From Candidatus Latescibacterota bacterium (GTDB taxonomy: Bacteria; Latescibacterota; UBA2968; GCA-2709665): a stretch of DNA of 64,000 nt. Below, one piece after another: positions 1 to 64,000 of the stretch. The DNA is taken from the NCBI GenBank assembly GCA_965219995.1, contig CBDCOX010000002.1, positions 1,024,001 to 1,088,000 on the forward strand, written 5' to 3'. A program made the position numbers and the translations under genes. The notes beneath the pieces were generated by a model. That model ran no database searches and was not told the origin of the DNA. It saw only the letters and a list, made by a program, of their open reading frames with translations. Each line of letters starts with the position of its first letter. The first letter of the stretch is position 1.

Positions 1-546
1 TCGCCTGCCGTCGCCGGGTTCCAGGGCTTCGTGTGCGTGGCCGTGACCATTGGCATTGTCGGCCACAATCAGGCCGCCGAGCCTCGTATTTTCCAGCGCA
101 AAATCCAGATACGCCGGATAGTTTTCCTTGTCTGCATCGATGAAAACGAGATCGAACGGTCCGTCCCCGACAAGGTCTTCCATCAGTTCCGCACCTTTAC
201 CGGTGCGAACTTCCGTCCGGTCGGCCAATCCCGCGGCGGCGAAGTTCGCACGGGTCACGTCGGCGTGCTTCGGGTCCACCTCGAGAGAGACGAAGCGCCC
301 GTCGTCCGGCAGCGCGCGCGCCAGCCAGATCCCGGAATAACCGGCCAGGGCGCCGAATTCCAGGATCTTCTTCGCCCCGATCGCTTTCGCAAGCAGATAC
401 AATGTCTTGCCCGATTCCGGGCTGATTGAGATTGGCGGGAGCCCCTGACTTACCGCACGGGGCATGACACCCTTCAACACGTCGTCCTCCCGCGCGAACA
501 CCTCCCGCCGATAGGTGTCCAGGTCCGGATAGGATGATTCCGCCAT
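1..546 (-). CDS. SAM-dependent O-methyltransferase (family 3, caffeoyl-CoA/MdmC-like), 3' end runs off window
   Basis: Not in ORF track; manual translation from ATG at 546: MAESSYPDLDTYRREVFAREDDVL...ISISPESGKTLYLLAKAIGAKKILEFGALAGYSGIWLARAL...FDLVFIDADKENY...GGLIVADN. Confidence 0.9.
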   Translation of the reverse strand, partial: MAESSYPDLDTYRREVFAREDDVLKGVMPRAVSQGLPPISISPESGKTLYLLAKAIGAKKILEFGALAGYSGIWLARALPDDGRFVSLEVDPKHADVTRANFAAAGLADRTEVRTGKGAELMEDLVGDGPFDLVFIDADKENYPAYLDFALENTRLGGLIVADNANGHGHAHEALEPGDGRR

Positions 547-573
547 CTTGTATTCTCCGAATTCAACGCACCA

Positions 574-1581
574 TCACAGAGAATTGGCCTCCGCCCTTCT
601 CATGAAAGCGCCAAAGTCGACAACGCGTCCTTCGTCGGACGCAACTCCGATTCCCTCCACCATTCCCACGGTCGGCAGATTTCGTCGTCCACCGAATTCC
701 GGCTCTGCGCCTTCGGCCACATATCGGTGGAACCCGTCCAGCAGGACTTCCTCCGGCGGCGGGGTCTCGTCCAGAGGAACGACTTCGTCTTCGTCCGACC
801 CCGGGGCGCGCAGGAGCAACCCGCTGTCCGCCAGCTCGAGCGCGCCGCCGTCCAGTTCCAACCTGAGAGCCGATCCGCCCTTGTGGGCCGCGAAGGTACA
901 AAGGTAACCGCAGGTGGCCCCGCCCTCGAATTCGATCCACGCGTGGACGCCCGCGCCTCCCTTATATGGACTCCAGGGCGGATTGAAGCTGTGTCCCCAC
1001 ATCCGTACGGGATCCGCGTCGAACAGGAAACGGAGGGTGTCGAGGTCGTGAATGCCTCGCTCCCAGAGGTAGGCATGGTCGTCTTCGCCCGAATGGTGAA
1101 CGCGAGGTCTCCAGCCGTACTTGGTCATCAGGCCGAACACCGGACGTCCGTAAGTACCCTCCTTCACGAGGCGGTTGATCGTGACGTGCGCAGCCGCGAA
1201 TCTTGCATTCTGGCAAACGGCCACCCGGACGCCCCTGTCGTCGGCCTCGCGGACCACCCGGCACGCGTCCGCCAGGCTCTTCGTGAACGGCTTTTCCACC
1301 AGAACGTGCTTGCCCGCCCGAACCGCCTGCAGACACTGCTCGGCGTGCATCTGCGGAGGTGTAATGACAACGACGGCGTCGGCCTCAACGCCGTCGAGGG
1401 CGGCGTTCAGCGAACGGTAGCACGCGGCCTCGGGCAACCCGGATTCCTCGCGGGCCGACCTCAAATTGTCTTCGTTCACATCGACGAGCGCAACGCTTTC
1501 GTAATCGGTTCGTTCCTGTACACGACGAACCGGCCATCTCCCCCTGCCCCCCACACCCAGGTGTATAAGACGTATTGCCAT
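574..1581 (-). CDS. Gfo/Idh/MocA family oxidoreductase
   Basis: N-terminal Rossmann GVGGRG, AGKHVLVEKP motif, GIHDLD catalytic region. Confidence 0.9.
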   Translation of the reverse strand: MAIRLIHLGVGGRGRWPVRRVQERTDYESVALVDVNEDNLRSAREESGLPEAACYRSLNAALDGVEADAVVVITPPQMHAEQCLQAVRAGKHVLVEKPFTKSLADACRVVREADDRGVRVAVCQNARFAAAHVTINRLVKEGTYGRPVFGLMTKYGWRPRVHHSGEDDHAYLWERGIHDLDTLRFLFDADPVRMWGHSFNPPWSPYKGGAGVHAWIEFEGGATCGYLCTFAAHKGGSALRLELDGGALELADSGLLLRAPGSDEDEVVPLDETPPPEEVLLDGFHRYVAEGAEPEFGGRRNLPTVGMVEGIGVASDEGRVVDFGAFMRRAEANSL

Positions 1582-1719
1582 TCCGCCTCCTCGGAGGATT
1601 GAATCGACGGCTTACCCCGATGAATCTTCCACATCAGCACAATATAAGGAATCAGCCGGTACGCCGCACAAGTTTCCTTCCCCCGTCGTCACTCCGACGC
1701 CGACGGACCGTTAATCCGG

Positions 1720-1748
1720 TTGACATCGAAGTCCCAATGCGCTAATAA
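1720..1748 (+). promoter_or_regulatory. Putative sigma70 promoter for pap
   Basis: TTGACA (1720-1725), 17 bp spacer, TAATAA (1743-1748). Confidence 0.45.
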
Positions 1749-1876
1749 TTGGCACGGAACCTCGTGTCCTGGCCCGGAAACCCTCACCATTCATCCGTCG
1801 ATTCAGGCGACTTGATTCAGGGACGGAACGCTCGCGCCAATACCCTGTGCCGACCCGGACGGAGGAAGGAAAACGG

Positions 1877-3364
1877 ATGCTGGAAACCGTCGATCTCACA
1901 CGAAGGCTGAAAAAATCCAGGTATAAGGAACTCATTCCGGATCTCGAACTGAAACTGGGCGATCTTCAGCGAAACGCCAGAGAGTGGAAGATCCCGATCG
2001 TGATCGTCTTCGAGGGCCTGGAGGCATCGGGCAAGGGAACCCAAACCAACAAGCTTCTGCTGGCACTCGACCCCCGGGGTTTCAGCGTGCACCCGACCCA
2101 TCCGGCCAACGAGGAAGAGCGCAGAAAACCCTTCCTCTGGCGTTTCTGGACGAAGATACCGGAGGGAGGGAGAATCGCAATTTTCGACCGGTCCTGGTAC
2201 GGACGCTTTATGGTGGAGCGAATGGACAAGACCATCACCGAACAGGACTGGATGCGGGCTTACGGCGAAGTCAGATCTTTCGAGAAACAGCTCGTCGACG
2301 CGGGCGCTGTGATCGTCAAAATCTTCCTGCATATTTCCCAGGCCGAACAAAGGAAACGGTTCATGAAACTTCAGAGCAGTCCCTCGACCGCCTGGCGAAT
2401 CACGGACTATGACTGGCAGAAGCACGAGAACTACTCCGAATGCCTGTCGGTGGCCTCGGAGATGCTGAAAAAAACCCATTCGGAATTTGCGCCCTGGACC
2501 GCGGTGGCGGCTGAGGAGTGGCGATCGGCCAATATCAAGATCTTCAAGACCGTGATCAATGCCGTTGACGGCAGAATCCGCCAACTGGAAAATGGCGACC
2601 CCGCCACGCGACCAAAGCCTCAGAAACTTGAAAAAACGCCGTCGGGCCTGCTGGACAAGGTGGATCTCTCGAAATCCATGAAAAAGTCCGCCTACCGAAA
2701 AGCCCTGAAAAAGTACCAGGCCCGCATCAAGAACCTGGAACACGAGGTCCACCGCCGCCGCATTCCGGTTGTGCTCGTCTATGAAGGTTGGGACGCGGCG
2801 GGTAAAGGCGGAAACATCAAACGCCTCGTGCAGAATATGGACCCCAGAGGATATGAAGTCATTCCCGTTTCGGCGCCCAACGACACGGAGATGGAACACC
2901 ACTATCTCTGGCGATTCTGGAACCGAATGCCCAAGACCGGGCACATCACCATCTTCGACCGCTCCTGGTACGGAAGGGTCCTGGTTGAACGAATCGAGGG
3001 ATTCTGTTCGGAATCGGAGTGGAAACGCGCCTACAGGGAAATCAAGGAAATGGAAGAACACCTGACGAACTTTGGCGCCGTTATCCTCAAATTCTGGATG
3101 CACGTGGACAAAGACGAACAGCTCAACCGGTTCACGGACCGAAAAAAGCACCCCCACAAGCGGTGGAAGCTGGGTGACGAGGACTGGAGAAACCGGGAGA
3201 AGTGGGATGAATACGAGGAAGCGGTCGAGGAAATGATCCATCGCACGAGCACACCCAACGCGCCCTGGGTGATCGTCGAATCCAACTCGAAGTATTACGC
3301 CAGAATCAAGGTGTTGAAAACCGTTACCCGAAAACTGGAGTCACGCCTCGGCATCCGGCATTGA
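1877..3364 (+). CDS. pap: Polyphosphate:AMP phosphotransferase (two-domain PPK2)
   Basis: Two tandem PPK2 domains: FEGLEASGKG...FDRSWYG and YEGWDAAGKGG...FDRSWYGRVLVER; start moved to MLETVDL after GGAGGAAGGA. Confidence 0.93.
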   Translation: MLETVDLTRRLKKSRYKELIPDLELKLGDLQRNAREWKIPIVIVFEGLEASGKGTQTNKLLLALDPRGFSVHPTHPANEEERRKPFLWRFWTKIPEGGRIAIFDRSWYGRFMVERMDKTITEQDWMRAYGEVRSFEKQLVDAGAVIVKIFLHISQAEQRKRFMKLQSSPSTAWRITDYDWQKHENYSECLSVASEMLKKTHSEFAPWTAVAAEEWRSANIKIFKTVINAVDGRIRQLENGDPATRPKPQKLEKTPSGLLDKVDLSKSMKKSAYRKALKKYQARIKNLEHEVHRRRIPVVLVYEGWDAAGKGGNIKRLVQNMDPRGYEVIPVSAPNDTEMEHHYLWRFWNRMPKTGHITIFDRSWYGRVLVERIEGFCSESEWKRAYREIKEMEEHLTNFGAVILKFWMHVDKDEQLNRFTDRKKHPHKRWKLGDEDWRNREKWDEYEEAVEEMIHRTSTPNAPWVIVESNSKYYARIKVLKTVTRKLESRLGIRH

Positions 3365-3397
3365 ATCCCGGTTCTGTCGCGCGAGAGGAGAGTTGCG

Positions 3398-4669
3398 ATG
3401 CAAATCAAGGACATTGACATCACGTTCCTGGAGGTGCCCTTCACGCCGCACAGCAACGAACACCTCCAATACTGGCTGCCCCAGTGGCGCATCATCCAGA
3501 TATGCAGGCTCACGATGGACAACGGTGTTTCGGGGTTCGGCGAAACCGTTCACAACTATACGTGGGCGCAGGTACCGGAACGGATCGAGAGCCGGATTCG
3601 AAACCGGCCCGCCGCGGAGCTGATGTGGGACGACAGTCTCGGCGCCGGTGTGCAGATGGCGTTGTTCGACGCGGTTGGAAAGAGCCTCGGTGTGCCCGTC
3701 TACCGTCTGCTCGGTTCAAAGGTCCGGGACTGGTGCCCGATCTCGTGGTGGCACATGGACATGCCGCCCGAGGACTGGGCGGAAGAATGCCGCCAGGCCG
3801 TGAACGCCGGATACATGAGCGCCAAACTGAAAGCCCGTCCATGGTTCGATCTGCACGCATCCGTGAGAGCCGTACAGGAAGTGGTACCGGACGGGTTCCA
3901 TCTCGACTTCGACTACAACGGTACGCTGGGCAATTCCGCAAACGCCGTGCCTCACCTGAAGGAACTCGAGGCCTACCCCGAAATTGCAATGGTGGAAACC
4001 CCGATTCCGCAGAACGACGTGGCCGGCAACCGCCAGATCCGTACCCGTTTCAATCGGCCTCTCGCCATGCACTACGGAAGTCCGCCCGCGATCACCGCGC
4101 TGAAGGAGGACGTGACGGACGGCTTCGTGTTGTGCGCGGGCGCGTCGCGGCTGTTGCGGCAGGCCGCCGTATGCGACGAAGCCAACAAGCCCTTCTGGCT
4201 GCAGCTTGTCGGAACGGGCATCACCACGGCGTGGGCGGCGCACCTGGGCGCCGTTCTGCCGCAGGCCCGGTGGCCTGCCATCACGTGTATGAACATCTGG
4301 GAACACCCGTTGATCGAAGCGCCCCATAATATACGCGGCGGATTCTACAGAGTGCCTGAAGCGCCCGGACTGGGCGTCAACGTTGACTACGATGCATTCA
4401 CGCGATACACGGTCTCCCACGCCTGGGTAGATCCCCCGCGTCATCTCTACCGATACGCCCGTGGCAATGGCGAAATTACGTACTACGCCTGCAACCGGCA
4501 GGACCTTCACCGAATTTACGTGGAAGACGCGCAGCCGATATCGGAACCCGGCTCGATCCTGGCAATCGTTCCAGACGACGGAAGCGAGGCCTTTCGGCGC
4601 CGGCACGAGGCCGCCTCCCGCAATCCGGTCAGAGAACGCGCTGACGATTCTGCTCTCACGTCCACCTGA
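3398..4669 (+). CDS. Mandelate racemase/muconate lactonizing enzyme family (enolase superfamily)
   Basis: MALFDAVGKSLGVPVYRLLG, KLK motif, metal ligands DYN/ETP, VPEAPGLGV. Confidence 0.88.
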   Translation: MQIKDIDITFLEVPFTPHSNEHLQYWLPQWRIIQICRLTMDNGVSGFGETVHNYTWAQVPERIESRIRNRPAAELMWDDSLGAGVQMALFDAVGKSLGVPVYRLLGSKVRDWCPISWWHMDMPPEDWAEECRQAVNAGYMSAKLKARPWFDLHASVRAVQEVVPDGFHLDFDYNGTLGNSANAVPHLKELEAYPEIAMVETPIPQNDVAGNRQIRTRFNRPLAMHYGSPPAITALKEDVTDGFVLCAGASRLLRQAAVCDEANKPFWLQLVGTGITTAWAAHLGAVLPQARWPAITCMNIWEHPLIEAPHNIRGGFYRVPEAPGLGVNVDYDAFTRYTVSHAWVDPPRHLYRYARGNGEITYYACNRQDLHRIYVEDAQPISEPGSILAIVPDDGSEAFRRRHEAASRNPVRERADDSALTST

Positions 4670-4671
4670 AA

Positions 4672-4712
4672 GAATGAAGAGGGGCTCCCTTGAAGGAAGC
4701 CCCTCTTCATTC
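4672..4712. terminator. Bidirectional terminator-like hairpin between convergent genes
   Basis: GAATGAAGAGGGGCT...AGCCCCTCTTCATTC, 15-bp inverted repeat. Confidence 0.7.
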
Positions 4713-4731
4713 CACACCGGTGCGCGCCGGG

Positions 4732-6039
4732 TCAGGTGACAAAGGCGTCGTATATGGCTTTTACGGCCCGCTTGTAGTCGCCCTCTTCCACGCCCACGAT
4801 GATGTTGATTTCAGACGCGCCCTGGTCGATTACACGGACGTTGACACGCGCGTTTGCAAGCGCGCTGAACAAACGGGCAGCAATACCGATGCGGTGCGAC
4901 ATGCCTTCGCCAACGGTTGCAATGAGGGCCAATCCCGGCAACAGTTCAACGCGGTCCGGCTGCAGAATCCGTCGAATGTCGTCGACGAGTCTCTCACCTT
5001 TTTCACCCAGTTGATCATCACGCATGATCACCGACATCGTATCGATGCCGGAAGGCGTGTGCTCGTAACTGATATCGTGCGACGCCACGACCTCCAGCAC
5101 CTGCCGGCCAAAGCCTTTCTGCTGGTTCATCATTGCCTTTTCGATAAACAACATCGTAAATGCCGGCTTTCCGGCGACACCGGCGATCAGTGCGTCGGTC
5201 AGTTCCCTGCGAGCGAGTATTCGAGTCCCCGGATCCTGAGGTCTGTTCGTGTTGCGAATGTGGACGGGAATCCCGGCCGAGCGTACAGGAAACATGGCCT
5301 CGTCGTGGAACACCGATGCCCCCATATACGCCAGCTCCCTGACCTCGCGATACGTGATTTCACGGACCGGCCGCGCATTCGTTACCAGGCCCGGATCGGC
5401 CATCAGCAGCCCGGATACGTCGGTCCAGTTCTCGTAGACCTCGGCGTCGACGGCCCGTGCCACAATTGCGCCCGTAATATCGGAACCACCACGGGAGAAC
5501 GTCTTTACCGCACCGCCCGGATCGCTGCCGTAGAACCCGGGCACGACGAATATCCCGTCGTTGGCGACCCGCTCCGCGAGAAGGCTGTAGCTGGCGGGGT
5601 CCAGTTCACCCCCTGGACGAAAACGGATGGCCTCCGCGGCGTCGATGAAGGTTGCGCCCAGATAATCGGCCATGACTTGACCACAGAGATACTCTCCCCT
5701 CGAAGCGACAAAATCCCGCGATGCCCCGTTTTCGATATCCGTTTTCAATCTGTCGAGCAGCCGGCCGATATCGAGCGGGATTCCCAGTTTCGTCGCCAGC
5801 CCTTCATATCGGGAGCGCACCATTGCGAAGGGCTCGGAAAAATCGAGATTCTGTCTGGCCAGTTCGTGGCACAGGTAGAGCAGGTCGGTGATCTTTGTAT
5901 CCGCGTCGTCGCGCTTGCCCGGCGCTGACGGCACAACAAGGCGCCGGCGCGCATCGGATTCGATGATACGCTTGACCCGTGCCACCTGCCGGTCGTCGGC
6001 CAGGGAACTCCCGCCGAATTTACACACGACCGCTCCCAT
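4732..6039 (-). CDS. lysC: Aspartate kinase (two ACT domains)
   Basis: CKFGGSSLAD, VVPSAPGKR, TFSRGGSDITG, WTDVSG, C-terminal ACT with DQGASEINI. Confidence 0.93.
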   Translation of the reverse strand: MGAVVCKFGGSSLADDRQVARVKRIIESDARRRLVVPSAPGKRDDADTKITDLLYLCHELARQNLDFSEPFAMVRSRYEGLATKLGIPLDIGRLLDRLKTDIENGASRDFVASRGEYLCGQVMADYLGATFIDAAEAIRFRPGGELDPASYSLLAERVANDGIFVVPGFYGSDPGGAVKTFSRGGSDITGAIVARAVDAEVYENWTDVSGLLMADPGLVTNARPVREITYREVRELAYMGASVFHDEAMFPVRSAGIPVHIRNTNRPQDPGTRILARRELTDALIAGVAGKPAFTMLFIEKAMMNQQKGFGRQVLEVVASHDISYEHTPSGIDTMSVIMRDDQLGEKGERLVDDIRRILQPDRVELLPGLALIATVGEGMSHRIGIAARLFSALANARVNVRVIDQGASEINIIVGVEEGDYKRAVKAIYDAFVT

Positions 6040-6150
6040 TCCCGTGGTTCCACCTCCGTTTTACACCCGATCCAGATCCGGCATTCTGCGGTTGCCGGCC
6101 TGGTTTCGGGCACCCCATTTTCCGATTGAATACGTCCGACGTCGCGCGCG

Positions 6151-7071
6151 TCAGGCGGGATTCCGCTTCTGCACCAGGCGCAGCTCCTTGAGCAACTCCC
6201 TCACGTACGTGAGTTCCGGATCGATGCGGAGCGCTTCGTTCAAGGCGTCGATCGCCTTCTGCAAGGCCGACGAGTCATTGCGACGATCGGACAGTCGCCA
6301 GAAACACAGGCCGATTACGTGGTGCGCCCGTGCCCGGTCGTCTTTCTCAAGGTACTGGTACGCCAGTGCCTTCCTGGCCAGGTCGATGCCTTCCTCGTAG
6401 CGGGCGGCCCGGAACGTGTAATACGACGCAAATACCCTGGCATGTGCGATCGCATCGTCGCCGACGCCGTATTCCAGTCCGCGACTCACAATCCGAAGCG
6501 CTTCGGGATAACGCCTCACACCCTCCAGCATGCGCGCCACATCGGTGGCCTGCAGGCACAATCTGTCTTTCCAGGCTTTGTCCTCTTCAGTAGGACGAAA
6601 CTCGTACTTCGACCATAGACTGTCCTGCCGTTCCCAGGCGAAAAGCACGCCCTGTATCAATTCGGCACGGCCCGTCATGGCGCCGGAACGGGAAGCCAGG
6701 TACGTATTGTTGTAGAAATGCCGACCCAGAGCCCGGACAACCGGCGGGTATCCCGGCGCGACAGAATCCACGCGCACGTAGACAGGGATCCACTCGCCGG
6801 CTTCAAGAGAATCCGATCCCGCCAGCAGGGCCTGGGCCTTTTTAAGCTGCTCGCGCCGCTCGGCCGCTTTCTTACCGGACGGCGTCTCTCCATATTCCTC
6901 GGCGATCCCGGCGTATTGCGCGATTGTTCGAGGCAGGTCTTCGACCCGCTCTTCCAGGTCTCGGAAAACCACATAATACAGCCGTTCCGCCTTCTTCGCC
7001 CTTCGCGCCGCCTCGTTGTCGCAACCGGCGAGCAACGGCAGACACAGGAAAAGGAAAATTGCTTTGTGCAT
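6151..7071 (-). CDS. Tetratricopeptide-repeat lipoprotein
   Basis: Lipobox MHKAIFLFLCLPLLAGC; C-terminal TPR-like helices (AIDALNEALRIDP). Confidence 0.7.
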   Translation of the reverse strand: MHKAIFLFLCLPLLAGCDNEAARRAKKAERLYYVVFRDLEERVEDLPRTIAQYAGIAEEYGETPSGKKAAERREQLKKAQALLAGSDSLEAGEWIPVYVRVDSVAPGYPPVVRALGRHFYNNTYLASRSGAMTGRAELIQGVLFAWERQDSLWSKYEFRPTEEDKAWKDRLCLQATDVARMLEGVRRYPEALRIVSRGLEYGVGDDAIAHARVFASYYTFRAARYEEGIDLARKALAYQYLEKDDRARAHHVIGLCFWRLSDRRNDSSALQKAIDALNEALRIDPELTYVRELLKELRLVQKRNPA

Positions 7072-7186
7072 TTCAAATCGCTCCCCGAGTGGTATTATTC
7101 TCACGCAATCATTGCGCGGTCACACGACCGTTATGCCCGTACGTCGCGTCCCGGCGTACGCGGTCACGGACTTGCATGGGTCGACG

Positions 7187-8155
7187 CTACTCGATGTCCG
7201 CGCGAATCGGCATCTCCGTTCTTCCCTTCCGGCTGATCTTGTCGATCAGCCTCCGATTGAACTCGCGCGCGGTATGATACCCTTGAATCTTGAGTTGATA
7301 ATTCAGCGCGATGGCTTCCGCGATGACCGTTATATTCTTACCCGGATATATCGGCACGGTCACCTGTGGAATCTCCACGTCGAGAATCGACACCCAGTCC
7401 TCCTCCAGTCCCACCCGCTCGTAGGACTCGGTCTCGTCCCATTCCACGAGTTGAACGACGACCTCAACCCGCTTCTGGATCCGAAACGCGCCGATACCGA
7501 ACATATGCCGGACGTTCAGAATTCCCAGACCGCGTACTTCCATATGATCCCGAAGCGTGTCGCCGCAGGTCCCGACCAGAATACCCTGAAGCTTTCTTGA
7601 GACCAGCACGATGTCGTCCGCAACCAGCCGGTGCCCGCGCTCGACGAGGTCCAATGCAATCTCACTCTTTCCGATTCCGCTTCGACCGGTAAACAGTAGA
7701 CCGATTCCGTAAACATCGACGAGAGACCCATGGATGGCAGTCCGGGGGGCAAACACGTCGTCCAGATAATATGAGAACAGATGAGAAAACTTCGTGGTTG
7801 AGAATGGCGTGACCATCAGCGGAATGCCCCGTTGTCCTGCGAGTTCCAACAGGGTTCCTGGTACCTCGTTGCCGTCGGTAACCACCACACAAGGGATGTC
7901 GAACTGAAATACGGTTTCGAGTACCGTGCGCAGTCTTCGCGCGGAAAGGCCGTCGAGGTATAACATCTCGGAGTTGCCGAGTACCTGCGCGCGATCGAAG
8001 GTGAACAGACCTACAAACCCCGCCAGGACGAGACCGGGCCGGTGCACGTCGCTGGACGTCAGTTTCCTGTCCGTGTTTTCGTGGCCGGCGATCAACTTCA
8101 GAGCCAGCTTCTCGCCGAATTGTTCAAGGACTTCCGCGATTGAAATTTCCTGCAC
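7187..8155 (-). CDS. hprK: HPr(Ser) kinase/phosphorylase
   Basis: VHRPGLVLAG, HGSLVDVYGIG, Walker A GRSGIGKSEIALDLVERGHRLVADD, MEVRGLGI; GTG start at 8155 inferred. Confidence 0.95.
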   Translation of the reverse strand: MQEISIAEVLEQFGEKLALKLIAGHENTDRKLTSSDVHRPGLVLAGFVGLFTFDRAQVLGNSEMLYLDGLSARRLRTVLETVFQFDIPCVVVTDGNEVPGTLLELAGQRGIPLMVTPFSTTKFSHLFSYYLDDVFAPRTAIHGSLVDVYGIGLLFTGRSGIGKSEIALDLVERGHRLVADDIVLVSRKLQGILVGTCGDTLRDHMEVRGLGILNVRHMFGIGAFRIQKRVEVVVQLVEWDETESYERVGLEEDWVSILDVEIPQVTVPIYPGKNITVIAEAIALNYQLKIQGYHTAREFNRRLIDKISRKGRTEMPIRADIE

Positions 8156-8294
8156 ACGGCGCTCCGGGATCCAGCAATGGCGCAAGCCTGAAGACGAGGA
8201 TAAGGCGACAGAATCCGGTTGACATGGACGCCATTCGCCACCCCGCGGACCAACGCACATAACCTTTAGATTTATAGGTTGTTGCAGGAGTCGG

Positions 8295-8323
8295 AATATA
8301 GGCCAAAACACCAACCCTGTCAA
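8295..8323 (-). promoter_or_regulatory. sigma70 promoter for hprK
   Basis: Minus strand TTGACA (8323-8318), 17 bp, TATATT (8300-8295). Confidence 0.65.
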
Positions 8324-8356
8324 GAAGATGGATCCCATCGATACGGGACTTCGAGC

Positions 8357-8385
8357 TTGACTTGAAACGGCCGGGAAGCTATACT
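8357..8385 (+). promoter_or_regulatory. sigma70 promoter for the membrane-protein pair
   Basis: TTGACT (8357-8362), 17 bp, TATACT (8380-8385); back-to-back with the hprK promoter. Confidence 0.65.
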
Positions 8386-8440
8386 CCGTGCACGGTCCGA
8401 CCCCCAGTCACAATGGCAGACCCGAGTACGGGTGGAACCC

Positions 8441-9649
8441 ATGCAATTCATCGCCAGCTTCTACGTCATCTACGCGATCTGCCTGATCTGTCGAAACCTG
8501 TTCGTACGGCGTAAACTTGCGGCGCCTCTGGACAGTCTGCGAACGAGCCACCTGCATTTTGTTCCCATCGGGTTGGCCGTTGGCTTCATCCTGTCCATGG
8601 AGAACAGCCTCGCGGCAATCGTCGGAGATGTCAAGGAAGGACTGTTGGGCGTCATTCTGGTCTGGTTCGGCATCGTCACCGGGCTCCGGTTCGACTTTCG
8701 CCGCCTGGGACGGCGCGCACCGCGTCATCATGCACTCGAAGGTCTCCAGGTGCTGGGAACCGCCGCCCTTGTCTTTTTGCTGGCCCTGTTGTGGAGGCCG
8801 GTGCTGCGGTACCAGATGGGCATTGCGGCCGAACCCGCCCTTGTCGCGTTGCTGCTGGCCACGCTGGCAACCACGCTGCGTATGCCGGATCGGGTTTTTT
8901 ACGCACGATCGGATCTTTCAACCCCCCGCGTCGAAAATGCACCCGCGGGACCACTGATTACCAATGCGGCGGGGATGACGCTGCTTACGGTTCTCTACCC
9001 CTATTGTGCGGGCGGGACCGTTCTGGATCTGGGGCCGCTCACGCTGGTGAGCACCGGCAGTTTCTGGGCGCTATATGCGTGCGTGGGTGTTCTTCTGGGC
9101 CTTTTGCTTACCCTTATCTTCAGCACCTTCCAGGACGACGTCCTTTGCGCGATTGTCGCGACGGGCACCGTCGCTACGGTTGGCGGTCTGTGTGCAGGCA
9201 AGGCGATTCCCGGTGTTGTCGTGGGATTCATCGCCGGCGTATGGTTTATCAATACGACCACGCGGCGGCGGGACGCGCTGGAGATTCTCGATAAGACCAC
9301 GGGGATCCTGCAGCCGGTCTTTTTCCTTGTCATGGGGGCCCTGCTTGCAACACAGAACCTCACCGTGTTACGTTTGACCGCTTTCACCCTTCTGTTTCTG
9401 GTCGCCCGAAGTCTGGCGAGGGGAATCAGCCTGGCGGTTGCCGCCCGCGTGACCCGCTGCCCCCTTTCGCTGACCGATATTATCGGTTCCGCGCTCAGGC
9501 CCCTCGGGACGTTGTCTGTCGCGCTGGCAGCGCAGCTGCTCCTGCTGGATTCCGGTCCGAATCTTTACGCCCTCGCGGCTGCTATCATGGTTGCAGCCGC
9601 GATCGGTCACGTGATCCCGTTACCGAAACCTCGAGACGTTGCCGGCTGA
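8441..9649 (+). CDS. Polytopic membrane protein, cation:proton antiporter (CPA2)-like
   Basis: About 12 hydrophobic segments; LVWFGIVTGLRFD and PVFFLVMGA resemble CPA helices. Confidence 0.6.
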   Translation: MQFIASFYVIYAICLICRNLFVRRKLAAPLDSLRTSHLHFVPIGLAVGFILSMENSLAAIVGDVKEGLLGVILVWFGIVTGLRFDFRRLGRRAPRHHALEGLQVLGTAALVFLLALLWRPVLRYQMGIAAEPALVALLLATLATTLRMPDRVFYARSDLSTPRVENAPAGPLITNAAGMTLLTVLYPYCAGGTVLDLGPLTLVSTGSFWALYACVGVLLGLLLTLIFSTFQDDVLCAIVATGTVATVGGLCAGKAIPGVVVGFIAGVWFINTTTRRRDALEILDKTTGILQPVFFLVMGALLATQNLTVLRLTAFTLLFLVARSLARGISLAVAARVTRCPLSLTDIIGSALRPLGTLSVALAAQLLLLDSGPNLYALAAAIMVAAAIGHVIPLPKPRDVAG

Positions 9650-9673
9650 GGCGAAACGCAGGGAAAGCACCGT

Positions 9674-10906
9674 ATGAGGCGATTCCTTATCTGTGCCATT
9701 GTTTGTGGGGTTGTCTGGGGAGCCCAGCACCATTTTCCGGACGCGATTCAACCCGTGGTGTACGTCGGTCTCTTGCTGGTGGTGCCGTTGACCCTGGCAA
9801 ACGCGCTGTCAGGGTCAGGCATTCCCGCCCACGTCGTCCCCCTTTTGCTGGGGTTTCTGGCCAGCGGTTTGGGACTTCGGCACACGGGAGCATTCATTGC
9901 AGCTGCGCCATTTGCCGACCTGGCACAGGCGTGGGTTGGCCTGTACCTGGGCGCGTGTTTTTCCTTTCATCGGATCCTCAGCAAGAATCTCGGTGCAGCC
10001 ACCCTGCTCTCCCTGGGCGCGACATTTGTCCCGGCCGCGCTGGCGTTACTCCTGTTCCTGGAACTCTCGGCCGTCCAGGCAATCCGTCTGGGTCTGCTTG
10101 CCGCGATGTCCGGTCCGGTGTTCACGCTCATTTCTCAACCGGACCGGCGTGAGGCCCGGTCCTTCTCGCTTCTGGTTACGATGTTGGGACTCTCATGCTG
10201 GTTCATCGCCGACCTCATCGTGAGTACGCCCGACCTGTACAGGGCCATTCCGTCGATATTAGTGTGGGTGGTGGGCGTGGAACTCATCGCGAGGATAACG
10301 CACACGGTCAGAACCGGACCGGGCGGTCAGGTTCTGTTCGGCGCGATTGTGGCGACACTCTTCGTCTGTGCGCACGTGATGCAACTTTCCCCTCTGTTTC
10401 TGGCGCTCGTGACCGGCGCGGGAGTTTCCGCCCGGTCCGGGAGGTCGGGGCATTCTCTACGGGCGATGGAACCGATGGCGGCGCCGCTCTCATATCTCGT
10501 GCTTGTGTATTTTGCGGCCAGCCTTGACCTTTCCGGCCTTCTGGGGATCTCCGCGCTCGATTGGAAGATTCTTGGCATCTACGTTGCCGCCATGCTCTTC
10601 GGCAAGACCGTCGGCGGCCTCACTGCCGCACGTTACGCAGGTCTGTTCCTCAGGGACTGGTCGCAGACGCTTCCTCAGGGTCTCGTCGTCTTCATACTTC
10701 TGCCCGACGTGTTCCCGTCGGGATCGGAGCAGGCCATTGGCGACGGGCTGACTGCGAGCGTGGTCCTTATGTGCGGTGTCGTCATCCCGCTGCTTGTGGC
10801 TCCCGTTCTCTTCATGTCCGATCGCATGGATCACCGGCGTATTCCGAAACCCATGGGGATGGAAGAAAAAAAGCCATCCGCAGGCGGGATGGCCAATCTT
10901 CCGTAA
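9674..10906 (+). CDS. Polytopic membrane protein, cation:proton antiporter (CPA2)-like
   Basis: About 12 hydrophobic segments; LSPLFLALVTG, YLVLVYFAASLDL, GKTVGG, LPQG typical of Na+/H+ exchanger fold. Confidence 0.65.
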   Translation: MRRFLICAIVCGVVWGAQHHFPDAIQPVVYVGLLLVVPLTLANALSGSGIPAHVVPLLLGFLASGLGLRHTGAFIAAAPFADLAQAWVGLYLGACFSFHRILSKNLGAATLLSLGATFVPAALALLLFLELSAVQAIRLGLLAAMSGPVFTLISQPDRREARSFSLLVTMLGLSCWFIADLIVSTPDLYRAIPSILVWVVGVELIARITHTVRTGPGGQVLFGAIVATLFVCAHVMQLSPLFLALVTGAGVSARSGRSGHSLRAMEPMAAPLSYLVLVYFAASLDLSGLLGISALDWKILGIYVAAMLFGKTVGGLTAARYAGLFLRDWSQTLPQGLVVFILLPDVFPSGSEQAIGDGLTASVVLMCGVVIPLLVAPVLFMSDRMDHRRIPKPMGMEEKKPSAGGMANLP

Positions 10907-10937
10907 AACGCCGAATCGACAGGCGGAGGGCAGGACT

Positions 10938-12185
10938 CTAATTCAACCAGCCGGACACGGAGAACGTCTGCATGAAAAAGCGCTCCGAAGCCCCGTGTCG
11001 GGTCACGTCACCTCGCCTGCCAAATTCAATGACGTAACGAAAACTGCCGGCGCCGCGAGTCTCAAACGGCAACGCAATTCCCAGACTTACGCCCGTCTCG
11101 CCAATCTGCGAATCTCCGGCGGTCTTGAAATAAAGCGACCGATAGTAGGCTCCCGCGGTGAGTTCAACCCGCCGACGGGTACTATGGGGATCCGGATCGC
11201 CGGTTCTGTACAGAACTCCCCCCGCCAGGTCCGTGGTATCGTAGCGGCCCGTTTCCGTCTTTTTCCAGAAAGCCCGCTCGAAATCGAGCGCGGCCAGCCA
11301 GCGGGAACCCCTGCGATATGCCAGCCCCACGCCAATACTCGCCGGCATTTTTATATCCAGTTTCGAACGCGTCTCTTCTTCGAATCCTATTTCCGCGAAG
11401 AAATTTCGCAAAATGCGAGTCTGGGTGACGGTCGATGCCGCCCGGAACGCGGTCCCGAAGTACCACTTTCCGTCCCGGGTATACACGGCGCCGAGCGTGG
11501 GTTGCGCGCCACTGTGCGTGCGCACGTACCGATCCTCGCTGTTCAGAAATTCCGGAATCTGCCGATTATTGGCATCCACCAGGAAAGACCCTGCCGACCC
11601 GTCCGGTCCGCGCAGACCGAAGTCTTTCGTCCATGTTTCCGTGATCGTGCCGATCGATATGACACTCAGGTTCCCGCCCAGAAGAAAGCCGCCCCTCCTG
11701 TGTGCGAGTCCGAACGTAAACGCCTGAATACCACCGGTTGCACTGACCCGCAACGTGTAGGGAACCGTTGAGGTGCTGTCGACTCTGACAAGGTCGAAAT
11801 CGAGGTCGGTCAACGGCTCCAGGCCCACGCCCAGGACGGTACCGTCCCGGATGGGTAAGACGACCTGAAATGCCCCGATATCACCCTCCGAGACCACGTG
11901 CCGGCTGTGCCCGTCATTCAGGGAACGGCGCTGTACAAAGAAGCGACTCTGCACGCCGGCGTGCGAAAATGAGGCCAGAAGCGCAGGATTGGCCGAACTG
12001 AAATTCTGGCTGTCTGCAAGCGCACGGCCGGCACCCCCCATACCCCTCGCTCGCACGTCGACACGACGTTCGGAATCTCCCACGCCATTGAAGGAGAAAA
12101 TCGATTTCGCAGAGGGCGAATCCACCCAGGCGCAGAAAACAAGAAAACCGAAAATCGTCGCTGAAATTCTGTTGAAACGGTTCAC
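10938..12185 (-). CDS. Outer-membrane beta-barrel, FadL/OmpP1-like
   Basis: Signal peptide, RARGMGGAGRAL..NPALLA N-terminal motif, alternating beta-strands, aromatic C-terminus; GTG start 12185 inferred. Confidence 0.75.
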   Translation of the reverse strand: MNRFNRISATIFGFLVFCAWVDSPSAKSIFSFNGVGDSERRVDVRARGMGGAGRALADSQNFSSANPALLASFSHAGVQSRFFVQRRSLNDGHSRHVVSEGDIGAFQVVLPIRDGTVLGVGLEPLTDLDFDLVRVDSTSTVPYTLRVSATGGIQAFTFGLAHRRGGFLLGGNLSVISIGTITETWTKDFGLRGPDGSAGSFLVDANNRQIPEFLNSEDRYVRTHSGAQPTLGAVYTRDGKWYFGTAFRAASTVTQTRILRNFFAEIGFEEETRSKLDIKMPASIGVGLAYRRGSRWLAALDFERAFWKKTETGRYDTTDLAGGVLYRTGDPDPHSTRRRVELTAGAYYRSLYFKTAGDSQIGETGVSLGIALPFETRGAGSFRYVIEFGRRGDVTRHGASERFFMQTFSVSGWLN

Positions 12186-12208
12186 ATTCTTCCTCGCAAT
12201 AGGCGATG

Positions 12209-13423
12209 CTATGGATCGGGAGGCGTTGAGTAAATTACTTTCAACATGGGATTGTTGAACACCACCCAGTTGACGTTCCAGTTCCTGCGGTCGGTAATCG
12301 GGGTGCTCAACGCGAGTCCGAGATTGCGCGTCGTGCCGGAGAGCCAGCCCTGAACGAGGGTCTGGTCCATGGCGTAAGACGCCTTCTGCGCGTCGAATTG
12401 CCACGAATTGACGACGGAGAACGTCGTGTCTCCGGTAGCCGAATCCACGTTGATCCGTTCGACTGAAAAAGTAAACGTCTCGAACATGGACTGCGACCGG
12501 TCGTAGTTCAGCCGCAACTCCGAAGACGTTACCGTCGCACCCCGTGGAATGCTGTCGGGAAGATCGAAGCGGAATACCGGGCTCAGCCTGACAACCGTAG
12601 AGAGGACCAGCATCCCGGGCTCGGGTCCGTCCCTCGCCGGCCAGTACGTATCCTCCGACACACCCGCCACATACGCGTATGTGTTGCCGCCTGTCGAATA
12701 AGTTACACGCAATTCCGGCAGTCTGTCGGCATTCTCGGGCAGCGCGTCGTCCCGGGATACCAGACTCGTAAAAAACCGTGAGCCCGCGGCGGGCTGCAGC
12801 AGAAGATCGACCGATGCGGCTTCTGGATTTTCAAGCAATCTTGACGTGACGTACTCCGGCGGCAGATCGATCTGGATCAGACTGTCGCCCGGAGACGAGA
12901 CTACCGCTCCGTCGATCAGGGATGACGCAAACGTCACAGCGGTGTGATTGAGCGTATCGGCAAACGCGTCCAACTCATCCCACGCATCTTCCGGATGGTA
13001 TACCTGCAGGTCTTCGACACCTCTCGTGAGCTCACGCTTCCAGATTCGCAACCGGGCTGAGTGGACGTCCGGCGCCGCGGCGCCGGACGCCGCCGAAACC
13101 AGGGAATCCGCATCCAGGCTGACCCGTATCAGAGACCTGAGCACGATACCGCCCATCCGGCCGACCATCAGCGTGTCGCTCTCACCGAACGCACGACTGA
13201 AAGTACCCTCGAATCTTGTCGAGCCGCCCCTGGACGGCAGAAGGGGAAGTTCCACCACCCTGCCCTGCCCACGGGCAACCAGATCCGAACCGATGGGATT
13301 CTCCTTCTCGTCGCCGCAGCCAGGCAACAGCGCCCCAATCAGCATGATATTCAAGAGTTGCCGGCGACACATGCGCGCACACCTCGCGTTTTCGCCCTTC
13401 CCGGTAATCGTTGTTTTTCTCAT
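12209..13423 (-). CDS. Hypothetical lipoprotein (DUF4270-like, beta-rich)
   Basis: Lipobox LLPGC followed by ENPIGSDL; PELRVTY / PMLKVIYS motifs; true start probably downstream. Confidence 0.6.
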   Translation of the reverse strand: MRKTTITGKGENARCARMCRRQLLNIMLIGALLPGCGDEKENPIGSDLVARGQGRVVELPLLPSRGGSTRFEGTFSRAFGESDTLMVGRMGGIVLRSLIRVSLDADSLVSAASGAAAPDVHSARLRIWKRELTRGVEDLQVYHPEDAWDELDAFADTLNHTAVTFASSLIDGAVVSSPGDSLIQIDLPPEYVTSRLLENPEAASVDLLLQPAAGSRFFTSLVSRDDALPENADRLPELRVTYSTGGNTYAYVAGVSEDTYWPARDGPEPGMLVLSTVVRLSPVFRFDLPDSIPRGATVTSSELRLNYDRSQSMFETFTFSVERINVDSATGDTTFSVVNSWQFDAQKASYAMDQTLVQGWLSGTTRNLGLALSTPITDRRNWNVNWVVFNNPMLKVIYSTPPDP

Positions 13424-13466
13424 CCTGTAACGCTCGATGCGGGAAATCGTTCCGGCACGCCGGGAT

Positions 13467-13994
13467 TCAATGGACCCGCTCGATCAAGATGTCGGCCTGC
13501 TGTTCACCCGCGGCGATAGGATTCTTCGCGCATGCTCCCTCCATATCGCCGGGCTGCGGGCCTACAAAACCGTCCCGGTCGATTTTGGCCACCATGTACA
13601 TTTCGGGAATCTCCGCCAGCACGATTCCGTCTCCGAACATTCGCGCCACGTCGGACTGGGTGAGGGTATATTCGTACGGAAGCGCGGGCATCCGAATCCG
13701 CTTGAGGGCATACGGAGGGCCGCCGTCCGGCCGCTCGCGCGCGATGATAAACAGATAGGCCCCGGCCGGTACGTTGTGACGCAACTCCCGCTTGATTCGG
13801 ATTGTTCCCCGTACGGTCTGTCCCCGGGGTTCTTCGGTTGGCGCTCGGGCCGTCGGTATGCGAGGATGCCCTGCCGGAAGGGCCGGCCGACGCGGTTTCG
13901 GCGGCGGATGCGCACCTTCCTCGTAGTGCTGATCGCAGGCGCAAATAAACAGCAACCCTGCCAGAATCACCAGGATACGATCGATAGGCATCAT
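13467..13994 (-). CDS. Lipoprotein with CcmI/CycH C-terminal-like Ig domain
   Basis: Lipobox FICAC, LPAGHP motif, LFIIAR..GGPPYALKR...LPYEYTL...VAKIDRDG...PGDMEG. Confidence 0.65.
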   Translation of the reverse strand: MMPIDRILVILAGLLFICACDQHYEEGAHPPPKPRRPALPAGHPRIPTARAPTEEPRGQTVRGTIRIKRELRHNVPAGAYLFIIARERPDGGPPYALKRIRMPALPYEYTLTQSDVARMFGDGIVLAEIPEMYMVAKIDRDGFVGPQPGDMEGACAKNPIAAGEQQADILIERVH

Positions 13995-14067
13995 GCGTCC
14001 ACGTCGGGCAAAAAAACGGGCCGGACTTGCAAAAGCCGGACCGGAGACACCCAATACAAACATTGCG

Positions 14068-14847
14068 TTAACGGGCGTGCGCCCCCGCGAAGATTTCCTC
14101 TTCCGTCATCGTCAGAAGCGCCGGTTCGTCATCGGTGACCGCCACGACATGCTCGAAATGCGCTGAAGGCGATCTGTCTCTGGCAGACGCCGTCCATCCG
14201 TCGTCGGCGAGTACGACCTCGGGGCTTCCCAGGTTGACCATCGGTTCAACCGCTATGACGATTCCCCGCCGCAGGCGCGGGTTTTTTTCCAGTGGCACGT
14301 AGTTCGGCACCGCGGGATCTTCATGAAGATTGCGTCCGATCCCGTGCCCGACGAACTGGCGCACCACGGAAAATCCGTGTGCCTCCACCCACTGCTGGAT
14401 GGAACCGCAAACGTCCTCGAGGCGGCTGCCCTCCCGTGCTCCTTCGATACCTTTAAATAGAGATTCCCGCGTTACCCGTATCAGCTTCCGGATTTCAGGT
14501 GTCACGTCGCCTATGGCATACGATATCGCCTGGTCTCCGTAGTATCCCATCAGTCTGGCGCCGATATCGATGCTGACAAGGTCGCCTTCCCGAAGTTCCC
14601 GCGCTCCGGGTATCCCATGTACGACCTGTTCATTGATCGAGATACATGTGGCCGCGGGATAACCGTGGTATCCCTTAAAGGCCGGAGATGCGCCGTGATC
14701 GCGGATCAATTCCTCCGCGACGCGGTCCAGACTCGACGTCGGGACTCCCGGGCGAACCCATTCCCTAAGGGCCCGATGCGCAAGCCCGACAATCCGGCAG
14801 GCGTCGCGGATTCTCTTCAGTTCCCGTTTCGAGCGGAGCGCGATCAA
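14068..14847 (-). CDS. map: Methionine aminopeptidase type I
   Basis: CISINEQVVHGIPG, SIDIG, GHGIGRNLHEDP, AVEPM, SAHFEH. Confidence 0.96.
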   Translation of the reverse strand: MIALRSKRELKRIRDACRIVGLAHRALREWVRPGVPTSSLDRVAEELIRDHGASPAFKGYHGYPAATCISINEQVVHGIPGARELREGDLVSIDIGARLMGYYGDQAISYAIGDVTPEIRKLIRVTRESLFKGIEGAREGSRLEDVCGSIQQWVEAHGFSVVRQFVGHGIGRNLHEDPAVPNYVPLEKNPRLRRGIVIAVEPMVNLGSPEVVLADDGWTASARDRSPSAHFEHVVAVTDDEPALLTMTEEEIFAGAHAR

Positions 14848-14930
14848 TCTTTCACCTTCAGCCGTCGTGGACGCAGGTAGTGTGCCAAAGGGTCTAATTT
14901 AACAAAAAGGCATATAAAAACAAACACTAA

Positions 14931-15091
14931 GAAGCTGTCTTAAAGTCCCCAGCGGTCTTCGCGCGGCTGCAAAAGCGCCGGTCGGCGTTGGTCAAATCCA
15001 CCCTTATCATTAGATAGGGGCGAATTCTCCCGTCTTGACCGCCACTTTTTCGCTCGCGCTCGGGACTCACCAGGAATTTTAAGACAGCTTC
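14931..15091. mobile_element. MITE-like element (161 bp) with IS5-family-like terminal inverted repeats
   Basis: AGAAGCTGTCTTAAA (14930-14944) / TTTAAGACAGCTTCT (15078-15092) perfect inverted repeat, 18 of 20 when extended; flanked by TAA and TGA; no transposase. Confidence 0.7.
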
Positions 15092-15129
15092 TGAGGGCTT
15101 CCAGGCGGGTCCGTTTCCGGCGCGGGAGA

Positions 15130-17562
15130 TCACGGCAGGCCGAAATAAGTCGCAAAAATGAGGAAGTCCTGAAAGTCGACGAAACCGGTGCCATCCAGAT
15201 CGTGTTTCGGGCTTTCCGTGCCGAATGCGCCTGCGAAAGCAATGAAATCGGCAAAATTGACAGCGCCGTCTTTATTGAAATCCCCTTTTAACGTCTTGCC
15301 TACGGTCCATTTGTGTTCCGCCGACTCCTGTCCGGCCGAGACGACGACAGCGACCTCCCCGTCCGCTTCGTTGGCGGAAACCGTTACCAGGAGGGACGGA
15401 CCCGTCTCTTCCACGGGAACGCCGTCTACAGACCAGGCGTAACGCAGTACGTCACCGTCCGGGTCCTGGGCCGTCACGGAAAAGCGAAGTGTTTCCCCCG
15501 GCGCGCCGAATACGAGCCTGCGAGTCGGGTCGGTCTCGAGAATCCCGGGTGGACGGTCGACATTCGTCACGTGAACGTTCACGCTGACGCGTACCTGGTT
15601 GGTGCCGTCACTCACGCGGAATTGAATCTCGTAAATCCGGCCGCCCTGATCGTATCGAGGCGTCCAGCTGAAGTGGTTCCGATCCAGCCTGGCACCGGCC
15701 GGAAGATTCGCGCCTTCAAAGACAAGACCGTCGCCATCTTCGTCTTCTGCATTGATGACAATCGCGAGTGGCTGCCCTTCTTGTATTGTGGTATCTGCAA
15801 TCCCGGCCACGATCGGCGGCAGGTTCCCCGTCGCGGACTGACCAAAGACCACCCAGGCGATCGACGACGTTGTGCCCGCCGCCGTGGCGGAGACTTCCAC
15901 AACCGTCGGCCCGTCTCCGCTCGCCTGGATTTCGATCGAATCCGTCTGAGTCGTAAACGATGCGACGTCGGTTTGACCGGGTACGGTCACCTTCCTGTTG
16001 CCGTTTGTGCGGCGGACCGTCCAGGCCACCGGCGCTCCATCGGCTCCCATGGCGCGTACACTCGCCAGCTCCGCGGACCAGGGGAGACGCGCGACCGGAA
16101 CCCGGGCGTCGCTTACTGCAAGCCTCAGAGGGCTGGTTTTTCCGTCCGTCGATTCGACTTTTGAAATCGTGTAGTCGTACACGAAATCCTGCCCTTCCAG
16201 TGCATCTGAGATCGGTAGAAATACGATATTGTCGTATTGTCCGGCGTCCGGGATCTCCATCCTCGTGCCCACCGGGCGCAACAGACCGACCCCGTCGGAA
16301 TCGATCAGCATTGCCCAGAACTGCCAGCTTCCCCCGGCGGCCAGAGCAAAGTCGGCCCGAAGGCCGCCCCGCAGGCCCTTCGTCGCGACCTGAACGTATT
16401 CCGAGGCCAGGTGGTCGACCGTGCCGGAGCCGGATGCCTGGTCGCTCAATGTCAGCGCGACGTTTCTGACCGCCGCCGCGGGCTGATAAAATACGCCCTC
16501 TTCGTAAAATCCGTCACGGAAACGAGTTCCGGTGAAATAGTTCCATATCACGTAACCCGCCAGCGTCTCCGAAAATCCGCCGGTAGGCATTACCGGATCC
16601 AGTTTCCGGATATCGTACCCTGTGGAATTCCCTTCGCCCAGCCCTTCCCATGTCTGCCTGACGGATTTTCTTCCGAAGGTCTGATCCAGGTAATGCACGT
16701 ACACGCAGGCGCCATACTGATGCCCGTCGGCCAGGCTGGGCTGCCAGTCCAGGGAAACGGCGGGAGCCTCGAGAACAAAGCTGGTATACTGGAAATAGTC
16801 GTTCACGTCGTCGTAGGCCACGTCTTCCATCCAGGTTGCCGTCGCCTCGTGCCACCACGTCAGATCGCGTGCGTTATAAGCGAACTGCACGGCGTGGAAG
16901 AACTCGTGCGCCACGGTGACATGGAGTCCGTCCAGCCCGCGTGTCGCATAGATCCTGTCCGTGTAGTCGTTGTCGACGGTCAGATATGCCGCGGTCACGG
17001 GATTGCCCAATTCCTCCGGCCAGGTCTGCCCGTACACACCCCGGGTTCCCAACTGCTGAATATAGACGTCGAATCGTCCATCGCCGTCATCGAGGGGAAC
17101 GCGGTACCGGAGATTCTCGATCTGAAGCGCCCAGGCGGCATCGAACGTCGCCGCCACCTCCTGCACGTAGTCCGGGACCTTATCCCCGTCGGCGTCGGCC
17201 GGCGCCACCGCATGCTGGCCGCTCGTGTCGTAGTGAATGCGGAAGTGTCCACCTGGAGAGTTGATGCTGTCCGTCATCGTGGGCCTTTGAAACACATGAG
17301 CGAACGCCTGCTGTGTGTTCTTGCTCAGCCTGGGCCACTGGGTGGCGAGAGCCATGATTACGGGTGTTCCGCAAATCGCACGGTTATGAAAATAGGGGCT
17401 GTCCGCCGGCAGCAGATCGGGCCTGAAAATCGCGGCCGACCGGTTGAAGAGTTCGACTTCCAGATCACGCGGCAGCCGAGACAGATCGGGCGGCGTCTCG
17501 GCAGATGCCTCGACCCCGCCCATCACGAACAAAACCATGAAGACGCGAGTTGACCAATTCAT
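15130..17562 (-). CDS. Secreted zinc metalloprotease (MXAN_6640-like) with Ig/cadherin-like repeats and C-terminal dockerin-like EF-hand pair
   Basis: Signal peptide; VAHEFFHAVQ (HEXXH) + WWHEATATWMED; NLPPIVAGIAD / DPDGDVLRYAWSVDG Ig repeats; GDFNKDGAVNFADF...DLDGTGFVDFQDF. Confidence 0.82.
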   Translation of the reverse strand: MNWSTRVFMVLFVMGGVEASAETPPDLSRLPRDLEVELFNRSAAIFRPDLLPADSPYFHNRAICGTPVIMALATQWPRLSKNTQQAFAHVFQRPTMTDSINSPGGHFRIHYDTSGQHAVAPADADGDKVPDYVQEVAATFDAAWALQIENLRYRVPLDDGDGRFDVYIQQLGTRGVYGQTWPEELGNPVTAAYLTVDNDYTDRIYATRGLDGLHVTVAHEFFHAVQFAYNARDLTWWHEATATWMEDVAYDDVNDYFQYTSFVLEAPAVSLDWQPSLADGHQYGACVYVHYLDQTFGRKSVRQTWEGLGEGNSTGYDIRKLDPVMPTGGFSETLAGYVIWNYFTGTRFRDGFYEEGVFYQPAAAVRNVALTLSDQASGSGTVDHLASEYVQVATKGLRGGLRADFALAAGGSWQFWAMLIDSDGVGLLRPVGTRMEIPDAGQYDNIVFLPISDALEGQDFVYDYTISKVESTDGKTSPLRLAVSDARVPVARLPWSAELASVRAMGADGAPVAWTVRRTNGNRKVTVPGQTDVASFTTQTDSIEIQASGDGPTVVEVSATAAGTTSSIAWVVFGQSATGNLPPIVAGIADTTIQEGQPLAIVINAEDEDGDGLVFEGANLPAGARLDRNHFSWTPRYDQGGRIYEIQFRVSDGTNQVRVSVNVHVTNVDRPPGILETDPTRRLVFGAPGETLRFSVTAQDPDGDVLRYAWSVDGVPVEETGPSLLVTVSANEADGEVAVVVSAGQESAEHKWTVGKTLKGDFNKDGAVNFADFIAFAGAFGTESPKHDLDGTGFVDFQDFLIFATYFGLP

Positions 17563-17632
17563 CGTATATTCGACCTCTGCACGGCAGGATTCGGACGCAT
17601 GGCGGTGCATCGTTTGCATCACATCGGGGGCG

Positions 17633-18310
17633 TCACGTACCTTGTTTCGTGGCGGTTACGTAGATACTGTCCGACACATTGACGCCCACCACGTGCTGAA
17701 CGTTCGCTTCCAATGCAATGGTCATCGGACCGTTAAACGGCGCCCTCTCCTGAACAATTAGCGTCACACCCGGCCGCAAACCCAACGCGCCCAGATACCT
17801 GAGCATTTCCGGACTCTGGTCGTTCACCTGAACGATCTCAACCGTTTCGCCAGCTTCCACCTGGGTCAGAGGCACACAATCCGTACTCTCTATGTTTCCA
17901 TCTTTCGTTGGAATCGGCGCACCGTGAGGGTCGGTGGTAGGATGGCCCAGCACCCGGTCGATCTTGTCCTCGAACTCTTCCGAGATCACATGTTCGAGTC
18001 TGTCTGCCTCTGCGTCGACTTCGTCCCAGTCGTAGCCGAGTGCGTCGGCGAGATACAGTTCCAACAGTCGGTGATGCCTCAGGACTTCAAGAGCAACGGC
18101 TTCTCCGGCCGGCGTGAGTTCGACCCCCTGATACGGCGTGTGCTGAACCAGGTTCATCTCCGCAAGCTTTTTGATCATGTTCGTCGCGGAGGCCGCCGCC
18201 ACTTCCATCCGTTCCGCAACCAGCGACGTATTTACGGTGGACCGGGGCTCATGCCCGTGCTGCAGCTTATAGATGGACTTCAGATAGTCCTGCGCGGCCT
18301 GACTGAGCAT
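17633..18310 (-). CDS. DtxR/MntR family metal-dependent repressor with C-terminal FeoA (SH3) domain
   Basis: QDYLKSIYKL, HTH, LRHHRLLELYL, EADRLEH, DPHGAPIP, FeoA-like LRYLGALGLRPG. Confidence 0.92.
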   Translation of the reverse strand: MLSQAAQDYLKSIYKLQHGHEPRSTVNTSLVAERMEVAAASATNMIKKLAEMNLVQHTPYQGVELTPAGEAVALEVLRHHRLLELYLADALGYDWDEVDAEADRLEHVISEEFEDKIDRVLGHPTTDPHGAPIPTKDGNIESTDCVPLTQVEAGETVEIVQVNDQSPEMLRYLGALGLRPGVTLIVQERAPFNGPMTIALEANVQHVVGVNVSDSIYVTATKQGT

Positions 18311-18425
18311 ATGTTCCCTTTCACAGGTGTTCTCGCGCGGAAAGCGGAAATCCGGTGGCGTCATCGGCAACACCGCCACTGATCCTTCTTCCCGATGAAT
18401 GATCGATCAGCGTTCCGAACGCCCC

Positions 18426-19862
18426 TCAGCCGGACACCAGCCGCCAGATCTGCGCCACGAGAAAACAAAGCAGAAAACCCATTCCGACCGGGAGAAGCGA
18501 TGCAACGGACGTCCACTTTGCGCTTCTCGTTTCCTTCCAGATCGTGTAAATCGTGGTTGAACATGGATTGTGCACGAGACTGAAAAGCATCAGATTGACG
18601 GCCGTGAGCAGATTCCATCCATCTGACGCGAAAATCCGGGCGATCGCAGCGTCGGAGTCCAGCTCGAACATCACGCCCGCGCCCGCGCCCAGCCCGGTCA
18701 ACTTCGCGCTTAAAACCGTCAACATCAGTATGGTGGGAATTACGATTTCGTTCGCCGGGACGGCAATCACATAGGCCAGCAGGATGACGCCGTTCAGACC
18801 GATAAGCAGGCCAAAGGGCTGGCTCCAGTTGATAAAATGCTCCGCGAGGCTGAGTCCGCCGACAAGGATATTGGAGCTCAGCCAGATGGCCGCGCCAGCC
18901 GGTATTGCAAAGATCACGGCGCGCCAGAGCACAATCAGCGTTCTGTCGATGATAGACGTATAAACGGTCTGTAACACGCGGGGCGGCCGATACGGAGGGA
19001 GTTCCAAACTGAACGCGGATGCTTCTCCCCGAAGCACGGACCGCGAAAGCCCCCACGATACGACAAACGAAAGCAGGACGCCAAGCACCGCGACACCCAC
19101 GACTGCACCGGCCGACACCAATCCCGCGAAATGAGCCGGCGCCAGTCCGCCTATGAAGATCGTGGCCACCAGGATCTGGGTGGGCCAACGTCCATTGCAG
19201 AGAGAAAAATTGTTGGTAATGATTGCAATCAGCCGTTCTCTGGGACTGTCGATAACCCGGGTGGACACGATCGCCGCCGCATTGCAGCCGAATCCCATAC
19301 TCATTGTCAACGCCTGTTTTCCGTGCGCGCCCGCTCTCTTGAACCACCCATCCAGATTGAACGCGACCCGGGGCAGATAGCCGAAGTCTTCCAGGAGCGT
19401 AAACAACGGAAAGAAAATCGCCATGGGCGGCAACATCACGCTGACGACCCACGCCATGGCCAGATACATGCCATCCACCAGAAGGCCATCGAGCCACCAC
19501 GGCATTCCGATAGCGGCGGCCAACGATTTCAAGGTCGGGTGAAGGGTATCGATCAGGAAGCCCGCCAGCATCGCGGAGGGCACGTTCGCTCCCTCGATCG
19601 TCAGCCAGAATACCAGTGTCAGAATGCCCAGCATAACGGGGAAACCCAACCAACGGCTCGTGACCAGCCGGTCGATCGTCCGGTCCAGATCGAACCGGGC
19701 GGCGTCTCCGGTTCGGATGACGGCACGATCGGCGATCTGGGCCGCGTTCGCGTAGAGCGTCTCCATTAGCGAATCGTGGAAATTGGACCCCACTTCCCAC
19801 CGCAACTTCGCGGCCAATCGAATCAACTCCTGGGGACGCCGGTTCGGGGTTGGCACACTCAC
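18426..19862 (-). CDS. feoB: FeoB membrane (Gate) half of a split ferrous-iron transporter
   Basis: [43 protein letters not shown]; GTG start overlapping upstream stop (GTGA) with RBS GAGGTG. Confidence 0.9.
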
Positions 19863-20668
19863 GCCGTCACCTCGTCTTCCTGCCGAGGCATTCGCTCCAG
19901 GTCGCCCAATTCGCCCGAACACACCGCTTCCACAATCCGCGCGTCGCCTTCGAGAAGGCGCAGCGCCACCCACCGGGCATTCGGCACGTTGGGAAATTCT
20001 TCCTGCAGTTGTGCCACGAGCTTGCCAACGGCCTTCTTCAGTGCCGGGGGCTCGTTACGGATGCGTTGCGGCCTGCAGACCGTTCGACCTGTCGCCACGT
20101 CGCTCAAGACCCGTGTCAATTCGGAAATGCCTGTGCCGCGGCGGGCTGCCGCGGGTACCACGGGAACCCCCAGGTCTCGGGCCAGGCGTCGTTCGTCCAC
20201 GGAAAGCCCCTGACGATTGGCCTCGTCCATCAGATTCAGGCAGACCACCGCCCGGTCGGTAATTTCCAGCACCTGAAGGACGAGATTCAGATTCCGCTCC
20301 AGACGCGCGGCGTCCACCACGACCACCGTGACGTCGGGCCGTCCGAACAGGATAAAATCCCGCGCCACTTCCTCGTCGAGACTGGTGGACAACAGCGAAT
20401 AGGTACCGGGAAGGTCCACGAGTTTGTACCGGTGGCCGCCGTAAGCGAAACCGCCTTCCGCACGGGCCACCGTCTTGCCAGGCCAGTTTCCGGTATGCTG
20501 CCGCAGTCCGGTCAGGGCATTGAATACCGTGCTCTTCCCGGTATTCGGATTTCCCGCCAGCGCAACCACGAAATCCCAGTTCGCCATATTCACACCGAGT
20601 TTGATCAGATTGCCGGAATGATGTGCAGGACAGACGTCGCAGCCTCCGGCAGGCATCTGTGTTTCCAT
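19859..20668 (-). CDS. feoB: FeoB GTPase half of a split ferrous-iron transporter
   Basis: [27 protein letters not shown]; N-terminal CDVCPAHH; RBS GAGG before ATG 20668. Confidence 0.9.
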
Positions 20669-20721
20669 GGAAAACACCTCCGCAGGATTCCGTTCATTCG
20701 AAAGTGGAAGTTGGTGGCCCG

Positions 20722-21747
20722 TCATTCCCCGAGCTGAACCTGAATCTGAATCTGATTTGCCTGTTCCTTTCGAAGCGCAATGGTGGAACCCCGAATCCGA
20801 TATGCGGTCGGATCCCCCGACGGGCTGCGCATCTCCACCTCGATCCGGGTTCCCGGAAGGATGCCCAGATCCATCAGCCGGCGGCGTTCCAGACCGCGGC
20901 ATGACCTGGAGAGTTGCACGACACGGCCGACTTCGCCCCGTTTGAGGCCGGACAACAGATCGTCGGACGCCTCGCCTTCCGCCCCTTCGGAGACCGCGGC
21001 GACTGAAATATGGTCAGCCAGCAGAGGGGCGAGTACGTGCTCTTCTCCATCGGCCCAGAACCGTACGCGTTGAGGAAGAACCTCGATCAGCTCGATCCGC
21101 ATCCCTACGTGCAGACCCTCCGCCGCCAACTGGGCATAGACGGGTTCCGGCTCGTCTTCAATGTGCACAATCATCGCGGCAACGCCGACGGGGTGTTCGG
21201 TCAGGTGCGTGCCGCGTTTGGGCGCGATGTCTCCGGCCTCGGTAGGGATCGGGTCCCCGTGCGGGTCGTAGGTAGGATACCCCATCTGCCGGTCCAGACG
21301 CTCCACTTCATCGGAAGACATATCGTGTTCTCTGCGTTCCGCCTCGCTGTGCCACTCCGCTTCCGCCACCCCTGTCCGTTCCGCCAGATAGTGCTCCCAA
21401 AGCCGGTGAAACCGCAAGATGCGAAGCGCATAATCCCGTCCCTGCGTCGTAAGCCGGACACCGCCGCCGTCGGTAGCGGCCAGACCCAGCGCAGCCGCGC
21501 GTACCAGCAGGTCGGATGCGCGGCTTCGCGGAATTCCCAACGCCCCCGACAGGCTCTCCACCGTCGCGACCTGCTGCTGGTATTCGCAATTGTAGATATG
21601 TTTCAGGAGATCTTCCGTGAGTACTCGTTCGGTCAGCCGGCGGGCCTGGCGCCATCGCAGGAAAACCCCCGAATCCGGCCGGAACAAAAGCCATACAATT
21701 GCCAGAAATGCGCCGGCTACCAGAAGCGCCTGGAAGGGGTCGATCAT
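20722..21747 (-). CDS. DtxR-family regulator with N-terminal transmembrane helix and two FeoA domains
   Basis: MIDPFQALLVAGAFLAIVWLLF; EDLLKHIY; LRFHRLWEHYL, EAERREH, DPHGDPIP; FeoA1 LAAEGLHVG; FeoA2 RRRLMDLGILPG...SPSGDPTAYRIRGSTIALRKEQA. Confidence 0.88.
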   Translation of the reverse strand: MIDPFQALLVAGAFLAIVWLLFRPDSGVFLRWRQARRLTERVLTEDLLKHIYNCEYQQQVATVESLSGALGIPRSRASDLLVRAAALGLAATDGGGVRLTTQGRDYALRILRFHRLWEHYLAERTGVAEAEWHSEAERREHDMSSDEVERLDRQMGYPTYDPHGDPIPTEAGDIAPKRGTHLTEHPVGVAAMIVHIEDEPEPVYAQLAAEGLHVGMRIELIEVLPQRVRFWADGEEHVLAPLLADHISVAAVSEGAEGEASDDLLSGLKRGEVGRVVQLSRSCRGLERRRLMDLGILPGTRIEVEMRSPSGDPTAYRIRGSTIALRKEQANQIQIQVQLGE

Positions 21748-21790
21748 TGCGTTTTCTCGTTATCGGGATTGGTTTTATATAGATAAAAAA

Positions 21791-21836
21791 ATATTTAGTC
21801 TTGTCTAAATATAAGACGATAATCCAAAATTGTCAA
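21791..21836 (-). promoter_or_regulatory. sigma70 promoter overlapped by palindromic DtxR/MntR-type operator
   Basis: Minus strand TTGACA (21836-21831), 17 bp, TATATT (21813-21808); palindrome ATATTTAG-TCTTGT-CTAAATAT (21791-21812). Confidence 0.78.
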
Positions 21837-22019
21837 ATAAACAATGAAACTGCGCCACTCCGGCAGAGCGGCACGACATTGTATGCCGATCAGCGCTTTG
21901 GTCTTGCAAACGACGCCTGCATACGTGATCGCTCCACCTTGCCGACAAAAAGACGTCGCCGGGCAGGCTGGTACCCGGCGAACTCCACCAAACCGCGTGC
22001 GATGATCTGACGACGCCCT

Positions 22020-22502
22020 CTATCCCTCCCTATCGACGGAATCCCTTTCGTACTCGCGTTCGCCGAAGAACCTCAACACTTCCATGAACCGATCGGGCGG
22101 GTGATATCCGGGCATCTTGTAGAGCAGCGTCCCGTCCGGTTCCAGGAACAACACCGTGGGAAACCCGCTTACGTTGTAGACCTGCGCCAGTTCGGCGAAA
22201 CTCAGGTCGCGACCCACAATCGTCAGTCGCGACCCGTTGTCTTCCGCATTCAGCTTGATGGGGATGAATTTCAATGCCATGTACCTGCGAATGTCTTCCC
22301 TGGAAAACACCTGACGATCCTGTCTTTCACACCACCCGCACCAGGTTGCATAGACGCCAATCATCATCAGCTTCTCTCCACCCGCCGCCTTCCGGAAGCC
22401 GTCTCTGGCATTGTACCACCTGAATGAACCTTCCTCCTTCGCAACGGCGAGTCCGGCAAACAGGAACCCCAACCACACACCGGTCTGAAAGATGCGTCTC
22501 AT
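22020..22502 (-). CDS. Exported thioredoxin-fold protein (SoxW-like)
   Basis: Signal peptide, YATWCGWC, FIPIKLNAE, VSGFPTVLFL, MPGY. Confidence 0.85.
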   Translation of the reverse strand: MRRIFQTGVWLGFLFAGLAVAKEEGSFRWYNARDGFRKAAGGEKLMMIGVYATWCGWCERQDRQVFSREDIRRYMALKFIPIKLNAEDNGSRLTIVGRDLSFAELAQVYNVSGFPTVLFLEPDGTLLYKMPGYHPPDRFMEVLRFFGEREYERDSVDREG

Positions 22503-22869
22503 ACTGTGAACTCCCGCGTGCGATCCACGCCTTGCAGGTTCGCGTTGCACGTGGCGAAATGGGTGTTCGAGAACCTCATTGCCGTCAAGTTACGGAACTC
22601 GGTTGCGCCGGGCAACCGGGAAAATCGCGATAGCGCCCGCGGACGGGACCCAAAAAGACGTTGCGGTCGCCGGACAATAGGCTGATATTTCCGCAAACAC
22701 GCGGGTTCGCGATTCCCCGGACCGGCGAAGTGAAGTCTCTCGCTTCGGGGGGCACGGCGGCGCAATTCCTCCAGGTCCCCGGCGAAGGAAAAGCCCAGGA
22801 AAGTTCCTGACGCCCGGTCCGAAATCCCGATACAGTCTTACGCGCGATATTGAATCGAGGGTACCTCTT

Positions 22870-23976
22870 ATGAAGCGGATCAGGTCCGGCATCTTCATCA
22901 TGCCGTTCCACCCACCGGGCAAGACGCTCGGACAGTGCCATGACGAAGACATGGAACTTGTGATTCGCGCCGACGAACTGGGCATCGATGAATTCTGGAT
23001 TGGCGAGCATCATACCATGGTCTACGAAAACATCGCCATGCCTGAAATATTCATCGGCGCGGCACTGCGCGAAACCGGGAAGATCCGGCTGGGACCGGCG
23101 CCCGTGTGTCTGCAGCAACACCACCCGGCGCTTGTCGCAAGCCGGTTGTCGTTTCTCGATCATCTTTCCAAAGGGCGGCTTAACCTCTGCTTCGGACCCG
23201 GAAGCGTACCGACCGACCTGGAGATCCTCGGTATCGACCCGCAGGACAGCGCTGCGATGGTCGCCGAATCAATCGAGATGATTCTCGGGCTCTGGCTGAC
23301 GGATCCGCCCTATGATATCGATGGGCGGTTCTGGCGGATCAGGATGGATCGCACCATCGACCCGGAGGTCGGCCTCGGGGTCATCCACAAACCCTTTCAG
23401 CGACCTCATCCCCCGATCTCAATGCCAATCTCCTCGATGAACTCCGAAACGGCCCGGGAGGCGGGCAGGCGCGGCTTCCAGCCCTTCGGCCACAGCCTGA
23501 TTCCATCGAACGTCCTGGCGAACATCTGGACCACCTACGAGCAGGCAGCCCTGGCGGCCAGGCTACGACCGGACCGTTCGGACTACAAGATCGCAAGGGC
23601 AATTTACCTGGCCGACACGACGGAGGAGGCAGTCAGGCGTGCAAGGTCCAACACCGTGGCGGCTAATTTCGAATATATCGGTACGCTGCTCAAACGCGGC
23701 GGCAGGGGAATCGGCATGTTCAAGCGCGACCCCGATATGCCCGACGCGGACTGCAATCTGGACTACCTCATGAACGAACAGATCATCGCCGGCGACGTGG
23801 ATACGGTTCTCGAACGGCTGGAGGCCCTGCGAGTGGAGGTTGGTGACTTTGGCACCCTTGTCATGATGTCATACGATTGGGACGACAAGGAAAGCTGGCT
23901 GCACAGCCTCGACCTCTTCGCGAAAGAACTGATGCCGGCCCTGAACCGGTTGCCGCCCGCCGAACAGGTGGCGTGA
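22870..23976 (+). CDS. LLM-class flavin-dependent monooxygenase
   Basis: GIFIMPFHPP, ADELGIDEFWIGEHH, HHPALVASR, LDHLSKGRL. Confidence 0.9.
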   Translation: MKRIRSGIFIMPFHPPGKTLGQCHDEDMELVIRADELGIDEFWIGEHHTMVYENIAMPEIFIGAALRETGKIRLGPAPVCLQQHHPALVASRLSFLDHLSKGRLNLCFGPGSVPTDLEILGIDPQDSAAMVAESIEMILGLWLTDPPYDIDGRFWRIRMDRTIDPEVGLGVIHKPFQRPHPPISMPISSMNSETAREAGRRGFQPFGHSLIPSNVLANIWTTYEQAALAARLRPDRSDYKIARAIYLADTTEEAVRRARSNTVAANFEYIGTLLKRGGRGIGMFKRDPDMPDADCNLDYLMNEQIIAGDVDTVLERLEALRVEVGDFGTLVMMSYDWDDKESWLHSLDLFAKELMPALNRLPPAEQVA

Positions 23977-24036
23977 GCTCCAACCGCGAACGGCATTCGA
24001 ACGGTGACCTGTTTCGCGGACCGGACGCGGAACGCA

Positions 24037-24070
24037 GAAGAGGCGACGCCGTGAACGGCGTCGCCTCTTC
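24037..24070. terminator. Hairpin between convergent genes (terminator or REP-like)
   Basis: GAAGAGGCGACGCCGT-GA-ACGGCGTCGCCTCTTC, 16-bp perfect inverted repeat. Confidence 0.65.
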
Positions 24071-24101
24071 CGGTCAGAAACCAGACGTTCATCCGGCCTG
24101 C

Positions 24102-24668
24102 CTACTCCATCTTTTCCGCCGCCTTGATGGGAAACTCCTTTTCGAACCTCTTCCTGTGATTCTGTTCCCACCCGTCGATTGACTCCCGAAGCGCCGCGAC
24201 CATCTGGGGCTCGACCTGCAGCAGATCCTTCATCTTAATGGGAAACCTCTTGCCGTCAGGATAAAAACTCCCGTCTACCACCAGTTCCTGGAGAAAGGGA
24301 TACGCGGACACCAACTCACCGGGCGAAGGATGCAGCGGAGTGACGCGCGTATGGACCTTCAATCCCATATAGGCGAGGTGACTGAATCCCATCCGGAACC
24401 GGACGTGAGCGCCCACCTTGTTCACGCGCACTTTGTGGCCCGCGTACAGCTCGTCCAATCGCGCCGCCAGCAGTTTCCACCCCTGCTTGAATTCGTTCAG
24501 TGGCATCGCAGTGTCGCCGGCAAACGCCGCTTCCCGGTCCTTGGCGAGTCTCTTTGCCATCGAAAGGGACTTGTCATCCAGCTTTTTGGATTTGGCATCC
24601 GCCGAGGGTGCAAAGCAACCCGACAGACAGATGAAGAAACCCACCGAAGTCGTGAGAACGAAACGCAC
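24102..24668 (-). CDS. Hypothetical exported protein / lipoprotein
   Basis: GGGAGG RBS then GTG; hydrophobic N-terminus with LSGC; the N-terminal part of the 301-aa track ORF looks spurious. Confidence 0.55.
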   Translation of the reverse strand: MRFVLTTSVGFFICLSGCFAPSADAKSKKLDDKSLSMAKRLAKDREAAFAGDTAMPLNEFKQGWKLLAARLDELYAGHKVRVNKVGAHVRFRMGFSHLAYMGLKVHTRVTPLHPSPGELVSAYPFLQELVVDGSFYPDGKRFPIKMKDLLQVEPQMVAALRESIDGWEQNHRKRFEKEFPIKAAEKME

Positions 24669-24892
24669 TATGGCCTCCCCCGATTTAATCCACGATCGCG
24701 CGACACCCTTTGCCTGAAAAAGGCAACACAGGACACCCGAAATGACGCAAGGTGCAACAGTTCGGGTTCTGAACAGACAGGAGGTTAAGGAATTCCAAAC
24801 TGTCGCGCAAGCATTTTCTCCGGCGCAGAAGAACACCCGCGCCCTGTGACTCGGGGTGCGCGGGTGCAGAAGATTCCGGAACCGGGCTCTGT

Positions 24893-25066
24893 TCAGGCCG
24901 AAGGCGGCTGCTCGATGTCCAGCAGGGATTTTTTCGAAGCGCCACGCTGCCCGCCGCAGGAGGAACAGCCGCCTGATCCTGCCAGGAACGGACTCACGAA
25001 TTTCCACACCGCCCAGAAAGCACAGGCGATCGCAACACCCGCCGCCACCAGCGACTGCCAGTCCAT
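24893..25066 (-). CDS. FeoB-associated Cys-rich membrane protein
   Basis: MDWQSLVAAGVAIACAFWAVWKF TM helix then GGCSSCG; starts 4 nt after the feoB stop. Confidence 0.8.
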   Translation of the reverse strand: MDWQSLVAAGVAIACAFWAVWKFVSPFLAGSGGCSSCGGQRGASKKSLLDIEQPPSA

Positions 25067-25070
25067 GGAT

Positions 25071-27314
25071 CTACCCCCATCCCAGCGCCATTGCGCCCTG
25101 ATAGGCCGCAAGCGCGCCGAAATAGGCCAATATCGTCATATAGGCGAACGCCAGCGTCGTCCATCCCCAGGACCGTGTCTCCCGGCGGATGACTGCCAGC
25201 GTCGATGCGCACTGCGCACAAAGCGCGAAAAACACCATCACTGACAGCGCTACAGGGATATTGAACACACGGCGTCCATCCTCCCAGGTCGCATTGCGAA
25301 GCGCGCCGCGCAGGTCTTCGGAGGATTCGTCCACATCGCCGCTCAAACTGTAGATGGTACCAAGCGTGGCGATGATGACCTCCCGCGCAGGGAAAGATGC
25401 GAGTGTGGCCATCCCGATGCGCCAGTCCCAACCCAGGGGCCGGACCGCAGGTTCTATCCAGTGGCCGGCCCGGCCCAGATAACTCTCATTCAGGAGGTCG
25501 GCGGCCATGCGTGCGTCCAGGTCCGAAAGCGTTTGCTGCAGCTGCTCGCCCGAAAGCGTTGCCGTCGCCGTCTGCCGGCGGCGTTCGTACTCTGCAACCG
25601 TGTCCGCCGACCTGGGGAAATACGCCAGCGCCCACATCACGACGGTCGCGGCCAGGATGATACTGCCCGCCCGCACAAGGAACGCTCTCGAGCTGTGATA
25701 GACCCTGAGGCCTACCGTTCGTTTGTCCGGGACTTTGTAAGAAGGGAACTCCAGAATAAAAGGCGGCGTTTCGCCTCTCAATAGCGTTTTCTTCAGAATC
25801 CAGGCGACGGGTGCTGCCGCCGCCACACCCACGCAATACATGGCAAAAAGGGTCAACCCCTGCAGACCGACCCAGTCCCCCAGGACCGCCTTCGCCGGGA
25901 TAAATGCACCGATAAGGATGGTGTAAACCGGCAGTCGGGCCGAACAACTCATCAGCGGCGCCACCAGGATGGTTACCAGCCGGGTCCGACGATCTTCGAT
26001 GGATCGAGTCGCCATAATGCCCGGTACGGCGCACGCAAAGCTGGACAACATCGGGATGAAGGACTGACCCGAAAGCCCGCACTTTGTAAGGATCCTGTCC
26101 ATTAGCAGGGCCGCACGTGCCATATAGCCGCAATCTTCCAGAATGGCAATAAAGAAAAAAAGGATGGCGATCTGCGGCAGAAAAATGACGACACCGCCCA
26201 CGCCCGCAATGACACCGTCCTGTATAAGGCTCTTCAGTGCCCCTTCCGGAAACCACGCGCCGACCCATCCGGACAACCAGGCAAACAGACCGTCGACCGA
26301 GTCCATCAGAGGCCCGGACCACGCGTAGATGGCCTGAAATACGACGCCCATTATGGCGACGAACAGGAGCGTTCCCATTAGCCTGTGAGTCAGCACGCGG
26401 TCGATGCGGTCCGAAGGCGTCCTTTGAAGGTACCGGGGCTTCGATTCGCTTTGGGCAAGCACATGCTTGATCCAATTATAGCGAACCTCCGATTCCAGAA
26501 CGGATAACGCTGAATCCGTCGAAAACCGGCCCCGGGCTGTAGCGAGCTCTCCCCGGACGACATCCCCGTACGCTTCGATCAGCCGGCGCTCCGCGTAACC
26601 GCCTTCGTCGACGATCGCCCGCAAAGCCTCCGCGCGGCAGGAGGACACACTCTGTCCATTGGTTGATCGCAGGACATCCGCAAGACGGTCGACGGCCACG
26701 GGGAATCCCTCCGGGAATCCCTCCGGGAATCCCGCCAGAAGCGGAGATCCCCCGGGACGTCCATTGAACAGCACCCGTCCCAGTTCGCGGCGCAGGTCGC
26801 CCAGCCCCCGGTTACGGTTTGCACAAACCGCGACCACCGGTACTCCCAGGCACCGGGAAAGTCCGTCGACGTCGATTCGTATGCCCCGGGCATCCGCCAC
26901 ATCCATCATATTCAGTACGACGAGTGTGGGCAGGCCGAGTTCGAGCACCTGCGAGACCAGGTAGAGATTCCGATAGAGATTGGATGCGTCTACAATGGCC
27001 AGAACCGCGTCCACCTTAGGCTCGCCGGGCAGACGTCCGAGCAGCACGTCGGCGACGATCATCTCATCCGGCGCGTGAGCGGCCAGACTGTACGTCCCCG
27101 GCAGGTCGACGAGATCCACGGTTCTGTCATCGGACAGCCTGAGCCGCCCGGACTTACGCTCGACCGTTACGCCGGGATAGTTACCCACATGTTGAAAAAG
27201 ACCGGTAAGACCGTTGAAAAGTGTGGTCTTACCGGTATTGGGATTGCCCACGAGAGCGATCGTATGGCGTTGATCTGTCCCGGTGTGCGGTCCGCCGGAC
27301 AACACCCTGGCCAT
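25071..27314 (-). CDS. feoB: Ferrous iron transport protein B (full length)
   Basis: GNPNTGKT, GNYPGVTVE, DLPGTYS, NMMD, LEDCGYMAR, SFACAVPG, MSCSARLP, CAQCASTL. Confidence 0.96.
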   Translation of the reverse strand: MARVLSGGPHTGTDQRHTIALVGNPNTGKTTLFNGLTGLFQHVGNYPGVTVERKSGRLRLSDDRTVDLVDLPGTYSLAAHAPDEMIVADVLLGRLPGEPKVDAVLAIVDASNLYRNLYLVSQVLELGLPTLVVLNMMDVADARGIRIDVDGLSRCLGVPVVAVCANRNRGLGDLRRELGRVLFNGRPGGSPLLAGFPEGFPEGFPVAVDRLADVLRSTNGQSVSSCRAEALRAIVDEGGYAERRLIEAYGDVVRGELATARGRFSTDSALSVLESEVRYNWIKHVLAQSESKPRYLQRTPSDRIDRVLTHRLMGTLLFVAIMGVVFQAIYAWSGPLMDSVDGLFAWLSGWVGAWFPEGALKSLIQDGVIAGVGGVVIFLPQIAILFFFIAILEDCGYMARAALLMDRILTKCGLSGQSFIPMLSSFACAVPGIMATRSIEDRRTRLVTILVAPLMSCSARLPVYTILIGAFIPAKAVLGDWVGLQGLTLFAMYCVGVAAAAPVAWILKKTLLRGETPPFILEFPSYKVPDKRTVGLRVYHSSRAFLVRAGSIILAATVVMWALAYFPRSADTVAEYERRRQTATATLSGEQLQQTLSDLDARMAADLLNESYLGRAGHWIEPAVRPLGWDWRIGMATLASFPAREVIIATLGTIYSLSGDVDESSEDLRGALRNATWEDGRRVFNIPVALSVMVFFALCAQCASTLAVIRRETRSWGWTTLAFAYMTILAYFGALAAYQGAMALGWG
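26701..26733. repeat. 12-bp in-frame tandem repeat within feoB
   Basis: GGGAATCCCTCC x2.75, encoding GFPEGFPEGFP. Confidence 0.75.
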
Positions 27315-27324
27315 GCGTTAAACC

Positions 27325-27627
27325 TCAAGAGATCGGACTGAGCCTCACGGCCGTCGCATCGTGCATCCGCAAACAGAACCGGGCGTCTTCCACCTGCACG
27401 ACCAGCCTGCCGCCGGCTCGAAGCATGCGTACGCGTACTCCCGGGCGAACACCCAGTTCACGCAACCGGGAAGCAAGGGGTGTATTCCCTACAACCGACT
27501 CGACCGTGCCTTCGTCGCCCACGTTCAGTCCGGCAAGCGAGCCGCGGAACAACCGCCGGTACCGGTTCTTTCGATCGGGCCGGAGCCGGCCGCCGCGAGC
27601 AGCCAGTTGCATCAGTCGCGCCACCAT
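27325..27627 (-). CDS. feoA: FeoA family protein
   Basis: LAGLNVGDEGTV...RLRELGVRPGVRVRMLR; immediately upstream of feoB; start uncertain. Confidence 0.85.
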   Translation of the reverse strand: MVARLMQLAARGGRLRPDRKNRYRRLFRGSLAGLNVGDEGTVESVVGNTPLASRLRELGVRPGVRVRMLRAGGRLVVQVEDARFCLRMHDATAVRLSPIS

Positions 27628-27658
27628 TGCGCCATCCTTTTTCTGTCGTGTCGTCGGA

Positions 27659-28189
27659 TTAACTCTCAGAACCGATTCTGAGCAGACACTCATCCTCGCA
27701 GATCGGACAATCGGCCTCGTCGTGGCAGAATTCTCCGGTCTGCCAGAACGCGTTCAGAAACTCCCGCGCTTCAGGCGTTTCCGCAAGCAGGAATCTCACA
27801 AAATTCAACAATTTCTCGCTGGTTTCCTCGCTCAACAGGTGCTCAACCTTGCACGCGTCCACTTCCGACTGATGGCTTTCGACCTGCAGCACGTCCTTCA
27901 GAAACTTGCGGACGATGGCGCGCTTGGCGAGTACCAGGTCGACCAGCCGCTCTCCCCTTTCGGAAAGCCGCAGGAATTTGTTCTCGTCTTCCTGCACGAA
28001 CCCCTTCTGTCGGAGCGCTTTCAACGTAAGTGACGCGCTGCCCCTCGTGATATCCAGATATCTTGCGACGTCGGACACACGCGCGTATCCATACCGGTCT
28101 TTCAGCTCTCTGATGGCGGCAAGGTGATGAGCGACACTGTGCGTGATCTCATTCTCCTCGAACGCTTTCCATACATCGGAAGATGCCAT
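27659..28189 (-). CDS. DtxR/MntR family regulator with Cys-rich C-terminal tail
   Basis: GYARVSDVARYLDITRGSASLTLKAL HTH; DACKVEH; tail CHDEADCPICEDEC. Confidence 0.88.
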   Translation of the reverse strand: MASSDVWKAFEENEITHSVAHHLAAIRELKDRYGYARVSDVARYLDITRGSASLTLKALRQKGFVQEDENKFLRLSERGERLVDLVLAKRAIVRKFLKDVLQVESHQSEVDACKVEHLLSEETSEKLLNFVRFLLAETPEAREFLNAFWQTGEFCHDEADCPICEDECLLRIGSES

Positions 28190-28230
28190 CCGGCCCCCCT
28201 TTCCGCCGCCAGGCGCCTGAACCAGCCAGT

Positions 28231-28287
28231 TGTTTTGCGCATAAAACACTCGTTATAAATTTATACAACATACAGGTCGAAAGTCAA
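28231..28287 (-). promoter_or_regulatory. Promoter and palindromic operator of the regulator-feoA-feoB operon
   Basis: Minus strand TTGACT (28287-28282) and AT-rich -10 region TATAAATT; palindrome TGTTTT-GCGCAT-AAAACA (28231-28248). Confidence 0.55.
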
Positions 28288-28406
28288 GAGAATTCTATTG
28301 GGAATCCAGGGTCGGTGGCGACGCGCTTGACTTTTCCATCCCGTTTTCGTATACCTCACGGACCGGGCGATCCACGCCCCCAGGATTCGCCTCATGGAGC
28401 CTGTCT

Positions 28407-31109
28407 ATGACGGAAATTATTGATTTCAAAGATGTTGCGAGACTCCCACGGCCCGGTGACAACGTCGCCATCGCGACGCGGTTTCTGCACGCGGGCACTG
28501 GTATCCGCACCCGGGGTTCGGTACTTCGACTGGATTCCGACATGCTGGAGGGTCACCGCTTCGCCGTCGCCCCCATTTCCGGCGGTGAATTCCTTCTTTC
28601 CTGGAATCTTCCCTTTGGCGTCGCGCTGCGGGACATTTCACCGGGCGCCTATGTCTGTAACGCCGGGATGCTGGATGCACTCCGGCTCCGCAACGTAGAG
28701 TTTCAACTGCCGGCCGTACCCAATTTCGAAGACCGCATCGAACCCTACCTGCTTGAGGAGGATTCATTCCACTCCGGCGACCAGGTTCCGCGGGCCGGCG
28801 ACCTCCGTACCTTCGAGGGGTACGTCAGAGGCGCCGCGCGCGGCGTGGGCACCCGAAACTACATCCTGATCATGGGCACGACCTCGCGCACCGGGGCATT
28901 CGTAAAACGGCTCGAGGAACGACTCGGCGGGCTGGCCGATGCCTTTCCGGACATCGACGGGATTGTCGCCGTTTCCCACACCGAAGGAGGCGGGCGAACC
29001 GCACCGAATAATCTGGAGCTTCTGCTGAGAACGCTTTCGGGCTTTATGGTTCACCCGAACATCGGCGCCGCCCTGGCCGTGGATTACGGAACGGAGCCGC
29101 TGACCAATGCCATGCTCCGCGCCTACATGGACAGGAACAATACTCCCCTGTCCGACGTCCCCCACTGCTTTCTTACCCTGCGTGGCGGCTTTGAAGCGAA
29201 TCTGGATCGGGCCCGGGACGTCGTCGCGGGATGGCTGGAGGGCGTGAACCGGACGACCCGGAGGCCGACTCCCGTGGCGGGCCTGAAGATCGCGCTTCAA
29301 TGCGGGGGATCCGACGCCTTCTCCGGCGTTTCGGGAAATCCGCTGGCATCGTGGGCGGCCCGTGAGATCATCCGTCGCGGCGGCGCCGCAAACCTGGCGG
29401 AAACGGATGAACTGATCGGCGCTGAGCCCTACGTGCTGCAGAATGTCAGGGACCTGGACACCGCCCGCCGCTTTCTCGGCCGGGTCGAAGCCTATAAGGA
29501 GCTCGCGGCCTTTCATGGCACGAGCGCCGAAGGCAACCCCTCCGGCGGCAATAAGTTCCGCGGAATCTACAACATCGTGCTCAAATCCATCGGCGCCGCC
29601 ATGAAACGCCACCCGGAGGTCCGCCTCGACGGTGTTCTGGACTACAGCGCGCCCATGCGCGAGCCCGGGTTCTACTTCATGGACAGCCCGGGAAACGACC
29701 TCGAAAGCATTGCCGGCCAGGTCGCATCGGGATGCAACCTCATCTATTTTATTACCGGAAACGGCTCAATTACCAATTTTCCGTTCGTCCCGACCCTGAA
29801 GATCATTACAACCACCGGGCGCTACGAACTCCTCGCAAATGAAATGGACGTCAACGCGGGCGCCTATCTGGACGGGACCCCCATGGACGCGCTGGGGGCG
29901 CAGATGACGGACCTTACGCTTGACGTCGCCTCGGGCGAGCGGAGCAAAGGGGAACGGGCGGGCCACGCCCAGGTATCCATCTGGCGCAACTGGCGCCAGA
30001 CCGACGGCACCCGACTCGAGATTCTCCGGTCGGTCCCGCAGCCGACCGGGAAACCCATTGCCATTGACACGGAACACCCTGCATTGTCCGGCTCGTTCCG
30101 GGGCATCGCTACGGCCGCGGGGACCGCCGCGGATCAGATCGGACTGATCCTGCCGACCAGCCTTTGCGCGGGACAGGTCGCCAGGATGGCCGCAGCGGGG
30201 CTCGACCGGAAGCAGATCGGGAAAGACCGTGGCATTACCAGGTACGTCGCGCTCGTTCACACGGAGGGATGCGGCGTCGCGGGCGACGCGACCGAGAGGA
30301 TGTATTCGCGAACCATGCTTGGCTATCTCACGCACCCGCTGGTAAAACACGCGCTCCTCCTGGAGCACGGCTGTGAAAAAACCCATAACGACTATCTTCG
30401 ACACGAGCTTGAACGCGGCGGCATCGACCCCAACCGTTTTGGCTGGTCGAGCATACAGCTTGACGGCGGACTCGAGTGTGCGTTGCGCAATGTAGAATCC
30501 TGGTTCGCGAAACAGGCGGCCGGCGGCCGCCCGCCCGTCTACGAACAGTTCGGCCCGGAGGCACTGTCGGTGGGCATCCTGAGCGACGGCGAGGTCAACG
30601 AAGCAGCCGCGGCGTCGATGGCGATCCTGGTGTGTCGTCTGGCGCGGGCCGGCGCAACCGTCGTGACGCCGGACAACTCGGCGCTGCTCCGTGCCGCTCC
30701 CTTTGCCGATATGATTCCGGGAAACACGGTGCGGCGTCCGTCGCTCGGATACGGACAAGCCGCCGTGGGACCGGGATTTTTCATCATGGAGACACAGACG
30801 GACCACTGGGTCGAGACGCTTACGGGGTTGGGCGGAACGGGCGTGGAAATCCTGATCGCGCACGTCTCCGAACACCCCGTTCAGGGGCACCCGATGCTGC
30901 CGTTGCTTCAGACGAGTGCGGAGCCGTCGATGCAGCCGCTCTATGCCAGTGATCTCGACCTGCTGCTGTCCGCCAACCCGGCGCAGAACGTCGAACGGAT
31001 CGCCGGCCTGTTGATGGAAACCGCGTCGCGGAACTACAGGCCGGTGGCGATGCGGCAGAGCAATACGGACTTTCAGTTTACGCGAGGGCTGCTCGGCGTC
31101 TCCATGTGA
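28407..31109 (+). CDS. UxaA/GarD family sugar-acid dehydratase, extended with a duplicated C-terminal module
   Basis: SAF domain GDNVAIA, RGVGTRNY, LQCGGSDAFSGVSGNP, GNPSGGN, MDSPGNDLES; second module HTEGCG...LLLEHGCEKTHN. Confidence 0.88.
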   Translation: MTEIIDFKDVARLPRPGDNVAIATRFLHAGTGIRTRGSVLRLDSDMLEGHRFAVAPISGGEFLLSWNLPFGVALRDISPGAYVCNAGMLDALRLRNVEFQLPAVPNFEDRIEPYLLEEDSFHSGDQVPRAGDLRTFEGYVRGAARGVGTRNYILIMGTTSRTGAFVKRLEERLGGLADAFPDIDGIVAVSHTEGGGRTAPNNLELLLRTLSGFMVHPNIGAALAVDYGTEPLTNAMLRAYMDRNNTPLSDVPHCFLTLRGGFEANLDRARDVVAGWLEGVNRTTRRPTPVAGLKIALQCGGSDAFSGVSGNPLASWAAREIIRRGGAANLAETDELIGAEPYVLQNVRDLDTARRFLGRVEAYKELAAFHGTSAEGNPSGGNKFRGIYNIVLKSIGAAMKRHPEVRLDGVLDYSAPMREPGFYFMDSPGNDLESIAGQVASGCNLIYFITGNGSITNFPFVPTLKIITTTGRYELLANEMDVNAGAYLDGTPMDALGAQMTDLTLDVASGERSKGERAGHAQVSIWRNWRQTDGTRLEILRSVPQPTGKPIAIDTEHPALSGSFRGIATAAGTAADQIGLILPTSLCAGQVARMAAAGLDRKQIGKDRGITRYVALVHTEGCGVAGDATERMYSRTMLGYLTHPLVKHALLLEHGCEKTHNDYLRHELERGGIDPNRFGWSSIQLDGGLECALRNVESWFAKQAAGGRPPVYEQFGPEALSVGILSDGEVNEAAAASMAILVCRLARAGATVVTPDNSALLRAAPFADMIPGNTVRRPSLGYGQAAVGPGFFIMETQTDHWVETLTGLGGTGVEILIAHVSEHPVQGHPMLPLLQTSAEPSMQPLYASDLDLLLSANPAQNVERIAGLLMETASRNYRPVAMRQSNTDFQFTRGLLGVSM

Positions 31110-31115
31110 CCAAAA

Positions 31116-31159
31116 GGCGAAACGGGCGTCGTGATGTCCAGGGGAACGCCCGTTTCGCC
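31116..31159. terminator. Hairpin between convergent genes
   Basis: GGCGAAACGGGCGT ... ACGCCCGTTTCGCC, 14-bp inverted repeat. Confidence 0.6.
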
Positions 31160-31184
31160 GGCAGTTTCGCTGCAATGCGGTGCT

Positions 31185-31475
31185 CTATTCGCCCGATGCA
31201 ATCCAGTCCTGAAGCGCCGACGCGATCTCTCTTCCCTGCTTCAGACTCGAAATATTGAATTTGCTGCGAGGCAGATACACCCCGTCTCTCTTCTGGTATC
31301 GTCGAATCGTCACTTTCGCGGGCCCGTATTCGCCGGATTGCCGGTTCAGGTCCTGGTACAGGAACATTACCGTCGCCCACGCACCGCGCGAAAGCACATG
31401 TTTGTCCAGTTCCCTGCAGAGCAGAACACCGCCTTCTTCGTAGTTGACGCTCAATTCGTCCACCGATTCCGCCAT
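31185..31475 (-). CDS. Small conserved-looking hypothetical protein (possible PC4-like nucleic-acid-binding fold)
   Basis: RBS AAAGGAGG before MAESVDEL; protein-like 96 aa with KVTIRRYQKRDGVY..SKFNISS. Confidence 0.7.
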   Translation of the reverse strand: MAESVDELSVNYEEGGVLLCRELDKHVLSRGAWATVMFLYQDLNRQSGEYGPAKVTIRRYQKRDGVYLPRSKFNISSLKQGREIASALQDWIASGE

Positions 31476-31612
31476 CGACTCGCCTCCTTTCGGACCGTCT
31501 TGATTCAGCGATCGGCCTGCGGCCCCTTCCACCGTCATACCGTACAGACTCAGGGGTTGTGCATCCTTTCTGCCGGTCGCTGGGAGTCTGTTTCATTCAG
31601 AGGACCGCACCG

Positions 31613-32476
31613 ATGAGACTCGGCATTGTCGGAATGCTGCCCGGAGACCCCCGGTGTTTTACGGAGAGACACTTCGAGAAAATCAGGAAACTGGGTTTCA
31701 CGGGCGCAGGGTTCCACCTGCCGGGTGAGCTGGTGAACACAATTTCCGCCAAAGACTGCGCCGGCTGCAAGCAGCTGTTCGCGGACCACGATATCGATCT
31801 CGCGCAATTCGCCGTCACCTATCGTGACTGTCTGTTCGACCCGGACCCCGACCTCCGGGCCCAAGCCGTATCGAAGGTGGCCCGCGGGGCCACGCTTGCC
31901 GCGCGACTCGGCGCTTTATGCTACCTGATAAGGCCGGGCAGCCGAAACCCGGCGGGCCCGTGGACGCCTCATCGTGAGAACCACACGCCTGAAGCGTACA
32001 GGTTGCTAGTCCGCACCATGAGGGATATCGCGCGGCGCACGGCGACATTGAACGTCATTACGGTCGTGGAAACTCACGTCATATCCATACTCAATACACC
32101 GGACGTCTGCCGCCGGCTGGTGGATTCGGTGCGCAGCGCGAACGTCAGGCTGGTGATGGACTACGTCAATCACTTCGAATCCATAGATCAGGTCCATAAC
32201 GACGCGGAACGCCTGGACCATATATTCGAGACCATCGGCACGCTGGCGCCGATCTGCCATGTAAAGGATATCAGCGTTGCAAACCGTCTCATCGTACATC
32301 TCGATGAAGCCATCCCAGGCCTTGGCGAACTGAACCTGGCGCACGCGCTGGGGCTGTTTCACGCCCACCATCCGGACGGCTACGCGCTTATCGAACACCT
32401 CGGCCCGGACCAGATTCCGCTCGCTGCCGAAAATGTCCGGAATATTGCGAAGCGTGCGGGCATTCCGATATCCTGA
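31613..32476 (+). CDS. Sugar phosphate isomerase/epimerase (xylose isomerase-like TIM barrel)
   Basis: VETH, MDYVN, CHVKD, PGLGELN, LIEH metal-binding pattern. Confidence 0.85.
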   Translation: MRLGIVGMLPGDPRCFTERHFEKIRKLGFTGAGFHLPGELVNTISAKDCAGCKQLFADHDIDLAQFAVTYRDCLFDPDPDLRAQAVSKVARGATLAARLGALCYLIRPGSRNPAGPWTPHRENHTPEAYRLLVRTMRDIARRTATLNVITVVETHVISILNTPDVCRRLVDSVRSANVRLVMDYVNHFESIDQVHNDAERLDHIFETIGTLAPICHVKDISVANRLIVHLDEAIPGLGELNLAHALGLFHAHHPDGYALIEHLGPDQIPLAAENVRNIAKRAGIPIS

Positions 32477-32497
32477 AACAAGGCGTCGGCGCAGGCC

Positions 32498-32710
32498 TCA
32501 TTTCTTCCCCCCGAACTTCAGCCGCCGTATGCAGGCGCCGACGGCAAGTCCGAGACTCGCGCCGATCGATACGCCGGCGCTCAGCCACAGACCGAAGTCC
32601 CCGCTGCCTACGCCCAACATGGAACCGGCCACGGCGCCGACGCCGGACCCGACCGCCATCCATTTTCCAATCTCGCGTTGTCCGTTTCCGCCTTCCTGCC
32701 GTCCGGACAT
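32498..32710 (-). CDS. Small glycine-zipper membrane protein
   Basis: RBS AGGAGAGG; two GxxxG-rich hydrophobic helices. Confidence 0.55.
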   Translation of the reverse strand: MSGRQEGGNGQREIGKWMAVGSGVGAVAGSMLGVGSGDFGLWLSAGVSIGASLGLAVGACIRRLKFGGKK

Positions 32711-32969
32711 GGCGAATCCTCTCCTGTGCGTGGGCCACCCCGGCATCTCGCCAAATATACGGGCCGGGGCCGTACGGAACAAGCTGAAATCTCCACTTGA
32801 AGCGAGTCGATTATTGCCTTGACAGTGCCAGTGTCCGGGCCGTAGATATGGAAACGGAGACTGGATACCGGGGGCGGCGGGCTATGGTTGCCATGCCGGT
32901 CTCCGGTGGAAGCACAAGCCACGCGCCAGGTTTCTCTCACGGAGAAAGGTTGCTTGAAAGGAGATTGAG

Positions 32970-33827
32970 ATGCAACCGGAACTGATTGCGGACTACCGTT
33001 GTGAAACGGGTGAAGGACCGCTCTGGCACCCCACGGAGAAATTGGTCTACTGGACCGATATACCAGCGGGCCGAGTGTTTCGCTATGACCCGGCCACCGG
33101 AATGCACGAAATCTGTTACACAGGCGAAGTCGTGGGTGGGTTTACAGTCCAGGCCGACGGGTCCCTGCTCTTATTCATGGAAAGAGGCGCGGTGAAAATC
33201 TGGCGCGACGGTGCGCTCACCACGGTGATCGGGGAAATTTCCGATGAACGTGAGACCCGGTTCAACGACGTGATTGCGGACCCCGAGGGCCGGGTTTTCT
33301 GCGGGACCATGCCCACACATGAGCGGCCGGGTAGGCTCTACCGGCTGGACACGGACGGTACGCTTCATCTGATCCTCGAAGACGTGGGGATTTCCAACGG
33401 AATGGGCTTCACGTCGGACCACCGGACCATGTATTTCACGGACACCCCCACGCTGAATATCTACCGTTTCGACTACGATCGAAAAACCGGAGGGATTTCG
33501 AACCGGGAGGTGTTCGCAACGGCGTTGGAAGGCGACGGGATGCCGGACGGCATGACCGTGGACGCCGATGGCTTCATCTGGTCCGCCCGGTGGGACGGGC
33601 ACTGTCTTGTCCGCTACACGCCTCAAGGCGTCGAAGAACGGCGCATCCGATTCCCCGTCAGGAAAGTCTCAAGCCTCACGTTCGGCGGAGAGGACTGCAC
33701 CGACATCTACGTGACGACGGCAGGCGGAAACATCAGACACGAAGACGGCGAACACGCCGGCTCCCTCTTCCGTCTGAACCTGGGCATCCGCGGCGTCCCG
33801 GAGTTCTGTTCTCGCGTCGGACTGTAG
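32970..33827 (+). CDS. SMP-30/gluconolactonase/LRE family protein
   Basis: GEGPLW, RFNDVIADPEGR, SNGMGF, PDGMTVDADG, SLTFGG. Confidence 0.93.
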   Translation: MQPELIADYRCETGEGPLWHPTEKLVYWTDIPAGRVFRYDPATGMHEICYTGEVVGGFTVQADGSLLLFMERGAVKIWRDGALTTVIGEISDERETRFNDVIADPEGRVFCGTMPTHERPGRLYRLDTDGTLHLILEDVGISNGMGFTSDHRTMYFTDTPTLNIYRFDYDRKTGGISNREVFATALEGDGMPDGMTVDADGFIWSARWDGHCLVRYTPQGVEERRIRFPVRKVSSLTFGGEDCTDIYVTTAGGNIRHEDGEHAGSLFRLNLGIRGVPEFCSRVGL

Positions 33828-34071
33828 CGATCATCGCAACGACACGGACAATGAAGTGCCGTTGTATCATCATTCGGTAAAGACGAGAACTGATCATCGT
33901 GCAAAGGGCACGACTTGAAATTGGGCTGACATCTATTCTGCGGCCCTTGTAATGCGGCCCCAGAAGGGTCGCATTGATTCAATTGGCTTGATAAATCAAA
34001 CGGTCGAGTCTATATTTGATTGAGACAATGACCTGCGGGAACAAATCCCACGAATCAAATAAAGGTAAAAG

Positions 34072-34452
34072 ATGACGGCTGGCGAAGCTGCGAAGTCCTT
34101 GTCGTATGCGAAACAGCATCTGAGTCGCGTGCTTGCTGCTGCCTGGGACGACCCCGTGGATTGGACAGACTTGACCATTTATGGCTTCTATTGTCTTGAA
34201 GCTGCGATAGTTGCGGCAGCCACGCACACTCGCTTGAGTTTCAGAAGGTCTCATTCAGAAAAGGCACATGCAGCGAAAGAGCTTTCCGTGTCACACGATT
34301 TACCGGATGTCTCCGGCTTCCTTTGGGTCCTTAATAACGCGCGAAAGGCTGCTGCGTATGGAGATACAGATCTCCCGGACCTCGACGCCGAGGACGTGGC
34401 TGCAAAAATCGAAGCATACGTGGACGCGGTGTCCACCTTGCTGGAAAAATAA
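34072..34452 (+). CDS. HEPN domain protein
   Basis: Helical 126 aa: YGFYCLEAAIVA, RRSH, LNNARKAAAYGD (R-x4-Y), AEDVAAKIEAYV. Confidence 0.72.
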   Translation: MTAGEAAKSLSYAKQHLSRVLAAAWDDPVDWTDLTIYGFYCLEAAIVAAATHTRLSFRRSHSEKAHAAKELSVSHDLPDVSGFLWVLNNARKAAAYGDTDLPDLDAEDVAAKIEAYVDAVSTLLEK

Positions 34453-34456
34453 CTCG

Positions 34457-35161
34457 ATGAGTAATCAAACACGAACGCGCAAGCGCCCGAAGATCGAGAC
34501 GACTTTGCCCTGCTTCCTCGAATCTGCAGAGAAATGGCCAAGCGTTGCGGCGAGGGAATGGGTCGAGCAGTTGATCCAAATGGCGTATGATCGAGCCGAT
34601 ATTCTGGCGATTGTCGCCTTCGGATCAATCGTTCGCGACGTCAGCCTTAGCGCCGACGTCGACTTGTTGTTCGTGTACGAATCGGAGAAACCCACATTTG
34701 CGACGCCGCCTCTGGATGTCGATGTCAAGGCGTATCGCAAGACCGACGTGGAATCACTCGTCGCACGGGGTCATGAGCTTCTTTGCTGGTCCATCCGATT
34801 CGGTACGGTACTTCACCAGAAGGATCGATACTGGTCGGATTTACAACAGACATGGGCGAGGCATTTGCCCTTACCTTCCGCCACGGTCGCTGAAGAACGC
34901 GCCGAGAGAGCAAGAAGGCTTCTTGAAGATCTCGGAGTGATCGGCGACGATGATGCGGTTCAGGAACAGTCAATCACGATGTTGACACACCTTGCTCGCG
35001 CCCGTCTGATCCGGGCCGACGTCTTTCCCGCATCACGTCCGGAACTACCGAAGCAACTGAGGTCAATAGGGGAATCTGCGTTGGCATCCCAGTTGACCGA
35101 TGCTCTGCAGAAACGCTGCGATTTAATGGAAACTCACGAGTCATTCTCGCCGCAAACGTGA
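34457..35161 (+). CDS. Nucleotidyltransferase (MNT/pol-beta-like) with C-terminal helical extension
   Basis: IVAFGSIVRDVSLSADVDLLFV (GS-x9-DxD), third Asp in VDVKAY; starts 4 nt after the HEPN stop. Confidence 0.78.
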   Translation: MSNQTRTRKRPKIETTLPCFLESAEKWPSVAAREWVEQLIQMAYDRADILAIVAFGSIVRDVSLSADVDLLFVYESEKPTFATPPLDVDVKAYRKTDVESLVARGHELLCWSIRFGTVLHQKDRYWSDLQQTWARHLPLPSATVAEERAERARRLLEDLGVIGDDDAVQEQSITMLTHLARARLIRADVFPASRPELPKQLRSIGESALASQLTDALQKRCDLMETHESFSPQT

Positions 35162-35182
35162 GGCAGCGAAAGCTTGCATTCG

Positions 35183-35226
35183 GAGAAAGCGTAGGGGCGA
35201 CGCATGCGTCGCCCCTACGCTTTCTC
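35183..35226. repeat. GTAG-type REP-like perfect palindrome
   Basis: GAGAAAGC-GTAGGGGCGACGCATGCGTCGCCCCTAC-GCTTTCTC, 44-bp perfect palindrome. Confidence 0.8.
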
Positions 35227-35480
35227 TGTTCCTGTCCGCACGCTTTTGATTTCCCGGCAGCTGCGTAAGAATCTCCATGCGGTCTCTAAACAAACCAGAC
35301 ACTTCTTGCGTTTAACAATATAGACACGGTATAAGTGGATTTTCTTGCTGAGTTGGCGTTTATAGAGTTACCTCTGTGGATCTGACATCCTACATTCACA
35401 CGGAGACTCGAGTGGATTCTGTATTGGACATAGAATTCTCAACCTCACGGGAATTTGTCCCAAGGATACGACCATTGTAT

Positions 35481-35996
35481 ATGGACGAATCAGATCTGGT
35501 GGTCAGGGCACAGAACGGCGACATCGAAGCATTTGAAGAGCTTGTAGATATATACAAAGGCATGGTCTTGTCAATTGGGTACCAGATTGCGGGAAACGGT
35601 GATGACGCTCAGGATATCTGCCAGGAAAGCTTTATTAAGCTCAACAGAAACATCCGCAAGTACACGCAAACACACAGATTCTCGACGTGGCTATATAGAT
35701 TGGTTGCAAATGCAGCGATCGACTACCTTCGAAAAGAGCGAAAGCGCCGGGGCGTGCGCCTCGAGCCCAACATGCCGGAGCCGAATCGGACGTTCGACCA
35801 GGATCTTAGACTCTCGCTCGAACAGATTCTCGTCAAGCTCTCACCCAGGCAGCGAATCGCCTTTGTGTTACGGGACCTTCAAGGTTTTCCGCTGGAGGAA
35901 GTAGCGACAATACTCCGGTGCACCGGCGTGACTGTCCGGGTTCACCTTCACAATGCCCGGACACGAATCAGAAAAAACCTGGAGAACGAGATATGA
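35481..35996 (+). CDS. ECF sigma-70 factor
   Basis: LVVRAQNGDIEAFEELV, DAQDICQESF, FSTWLYRLVANAAIDYLRK, LSPRQRIAFVLRDLQG, TVRVHLHNAR. Confidence 0.93.
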   Translation: MDESDLVVRAQNGDIEAFEELVDIYKGMVLSIGYQIAGNGDDAQDICQESFIKLNRNIRKYTQTHRFSTWLYRLVANAAIDYLRKERKRRGVRLEPNMPEPNRTFDQDLRLSLEQILVKLSPRQRIAFVLRDLQGFPLEEVATILRCTGVTVRVHLHNARTRIRKNLENEI

Positions 35997-36634
35997 TCTG
36001 CCGTATCGTACGGTTGTTCTTGCCGCTTTACATTGAAGACGACCTCCCTGACTGGATCGCGTCCAGGCTCTCCCGCCATCTTGCACATTGCGATTCATGT
36101 GTTGCTGACCGTCAGTCATTCATGGTTTCTCAGTGCGCAGTGAGGGAAATTGCCACGCGCGAGATTCCACCGACGCAACCAGAGCTGTTTTCGACGCAAA
36201 CCGGATCTGGTCTTCAAGTCGCCAGGATCGATCAAGAGCCAATACATACCAGAACCAACCGTCAATTTGAGTGGAGACCATTAATATCGTATTCGGTCGC
36301 TGCCGTTGTGCTGATTGCAGCCATCGGATATCTGATGGAGCATTCGAGCGAGAATACCAAAGGGCAGACTGCCTATTCGGATGATTCTGAAGCGCGGACC
36401 GTTTTGACCGAAAGAAAGCCTCCCGAATTCCCGCCGCAACCCCGCGCAGAAATCACCGCATTGATGAGACGCTTGAATCCGAGGCCACACCTGACAGATG
36501 AAGATCTGGATGCCGAGTATCCCGTACTCGCCTCAGTCAACCAACCCGATTGCGTCCCGGTAGTTTTTCGTACCAATGACCCGTCCATAACGGTTGTGCT
36601 ATTATTGTCACGGAAAGGAGCGAGCCACCAATGA
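35993..36634 (+). CDS. Zinc-finger (zf-HC2) transmembrane anti-sigma factor
   Basis: ATGA overlap with sigma; HLAHCDSC (HxxxCxxC); one TM helix (VAAVVLIAAIGYL); periplasmic tail VVFRTNDPSITVVLLL. Confidence 0.85.
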   Translation: MICRIVRLFLPLYIEDDLPDWIASRLSRHLAHCDSCVADRQSFMVSQCAVREIATREIPPTQPELFSTQTGSGLQVARIDQEPIHTRTNRQFEWRPLISYSVAAVVLIAAIGYLMEHSSENTKGQTAYSDDSEARTVLTERKPPEFPPQPRAEITALMRRLNPRPHLTDEDLDAEYPVLASVNQPDCVPVVFRTNDPSITVVLLLSRKGASHQ

Positions 36635-37452
36635 AAATGAGCGCCTGTGGAGTGATTTCGACGACTGGGATATTCGGATTTTGCATTGTCGCGCTTGCAA
36701 CGGTTTTAATGGCGTCGCCGTCTGACGCCAAAAGTTCGGGACGTTCCATCAGAGCAGCCGACCTGGAGGAGTTCCTCCCACCGGGTGTAGAGGTGTTCGA
36801 TCTGAAGTATATCTCGACCGGGGATTTCGCCGGCCTTCTATCCGTCCTCGAACTCAAGACAACGAAATTCAGTCCATCTGATCAAAGTGGGCAAACAAGG
36901 GTTTTCATCCGATTTGAGGACCCCTCGTCGGCGGAAATAGCGAGAAGATTGCTGGCCAAACTGGACATCCCTCCCCGACGGATCGAAGTTCGATTCCTTC
37001 AGGTACTCGCTTCCAACGAAAGTTACTATGAATGGTCCCGGGGATCGAAGGGCGACAAATACGAAAGGCCGGTAGCGGACGAGTCCCTGCTGGAACAACT
37101 GAAACAAGCGTTCAAATTTCGTCATTTTAACCTCATAGACAGCTTTAGAATGACTTTGAACGCGGGTATAAACGCGCGAACTCAGAATAGGCCTTCGCGA
37201 ATACAGCTAGGAGACGCCTCTGGCGAAGAGAAACTCGACATCTTATCCGGTCACGCAAGCTTCTCGCTGGATTTTATCGATGATGGCAAGGGCGTGATTC
37301 AAATCCGAAATCTGAGCGCGCAAGCGGCGACGCATGTTCTGAATACTTCGCTGAACGTAAAAAACGGCGAAACCATAATTGTGGGAAGCTCAAGTCTCAT
37401 CAAGGGCAACAACGAGTTGATAACCGTTGTCACCGCCAGAACGGTGGATTGA
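36631..37452 (+). CDS. Exported protein resembling a miniature secretin
   Basis: ATGA overlap; signal peptide; VFDLKY, LLAKLDIPPRRIEVRF, TSLNVKNGETIIVG, ELITVVTARTV motifs. Confidence 0.6.
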   Translation: MKMSACGVISTTGIFGFCIVALATVLMASPSDAKSSGRSIRAADLEEFLPPGVEVFDLKYISTGDFAGLLSVLELKTTKFSPSDQSGQTRVFIRFEDPSSAEIARRLLAKLDIPPRRIEVRFLQVLASNESYYEWSRGSKGDKYERPVADESLLEQLKQAFKFRHFNLIDSFRMTLNAGINARTQNRPSRIQLGDASGEEKLDILSGHASFSLDFIDDGKGVIQIRNLSAQAATHVLNTSLNVKNGETIIVGSSSLIKGNNELITVVTARTVD

Positions 37453-37483
37453 ACAAGGCGTCCGTTGCTGATGTATTAACCAA

Positions 37484-37515
37484 AAAGCCTGATATGCAAT
37501 GACATATCAGGCTTT
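37484..37515 (+). terminator. Intrinsic terminator of the ECF operon
   Basis: AAAGCCTGATATG-CAATGA-CATATCAGGCTTT followed by ATTTAT. Confidence 0.7.
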
Positions 37516-37585
37516 ATTTATGTGATTTTTAAGGATGGACAGGGCTGGCAACGCGGCGCAGAAGACGGGTCGAGCGAATACAGGA

Positions 37586-37699
37586 AGGGCGCCCACAAGG
37601 GACGCCCCTACACGACAGGTAGCCGGATTTGTAGAAATGCGGCCGTGACCCAAATCCCCCGAGCGATAACAAATGGGGCGGTTCGCGAACCGCCCCTAC
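37586..37699. repeat. Two GTAG-type REP-like units
   Basis: AGGGCGCCCACAAGGGACGCCCCTAC (37586-37611) and GGGGCGGTTCGCGAACCGCCCCTAC (37675-37699), sharing CGCCCCTAC with the 35191 palindrome. Confidence 0.7.
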
Positions 37700-37740
37700 A
37701 TTGAACCGGTTGTTCGAGGGTCGGTATCGCGTGTCCGTAT

Positions 37741-37820
37741 CGCTAACCGCTAAGCCCGGAGGTGTCTTCTACCGTCTAACGTCTTACGTCTCACCGCCTC
37801 TGGCTGATTGCTGACGGCTG
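37741..37820. repeat. Degenerate 7-bp tandem repeats
   Basis: CGCTAAC-CGCTAA; CGTCTAA-CGTCTTA-CGTCTCA; GCTGATT-GCTGACG-GCTG. Confidence 0.55.
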
Positions 37821-37845
37821 CTTTTTTATTGCTGTCTCTTTCCCC

Positions 37846-38631
37846 TCAACCCCGCGCCAGATCCCGATACGCCCGGAAGAGATCCGCGTAATACGCCGTG
37901 AACATCCATAGATCGCCCACACCCCGATCGGCGCTGCGTTCCGCTTCGGCCGACATATATCCGTCGTATCCTCGTTCGTGTAGCAGCCGGAACAGCTCTC
38001 TGTACGGATATCCCTGTCCGGCCAGGTCGTGCATGTGCACGTGGTCCAGCCATGGCCAGACCGTATCCAGCGCCTGCTTGACCGACCCGTCGACCACGTC
38101 TTCCGACACCGAGTTCCAGATCAGGCCGAAATTCTCATGGTCCACCTTCCCGGCTACCGCGCTGCAGGACTGCCAGTCGAATTCGCCGTGCAGTTCCAGG
38201 CAGGGTTTGATTCCTCTAGCGGAGCCGTACGCGCATAGCTCCTGGAGCGCATCGGCCACCTGGGCGATCGTCTTCTCTTTCGGCACTTCTTTGGGGAAAT
38301 TGTTCCCGAAGACCCTCACCCTGGGCGCCCCCAGGTCCGCTGCCAGATCCATCCGCACCCTGGTCTGTTCGATCTGGTCCCGCAAGTCGGACGCGTCGAC
38401 ATCGTGATACCGGTTTCCCGTGGCAATGCTGATGATTTCGATCCCGGCCGCCCCGCAATCGGCAACCACCCGCCTGCGTTCGGCGTCGTCAATCGACGCC
38501 TCCACCCCGTGTCCGTGCCCCAGGTCCGTCCGGAATTCAACCCCCTCGACTCCATGGTCACTCAGCGTCTGCAGCAAGTCCTGTCGCGAAAGTTCCTTCA
38601 GAACGCCATAGGTCATCCAGGATAGTTTCAT
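37846..38631 (-). CDS. Sugar phosphate isomerase/epimerase (TIM barrel)
   Basis: GVEFR, LGAPRVRVFG, CLELHG, HVHMHD, GYDGYMSAE. Confidence 0.85.
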   Translation of the reverse strand: MKLSWMTYGVLKELSRQDLLQTLSDHGVEGVEFRTDLGHGHGVEASIDDAERRRVVADCGAAGIEIISIATGNRYHDVDASDLRDQIEQTRVRMDLAADLGAPRVRVFGNNFPKEVPKEKTIAQVADALQELCAYGSARGIKPCLELHGEFDWQSCSAVAGKVDHENFGLIWNSVSEDVVDGSVKQALDTVWPWLDHVHMHDLAGQGYPYRELFRLLHERGYDGYMSAEAERSADRGVGDLWMFTAYYADLFRAYRDLARG

Positions 38632-38694
38632 TTACGACTCTCCTCTGACAAGCTGTCTTAAGGGTGATAAGCCGACGGTCGTCCCCGGCTTGCA

Positions 38695-39420
38695 TCAGAC
38701 CACAGGTTCCTTGCCGATCCTTGCAAAGCCCTCCGCGTACCGGCAGTCGTTCATGCCGGCCATATGCTGCGCCTCGATGGCGCGGTACCGGTTCAGAACC
38801 GTATAGACTTCCGGCAAGGGCGGCTGAGCGGCAAGTTTCTTTAAGGCTTCGATCTTTTGTTCGAAAACCGATGAAATATCCACGTAAAGATCGGGGACGA
38901 ATCCGGAAACCGGCGACGTCCCCATCGTGGTTTCATAACAGACGACAAGCGGTCGCCCACATGGGGCATCGGCGGTATTGATTCCCCCCGCATTGCAATA
39001 CGAACACGCCCACAACACGGCCTGCGTGGTCTCCACGTGGTCGGGATGCATCACATCGTTGATCCAGTGACTCAGAACGAGGTCCGGTCTGAACCGCCGA
39101 ACCGCTTCCAGCAACTCCAGCCGGCGTTCGGGGCCGACCACCAGCGGACTGTCGCCGAAGTCGAAACAGTCGATGCTTGCGCCAAGGATCTCCGCGGCGG
39201 CCTCGAACTCCGCCCTGCGCTTTTCCTTGACGTCCTCCAGCGTCCGGTTCGGGTCCTCCGCCCACAATGCCGGCGATTCACAGCGTTCTCCGAAGGTCAG
39301 ATTATGTACGTGTACCGTGCCGCCGGCCTCGACGAAACGGATAATCGCACCCCCGGCGCGCGAGCAGAAATCCGCTGCGTGAGCGCTGAAGACCAGAACC
39401 CGCATGCCCTCCCGGATCAT
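38695..39420 (-). CDS. PIG-L/LmbE family protein, GalB (4-oxalomesaconate hydratase)-like
   Basis: SAHAADFCSRAGGAI, LTFGERCESPALW, HPDH, YVDISSVFEQK, YAEGF. Confidence 0.8.
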   Translation of the reverse strand: MIREGMRVLVFSAHAADFCSRAGGAIIRFVEAGGTVHVHNLTFGERCESPALWAEDPNRTLEDVKEKRRAEFEAAAEILGASIDCFDFGDSPLVVGPERRLELLEAVRRFRPDLVLSHWINDVMHPDHVETTQAVLWACSYCNAGGINTADAPCGRPLVVCYETTMGTSPVSGFVPDLYVDISSVFEQKIEALKKLAAQPPLPEVYTVLNRYRAIEAQHMAGMNDCRYAEGFARIGKEPVV

Positions 39421-39468
39421 TCCGTTCTCCCTGACCTGGTGCAGGTTTCGCTGCAGTTTGCACGTCTG

Positions 39469-40221
39469 CTACGAATTCTGACCGTATTCGGGCAGCGTCC
39501 CGTCGTCTTCCGGTGTATACCCGAGCATTTCGCGGGCGTTGGTCAGGTCCCATTTCTTCTCACAGCCGGCCGACACCCCGTAGAAGATGCCGAACGGCAC
39601 ATGACTCGATTCGATGGACCTCCGGACCAGTTGCGCGAGATCCCTCGGACTCAGCCAGCGGGAACGCCCCGGCTCATACCGCTGTCCAGGCACGTCCTCG
39701 CCATTGAAATTCGCCACCCGAAGGCAGATCACACGGACTCCGTGCCGGTCCGAATAGAACCTGCCGAGAGCTTCGCCGAAGGCCTTTCCCGCCCCGTAAA
39801 CGCCATCCGGCCGGACCGGGCTTTCCGGGGTCGAAACAAGCCCTTCTCTCTCGTATAGACCTGTGACGTGATTGGTACTCGCAAAGATGACCACGGGCAC
39901 TTCATTTATTCGCGCAGCCTCGAGAATATTGTACACGCCCGGGATATCGACATCCAGGGTTGCCTTCGCGACGTCCTCCGGCGTCATCCCACCCCATCTC
40001 CGGATGGCCAGGTGCACAATGGCGTCTACGCCGGCCGCGGCTTCGACCATCGCCGCACTGTCCGCCACACTGCCGACAACCACCTGGTCGTCCGGGTGCA
40101 CGTCATCGGGCACGTTCGAGTGCAGCAGCAGACGGAAACGGTATGGCTCCCGCAGGCGGTTCCGGATAGACGTCCCCAGCGACCCGGCCGCGCCGGTCAG
40201 GAATATCCGCTTCATCCGCAT
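39469..40221 (-). CDS. NAD-dependent epimerase/dehydratase family, uronate dehydrogenase-like
   Basis: LTGAAGSLG, FASTNHVTG, PVRPDGVYGAGKAFGEALGRFY, WLSPRD, WDLTNAREMLGYTPED. Confidence 0.85.
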   Translation of the reverse strand: MRMKRIFLTGAAGSLGTSIRNRLREPYRFRLLLHSNVPDDVHPDDQVVVGSVADSAAMVEAAAGVDAIVHLAIRRWGGMTPEDVAKATLDVDIPGVYNILEAARINEVPVVIFASTNHVTGLYEREGLVSTPESPVRPDGVYGAGKAFGEALGRFYSDRHGVRVICLRVANFNGEDVPGQRYEPGRSRWLSPRDLAQLVRRSIESSHVPFGIFYGVSAGCEKKWDLTNAREMLGYTPEDDGTLPEYGQNS

Positions 40222-40497
40222 GGCGCGTGCGGACCCTCCGGTTGTGGTTGATCGTAGAACACAAGCTCCAACTTTCGTGCGGCCTGAATGACGGGAATGT
40301 GACAACCGGGTACGGAGATCAGTCGATCGCGAGGGACCGGAAGCGCCGCGAGAAAGACCGACACTGTACGAGTCCTGAAGATAGCGCGTGCTTCCCGAAA
40401 ACGCAATACCGATTCAACCGGGAAGGCCTTGAATAAAGATTCGTTTCTGTATATCTTATCGCAGCTGAAAATCCCCTTCCATCGTTCCGGAGGCAAC

Positions 40498-41262
40498 GTG
40501 ACGCCGATCGACATCCCGTGGCTTCTCGGCATCGTCGGAAAAGCCGGAGAAATCGCCCTGTCCCACTTCGGCAGGACGAAAGGGACGCTCAAGTCCGACA
40601 ATTCCTGGGTAACCCAGGCGGACCTGGACGTGGAGGCCTATCTCAGGAAGGAACTCGCTTCGACGTTTCCGGACGATGCCGTACTCGGCGAAGAGGGCGA
40701 CGATCCGCCGCCGACGTCATCGAACGTGTGGGCGATCGATCCGATCGACGGCACGCGGGCGTTCAACCACGGCCTGCCCGTGTGGGGCGTCTCGATCGGC
40801 CGGTTCGTAAACGGCCGGCCGGCCGCGGGCGCCGTCGTTCTTCCCGTGCTGGGCGACGTTTATTACACCGACGGCGACACCGCTTTCTGCAACGGCACGC
40901 CGCTCACGCCGCCGGCATCCGTCGTGGATGCCAACGCCCTGCTGCTGGTCAGCGAAGCCGCGTTCAAGCATCTCAGGATCGACTATCCGGGCAAAACCCT
41001 CAGTCTGGGATCCGCCGCGGCTCACCTCTGCTACGTTGCGAGAGGGTCCGCCGTAGGCGCGTTCGACCATGCCTCCGTCTGGGACTACGCCGCCGGCGCC
41101 GCCATTCTGAATGTGCTGGGCGTTCGCCTGCGGTACATCTCCGGCAAGACCGTGGACTTCGAGGAATTATTCAGGTTGAAGGATGCGCCTGAACCCACGC
41201 TCGCAGCGCCCGACGCGCACTTCGACCCTCTCCGGAGCGCATTCCAGTCCGCGGAAGGATAG
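40498..41262 (+). CDS. Inositol monophosphatase family protein
   Basis: VTQADL, LGEE, DPIDGT, WDYAAG; GTG start after GGAGG. Confidence 0.9.
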   Translation: MTPIDIPWLLGIVGKAGEIALSHFGRTKGTLKSDNSWVTQADLDVEAYLRKELASTFPDDAVLGEEGDDPPPTSSNVWAIDPIDGTRAFNHGLPVWGVSIGRFVNGRPAAGAVVLPVLGDVYYTDGDTAFCNGTPLTPPASVVDANALLLVSEAAFKHLRIDYPGKTLSLGSAAAHLCYVARGSAVGAFDHASVWDYAAGAAILNVLGVRLRYISGKTVDFEELFRLKDAPEPTLAAPDAHFDPLRSAFQSAEG

Positions 41263-41326
41263 CCGGGAGTTTCCCTTTCGACTCAGAAGCAGGAACCAAT
41301 GTGGATGTACAGGATCGAACGGAAGA

Positions 41327-42085
41327 CTAATCCGATATCCCGTAGATTCTCGCCAGGTTCTCGCCGAAAATCAGCCGTTCGGCACCCGACCCCAACTCCA
41401 GGCGCTGAATAGCCCGCTTCACCTGGATAGGCCGGTATTCCGGAAGGTTGGAACCGAAGACCACCCGCTCCGGCCCCAGCTCCCGTACCGCCGTTCCGAC
41501 TTCCTCCGGCACAGTCTCTTCCGGGTTGTCCGCCCACCGCTTGTGAAAACGCAGGACGGTCGTGCCCATGTACACGTTTTCGTATTTCCGGCACACCGCC
41601 ATCGCGGCGTCGAAATGGTCGGGAAAACCCATGTGATCCAGGATAACCGCGGAGCCTGGAACGCGTTCTGCGATCGCTGCTGCCCGGTCCGCGCTGCAGT
41701 TCTGCACGCCCGTGTGAATCGAAACGACAATGCCGAGCTCCTGTGCGGCGTCCGCGAACGGATAGACCATCGGATCGTCCACTTCGAATTTGTGGATCGC
41801 GCCCATCAGCTTCATACCCTTCGCGCCGCGGGACACGTAGCTCCTGAGCTGCGCAACCCCCTCCGCTCCCAGGTGGGGGTTCATCATCACACAGGGCAGC
41901 AGGTTTGGATGCCCCGCGGTCCGTTCCAGAAGCCCGGCGTTGTCCGGGTCCTCCCTTGCGTCCGGCATCACCACCGCCATGTCGATCCCCGCCTCCGCCT
42001 CGCACTCCAGCAACGCGGCGACGGTCATGGGGCGTCCGTACCAATCTCCCGCCAGGTAGGCTTCGAAATCTGCGGTTACTGCCAT
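41327..42085 (-). CDS. Amidohydrolase_2 family protein
   Basis: GMKL, SIHTG, ILDHMG, NVYM, GPERVVFGSNLP, IFGENLAR. Confidence 0.82.
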   Translation of the reverse strand: MAVTADFEAYLAGDWYGRPMTVAALLECEAEAGIDMAVVMPDAREDPDNAGLLERTAGHPNLLPCVMMNPHLGAEGVAQLRSYVSRGAKGMKLMGAIHKFEVDDPMVYPFADAAQELGIVVSIHTGVQNCSADRAAAIAERVPGSAVILDHMGFPDHFDAAMAVCRKYENVYMGTTVLRFHKRWADNPEETVPEEVGTAVRELGPERVVFGSNLPEYRPIQVKRAIQRLELGSGAERLIFGENLARIYGISD

Positions 42086-42135
42086 GGAATGACCTCCTTA
42101 TGCCGCTTTGGCGTTCCGTCGCCGGAACCCGGCGC

Positions 42136-42942
42136 TCAGCCCAGTTGCAGCGCCCGCCACCGGTCGTACGCGGGGCGCATCCGTTCCGGCAGGAATCCAC
42201 GCACGTTGTCCGCCAGCATCCACTTCACGCGCCCGTCTGTCTCCTGGGGCTCCTCATCGGGATCGTGTTTCTGCCAGCTCCCCGCCAGCGTCAATCTTTC
42301 GGGCGTTGTATTGTAAATCCCCCGATGGACCGCATTGCCATTCCAGAAAATCGACTGACCCGCCTTCAGGTGCATCACTTCCTGCGTTGAAATGTCAGCG
42401 TGCCGATTCTTCAGCAGCCGGTCCCGCTCCTCATCGGTCCGGTACCTTCTGTGGCTGCCCGGCACCAGTTGCAGGCAGGAATCGTCGACCAGCGCCAGGT
42501 GCCACTTCAATGACGCCAACGGCCGGTTGAGGATTTCCATCTCCACCTCGTAGGTCCCGTCCCGCTCGTTCTTTCCGAAATCCCGGTGCCAGCCACCGCT
42601 CCAATCCTCCTCGTCGGGCGAGGTAAAAATGAGCACCCCGCCCAACCGCAATTCGCTGCCCAGCAGCGGCTCCACGTATTGCATCACGTGTTGCGACGAC
42701 AGGTAATCCGCAAAAACCGGTTCGTTGAATTCCGGAGCGAACAGGCCCCTGATCGCCCACGGCTCACCGCCTGGGGTCCGGTGTGTGAAGATGTCCACGT
42801 CACCTGAACGCGCTTTGGCCTTCACGCGGCGCGTCGCATCCAGAAGCGGCGCCATCATATCCGGATCGACCGCATCGTCCACGATAAAGTAACCTTGTGT
42901 CTCGTACTGATCCCTTACCTCCTCCAAATCCATCGTACGCAT
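42136..42942 (-). CDS. Phytanoyl-CoA dioxygenase (PhyH) family protein
   Basis: YETQGYFIV, WHRD, LQLVPGSH, VHRG, ERLTL. Confidence 0.88.
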   Translation of the reverse strand: MRTMDLEEVRDQYETQGYFIVDDAVDPDMMAPLLDATRRVKAKARSGDVDIFTHRTPGGEPWAIRGLFAPEFNEPVFADYLSSQHVMQYVEPLLGSELRLGGVLIFTSPDEEDWSGGWHRDFGKNERDGTYEVEMEILNRPLASLKWHLALVDDSCLQLVPGSHRRYRTDEERDRLLKNRHADISTQEVMHLKAGQSIFWNGNAVHRGIYNTTPERLTLAGSWQKHDPDEEPQETDGRVKWMLADNVRGFLPERMRPAYDRWRALQLG

Positions 42943-43043
42943 CCTCCAATCCTGGTCAAATGAGGTTTACCCCGGGAATTCGTGTCCTGTCCCAAAAATG
43001 CCTCAACCTTCTTCCGCCGATTCATCCCGTCTCGGAGTGGAAA

Positions 43044-46000
43044 TCACCACTCCTTTTTCCAGAAAATCCCGAGTGATTTGCGATCCCGCTCACGTTCGTT
43101 GCCCTCTCGCTGCTGCGCCTCCAGCGTGACTTGCGGCAACAGTTCGTACTCCACCACGACTTCCCTCCCCCTTGCCTCGGAAACGTCCTGTGCATAGCTG
43201 ACAAAGAACCGTGATCCGAAATACTTACCGGCCCGTACCCGGGTTGCCGAGTTTCCCATGCCCAGGTCGATTTCCACGACGTCAAGGTTCAATCGCCGGC
43301 CGATGGAGCGTTTCAGCTGGTTCGCCGCGACGCCGAGTACAAGGACCGCGGCCTGGCCCTCCAGGCGGCTCCCGACGCCGCCTTCCCCGCCCATCAGACC
43401 GGAGACATCGTCGGCCGGCCTTCCGATCAACAGGTACGAGAGGATATCGGATTCGTCCAGGGGCGGCGTCGTATCACTTTCGAGGGAAATATTGGGTTCC
43501 ATCAGCGTCCCGCCTACAACGACGCTGATCACCGCGTTTTCGTTGGAAACCAACCTTATCCTGCGCGTTGCAATGATGTAGAGATCGGGATTGATATCCG
43601 AACTGCCGCGGAAGTTGATCTCTCCGCGGTCGATCGCGAAACCGGTGTTCTGAAACTCGTACCGGCCCTGTCTGCTATCGAGAGATCCGTAGACCCGGAT
43701 TCCCCCGCTGTCCTTCACCAGATCCACGTCTCCCGAAATCTCGACGTTTAATTCCCTGTCCCGGATCCACACGTTGCGGGAGGCCGATACCCGGACGGCG
43801 CAGTTCAGATTTCGAAAGAGCGGCGACGACATCCAGGCGACGTCCGTGGGGTATTCGATGAAATCGGACAGCCTGAGTACGGCGCGGGACAACGCCACCC
43901 TTCCATCCATGCGCCCTGCGTCCAGGGTCCCCTTCAATTGAAGGTCGGCATTGAGTGTGGCTTTCAGCGAAGTCAGATCGATCGCCTCGAACTCATCGGC
44001 TCTTAGTGAAAGGTCATAACGCTCCACGTCGAACTGGTTCAACGTCACTTCGCCCTCTAGCGCGACCCTTGTTTTCTCCCGGCCGGTTTCGAAGCGGTCG
44101 AGGACGATCCTGTTCCCGTCAAAGTTCAGATCCGCTTCTACTTTTTCGAATGTCGTATTCAGGGGCACGATTCGCGCCTTTCCATCACGCAGCTTCAGCC
44201 ATCCGTGACGGAGGAGCCGCTGCGGCGTGCCCTTCACGGTCAGGTCGACCGCCAGAGATCCCTCCGCGTCCTGCACCGCGCGAACAATCCCGGGGAGAAA
44301 ATTCAGATCGACGCCGGCGGATTTCAGCGATACCTCTACGGGACCCCGGGGAAACAGGTCCGCCCACCCGTCTGACGTCAGGTTCAGTGGAAAATGCCCT
44401 TTCGTGGCGGCCTCCCTGCCGGAGGACTGCACCAGTCTCAGATCCACGGTGGCACGTTTGCTCCGATACCCCAGCGTTCCCGAGACTTCCTTCAACCTGA
44501 CACCTGCAATGACAGCATCCCGAAGCGCCAACTCAGTTTTCACGCGGGGATCGTCCAGCCCGCCGAACAGCGCAAATTTCCCGGTAAACATCCCGCTCAA
44601 CTCGCCGGCCATCCCGAGAAGACCCGACCATATCTTCAGGTCCACGTCGCTGAGGGTCACGACGATGCCCTCTGCCTGCCCGCTGTGTCCGTGCGCCAGA
44701 ATGGCGCCACCGTCCCCCACCAGCCGGAAATGCTCCACATCGACGCCGTCTTCGAGCCGATACGTCACTCTTGAGAGGCCATCGCTGGACATGGACACGC
44801 CGCCCACCCCGACAGACAGGGAGTCCAGTTCGAGGACATATACGTCGTCAGCCCACCCGGCCCGGCCCCTGGCGTGCAGTTGATCGATTTGGTCCGGACG
44901 GCTGCCCAGAGCGAAGGATATCCCGTCCTGAGTGAGTCCCAGGTCCAAAGCCAGGTCGTGGACCGTGCGCCCACCCCACACAAGGGAATCCGCGCGGACC
45001 GCCAGCGCTCCCTGCGACAGTTGCGACCCCGTCATCCCGAGTTTGACCCCCTGGATCGGGATACCCCTGAAATTCAAGCTGTCTGCCAGCAGATCCACCA
45101 CGGCGAAGGGTTTCATCCACGCGCCGCGAATGCGCGCCGCAAATGTAGCCGGCGTCCCCGTCAATTCCGTCCCCACGACGTCGTCAAGCATTCTGAAATC
45201 GCCGACCCGCCCCCTTGCCCGGAGGTCCAGGCTGTCGCCCGGTGCGATCCAACCGGCGCCTTCCACGTGCGCCCGCGTACCTGCCAGGAACAACCGATCC
45301 ACGATCGTCCGGCGACCCTGCTGTATCAGGCTCGCTCGTGCGCTATCCAGTTTCCCTCCGAGAAACCGCGACGCTTCCACGATCACGTCCGCGTTGGCCT
45401 GTGCCGAATCCGGGTGAAATCCCCGTCCGCCGAGTCCAATCTGCAGTGACACGTCTTCCAGGAGATCAGGGCGCCGAAGAAACCGACCCATCGCCAGACC
45501 GTCCACCCGCACGCCCGCACGGTAGGAGGGCTGACGTCCGCCGGGGTTCCGGAATTGCCCCAGATCGACCCTGGCGTGTCCCCTGACCACGCCGTACCCG
45601 TCCGACAGGCGCACGCCTATCGTGTCGAGAATCACGATACCCCGCCGTAACGATCCGCGAAGAGAGAGTCCTGTTGCTCGAGGCAAACCCTCGATATTCA
45701 AGACGTCGATATTGGCTTCACCCCGCCAGATTTCATCGCCCGTCCGCCTCAGACGGACCTCACCCGTGAGGTCGGTGACCCTCGGAAGATGCCGCGACAG
45801 CGCGGTCAGGTCCACGCGCTCCAGGCGTGTTCTCAATTCATAGTCCGGCGCCGCCCCAATCCGGTTTACCAGCAGTCTGGCCGTCAGCCCCCCTGCCTCC
45901 CCCTCGGCCTTCACGTCCATCAGGAGTCTTCCGTTGCCCAATGACGTGACGAAGTTCGCCGTATCGACGACCGTGCCGGAAATTTGCGCGCGGGCGATGC

Positions 46001-47075
46001 CCCCGCTGACGGTCAAGTCCGCAGTCACCGGATCCAGGCCGCGTCCCGTGAGGTGAACGGTCGCGTCAAAACGGGCGTCCATGCCCAACTGCCGGGCGAC
46101 CCGCATCAGATCGATCTCCGTCGCGGTCGCACGGACATCATATGCGACGTCCGCCCGCGAGAAGTCTATATGACCGGCAATGACGCAGGCGGCTGACCCG
46201 TCGTCGAGGTTCAGGTCCACGTTCGCACGGGTCGCGTCGCCCCACACCCTGCCGCCTGCCGCAAGACTTCCCGTTGGATAGGTACCGGGAAGAATGCGGC
46301 TGATCTCACCATACGCAAGAGAATCCGCACGCAGCACGAAGTCGTAATCGGGACGGGAAAGGCCGGTCATCGTTCCGTCGATACGGACGTGGGAACCCGG
46401 CGTCTGCAGCCGGATCCCGTCGAGCGTCAGCCTTCCATCGGCGAGCAGGGTCAGTCCGGACAGATCTCTGATGACGAGAGGAGGATCGAAGAGAAGGGAT
46501 CGGAAACGGCGCAGCGCCAACTCGTACCCCCCGCGACCGGCCCGAAGTCCCAAGACCAGATTCAGGCTGTCGACCCTGCCGGAGGCAGCCGCGTCGATCC
46601 GGCCGTCCACGACCTCCGCGTGGCGGATGCGGATCTGCCGTGCCGGACCCTCTTTCCACCAACCCGGGTCCGTCGCCGGTAACAGACCGACCGCGGAATC
46701 GGCGACGGCCGAGTTTTCCGGGAGACGGACCTTCGGGGCGACCAGCACGAGTGTATCGACGGTTGCGGTACCCCTCAGCAGCGTCGTCGGCCGGTACCGG
46801 GCCTTCACCGCGTCCACGACCAGTAGCGGGGCCGACTGTGCGCCGATCCGCACCCTTTCCATCCGGAAGTTCGTCAAGGGATTGCCGTGAATCCCGCCGA
46901 TATCGAAGGGCACGCCGAGGTCCCTGCTGAGCCGTTCCTGCAAATAGGTACGCAGATACGGGTTCGCGCGTCCGGATGCCAGCACCACGAGACCGAGTAC
47001 GACGACGGCGACCATGGCGGCCGCGACAGGAACGGTTATTTTCACGATACGTCTCAATGGATCCCCGTCTGGCAA
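43044..47075 (-). CDS. tamB: Translocation/assembly module TamB
   Basis: N-terminal anchor, long beta-taco repeats, C-terminal DUF490-like ILSYLLIGRP...GKYFGSRFFVSY; downstream of Omp85 gene; start uncertain. Confidence 0.88.
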   Translation of the reverse strand: MPDGDPLRRIVKITVPVAAAMVAVVVLGLVVLASGRANPYLRTYLQERLSRDLGVPFDIGGIHGNPLTNFRMERVRIGAQSAPLLVVDAVKARYRPTTLLRGTATVDTLVLVAPKVRLPENSAVADSAVGLLPATDPGWWKEGPARQIRIRHAEVVDGRIDAAASGRVDSLNLVLGLRAGRGGYELALRRFRSLLFDPPLVIRDLSGLTLLADGRLTLDGIRLQTPGSHVRIDGTMTGLSRPDYDFVLRADSLAYGEISRILPGTYPTGSLAAGGRVWGDATRANVDLNLDDGSAACVIAGHIDFSRADVAYDVRATATEIDLMRVARQLGMDARFDATVHLTGRGLDPVTADLTVSGGIARAQISGTVVDTANFVTSLGNGRLLMDVKAEGEAGGLTARLLVNRIGAAPDYELRTRLERVDLTALSRHLPRVTDLTGEVRLRRTGDEIWRGEANIDVLNIEGLPRATGLSLRGSLRRGIVILDTIGVRLSDGYGVVRGHARVDLGQFRNPGGRQPSYRAGVRVDGLAMGRFLRRPDLLEDVSLQIGLGGRGFHPDSAQANADVIVEASRFLGGKLDSARASLIQQGRRTIVDRLFLAGTRAHVEGAGWIAPGDSLDLRARGRVGDFRMLDDVVGTELTGTPATFAARIRGAWMKPFAVVDLLADSLNFRGIPIQGVKLGMTGSQLSQGALAVRADSLVWGGRTVHDLALDLGLTQDGISFALGSRPDQIDQLHARGRAGWADDVYVLELDSLSVGVGGVSMSSDGLSRVTYRLEDGVDVEHFRLVGDGGAILAHGHSGQAEGIVVTLSDVDLKIWSGLLGMAGELSGMFTGKFALFGGLDDPRVKTELALRDAVIAGVRLKEVSGTLGYRSKRATVDLRLVQSSGREAATKGHFPLNLTSDGWADLFPRGPVEVSLKSAGVDLNFLPGIVRAVQDAEGSLAVDLTVKGTPQRLLRHGWLKLRDGKARIVPLNTTFEKVEADLNFDGNRIVLDRFETGREKTRVALEGEVTLNQFDVERYDLSLRADEFEAIDLTSLKATLNADLQLKGTLDAGRMDGRVALSRAVLRLSDFIEYPTDVAWMSSPLFRNLNCAVRVSASRNVWIRDRELNVEISGDVDLVKDSGGIRVYGSLDSRQGRYEFQNTGFAIDRGEINFRGSSDINPDLYIIATRRIRLVSNENAVISVVVGGTLMEPNISLESDTTPPLDESDILSYLLIGRPADDVSGLMGGEGGVGSRLEGQAAVLVLGVAANQLKRSIGRRLNLDVVEIDLGMGNSATRVRAGKYFGSRFFVSYAQDVSEARGREVVVEYELLPQVTLEAQQREGNERERDRKSLGIFWKKEW

Positions 47076-47145
47076 GTCGAATCAGCGAATTTTCCGAATT
47101 CCGTGACGTGTACGTCCGGTTTCCGTACCGGCCGTCCGCGAACGT

Positions 47146-48900
47146 TCAAAACGCCTGTCCCAGGCTGAAATGGATCTGTCGAACGGGCTGGGACGGATCG
47201 TCGGACAGGCGGTACGCGACGTCGAGCCGCGCCGGGCTGATGGGATTCAGGTAACGCAATCCGAACCCGGCTGCCACACGCAGATGACCCGGATCGAAGG
47301 CTCCGAACCGGTCGGTCTCCACGTTTCCGGCATCCACGAACAGGGCCATCCCCAGCCCCGACATCAGTCGGGTACGAACTTCGACGCTTCCTTCCAGATG
47401 GCTCAGCCCGCCCAGCGGCAAGTCGGACGGGCCCCGTGGACCCAGCCTGTTCAGTTTCCATCCGCGCACGCTGCCTGAGCCGCCCGCGAAGAACCGCTCG
47501 AAACTTGGAATTGACACCAGAGTTCTTCGACTTAGAATCGTCCCGCCCGACACCCTGAGCGCGAGCACGCTCTTCCAGAATATCTTTCGGTACCATCGAC
47601 ACTCCCCCGACACTTTGAGGAAGTCCCTGCCGCTGGAGGCTTTCACCGCAAGTTCGGCCAGCAGGCCCCGTGTCGGGTCGAAGAAGTCGTCCCGTCTATC
47701 TTCCAGGTATTCTACGGAGAGCGACGTACGGGTGCTGTCCAGCTCGAATTCAAGGAATTCGGTCCTCACCTCAAAGACGACTCGTCCAGTCGCCCTGAAC
47801 GTCCGTTCCAGCGCCGCGCTGGCGCCGCCCCGCTTCACCCGGATCTCCTCGGGACGTTCCTGCTCCGCGAACCCCGTCATCTCCAGCCATGTCCTGCTCC
47901 CGAGTATGTACGGCTGCCTCACGCCGATTCTTGCCCTCGTCTCAAGCGCCGATGCTGAAGATTCGACGGTCAACTGGCGCGCGCCGCCACCCAGAAAACT
48001 CCGGTGCCGCCAGGACAGCGAACCCCGCAACCGCTCCTCGGTATCGTAACCCGCACCCAATTTCAGACTCCTCGGCGGCCGCTCCCTCACGACGATGGCC
48101 ACGTCCACCGGACTCGCCCGGGCAACCGTGTCGGGAATGGCAAGCGAGACGGCACGGAACGCCTCCGATCGATAGAGTTGGAGCCGGCTGTTCGAGAGGT
48201 CCTTCTTCCTGTATCCGTCACCAGCCCCGAAGGTCAGGCCGCGCAGAATCAGATCGTCTGAAACCGTTCGGTTTCCCGCGATCCGTATCTGTCCAAACCG
48301 GCATTTCGGCCCCGGAGACACCCGGTACGCTACGTCTGCCCGTTTGTTGCGGACGGCTACATCCGCGGCGACCTGGACGAAAGCGCGGCCATCGTTCTCA
48401 AGCAATTCAGCGATTTTTCTCAAATCCGACTCCCGGCCCGATCGAGTCAGCGGGCGGCCCGGTCGGGTGACCAGCGCATCCATCAGACGCACGCTGTCCC
48501 GGCCTGCATCCGCCGGCAGAAACGCCAGCCGGACGTTGGATACCACGACCGGCTCGCCTTCTTCAATGCGGATTCGAATGCGGACGAAGCCCGGACGCGT
48601 TCTGTCGATCAGGGTATCAAGCGCAGTTTCGAAATACCCCTCGTCCTTGTATCGCGCCAGAATCCGCGCAATATCGGATCGAAACACGGATGGATCGAAC
48701 GTCCGGACGTCTACACCGGGAAACACCTCGTACCAGGGATTCGCGCGGGTAAACATCAGCAGCTTGAGATCTCTGCTGGAAATCGCACGATTCCCTTCGA
48801 ACGCAACAGCGTCGACGACGGTGGAATCCGTATCCTGTGCGGAGAGGGCACCGGGAAGAACGATACAGACCATGACGGCGACGATTCTGAAGAGAATCAA
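47146..48900 (-). CDS. tamA: Omp85 family outer-membrane protein (TamA-like, three POTRA domains)
   Basis: POTRA FEGNRAIS / IAGNRTVS; ERFFAGGSGSVRGW; FVDAGNV; GFGLRY; HFSLGQAF. Confidence 0.88.
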   Translation of the reverse strand: MILFRIVAVMVCIVLPGALSAQDTDSTVVDAVAFEGNRAISSRDLKLLMFTRANPWYEVFPGVDVRTFDPSVFRSDIARILARYKDEGYFETALDTLIDRTRPGFVRIRIRIEEGEPVVVSNVRLAFLPADAGRDSVRLMDALVTRPGRPLTRSGRESDLRKIAELLENDGRAFVQVAADVAVRNKRADVAYRVSPGPKCRFGQIRIAGNRTVSDDLILRGLTFGAGDGYRKKDLSNSRLQLYRSEAFRAVSLAIPDTVARASPVDVAIVVRERPPRSLKLGAGYDTEERLRGSLSWRHRSFLGGGARQLTVESSASALETRARIGVRQPYILGSRTWLEMTGFAEQERPEEIRVKRGGASAALERTFRATGRVVFEVRTEFLEFELDSTRTSLSVEYLEDRRDDFFDPTRGLLAELAVKASSGRDFLKVSGECRWYRKIFWKSVLALRVSGGTILSRRTLVSIPSFERFFAGGSGSVRGWKLNRLGPRGPSDLPLGGLSHLEGSVEVRTRLMSGLGMALFVDAGNVETDRFGAFDPGHLRVAAGFGLRYLNPISPARLDVAYRLSDDPSQPVRQIHFSLGQAF

Positions 48901-49190
48901 ACCTCTCCTTCCTGTTCAGACGCTTATTGGAACTGAACTGCGGCGCGGCATCCGGCGACCTGGGCCGGATTGCAAAGCGTTGCCCCGCCTCTGCCCTTCA
49001 TTGCGCTTTCCGGCAGAACCCGGCCGATCGCGGACTCCTCCTTTGACGCCCGCTGATCCCGTCGGTTTCAGATCTCCGTCCCTCAGCGGAAGATAGGTAT
49101 CCACTGCGTGTGCACAAGGGATTTCTGTCATGCATGCAATATAGACCGGACCCCGGCGATCGCGTTCGAAAGCTGGATGGACAAAAGAGT

Positions 49191-49226
49191 TCGGCCCCTT
49201 TTACCGATGTGGGAAAAGGGGCCCGA
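49191..49226 (-). terminator. Terminator-like hairpin after clpB
   Basis: TCGGCCCCTTTT...AAAAGGGGCCCGA. Confidence 0.5.
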
Positions 49227-49246
49227 GACAGTGACGGCATGCGGGC

Positions 49247-51877
49247 TCATCCGCCAGCGACCGGCGCTTCGGCCGGCGGGTTGTTATGGTGGAGGCCAAG
49301 CTCGCCGTTGTCTGCGTCCACCCGGACCCGCGCGCCGTCGCAGATGTCGCCGCCAATCAGCCCTCTGCCGATTCTCGTCTCCAGTTCCCGTTGCAGGTAC
49401 CGTCTGAGCGGGCGCGCGCCGTAGACGGGATCGAACCCGTCGCGGGCGACGAATTCGCGGGCACTGTCGGTAATCTCCAGTTCGATCCGCCTGTCCTCCA
49501 GGCGTTTTCGGATGTCCGCGATCAACAGTTCGACGATCTCTCCGATTTCGTCCCGGGTCAGGGCCTTGAAAAGGACGACGTCGTCAACCCGATTGAGAAA
49601 CTCGGGCCTGAAGTGGCGGCGCATCTCATCCATCACCGATCTGCGGGCTTCGTCGTGGATCTCACCGCTGTCCGTCACGCGATCCAGCATATGGTGCGCG
49701 CCGATGTTGGAGGTCATGATAATCACCGTGTTCTTAAAGTCCACGGTCCGTCCCCGGGCGTCGGTCAGACGCCCGTCTTCGAGGATCTGCAGCAACGCAT
49801 TGAACACGTCATTGTGCGCCTTCTCGATTTCGTCGAACAGGACCACCGAGTAGGGCTTTCTGCGAACCGCCTCGGTCAGCTGACCCCCATCCTCGTAACC
49901 CACGTATCCGGGAGGCGCGCCCAAAAGGCGGGAAACCGAATGCCTCTCCATGTATTCGCTCATATCGATCCGGACCATATTGTCCTCGGCGTCGAACAGG
50001 GCTTCCGCCAGGGCTCTCGCCAGTTCGGTCTTGCCGACACCGGTGGGGCCCAGGAAGATGAACGAGCCGATGGGCCGGCGCGGGTCCTTGACCCCCGCCC
50101 GGGCGCGGATCACGGCGTCGGCCACCAGCGACACCGCCTCGTCCTGCCCCACGACGCGCCGGTGCAGAATCTCGTCGAGCCGGAGGAGCTTCTCGCGTTC
50201 GCCTTCCACCAGCCTGGTCACCGGGATCCCGGTCCAGCGCGAAACGATCTCCGCGATCTCCTCCCCGGTCACTTCTTCGCGAAGCATCCGGCCGTTCCCC
50301 TGCGACCGCGCCTCCGCGGCCGCGAGCTTCTGCTCCAGTTCCGGAAGCCGCCCGTGATTCAGTTCCGCGAGCCGGTTCAGATCGTACTTCCGTTCGGCGT
50401 CTTCAATCTCGCGCTTCACCGCTTCGATCTGTTCTCGATGGATGCGAACCGCGTCGATGACTTCCTTCTCGGATTCCCACTGTGCCCGCATCGCGCCGGC
50501 CTGCGCCTTGAGATCGGCCAGTTCCTTACGAAGGTCGTCAAGTCGCTGTGCGCTTCCCTTGTCCGACTCGTTCGTCAGCGCCGCCTCCTCGATTTCGAGC
50601 CGCATCACCCGTCGGGTCACCTCGTCCAGGCCGGCGGGCATGGAATCGATCTCGGTTCGGATCATCGCGCAGGCCTCGTCCACGAGGTCGATCGCCTTAT
50701 CGGGCAGAAACCGGTCCGATACGTACCGGTTGGAGAGTACGGCGGCACTGACGAGGGCGTTGTCCTGAATTCGCACTCCGTGGTACAACTCGTACCTTTC
50801 ACGAAGTCCCCTGAGGATTGAAATCGTGTCCTCCACCGAAGGCGCATCCACCGTTACGGGCTGGAACCGCCGTTCCAATGCGGCGTCTTTCTCGATATAC
50901 CTCCGGTATTCGTCCAGCGTGGTCGCGCCGATACAGTGCAGCTCGCCGCGCGCCAGCATCGGCTTGAGCATATTTCCCGCGTCCGCCGATCCTTCGGTAC
51001 GTCCCGCGCCGACGATGTTGTGGACCTCGTCGATAAACAACAGAATGCGGCCGTCGCTCTGCACGATCTCGTTCAGTACGGCCTTGAGCCGCTCCTCGAA
51101 CTCGCCGCGGAATTTCGCACCGGCCAGCAGCGCGCCCATATCCAGGGAAAACAGGGTGCGCTCCTTCATCCACTCAGGCACGTCTCCCTTTACGATCCGC
51201 TGCGCCAGTCCCTCGACAACAGCGGTCTTCCCCACGCCGGGCTCCCCGATCAGAACCGGGTTGTTCTTCGTTTTCCGGGACAGGATGCGCACGAGCCTTC
51301 TGATTTCCGCGTCCCGTCCGATCACCGGATCCAGCTTGCCCTCGCGGGCCTGTGCGACCAGGTCCACGCCGTACTTCTCGAGCGCTTCGTACGTGCCTTC
51401 AGGATCGGGGCCCGTCACCCGCTGATTCCCGCGCACGCGGGTCAACGCATCGAGAAACGCCTCCCTGGTGGCCCCCGTCTCCTGCAGAATCCGTCCAGCC
51501 TGCGTATCGGGTCCTTCGCCCAGCAGCGCCAGCGCCAGGTGTTCCACGGAAACGAACTCGTCCTTAAGCCGCCCGGCCTCGTCCTCCGCCCGCTGGATCA
51601 GCTGTTGGAAACGCTGCGTCACGGTTACCTTACCAGGTTCCGCGGGACCTCCAGTCTGCCGGGGCCTTCCGCCGAGTTCGCGCTCCAGACACGTTATCAG
51701 GCCTTTCACGTCGATCTCCATCCGCGCCAGGATTCGCGAAATCAACCCGTCCGGCTGCGCCAGGAGCGCCAGTAGCAGGTGTTCGCCGTCCACCTCGACG
51801 TGCTCGAACCGGGTCGACGCCGCCTGCGCGTCCCGAAGCGCCTCCTGCGATTTCTGTGTGAGCCTGTTCAACTCCAT
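49247..51877 (-). CDS. clpB: ATP-dependent chaperone ClpB
   Basis: GEPGVGKT and GPTGVGKT Walker A motifs, coiled-coil M domain, [15 protein letters not shown]. Confidence 0.97.
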
Positions 51878-52135
51878 CGTGGACCTCCTTTTTTAGGAAT
51901 ACCGAATCCGCAGCCGGCGCCAGAGACCCGCCTCCTTGCGGCGCGAAACGGCCGCGTCGATCGGGTCCCGAGAACAACGCCGAAACCGAAACGCAGTCAC
52001 TTCCCGCAAAACCTGCAATGTTCGTGCCAGAATTACATCCGGGCGGATGTGAATTGCGGTTGAACTCGACCCGTTCATCGCATATCTTTGCGGATCGCAT
52101 CCAACCCTCTGCCATTCCGTCTTCAGGAACGCCGG

Positions 52136-52969
52136 ATGAAACCCGATTCTGAGGCCCTTGCCGTATTCGCTCCCGATCTCTTCGCCGGCCGGACCGCGCT
52201 CGTCACCGGCGGCGGCCGGGGAATCGGCCGAAGAATCGCCCTCGCATTTGCGCGGCTGGGGGCGCAGGTCGTGATTGCCGGCCGGAATCCCGGAACGCTC
52301 ATGTCCGCCGCGGACGAGATCACCGGAGCGGGCGCGCAGTGCCTGGCCCTGCCCGTCAATATCCGCGAAACAGGACAGGTCGAAGAGCTCGTCTCCAGGG
52401 CAGTGGACGAATTCGGCGCGATCGACTTCCTGGTCAACAACGCGGGAGGTCAGTTCCCCGCGCGTCCGTCGGAGATCACCGACAGGGGCTGGCGCGCGGT
52501 GGTCGATCTGAACCTCAACGGCACCTGGAACATGTGCAGCCGTATCGGACCTCACATGGTCGGCAATCGGTTCGGATCGATCGTCAACATCGTACACATA
52601 TATGCACTCGATCGGGGCGCGCCGCCTTTCGCCCACTCCGGCGCCGCGCGGGCGGGTGTGGTCAACCTGACCAGAACCCTGGGCCACGATTATGCGGGAC
52701 GCAACGTGAGAGTCAACGCCGTCGCGCCGGGATTCGTGGACACCGCCGGCCTCCGGGAGCATGAATTCAAGCCCCTCCAGCACAAAGACTTCGAAACCAT
52801 GGCCCTGCGGGATGTTCCCGCGGGACGGTTCGCGGACCCGGACGAAGTCGCCGCCATCACGCTCTTCCTGTGTTCTCCGGCCGCGGCATACATCACCGGC
52901 ACCACGATCGTCGCCGACGGCGCATTGTCTCTGGGCAGCTGGACCTCGTGGATGCCTCCGGAACCGTAG
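52136..52969 (+). CDS. SDR family oxidoreductase (2,4-dienoyl-CoA / trans-2-enoyl-CoA reductase-like)
   Basis: TGGGRGIG, NNAGGQF, HSGAARAG, VNAVAPG. Confidence 0.88.
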   Translation: MKPDSEALAVFAPDLFAGRTALVTGGGRGIGRRIALAFARLGAQVVIAGRNPGTLMSAADEITGAGAQCLALPVNIRETGQVEELVSRAVDEFGAIDFLVNNAGGQFPARPSEITDRGWRAVVDLNLNGTWNMCSRIGPHMVGNRFGSIVNIVHIYALDRGAPPFAHSGAARAGVVNLTRTLGHDYAGRNVRVNAVAPGFVDTAGLREHEFKPLQHKDFETMALRDVPAGRFADPDEVAAITLFLCSPAAAYITGTTIVADGALSLGSWTSWMPPEP

Positions 52970-52977
52970 CGGCATTG

Positions 52978-53016
52978 AAAAAAAGCGACCGGGAGTTTCC
53001 CGGCCGCTCTTGTTTT
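52978..53016. terminator. Bidirectional terminator
   Basis: AAAAAAAGCGACCGGGA-GTT-TCCCGGCCGCTCTTGTTTT between convergent genes. Confidence 0.6.
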
Positions 53017-53030
53017 CGGTTCTCGTCGAC

Positions 53031-53071
53031 TTAGATGCCAATTTGGCACTATATGCCAAATTGGCATCTAA
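53031..53071. repeat. AT-rich 18-bp perfect inverted repeat with 5-nt spacer
   Basis: TTAGATGCCAATTTGGCA-CTATA-TGCCAAATTGGCATCTAA. Confidence 0.8.
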
Positions 53072-53092
53072 TTAAACTCTTACACCGCTGAC

Positions 53093-53899
53093 TCAATATC
53101 CGATTCGACGCAAGAATTCATACGTCTTCCGGCTCCGCCCGGCCTCGCTGACGGGGTCTTCGGCGCCCGGTACGGGATTTCCCGGACAACTGGTTACCCA
53201 CCGGGTGAAACCGATTTCCTCCAGCACCTTTCGAATCGCCGTGAAATCCAGGTCCGGCCCTTCGCCCACGTCGCACCAGACCGGATCGTACCGCCCGCTT
53301 TCGTCGCGTGAGGTGGACGTATAATCCTGAAGGTGCATGTAATTCAACCGGCTGCTGAAATCCCGTATCGAGTCGGCCGGATCGTATCCCCACAACAGGG
53401 CGTGGGACACGTCGATACAGAGTTTCGCCTTCCGAAGGCGTCCGGTGTAGAATTTCCAGTCCGCCACGGAATCGACCAGGGTATTGGTGTGAATGTGGTA
53501 ACTGATTTCCAGTCCCAGCGCCTCCGCGTACTCAGCCCACGCTTCAGCGCCTTCCGCCGCCGCCGTCAGATCGTCCTCGTTCACCGGCCGGCCGGCCGGT
53601 TTTACGCCGCTCATGAACATGAAACAGTCGGCTCCCACTTCCGCGGCGTAGTCCATCCGACGCCGGTTGCGCTCCACGTGCGCCCAGTCCCTCACGTCCG
53701 GCGACCCGCTTGCCGTATAAACCGACATCGGCAATCCGGCGTTTTCGCACACGCGCCGCAGCCGGGAAGGCGGCCCCAGCCAGTCCGTGGACAACCGCCC
53801 CTCCCAGCCGTCCCATCCGGCCGCTTTCAATGCTTCCAGCGCCGGCTCCAGGTCGGGTTCCTGCCATCTCAGCGTACTGTATCCCAGTTTAAATGCCAT
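53093..53899 (-). CDS. Sugar phosphate isomerase/epimerase (IolE-like TIM barrel)
   Basis: GWDGWE, YHIH, CIDVSH, YMHLQD, DVGEG. Confidence 0.82.
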   Translation of the reverse strand: MAFKLGYSTLRWQEPDLEPALEALKAAGWDGWEGRLSTDWLGPPSRLRRVCENAGLPMSVYTASGSPDVRDWAHVERNRRRMDYAAEVGADCFMFMSGVKPAGRPVNEDDLTAAAEGAEAWAEYAEALGLEISYHIHTNTLVDSVADWKFYTGRLRKAKLCIDVSHALLWGYDPADSIRDFSSRLNYMHLQDYTSTSRDESGRYDPVWCDVGEGPDLDFTAIRKVLEEIGFTRWVTSCPGNPVPGAEDPVSEAGRSRKTYEFLRRIGY

Positions 53900-53941
53900 G
53901 GGTTCCTCCGTCTGCGTCCGTAAGGGGAAGGCTCTACGCGC

Positions 53942-56434
53942 CTACCGTGCCCGCCGCGTCAGTTCCTCCCGGGCCTGCTGAAACAACGCGATCAGGCGAG
54001 CGCGCGTTTCCTCGTCGCGGAATACGCCGATTTTCTCCGCCCAGGCGATCCCGCCTTCAAGATGGGTCAACAGATATTCGCCTTCCGTGGGTTCGAACGC
54101 GCACAGGTTGCCCACGTCGATATAGACCGGTGACGAATGCGCCATCACGGGGCCCGCGTCCGTCGCATACTCGCCCCAACACCGGGCCGCCACCCAGCAT
54201 GACCTCTCGACGTTCAATTCGTGACTCAAGGTGACGGTCCGACGGTCGCCCGCTGCATCCTGCCGGGTTACCCTTTTCCCGTTGACGATCAGCTCCACCG
54301 CGGTCAACGGCCATACACTCTCCGCGGCGGCAACGATCTCCACGGTTCCTCCGTTGCCCGGCAATGCGATTTCGCCGCCCATCGGCGTTCCCTCCACCGC
54401 GAGATCGATCATCGCACCGGTACTCGCGAACGTCGTCCCGCGCTTGACCGCTTTGCACCAGTTCTCGAACGTAAACCCCTCGTCGGGACCCAGCTTCGCG
54501 TACGTCCGTGAGCCGCCCAGGATGCGACCGTTCGACATCTTGTCCGTGCCCCCGACGATCGGAAGCTTCTGGCCCGTGTTCAGCCATCGGTAATACCCGC
54601 GCTCTCCGGCGCCGATCCGTTCGCCCTGCCAGATCCAGCACATTTCCGCCGCGTCGGCCTGGCCCAGCACGATATTGGCGGCATTCTCGAAATCGGGCGT
54701 GGGCATATGCGGCATAATGACCAGGCCGCCCTGCCGGCGGCAGGCTTCCGCCCAGTCTGCCATCAGGGCCTGGATCTCCCCGCCGATCCAGTCTTCCTGA
54801 GGGCCCCCGGTACACATCGGCGCCACCATCTCCTTCAGTCCCAGCAGGCTGATGTGTCCGAGCACGTGCTGGCGGTTTTCCTGGCTCACCCAGATCTTGT
54901 GGTACTCGCTGCTCGTCGGCGCCAGGCCGCCCGTAAACTCTTCCCAACTGGTAAAAAGCCGGCCCCACTGGCTGGCGAGCAGGTTCACGACGTTCAGGTC
55001 TTCGCCGGCCGCCTCCAGATGTGAGGATTGAGACGAGAGAAAGTGCACGTGCGTATCGCCGGAATAGAAACCGCGGTCTTTCATATTGAAAGCACGTTCA
55101 ATGTCCAGCGAAAGATCCCGCTGGCCGGGTTTCACGTCCACCAGCGCGCGCAGGGGAACATACTCGAATCCGCGCGCCGCCTCCACGTAAACAGGCCCCA
55201 CGGGGAGTTCGACCTGGCAGGTGCCGTCGATGTAGGCGTACGGCGTGCCTCGCACCTTGCAGTCGCCGCCCATATCCTCGAACCAGGCGGTATTCACGTC
55301 CGCCTGATGGCCGTGCGGCGCGAAATAGGCGCCGTGGGAAGACCGGAAGTGTATCCGGCATCCCACCGGCAGGCCGGACTCCGCGTCGTTCACCCGAACG
55401 TGCAGCCACTGCTTGCCGGCGGGCGCAACCAGGGCGACGCGGGTGTTGCCGTGCTGCACGGTTTTGTTCTCCAGCACGTCGCCCCATCTGAACGAATCGC
55501 CGGACTCCCCGCACCTGATATTCATTTCGGATTCCGGCGACCCATGGATTTCAAGGTAACTCCCCTCCCTTACCTCCCCTCCGCCAGCGCCCCATCCGGT
55601 CTCATCCGTTTCCAGATAGTCATCGCCGGGTACGTATAGCCGATCCTGCCGCGCGACCACGCCCCGATCCATGTCGACTGCGATCTCGTCCTCGTCTTCT
55701 GTAGAAACAGCGACCTCGCTGCGCGGATGCCACGCGAGCGGATCGTTCTTCTCCTGGCAGAGCGTGATTCCTCCCAGCGCTATCGCGGCATCGCCGGACG
55801 CCGATATCTCGATGCTCTGAATGGGCTCCTCCGGATTCGGATTGACCCAGTCGTACAGCCACCAGCCTGCCAGGTCGCTGCTCTCCGATCGAACACCCAC
55901 CTGTGCCGCGCCATACGGCAACGTCCGGTCGTCCAGGGCGACCGGGAGAAACTCACGACAGTTCCGGCAGAGAAACGGATGGTGCCCCCACGGCACAAAC
56001 AGGTCGTGAATCTCGAAACGCCGCCTCAACTCCTGTTCGACATCAGTCCCGGACTCGTAGCCGATCCGGAACCTGCCCACGACCTCGCCAGTCCCTTCGA
56101 GGCTCGCTTCCGCACCATCGACGGGCGTGCAGACGTGCGCGAACAGCACCCTGCGGGCCTTTCGGCCAACCGGAATGGAGACGGCGCCGGCGACCCGTTC
56201 GCTGCGCCGGCCCGATACCACGACAAACGCGGGGCCTCCGGAAGTCTCGTCCCGGTCCGCGAGCGCGAACGGAACGCCCCAGAAGCGGCAATTGCCACCC
56301 GGCAGCCGGCAGAGCCCGCTCAATCCGGGTCTTTCGGACGCGGCGGGCCAGAGCCACCCCGCACCCGTATCCACGTTTTCCGTTCCGGCATTCAAACAGA
56401 CGGTCAGGTCCAGCGGCTGAAACATGTCTGACAT
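53942..56434 (-). CDS. CehA/McbA family (PHP-domain) metallohydrolase
   Basis: SGDTHVH, ENRQHVLGH, MPH, GGTDKM, RTY, AHSSPVY; start MSDMFQPLDL after GGAGAG. Confidence 0.82.
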   Translation of the reverse strand: MSDMFQPLDLTVCLNAGTENVDTGAGWLWPAASERPGLSGLCRLPGGNCRFWGVPFALADRDETSGGPAFVVVSGRRSERVAGAVSIPVGRKARRVLFAHVCTPVDGAEASLEGTGEVVGRFRIGYESGTDVEQELRRRFEIHDLFVPWGHHPFLCRNCREFLPVALDDRTLPYGAAQVGVRSESSDLAGWWLYDWVNPNPEEPIQSIEISASGDAAIALGGITLCQEKNDPLAWHPRSEVAVSTEDEDEIAVDMDRGVVARQDRLYVPGDDYLETDETGWGAGGGEVREGSYLEIHGSPESEMNIRCGESGDSFRWGDVLENKTVQHGNTRVALVAPAGKQWLHVRVNDAESGLPVGCRIHFRSSHGAYFAPHGHQADVNTAWFEDMGGDCKVRGTPYAYIDGTCQVELPVGPVYVEAARGFEYVPLRALVDVKPGQRDLSLDIERAFNMKDRGFYSGDTHVHFLSSQSSHLEAAGEDLNVVNLLASQWGRLFTSWEEFTGGLAPTSSEYHKIWVSQENRQHVLGHISLLGLKEMVAPMCTGGPQEDWIGGEIQALMADWAEACRRQGGLVIMPHMPTPDFENAANIVLGQADAAEMCWIWQGERIGAGERGYYRWLNTGQKLPIVGGTDKMSNGRILGGSRTYAKLGPDEGFTFENWCKAVKRGTTFASTGAMIDLAVEGTPMGGEIALPGNGGTVEIVAAAESVWPLTAVELIVNGKRVTRQDAAGDRRTVTLSHELNVERSCWVAARCWGEYATDAGPVMAHSSPVYIDVGNLCAFEPTEGEYLLTHLEGGIAWAEKIGVFRDEETRARLIALFQQAREELTRRAR

Positions 56435-56558
56435 AAGCTCTCCGCTCCAATCCCGTGTTCTGCAGATATGAAAACCGATTGACGGGCAGCCGCGTTGTCC
56501 GTACTCTCGGAGAACCGCCAGAGCGCGATTCCCGCCCATTCCACGAGGAGCGACGCCA

Positions 56559-57299
56559 ATGATCATCGACAGCCACGTGCATCTCAGACACGGCAACGCC
56601 GAGCGTACGGAATATACAGCGCATCAGATTGTCGAATCCATGGACGGCGCGGGCGTGGACAAATCGGTCGTCTTCGCCATTTGCACCACCGCGTTCGACG
56701 CCATAGCGCGGGCCCGCAACGCGCACGAACTGTATCCGGACCGCCTCATCCCGTACGCGTACGCGCTGCCCAGTCCCGAAAGTCCGATCGTCGGAAGCAT
56801 CGAAGAAGCCGTCACGCGCCTCGGGTTCAAGGGCATCAAGATACACGCCGGCGAGTGCACCCTCGCGGAATACGTGTCGGACCCCGTCCTGAAACTTGCC
56901 GGCGAACTCGGTGTGCCATGTCTCATCGATTTCATCGGCCGCGACGCCGACCTGGATCGGATGGCCCGGTCCTTTCCCGATACCCCGATCATCGTCGCTC
57001 ACATGGGCCGCTACCTGTGCACCGACCGGGGACTCATCGACCGGTTTGTCCGCATCGCCGAAGCAAACGGCAACGTGTATCTGGACATCAGCGGCGTCGT
57101 TCTGATCTGGAAAATCCGCGAGGCGGTGGAACGTCTGGGGCCGGAACGCATCATCTGGGGAACCGACGGACCTTACCCCACACCCGACCTGGCGACCTAT
57201 ATCCGAACGGATCTCGCAAAGGTCAGGGCTTCCGGCATTTCAGGACCGGAACTCTCCGCTATTCTCGCCGGAAACATCTCCCGGCTGCTTGATCTCTAA
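56559..57299 (+). CDS. Amidohydrolase_2 family protein
   Basis: IIDSHVH, FKGIKIH, IVAHMG, NVYLDIS, GPERIIWGTDGP. Confidence 0.88.
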   Translation: MIIDSHVHLRHGNAERTEYTAHQIVESMDGAGVDKSVVFAICTTAFDAIARARNAHELYPDRLIPYAYALPSPESPIVGSIEEAVTRLGFKGIKIHAGECTLAEYVSDPVLKLAGELGVPCLIDFIGRDADLDRMARSFPDTPIIVAHMGRYLCTDRGLIDRFVRIAEANGNVYLDISGVVLIWKIREAVERLGPERIIWGTDGPYPTPDLATYIRTDLAKVRASGISGPELSAILAGNISRLLDL

Positions 57300-57351
57300 C
57301 CGTCCGACCAGTGCCCGGACCCGGCGATCGGTGACTTCGCGACACTTTTTC

Positions 57352-57379
57352 TTGACAAAAATCCGCGTTTGTATATTTT
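57352..57379 (+). promoter_or_regulatory. sigma70 promoter upstream of the riboswitch
   Basis: TTGACA (57352-57357) and TGTATATTTT -10 region about 10 nt before the aptamer. Confidence 0.6.
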
Positions 57380-57388
57380 TTCCCCGCT

Positions 57389-57571
57389 GCAAGGGTAGAG
57401 GCGCGGGTTTGCATCAGTAACCGGCGGTGGACGGCGGACCCACAGCTGCCGGACGAAAGGGTGAACCTGCCGAAGCCCGGAACTCCCTCCGCCGGGATTC
57501 ACGGGCTGGGCTGCTGGATAAGATCCAGCGGACTGTCACGGGAAACAAGGCCCCGTGGAGCGCTCTCTTGC
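57389..57571 (+). ncRNA. Lysine riboswitch (L-box) aptamer
   Basis: AGAGGCGC ... AGTAA ... GAAAGG ... TGCCGAA ... ACTGTCAC ... GTGGAGCGCT consensus blocks; P1 GCAAGGG/CTCTTGC; upstream of asd. Confidence 0.92.
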
Positions 57572-57592
57572 GATGTCGCGCATTCCGGTCGT

Positions 57593-57633
57593 AGCCGGCG
57601 ATGTCTCTACCCTTGGACATGCCGGCTGTTTTT
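57593..57633 (+). terminator. Riboswitch expression-platform terminator
   Basis: AGCCGGC-G-ATGTC...GACAT-GCCGGCT followed by GTTTTT, before the asd RBS. Confidence 0.75.
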
Positions 57634-57670
57634 GTGCCGCCGATAACCCTCACTCACAGAAGGAACGGCA

Positions 57671-58753
57671 ATGAAAAGACTCAAAGCAGGCGTTCTGGGC
57701 GCGACCGGCATGGTCGGTCAGCGCTTCGTCTCACTCCTGGAGGACCATCCCTGGTTCGAGGTCTCGGCGGTGGCGGCCAGCCCGCGGTCGGCCGGCAAGA
57801 CGTACCGAGAGGCCGTCGCGGGCCGATGGACGCTCGCTTCCGACATTCCATCGAAAACTGCCGATCTGACGGTCAGGAACGTGAACGAGGTCGAAGCCAT
57901 CGCCGATCAGGTCGACTTTGTCTGCTCGGCGCTGAATATGGATAAAGAGGACATCCGCGACCTCGAGGACGCGTATGCCATGCGGGAGACGCCCGTGGCC
58001 TCCAACAATTCCGCCCATCGGTGGACGCCGGACGTCCCCATGCTCATGCCCGAAATCAACCCGGGACACGTGGACGTCATCGAGGCCCAGCGCAAGCGTC
58101 TGGGCACCCGCTCGGGCTTTGTCGCCGTCAAACCGAACTGTTCGATTCAGCCCTATGTCCCTGCCTTCGAGGCGTTGGCGGACTTTGGGCCTCAGCGCGC
58201 ATCCGTATGCACCTACCAGGCGATATCAGGCGCGGGAAAGACCTTTGCGTCGTGGCCCGAAATGGAGGACAATATTATCCCCTTCATCGGAGGGGAGGAA
58301 GAGAAAAGCTCCATGGAACCGCTGAAAATCTGGGGCGAAATTCACAACGGCGAAATCCGGAACGCGAGCGGACCGGTCATTTCAGCGCAGTGTATCCGCG
58401 TGCCCGTCAGCGACGGACATATGGCCGCCACGTCGGTGTCATTCGAAAGGAAGCCTTCCCGGGAGCAGGTTATCGAATCCTGGCGAAATTTCCAGGGGGA
58501 TCCGAAGGCGGCCAACCTGCCTTCCTCGCCCAGACCGTTCCTGACGTATTTCGATGAAGACGACCGGCCGCAGACCCGGTTGGACCGGGACGCGGGCGAC
58601 GGCATGGGCGTCACGCTGGGGAGGCTGAGGGACGACAACCTGTTCGACTACAGATTCATCGCCCTGAGTCACAACACCGTTCGAGGGGCGGCGGGCGGCG
58701 CCGTTCTCATGGCCGAACTGCTTGCGGCCGAGGGTTATCTGCAGGCAAAATAG
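57671..58753 (+). CDS. asd: Aspartate-semialdehyde dehydrogenase
   Basis: LGATGMVGQRF, SNNSAHR, KPNCS, YQAISGAG, CIRVPVSDGH, SHNTVRGAAGGA. Confidence 0.96.
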   Translation: MKRLKAGVLGATGMVGQRFVSLLEDHPWFEVSAVAASPRSAGKTYREAVAGRWTLASDIPSKTADLTVRNVNEVEAIADQVDFVCSALNMDKEDIRDLEDAYAMRETPVASNNSAHRWTPDVPMLMPEINPGHVDVIEAQRKRLGTRSGFVAVKPNCSIQPYVPAFEALADFGPQRASVCTYQAISGAGKTFASWPEMEDNIIPFIGGEEEKSSMEPLKIWGEIHNGEIRNASGPVISAQCIRVPVSDGHMAATSVSFERKPSREQVIESWRNFQGDPKAANLPSSPRPFLTYFDEDDRPQTRLDRDAGDGMGVTLGRLRDDNLFDYRFIALSHNTVRGAAGGAVLMAELLAAEGYLQAK

Positions 58754-58755
58754 CT

Positions 58756-61257
58756 TCAATGGGCAACCCCATGCCGGTGCAACCGGCGGTGGATGGCCTC
58801 CCGTGCCTCCTGAAACGGGCGCTCCAGGTACGCCATGTGGTCCTCTTCCCCGTGGTGGTGCGTGACCTCGTCCGGCCTGTGCTGCCGGCTGTTCTCGTGC
58901 ATGTACGTCAGGCAGCCGTCCACCAGCGTCAACATGTACCGCGCCGTTTCAGAATCGAACATCCACCATTCGCCGCCGCAGGCTATATAGACCGGGGAAG
59001 TATGCGCCATCATGCCGCGTCCCCAACCGTCGAGATGGGGAACCGCCCGGGCATAGCCCGGGCCTCCGCACCGTGCGGCCAGCCACGAGTGGGCGCCCAC
59101 CTCGATTTCCGCTTTCAGTCTCAGCTTTCGCGAGCCCCCCGATTCTTCCGTTGAGGCAACCACGCGTCCGTCCTGCACGATCTGCAGCGTATGGATGGGC
59201 AGCACGCATTCGGCCTCCGCGACCGCTTCGACACACCCGCCGTTACCCGGCAGTCTGACCGTGTCGCCAACCTCGTGGCCATCCACGGCGAACCGGATGA
59301 TGGGTCCTCCGCTGTGAAAGGTCCGGCCCGCGGCCATGTTCCTGCACCAGGTTTCGTAGGTGAACGGCTCGTCATCGGGAATCTTCACGTACGTTCGGTA
59401 GATGCCCACCGGCACGTCGCTGCTCATCTTGTCCGTTCCACCCACGAGCGGCAGCCTGTATCCGCAGTTCAGATACCTGTAGTATTCGTTGTGATTGTAC
59501 GTTGCGTGCCTGAGCATCTCAACAGCGTCGGCGCGCCCCGTTGCGATGAGTGCGGCCGGCTCCCCGTTGGGATTGGGAAGGTGGGGAATGATCACGGTTC
59601 CGCCCTGTTCGTGGCATCGGTCCGCCCAATCCGACATGGTCGCCTCGAGTGTTCCTCCCATCTCCGCTTCGCCGGGGCCGTCGGAACACCAGGGCATCAC
59701 GGTCTCTTTCAGACCGAGCAGAATCAGATGCCCGAGGAAGTGCTGCCGGTTTTCCGATCCGACGTAGACAATGCTTCTCCCGTCCGGCGACACGCTCGCT
59801 CTGCCTGTGAACTCCTCGGTGCTTGTAAAGAGGTTGCCCCACTGCGAGGGCAGCAGGTTGACGACGTTCAGGTCCTCTCCCTGCGCCTCGGTGTGGCTTC
59901 CCTGCGTGGAAAGAAAATGGACGTGGGAATCCCCGCTGAACCACCGTTCGTCATTCATGCTGCACCAGCGTCTCAGCCGCAGATTCAGTTCCCGCTGTCC
60001 GGGCTTGATTTCCACCGCGGCGCGGAGCGGCTCGTATTCGAATCCCCGGGCCACGTCCACGATGACCCGTCCCCTGGGCAGCCACCCCTGACAGGTGCCG
60101 TCCGTATACGCATAGGTAATCTGACCCAGCCGCACGTCGCCGCCCACGTCGATATGCCACGTGCCGAGGTTCGAATTCACGTGCGGATGGTGACCGTGCG
60201 GCGCGTACGGTATCCCTTCGGGCGACCTGAAGTGCACGCGGCAGGGTACCGGTTTCCCGGTCTCGTCATCGACCACACGGGTGTGCACCCAGTTGCGCCC
60301 GCGGTTTACGACCTCGACCTTCAATGCAGGGGTCTCGACGCTGCCGCGTTTCTCCAGTTCCCCCCAATTCACGGCGCCCAGCGTTTCGGAACCCTGGCTC
60401 ACCGTGACGGTTGCCGACGGAATCGCGGCCACTTCGACGTACGCCGGGCTGCTCGCCGGGTTTTGCGGCTCCCCCCAGCCCTTCCTGTCATCCCTGAGAA
60501 AATGGTCCGACGACCGCGCCGGCAGCGGATAGGGGTACGTGGCGATACCCCGGTCCACTTGCACATCCAGGTCGAACGGCTTGTCGGCATTCTCCTGCCT
60601 CGGCAGGGTTATCAACACTTCCCTCGGGGCCTCTCGCGAAATCGGATGCTCGTCGGCGTGACCCAGCGTGATGCCTCCGATGACAAACCGGAGGTCACCT
60701 GGAATCACCTCCAGCCGTTCAATCACCCGGTCCGGGTGGGGATTCTTCCAGACCCAGAGCGTAAAGGCACTCGAACGGCCCTGCATCGCCTCGGTCTGAC
60801 GTCGACCGGCGTCACCCCACCTTCCCTCGAAGCGCGGCAGCATTTCGTCCGTCCGGTCCTGCACCGCGACGAACGGGAGCCCCGCCGCCGCCGGTACCGT
60901 GCCGATCTCGAACCGGTCCCGGATCGGCGCCGAGACAACCTCGCCACCCTCGAAATGGAAGCGGTATTCTGCAACGCGCTCGCCGATCGGTCCGTTGTCA
61001 GGAATCCCGGAATCAAGCAACCGGTGCGCCACGACCGCCCGGAGGGCCGTCTTTTCAACAGGGACGGAAATCGCCTGGCGCGACATCCCTTCCCCGAAGC
61101 CCAGCAGGCAGGGCGCGGCCTCCCCGTCCGCGCGCCCGATCAGGAACGGCAGGCCCTGGAAATTATGGACGCCCGCGGACACATTCAGCCCGTCACCCGG
61201 ATGCTCCGGGCCCACGTTGCATATCGCGGACAGATCCAGCGGTTCATACGCAGCCAT
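58756..61257 (-). CDS. CehA/McbA family (PHP-domain) metallohydrolase, paralog of 53942-56434
   Basis: SGDSHVH, ENRQHFLGH, IPH, GGTDKM, AHTSPVY; His-rich tail; start MAAYEPLDL. Confidence 0.82.
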   Translation of the reverse strand: MAAYEPLDLSAICNVGPEHPGDGLNVSAGVHNFQGLPFLIGRADGEAAPCLLGFGEGMSRQAISVPVEKTALRAVVAHRLLDSGIPDNGPIGERVAEYRFHFEGGEVVSAPIRDRFEIGTVPAAAGLPFVAVQDRTDEMLPRFEGRWGDAGRRQTEAMQGRSSAFTLWVWKNPHPDRVIERLEVIPGDLRFVIGGITLGHADEHPISREAPREVLITLPRQENADKPFDLDVQVDRGIATYPYPLPARSSDHFLRDDRKGWGEPQNPASSPAYVEVAAIPSATVTVSQGSETLGAVNWGELEKRGSVETPALKVEVVNRGRNWVHTRVVDDETGKPVPCRVHFRSPEGIPYAPHGHHPHVNSNLGTWHIDVGGDVRLGQITYAYTDGTCQGWLPRGRVIVDVARGFEYEPLRAAVEIKPGQRELNLRLRRWCSMNDERWFSGDSHVHFLSTQGSHTEAQGEDLNVVNLLPSQWGNLFTSTEEFTGRASVSPDGRSIVYVGSENRQHFLGHLILLGLKETVMPWCSDGPGEAEMGGTLEATMSDWADRCHEQGGTVIIPHLPNPNGEPAALIATGRADAVEMLRHATYNHNEYYRYLNCGYRLPLVGGTDKMSSDVPVGIYRTYVKIPDDEPFTYETWCRNMAAGRTFHSGGPIIRFAVDGHEVGDTVRLPGNGGCVEAVAEAECVLPIHTLQIVQDGRVVASTEESGGSRKLRLKAEIEVGAHSWLAARCGGPGYARAVPHLDGWGRGMMAHTSPVYIACGGEWWMFDSETARYMLTLVDGCLTYMHENSRQHRPDEVTHHHGEEDHMAYLERPFQEAREAIHRRLHRHGVAH

Positions 61258-61292
61258 ACCCAAAATCCCCTTGTCGACAAAGCGTTTCGGCG

Positions 61293-62258
61293 CTACGTCA
61301 CCCGGTTTCGCGGGCGGCCCTCCAGAAATGCGATGACGTTGTCCACCGCGCCCCCGTTCAGCAGATCGACTCCTTCCGGCGTCATGTCCGCGCAGTGAGG
61401 CGTCAGCACCACCTGCTCGCAAGACAGCAGCGGATGCGACGGCGGCACCGGTTCCTCGTCGTAGACGTCGAGCGCCGCGCCGCCCAGACGTCCCGACCCG
61501 AGCGCGGCCACCATCGCGTCCGTGTCGACCACCGGTCCGCGTGCGCCGTTCAACAGAATTGCGCCGTCTTTCATCAGCCCGAATTCCCGCGGTCCGATCA
61601 TTCCGCGGCTGTCTTCGGTGAGCGCCACATGCATGCTGACGATGTCGGCTTCAGCGAGCAATTCGTCCAGTTTCACGAAACGCACGCCCAGCCTGTCTGC
61701 CCGTTCCGGCGATGGATTGTACGTCCACGCGATCACCTCCATCCCGATGGCGCGTCCCAGCCTGGCCATCTCCGCCCCGATATTCCCGGCGCCGACGATG
61801 CCCAACACCTTGCCCTGCAGATAGATGCCATCCATCCTGGGCCACTCGCCCGCCTTCATCCGCTCCGTAAAGAACGCCGCGCGTTTCGCCGCGGCGAACA
61901 TCAGTCCGAACATGTGCTCGGCCACAACCGGCGCCGTTCGCCCCGGCTGGTTGCAGATGACGATCCCGTGCGCCCTGGCGGCTTCGAGGTCGAACATGTC
62001 GGTACCGATCGAGCAACTCGTAATCATCCGCAGATCGGGCAACCGTTCGAATTCTTCCCGCCCCCAGGATACCACGCCTCTTGTGTTGATAATGACTTCC
62101 GAGCCTTCCGCGCGCATGACTTTCTCCGCGCTCGACTCCGGCCTCGTATCGTACAGAACCACCTGTCCGTAACGCGCCAGGCGGTCCAGATGGGGAGACC
62201 CGGCGACCATCACCGGATCGTCTCCCGGGACCAGCATCCTTACCGTTCCATCGGCCAT
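61293..62258 (-). CDS. D-isomer-specific 2-hydroxyacid dehydrogenase
   Basis: VAEH, GIVGAGNIG, NGARGPVVD, LDVYDEEP, LTPH. Confidence 0.92.
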   Translation of the reverse strand: MADGTVRMLVPGDDPVMVAGSPHLDRLARYGQVVLYDTRPESSAEKVMRAEGSEVIINTRGVVSWGREEFERLPDLRMITSCSIGTDMFDLEAARAHGIVICNQPGRTAPVVAEHMFGLMFAAAKRAAFFTERMKAGEWPRMDGIYLQGKVLGIVGAGNIGAEMARLGRAIGMEVIAWTYNPSPERADRLGVRFVKLDELLAEADIVSMHVALTEDSRGMIGPREFGLMKDGAILLNGARGPVVDTDAMVAALGSGRLGGAALDVYDEEPVPPSHPLLSCEQVVLTPHCADMTPEGVDLLNGGAVDNVIAFLEGRPRNRVT

Positions 62259-62342
62259 CTCCGGACCTCCAGTGTGGCGACGTCTGACAACATGTTTGCC
62301 GCGTGGGCAGCACGCGGCCGGACGGAGTCCGTCCGGGCGCGC

Positions 62343-63533
62343 TCACTCGCCTTTCGGAATCCGCGGCGGATCTTCGGAGGCCAATGTGGCCAACGCGTGG
62401 AGCAGCAGGTCGATTTCCTCTTCCAGCAGGAAAAACGGCACACTGGCGCGCAGACCGCGCCGCGTCGAGTTGAATGCCTTGACGACAATGCGCCAGCGCC
62501 GCCGCAGCGCATCCCTCACGTCCTCGGGCCGCCAACCCTCCATATCGAATGCGACGACGGCGGCAGACAGTCCGGGGGACATCGGGGTGAACACCCTGAC
62601 ACCCGGGATCCCGATCAATCCCTGCTTCAACCGGGTCGTCAGCGCCGCGGTGCGCGCCCAGACTGCCTCCAGTCCGATGTTCTCCAGGTATGCCACCGCC
62701 GACGCCCAGGCGTGTACGAGCGGCCACGACCAGGGCCCGAATTCGAATCTCTCGGTGTTGTCCTTGAGTTCGAAACGATCCTCCCCGAAGTCCACCCACG
62801 CCTGTGCCCGTCCGCCTGCATAGGTCACGCGTATTTCATCCCGGCGGTCCTCCCGTGCAAACAGCGCTCCTGCGGCATAGGGTGAGTACATCCACTTGTA
62901 GGAAAGAACCCCCGCGAAGTCGCAGCCCAATTCGTTCAGATCCAGGGGATACAACCCCGCGGAATGCGCCATGTCCAGAAACGTGAGGACGCCCCGCGCC
63001 CTCGCGGCGGAACAGATCCGCTCCACGGGCAGGCGGAACCCCGAATCTGAAATCACGTGGCTCAAGCCAACCAGACGGGTACGCTCCGTGATGCGTCCCG
63101 CAACCGCTTCGACCTGTCCATCCGCGCTTGCCACGAGGGGCGCCTTGTCCACGATGACGCCGTACAGATCGCGCAAATGCAGACAGGGCACCAGCAGGGC
63201 CACCTCTTCTTCTTCGGAAATCAGGATGCGGTCTCCTGCCTTCCAGTCCAGGCCGCGGATAACCGTCTGGAACGCTTCGCTCACTCCGCGCATCAACGCC
63301 AGATCGCCGGCCCGAACGCCGAAGAATCTTCCGATGCGCTCCTTGGACCGTTCCCGGCGCGGGTATTCCTCGTCGGGAAACGCAATGTGCATCGGACCGC
63401 GCTCGAACAGTTCCCGCATCAGCGTCAGGTGCGTCCGGGCAACCGGCGCCGGAGTGATGCTCACGCCGCCGTTCTGGAACCACACGAATTTTTCCAGCGG
63501 CGGGAAGTCTGCCCTGATCTTCCCTACATTCAT
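62343..63533 (-). CDS. Aminotransferase class V / cysteine desulfurase-like PLP enzyme
   Basis: IRADFP, LDMAHSAG, SYKWMYSP (PLP lysine), RFEFG, LRASV. Confidence 0.85.
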   Translation of the reverse strand: MNVGKIRADFPPLEKFVWFQNGGVSITPAPVARTHLTLMRELFERGPMHIAFPDEEYPRRERSKERIGRFFGVRAGDLALMRGVSEAFQTVIRGLDWKAGDRILISEEEEVALLVPCLHLRDLYGVIVDKAPLVASADGQVEAVAGRITERTRLVGLSHVISDSGFRLPVERICSAARARGVLTFLDMAHSAGLYPLDLNELGCDFAGVLSYKWMYSPYAAGALFAREDRRDEIRVTYAGGRAQAWVDFGEDRFELKDNTERFEFGPWSWPLVHAWASAVAYLENIGLEAVWARTAALTTRLKQGLIGIPGVRVFTPMSPGLSAAVVAFDMEGWRPEDVRDALRRRWRIVVKAFNSTRRGLRASVPFFLLEEEIDLLLHALATLASEDPPRIPKGE

Positions 63534-63634
63534 TTGCCAGCGCCCAGGTGAAAACACGTTTTCGGAATCTACGAGCCGGTTTCCGATCGGTTCAAGCGTG
63601 TTTCGCGTCCGTGCCCCCGTTTCGGGTCGTCGTC

Positions 63635-64000
63635 TCAGCGCCAATGGGCCGGAAGTATGACGTCCCTCAATCCCAGATGCCGTGCGATCCAGCGCTCCTG
63701 GTAGACCCCATCCTTATAGCGGGAGTGCTCCGAGGCGCGAACCTGAGGAGCCACCTGCATGGCGTCGGCTACCGCACCAAGCGTTTCCCGGCTGCCCCAC
63801 AGCAGGGTCGGCACCGTGATCCGGGGTGCAAAAAACAACGGGTCGAAATAGGATACCGTGCGTGCTACAGCGTGGCGGCGATCCGGATATTGCCGCAGGT
63901 ATTCGTTGACCTCCTCCAACGGATAACTTTCCGTGCCGGCCGCCCGATCCATCGTGCGAAGGAAGAAAGACGGTGAAGCAACCAGGTGGGTCAGACCCCC
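63635..64000 (-). CDS. Acetylxylan esterase / cephalosporin-C deacetylase-like protein, 5' end outside window
   Basis: YPLEEVNEYLR...TVSYFDPLFFAPRITVPTL; frame stays open to the window edge. Confidence 0.65.
   Translation of the reverse strand, partial: GGLTHLVASPSFFLRTMDRAAGTESYPLEEVNEYLRQYPDRRHAVARTVSYFDPLFFAPRITVPTLLWGSRETLGAVADAMQVAPQVRASEHSRYKDGVYQERWIARHLGLRDVILPAHWR

Follow-up and report, generated by a model that had tools for sequence, protein, structure and literature searches.

A reduced secretin homologue encoded with an ECF sigma factor and its anti-sigma factor in a Candidatus Latescibacterota genome

In a 64,000-nucleotide window of a Candidatus Latescibacterota genome, the third gene of an operon that begins with an ECF sigma factor and a single-pass anti-sigma factor encodes a real but heavily reduced secretin homologue, which we call the mini-secretin. 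The analysis establishes the identities of the three genes, the secretin fold of the third product and the parts that it lacks, the conservation of the trio and of its promoter motif, and the absence of secretion machinery. We read the trio as a self-contained, autoregulated envelope-signalling operon with an RseB-like periplasmic partner of secretin fold, a reading whose chances of being right we put at about even. To our knowledge, secretins have been seen solely as giant gated channels in the outer membrane, belonging to machines for secretion, pili or phage export. The mini-secretin keeps the secretin core fold, has shed the membrane-inserting parts, is found in a genome without such a machine and is tied to an ECF sigma/anti-sigma pair, which would put the secretin fold to a new use and give ECF signalling a third component of a new type.

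The mini-secretin gene (36631–37452, + strand, 273 aa) encodes a signal peptide, with probable cleavage after the invariant A33, an N3-type domain at about residues 50–116 and a reduced secretin core at residues 117–273. We rejected a lipoprotein reading of this product: near the cleavage site, where relatives carry a Cys (SPC-NA), the window protein has Ser, and by the lipobox rule the residue at position −1 does not fit. The Secretin_N profile (PF03958) scores 24.1 bits on the window protein, under its 28.2 cut-off, and is matched by 15 of 43 family members (best 9.3e-13), placing an N3-type domain directly before the barrel domain in this family. PF00263 had no match at E ≤ 1 in the window protein and matched 1 of the 43 family members, weakly (E 0.0083), while the 7 canonical secretins of the phylum score 127–144 bits on it. 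When the profile of the 43 family sequences was searched against PDB sequences, secretins (GspD, PilQ) accounted for 27 of the 29 matches, with a best E of 2.3e-11; this depth was required, and a shallow 8-sequence profile returned chance matches only (E of at least 0.8). Aligned by hhalign to the 7 canonical secretins of the same phylum, the family gave a probability of 94% (E 1e-7) in a match that spans N3 and the first barrel strand and does not extend into the secretin C-domain. The original prediction had read three secretin landmarks in the third protein, and all three fall at the corresponding positions of phage pIV in the family HMM alignment: VFDLKY is the start of N3, LDIPPRRIEV lies against VDLPTDQILIE of pIV at the N3/barrel junction, and TSLNVKNGETIIVG pairs with ATTVNLRDGQTLLLGG.

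Similarity to secretins, present in sequence profiles, is strong in structure, as the Foldseek check proposed along with those landmarks brought out. An AF2 model built from the 43-sequence alignment reached a pLDDT of 85.5 and replaced an earlier model from 8 sequences (pLDDT 62.6). With this model as query, the top 40 Foldseek matches in the PDB are all secretins (best E 3.3e-8), the 28 best entries in VIA-align are secretins at Z 8.7–13.7, and the next match there, at Z 7.2, covers the N domain only. A structure search independent of Foldseek, across 48,161 PDB representatives, gave the same picture, with secretins making up all 12 chains at Z of at least 8. The best structural match of the predicted model is f1 pIV (Z 13.5, 3.4 Å over 166 residues), and the model has the two-sheet core, an outer and an inner barrel sheet, after N3.

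All three genes lie on the + strand: the sigma open reading frame as first called spans 35481 (ATG)–35996, the anti-sigma gene 35993–36634 (213 aa), and the mini-secretin gene follows. These coordinates bear out the proposal of three translationally coupled genes, with ATGA stop/start overlaps at 35993–35996 (sigma/anti-sigma) and 36631–36634 (anti-sigma/mini-secretin), closed by one terminator. The latter is an intrinsic-terminator-like hairpin with a T-rich tail at 37484–37525 (+), in which the hairpin of 13 pairs and a loop of 6 occupies 37484–37515 and the tail comes after. It is the sole + strand terminator-like site between the third gene and the next gene, which lies on the opposite strand, although the terminator scan overall was not above chance (5 terminator-like sites versus 3.3 ± 2.1 expected). 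Against locus L002 the hairpin is 84% conserved, next to 45–65% identity in the gene body. In all 13 loci inspected the genes either overlap by 4 nt or stand no more than 14 nt apart. The trio gave nothing meaningful against the PADLOC defence-system models, and Rfam over 33.8–37.9 kb returned one miRNA match at chance level.

The trio is also conserved within the phylum. Third-gene homologues had been expected to co-occur with a sigma/anti-sigma pair, and in 14 of the 15 phylum genomes holding a full-length copy they do, the sigma and anti-sigma genes lying directly upstream even where the third proteins share only 26–31% identity. The fifteenth, L024, has the third gene at the syntenic place and no sigma/anti-sigma pair.

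The first gene encodes an ECF (group 4) sigma-70 factor, comprising regions 2 and 4 only at the length of about 170–200 aa typical of that group. It matches Sigma70_r2 (2.5e-18) and Sigma70_r4_2 (2.8e-13) in Pfam, and TIGR02937 at 106.5 bits (cut-off 42.9). The open reading frame of the original prediction is real, but its start at ATG 35481 is probably wrong. Comparison of related loci favours GTG 35412, 69 nt upstream, which would extend the gene to 35412–35996 (+) and the protein from 171 to 194 aa, because the equivalent of ATG 35481 is ACG in locus L007, changes in the intervening 69 nt stay in frame and are partly synonymous, in L012, L014 and L015 the open frame has its first start codon at the equivalent of GTG 35412, and a GGAG precedes it at 35402–35405.

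Upstream of the sigma gene, the invariant columns of 7 aligned upstream regions delimit a putative ECF-type promoter at 35286–35313 (+), with a −35 element TAAAC at 35287–35291, a 17-nt spacer and a −10 element CGT at 35309–35311 followed by TT. The motif AAAC-N17-CGT[AT]T occurs in 14 of 14 related loci (13 genomes), 130–196 nt upstream of the sigma match, and the spacer sequence is entirely different between lineages; by this putative promoter the sigma factor would autoregulate its operon. A genome scan with TAAAC-N17-CGT[AT]T gave 9 matches, about the number expected by chance (∼7, estimated from base frequencies), and for that reason the regulon search was uninformative. The operon's own site is the only intergenic match with a start at a sensible distance, and the scan found no target promoter besides it. 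Two other sites have a downstream open reading frame, before a nitroreductase and before a GNAT acetyltransferase, and we rejected these as regulon candidates given the chance-level match count. Because the motif was taken from related loci and targets could differ from it, the missing regulon weighs little.

The second gene (35993–36634, +) encodes a single-pass anti-sigma factor of the ZAS type. Its zf-HC2 match scores 29.5 bits (cut-off 22.2), and C3, H29, C33 and C36 are invariant in 8 aligned sequences, an arrangement of HxxxCxxC with an upstream Cys/His in an N-terminal anti-sigma domain that would place it in ZAS class I. Judged from the sequence, with one hydrophobic span at about residues 94–116, the protein has a putative zinc-binding cytoplasmic zf-HC2 domain, a single membrane span and a short periplasmic part that ends in a conserved domain of a helix plus β-hairpin. 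The last ∼64 residues, within this periplasmic portion, are the best-conserved part of the protein, with 52–57% identity to L009 over the last 64 aa and 25–34% over the rest. A word-indexed search with this tail returned 16 relatives, all close.

The original prediction proposed that the C-terminal β-rich tail of the anti-sigma factor could dock onto the third protein, and a controlled complex prediction agrees. The anti-sigma/mini-secretin pair gave ipSAE values of 0.76, 0.76 and 0.71 (median 0.76), compared with 0.00 for the best of 3 controls; the ipSAE mark is one that 116 of 157 solved complexes reach, as do 2 of 215 mismatched pairs, counts that are only rough here, where our own alignments were used. 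The runs share at least 55% of contacts, with a partner pLDDT of 62–64. The predicted interface joins anti-sigma residues 151–206 to mini-secretin residues 212–255 plus the N3 helices, and within it tail residues 198–206 run against the mini-secretin strand at 247–251. We therefore predict that the anti-sigma C-terminal domain binds the mini-secretin.

Comparison with locus L002 bears on the same two segments. DNA identity between the window and L002 is 90–99% through the sigma gene and most of the anti-sigma gene, drops over the last ∼40 anti-sigma codons, stays at 43–66% through gene 3, and is back up at 84% in the terminator. Over the last 28 anti-sigma residues the window shares 54–68% identity with all others in the genus, while L002 shares 82–96% with loci that match it at only 38–39% in the N-terminal parts, and only the window and P0048 have another residue in place of an otherwise conserved tail Trp. 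In this lineage, gene 3 and the anti-sigma tail diverged together, though the two are adjacent in the DNA, and for this reason one recombination tract could explain their joint divergence without any functional coupling.

In the mechanism that we propose, the ECF sigma factor would be held at the inner membrane by the zinc-binding (ZAS) anti-sigma factor, whose C-terminal domain would be bound by the mini-secretin, with the last anti-sigma β-strand adding onto the ‘GETIIVG’ strand. This binding would govern the exposure of the anti-sigma factor to regulated proteolysis, as RseB does for RseA; once the contact was lost, the sigma factor would be free and would transcribe its own operon from the TAAAC-N17-CGT promoter. 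Both this RseB-like logic and the cue to which the operon would respond are what we infer.

Gene 3 could instead be the output of the system, an account that we judge unlikely. The sigma factor would then mainly induce the mini-secretin, contact with the anti-sigma factor being incidental or feedback only, and the product would be a stress effector, assembled into a ring or cage that lies in the periplasm or beneath the outer membrane and serves, for example, as scaffold, plug or structure spanning the peptidoglycan. The operon's own promoter, as the only target found, would fit an output as well as a regulatory role, if the possible deviation of targets from the motif is set aside; the mini-secretin keeps the N3 domain and both of the sheets that build rings in real secretins, and L024 retains gene 3 alone. 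Against this, the high-confidence predicted interface with the anti-sigma factor and the translational coupling of the genes point to a stoichiometric complex.

The signalling reading can also be pushed further than the RseB-like mechanism, to a former channel of the secretin family that became a signalling device in evolution, although we regard this combined proposal as improbable as a whole. Here the last β-strand of the anti-sigma factor would cap the barrel-edge strand that joins subunits in real secretins, making the heterodimer with the anti-sigma factor and self-assembly of a periplasmic ring mutually exclusive. An envelope cue driving ring assembly, or the capture of a ligand, would remove the cap, so that the anti-sigma factor became open to proteolysis and the sigma factor was switched on. 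If this ring/cap switch were true, the ∼240–280-aa relatives across phyla would constitute a widespread, unrecognised class of ECF co-sensors, and the matched ‘alleles’ of tail and partner (Trp-type, Leu-type) would act as specificity pairs.

Where the mini-secretin resides can be approached from what it lacks: N0, the S domain, the β-lip as well as the amphipathic helical loop (AHL). From the junction Asp to the pre-gate strand it has 60 residues, whereas pIV and two canonical secretins have 81–83, and the model shows just two short strands in this interval, where the β-lip would lie. From the pre-gate strand to GETxxxG it has 80 residues versus 92–102 in the same three proteins, and from GETxxxG to the last strand 20 versus 48. 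This last interval, which begins at GETIIVG, is without the IPxLxxIPxxGxxF block, which we take to be the AHL. The equation agrees with passages of PMC6532946 and PMC8134430, in which the AHL is the most conserved region and lies between two strands. According to the same passages, the β-lip is the chief region of secretins that spans the membrane, and the AHL is present in all solved secretins and essential for membrane insertion (PMC6532946, PMC8134430); the β-lip comprises 36 residues in phage secretins and 51–60 in T2SS secretins in the part of PMC8563730 that treats it. The HMM alignment to pIV, itself uncertain at this distance, opens a gap of 8 residues in Gate 1 and one of 23 residues across a strand plus Gate 2. 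With the elements that seat secretins in the membrane lost, the mini-secretin is probably periplasmic and not an outer-membrane pore, a location that we infer.

The same losses speak to the original prediction of a FecA-like outer sensor, which the analysis does not support. An outer-membrane mini-secretin oligomer that senses the outside and relays this through the periplasm to the anti-sigma factor would suit a fold drawn from an outer-membrane protein family, and the order of sigma factor, anti-sigma factor and outer partner recalls FecIRA. However, besides having no counterpart of the β-lip or the AHL, the protein ends in TARTVD, without an aromatic end, and the trio has no STN/N0 signalling domain and no FecR domain. 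Secretin N-terminal domains and the signalling domains (STN) of TonB receptors have related folds, and Pfam had no match to STN, TonB_dep_Rec or FecR in the three proteins. We consider such a trans-envelope sensor quite improbable, and because the β-lip and AHL are absent, an RseB-like periplasmic partner is the better analogy.

The genome offers no machine for a secretin to serve. That T2SS, T3SS and pilus genes are missing nearby, as had been noted, holds for 20.7–53.1 kb of the window (21 ORFs scanned) and extends to the genome: at 98.6% completeness it has no match to PF00263 at E ≤ 1 or to PF00437 (the T2SS/T4P-type ATPase) at E ≤ 1e-3, and control genomes did match both. The mini-secretin was accordingly found in no partnership with a T2SS, T3SS, T4P, Tad or filamentous-phage machine. 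The family itself is sizeable: it comprises 39 representative clusters when grouped at 50% identity, the Atlas has clusters of about 100 members, part of which carry Secretin_N, and relatives of ∼240–280 aa, many of them of ∼260 aa, occur in Acidobacteriota and other phyla. It is very improbable that a lost secretion system left the third gene behind as a decaying relic, co-transcribed by chance and with no signalling role: such a relic would account for a genome without T2SS/T4P-type ATPases and canonical secretins, and for remnants or pseudogenes of gene 3 in 4 genomes, but lineages that share only 26–31% identity have kept the open frame, the signal peptide and the motifs, the clusters are many and populous, the AF2 model is confident, and gene order and coupling are conserved.

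Within the genus the module is patchy, being found in 6 of 14 other genomes, and this distribution, together with the 4 genomes that hold just remnants, indicates that it is dispensable. Two loci were discarded as family members, L008, which is a remnant, and L010, which encodes an unrelated 140-aa protein sharing only FIDDGKGVIQ. A metagenome scan for relatives in other phyla, with 4 sequences as query, yielded one locus, with only a C-terminal fragment and no open frame. Fused forms were likewise sought, and an alignment-based search of longer proteins (488–2000 aa) yielded none, which is weak evidence. The system had been called apparently uncharacterised, and in the literature searched we came upon no ECF system with a partner of this kind that has been characterised; the word ‘secretin’ does not occur in the portion consulted of the supplementary file of the ECF reclassification paper. 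The pairing of a secretin-fold partner with an ECF anti-sigma factor seems not to have been described before. It allows a sizeable family of ‘hypothetical proteins’ to be named and offers a hypothesis on them that can be tested, and a small soluble secretin core could serve as a convenient model for secretin-fold assembly.

Among known systems, the mini-secretin shares with secretins (GspD, PilQ, InvG, RcpA, f1 pIV) the order of N3 followed by a two-sheet core, and the two are co-linear in the LDxPP-xI junction, the helix before the gate strand, NGETxxVG and the last strand. Unlike the secretins compared, which have 405–760 aa, it has 273 aa, no N0, S domain, β-lip or AHL motif and a gate region shorter by 12–22 residues; it also differs in having no PF00263 match, no secretion or pilus genes in its genome, and a place in an ECF sigma operon. 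The truncated mitochondrial GspD of some protists is likewise a much shortened secretin but, as described in PMC8134430, has retained the AHL, inserts into liposomes and acts together with GspE/F/G. The mini-secretin has neither the AHL nor these partners.

FecI-FecR-FecA cell-surface signalling (PMC11637429) is also a three-part system of sigma factor, anti-sigma factor and envelope partner. Unlike FecIRA, the trio has no TonB-dependent transducer and no STN or FecR domain, and its partner is probably not in the outer membrane. In RpoE-RseA-RseB and AlgU-MucA-MucB, an ECF sigma factor and a single-pass anti-sigma factor are encoded with a co-transcribed exported protein, the same gene order as in the trio. 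The trio departs from these systems in the secretin fold of its partner and in a ZAS-type anti-sigma factor with an unrelated periplasmic domain, and its proteins had no Pfam or NCBIfam match to the RseB/MucB family at E ≤ 1. The likeness is one of gene position and proposed role only, with an exported partner for which we predict binding to the periplasmic end of its anti-sigma factor.

The best-supported reading, to which we give about even chances, is that the three genes form an autoregulated ECF module, with gene 3 supplying the anti-sigma factor with a secretin-derived partner in the periplasm. The gene 3 protein would then act on the anti-sigma as RseB acts on RseA. All three genes lie on the + strand at 35.4–37.5 kb, and the translational coupling in the original prediction was confirmed by ATGA stop/start overlaps at 35993–35996 and 36631–36634. 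The single closing terminator it proposed also held up, as a hairpin of 13 pairs followed by a T-rich tail 3′ of gene 3 (37484–37515, + strand). This is the sole + strand terminator-like site between gene 3 and the next, opposite-strand gene, in a terminator scan that overall did not exceed chance (5 sites versus 3.3 ± 2.1 expected), and its DNA is 84% identical to that of the sister genome L002, gene 3 before it being far less conserved. In L002 (7183–7803), and also in L016, a related locus, ∼620 extra nt separate gene 3 from the next gene; within the extra L002 stretch the hairpin occurs once more, at 95% identity (window 37482–37521, L002 7707–7746), and it may be a repeated element.

The predicted sigma start, ATG 35481, is probably not the true one, since this codon is ACG in the related locus L007. 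The sigma gene probably starts at GTG 35412 instead, because in addition the 69 nt 5′ of ATG 35481 show in-frame, partly synonymous changes among relatives, three relatives have no start codon in the sigma open frame earlier than their counterpart of 35412, and GGAG is located 6 nt 5′ of the GTG. Further upstream is a putative ECF promoter on the + strand, with TAAAC at 35287–35291 and CGT at 35309–35311, both invariant in seven aligned loci. AAAC-N17-CGT[AT]T was found 130–196 nt 5′ of the sigma match in all 14 loci (13 genomes, about 5–6 lineages), although the sequence that separates the two elements is unrelated from one lineage to another. Autoregulated ECF promoters usually show such a pattern. 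A genome scan for the motif gave 9 matches versus ∼7 estimated by chance, none convincing besides the operon's own. The ∼90-nt leader from promoter to sigma start (35320–35411) contains blocks invariant in seven loci, such as GGATCTGA.ATC and ACGGAGA, and has no Rfam match. The trio is AT-richer than its flanks (G+C 47–54% versus 58–64%), the large contig having 60.7% C+G. At 33846–35193, a small ORF (34072–34452) and a nucleotidyltransferase-like ORF (34445–35161; Polbeta 23.9 bits, below cut-off) are absent from the equivalent place in L002 and lie downstream of the trio in the related locus L003; the pair resembles a small cassette of two genes that is mobile.

Gene 1 encodes sigma-70 regions 2 (2.5e-18) and 4 (2.8e-13) in Pfam and scores 106.5 bits against TIGR02937, the model of the ECF superfamily, whose cut-off is 42.9; no equivalog cut-off was reached in the protein family model search. 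Gene 2 matches the zf-HC2 anti-sigma domain in Pfam (29.5 bits versus a cut-off of 22.2), with C3, H29, C33 and C36 invariant across eight relatives, and has a single hydrophobic span at ∼94–116 followed by roughly 100 residues. Its most conserved part is the last 64 residues, at 52–57% identity to the most distant aligned relative versus 25–34% elsewhere, and no Pfam family covers them.

Gene 3 (36631–37452, + strand, 273 aa) is a reduced secretin. The window's protein alone gives a sub-threshold Secretin_N match in Pfam (24.1 bits versus a cut-off of 28.2, residues 53–116) and no PF00263 match. Its family forms 8 clusters at 90% identity and, at 50% identity, has 39 representatives with E ≤ 1e-3, 16 of them with E ≤ 1e-10, most members being 230–280 aa long. 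Among 43 aligned family sequences, Secretin_N was matched by 15 (best 9.3e-13) and PF00263 by one, weakly (0.0083), and five carry N-terminal CarboxypepD_reg domains. When the profile of this alignment was compared with PDB sequences, 27 of the 29 matches at E ≤ 10 were secretins (best ExeD/GspD, 2.3e-11), and an hhalign comparison with seven of the phylum's canonical secretins, all of other families, gave a probability of 94% and an E of 1e-7, for a match limited to N3 and the first barrel strand. The nearest Atlas clusters are named 'hypothetical protein', with lengths of 260–270 aa, Secretin_N on 62–71% of members and Acidobacteriota as the commonest phylum. One homologue, at L009 5896–6954 (same genome as L023), has 352 aa, with a lysine/glutamate-rich tandem repeat, MEELQKKLEEAQK twice, inserted just N-terminal to the last strands.

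The predicted structure agrees with this assignment. For an AlphaFold2 model built on the same alignment without templates (pLDDT 85.5, pTM 0.75), the Foldseek comparison suggested with the original prediction returned only secretins among the best 40 PDB matches (best E 3.3e-8), with TM-scores that are modest (0.25–0.47) because the target secretins are much longer. With VIA-align, the 28 best entries were secretins (Z 8.7–13.7), f1 pIV aligning to model residues 51–273 at Z 13.5 and rmsd 3.4 Å over 166 residues, while the first non-secretin (Z 7.2) covered the N domain only. A Foldseek-independent search over 48,161 representatives likewise gave secretins for all 12 chains with Z ≥ 8.

That the anti-sigma tail docks onto gene 3 was also predicted, and it drew support from modelling, where the contact is a predicted one. 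Mini-secretin 40–273 folded with anti-sigma 118–213 on our own alignments gave ipSAE values of 0.76, 0.76 and 0.71, all three controls giving 0.00; the runs share at least 55% of contacts, with a partner pLDDT of 62–64. Of 157 solved complexes 116 attain the same ipSAE mark, as do 2 of 215 mismatched pairs, counts that hold only roughly here because own alignments were used. Predicted contacts join anti-sigma 151–206 to mini-secretin 212–255 and the N3 helices, with tail residues 199–202 against 247–251. The model thus supports binding of the mini-secretin by the anti-sigma C-terminal part. Set beside this predicted docking, the alternative that gene 3 is an induced effector assembling on its own appears unlikely.

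Tail and partner also diverge together. DNA identity to L002 is 90–99% in sigma and most of anti-sigma, falls to 84, 76 and 58% over the last ∼40 anti-sigma codons, stays at 43–66% throughout gene 3 and is 84% once more over the terminator; protein identities are 96% (sigma), 85% (anti-sigma) and 47% (gene 3). Over the last 28 anti-sigma residues the window shares 54–68% identity with each of the other genomes in the genus. L002 shares 82–96% there with loci that match its own N-terminal part at only 38–39%. The last-strand Trp of the anti-sigma is kept in every lineage inspected except the window and the database protein P0048, whose tail is Leu-type like the window's; P0002, another database protein, is a gene 3 copy 91% identical to the window's. 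The mosaic boundary (window 36500–37450 versus L002 5870–6813) is a sharp identity drop at the anti-sigma tail and gene 3, and the genus has two tail/partner types: the Trp-type tail goes with a partner of 271 aa, the Leu-type tail with one of 273 aa. Since tail and gene 3 are DNA neighbours, one recombination tract could explain the pattern without functional coupling, and the co-divergence is therefore only suggestive of a functional link.

To locate what gene 3 lacks, the family HMM was aligned to M13 pIV, whose lip (199–234), Gate 1 (G267–G297) and Gate 2 (D321–N335) are placed in PMC8563730, and residues were counted between shared anchors. From the junction Asp to the pre-gate strand the mini-secretin has 60 residues (pIV 81, two canonical secretins 83), from there to the G of GETxxxG 80 (102 and 92), and from that G to the last strand end 20 (48 and 48). 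The first deficit coincides with the beta-lip position. The last is the loss of the invariant IPxLxxIPxxGxxF block, which we take to be the amphipathic helical loop (AHL). This reading agrees with published descriptions of the AHL as the most conserved region, between two strands; there the AHL is described as present in all solved secretins and essential for membrane insertion, and the lip as the main part that spans the membrane (PMC6532946, PMC8134430, PMC10653833, PMC10499894). Pfam finds no N0/STN or S domain in gene 3, whose product has a signal peptide but lacks a convincing lipobox. Given these features together, we infer a periplasmic secretin-core protein rather than a pore, and an outer-membrane, FecA-like sensor is very improbable.

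A profile search over 168 of the phylum's genomes gave matches in 36. Of these, 15, the window's included, have full-length gene 3 and four have remnants (two with stop codons); in the other 17 the match is confined to the N domain of 400–580-aa ORFs, all seven of those tested being canonical N0+N3+PF00263 secretins. In the neighbourhood survey that the original prediction called for, 14 of the 15 full-length copies had sigma and anti-sigma homologues directly upstream, even where gene 3 is only 26–31% identical. The exception, L024 of the same family, has a 263-aa homologue (1450–2241) at the syntenic place without the pair; an unrelated 265-aa ORF precedes it and overlaps its start, in a record with many ambiguous bases. 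Loci from an earlier contig scan were largely the same genomes and were excluded as additional evidence. All 13 loci inspected keep 4-nt stop/start overlaps or gaps no longer than 14 nt. The module occurs in 6 of the 14 other genomes of the window's genus; that gene 3 is itself a relic is hardly credible. C-terminal gene 3 remnants with frame not intact were seen at L008/L026, L027, L028, L030 and L042, two with in-frame stops; the module has been lost repeatedly. Public DNA runs with half or more of 35200–37600 include two labelled sponge metagenome, from two studies (X5 0.82, X7 0.68).

In the window's genome (5.44 Mb, 2 contigs, estimated 98.6% complete) nothing matches PF00263 at E ≤ 1 or PF00437 (T2SS/T4P/Tad ATPase) at E ≤ 1e-3, control genomes matching in both searches, and gene 3 is its only Secretin_N signal. 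As originally noted, secretion and pilus genes are lacking nearby: no such gene is present in the 21 ORFs scanned at 20.7–53.1 kb, which include genes for iron transport and for sugar-acid enzymes, TamB/Omp85 and ClpB. The TamB-like gene (1343 aa) is paired with an Omp85/POTRA gene (43044–48900), and the organism therefore has an outer membrane; upstream, at 20722–28249, are FeoA/FeoB together with two repressor genes of the DtxR type. N0+N3+Secretin proteins of 405–563 aa are carried by other families of the phylum.

A full-text literature search turned up no account in which a secretin-like protein accompanies an ECF/anti-sigma pair, and 'secretin' is absent from the examined part of the ECF reclassification paper's supplementary file, the rest of which may bear on the claim of novelty. 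Canonical secretins have a beta-lip and an AHL and can have N0 and S domains, whereas the gene 3 protein is without any of these. What is familiar here is the signalling architecture, and what is unfamiliar is the partner's fold together with secretins that are lip-less and AHL-less.
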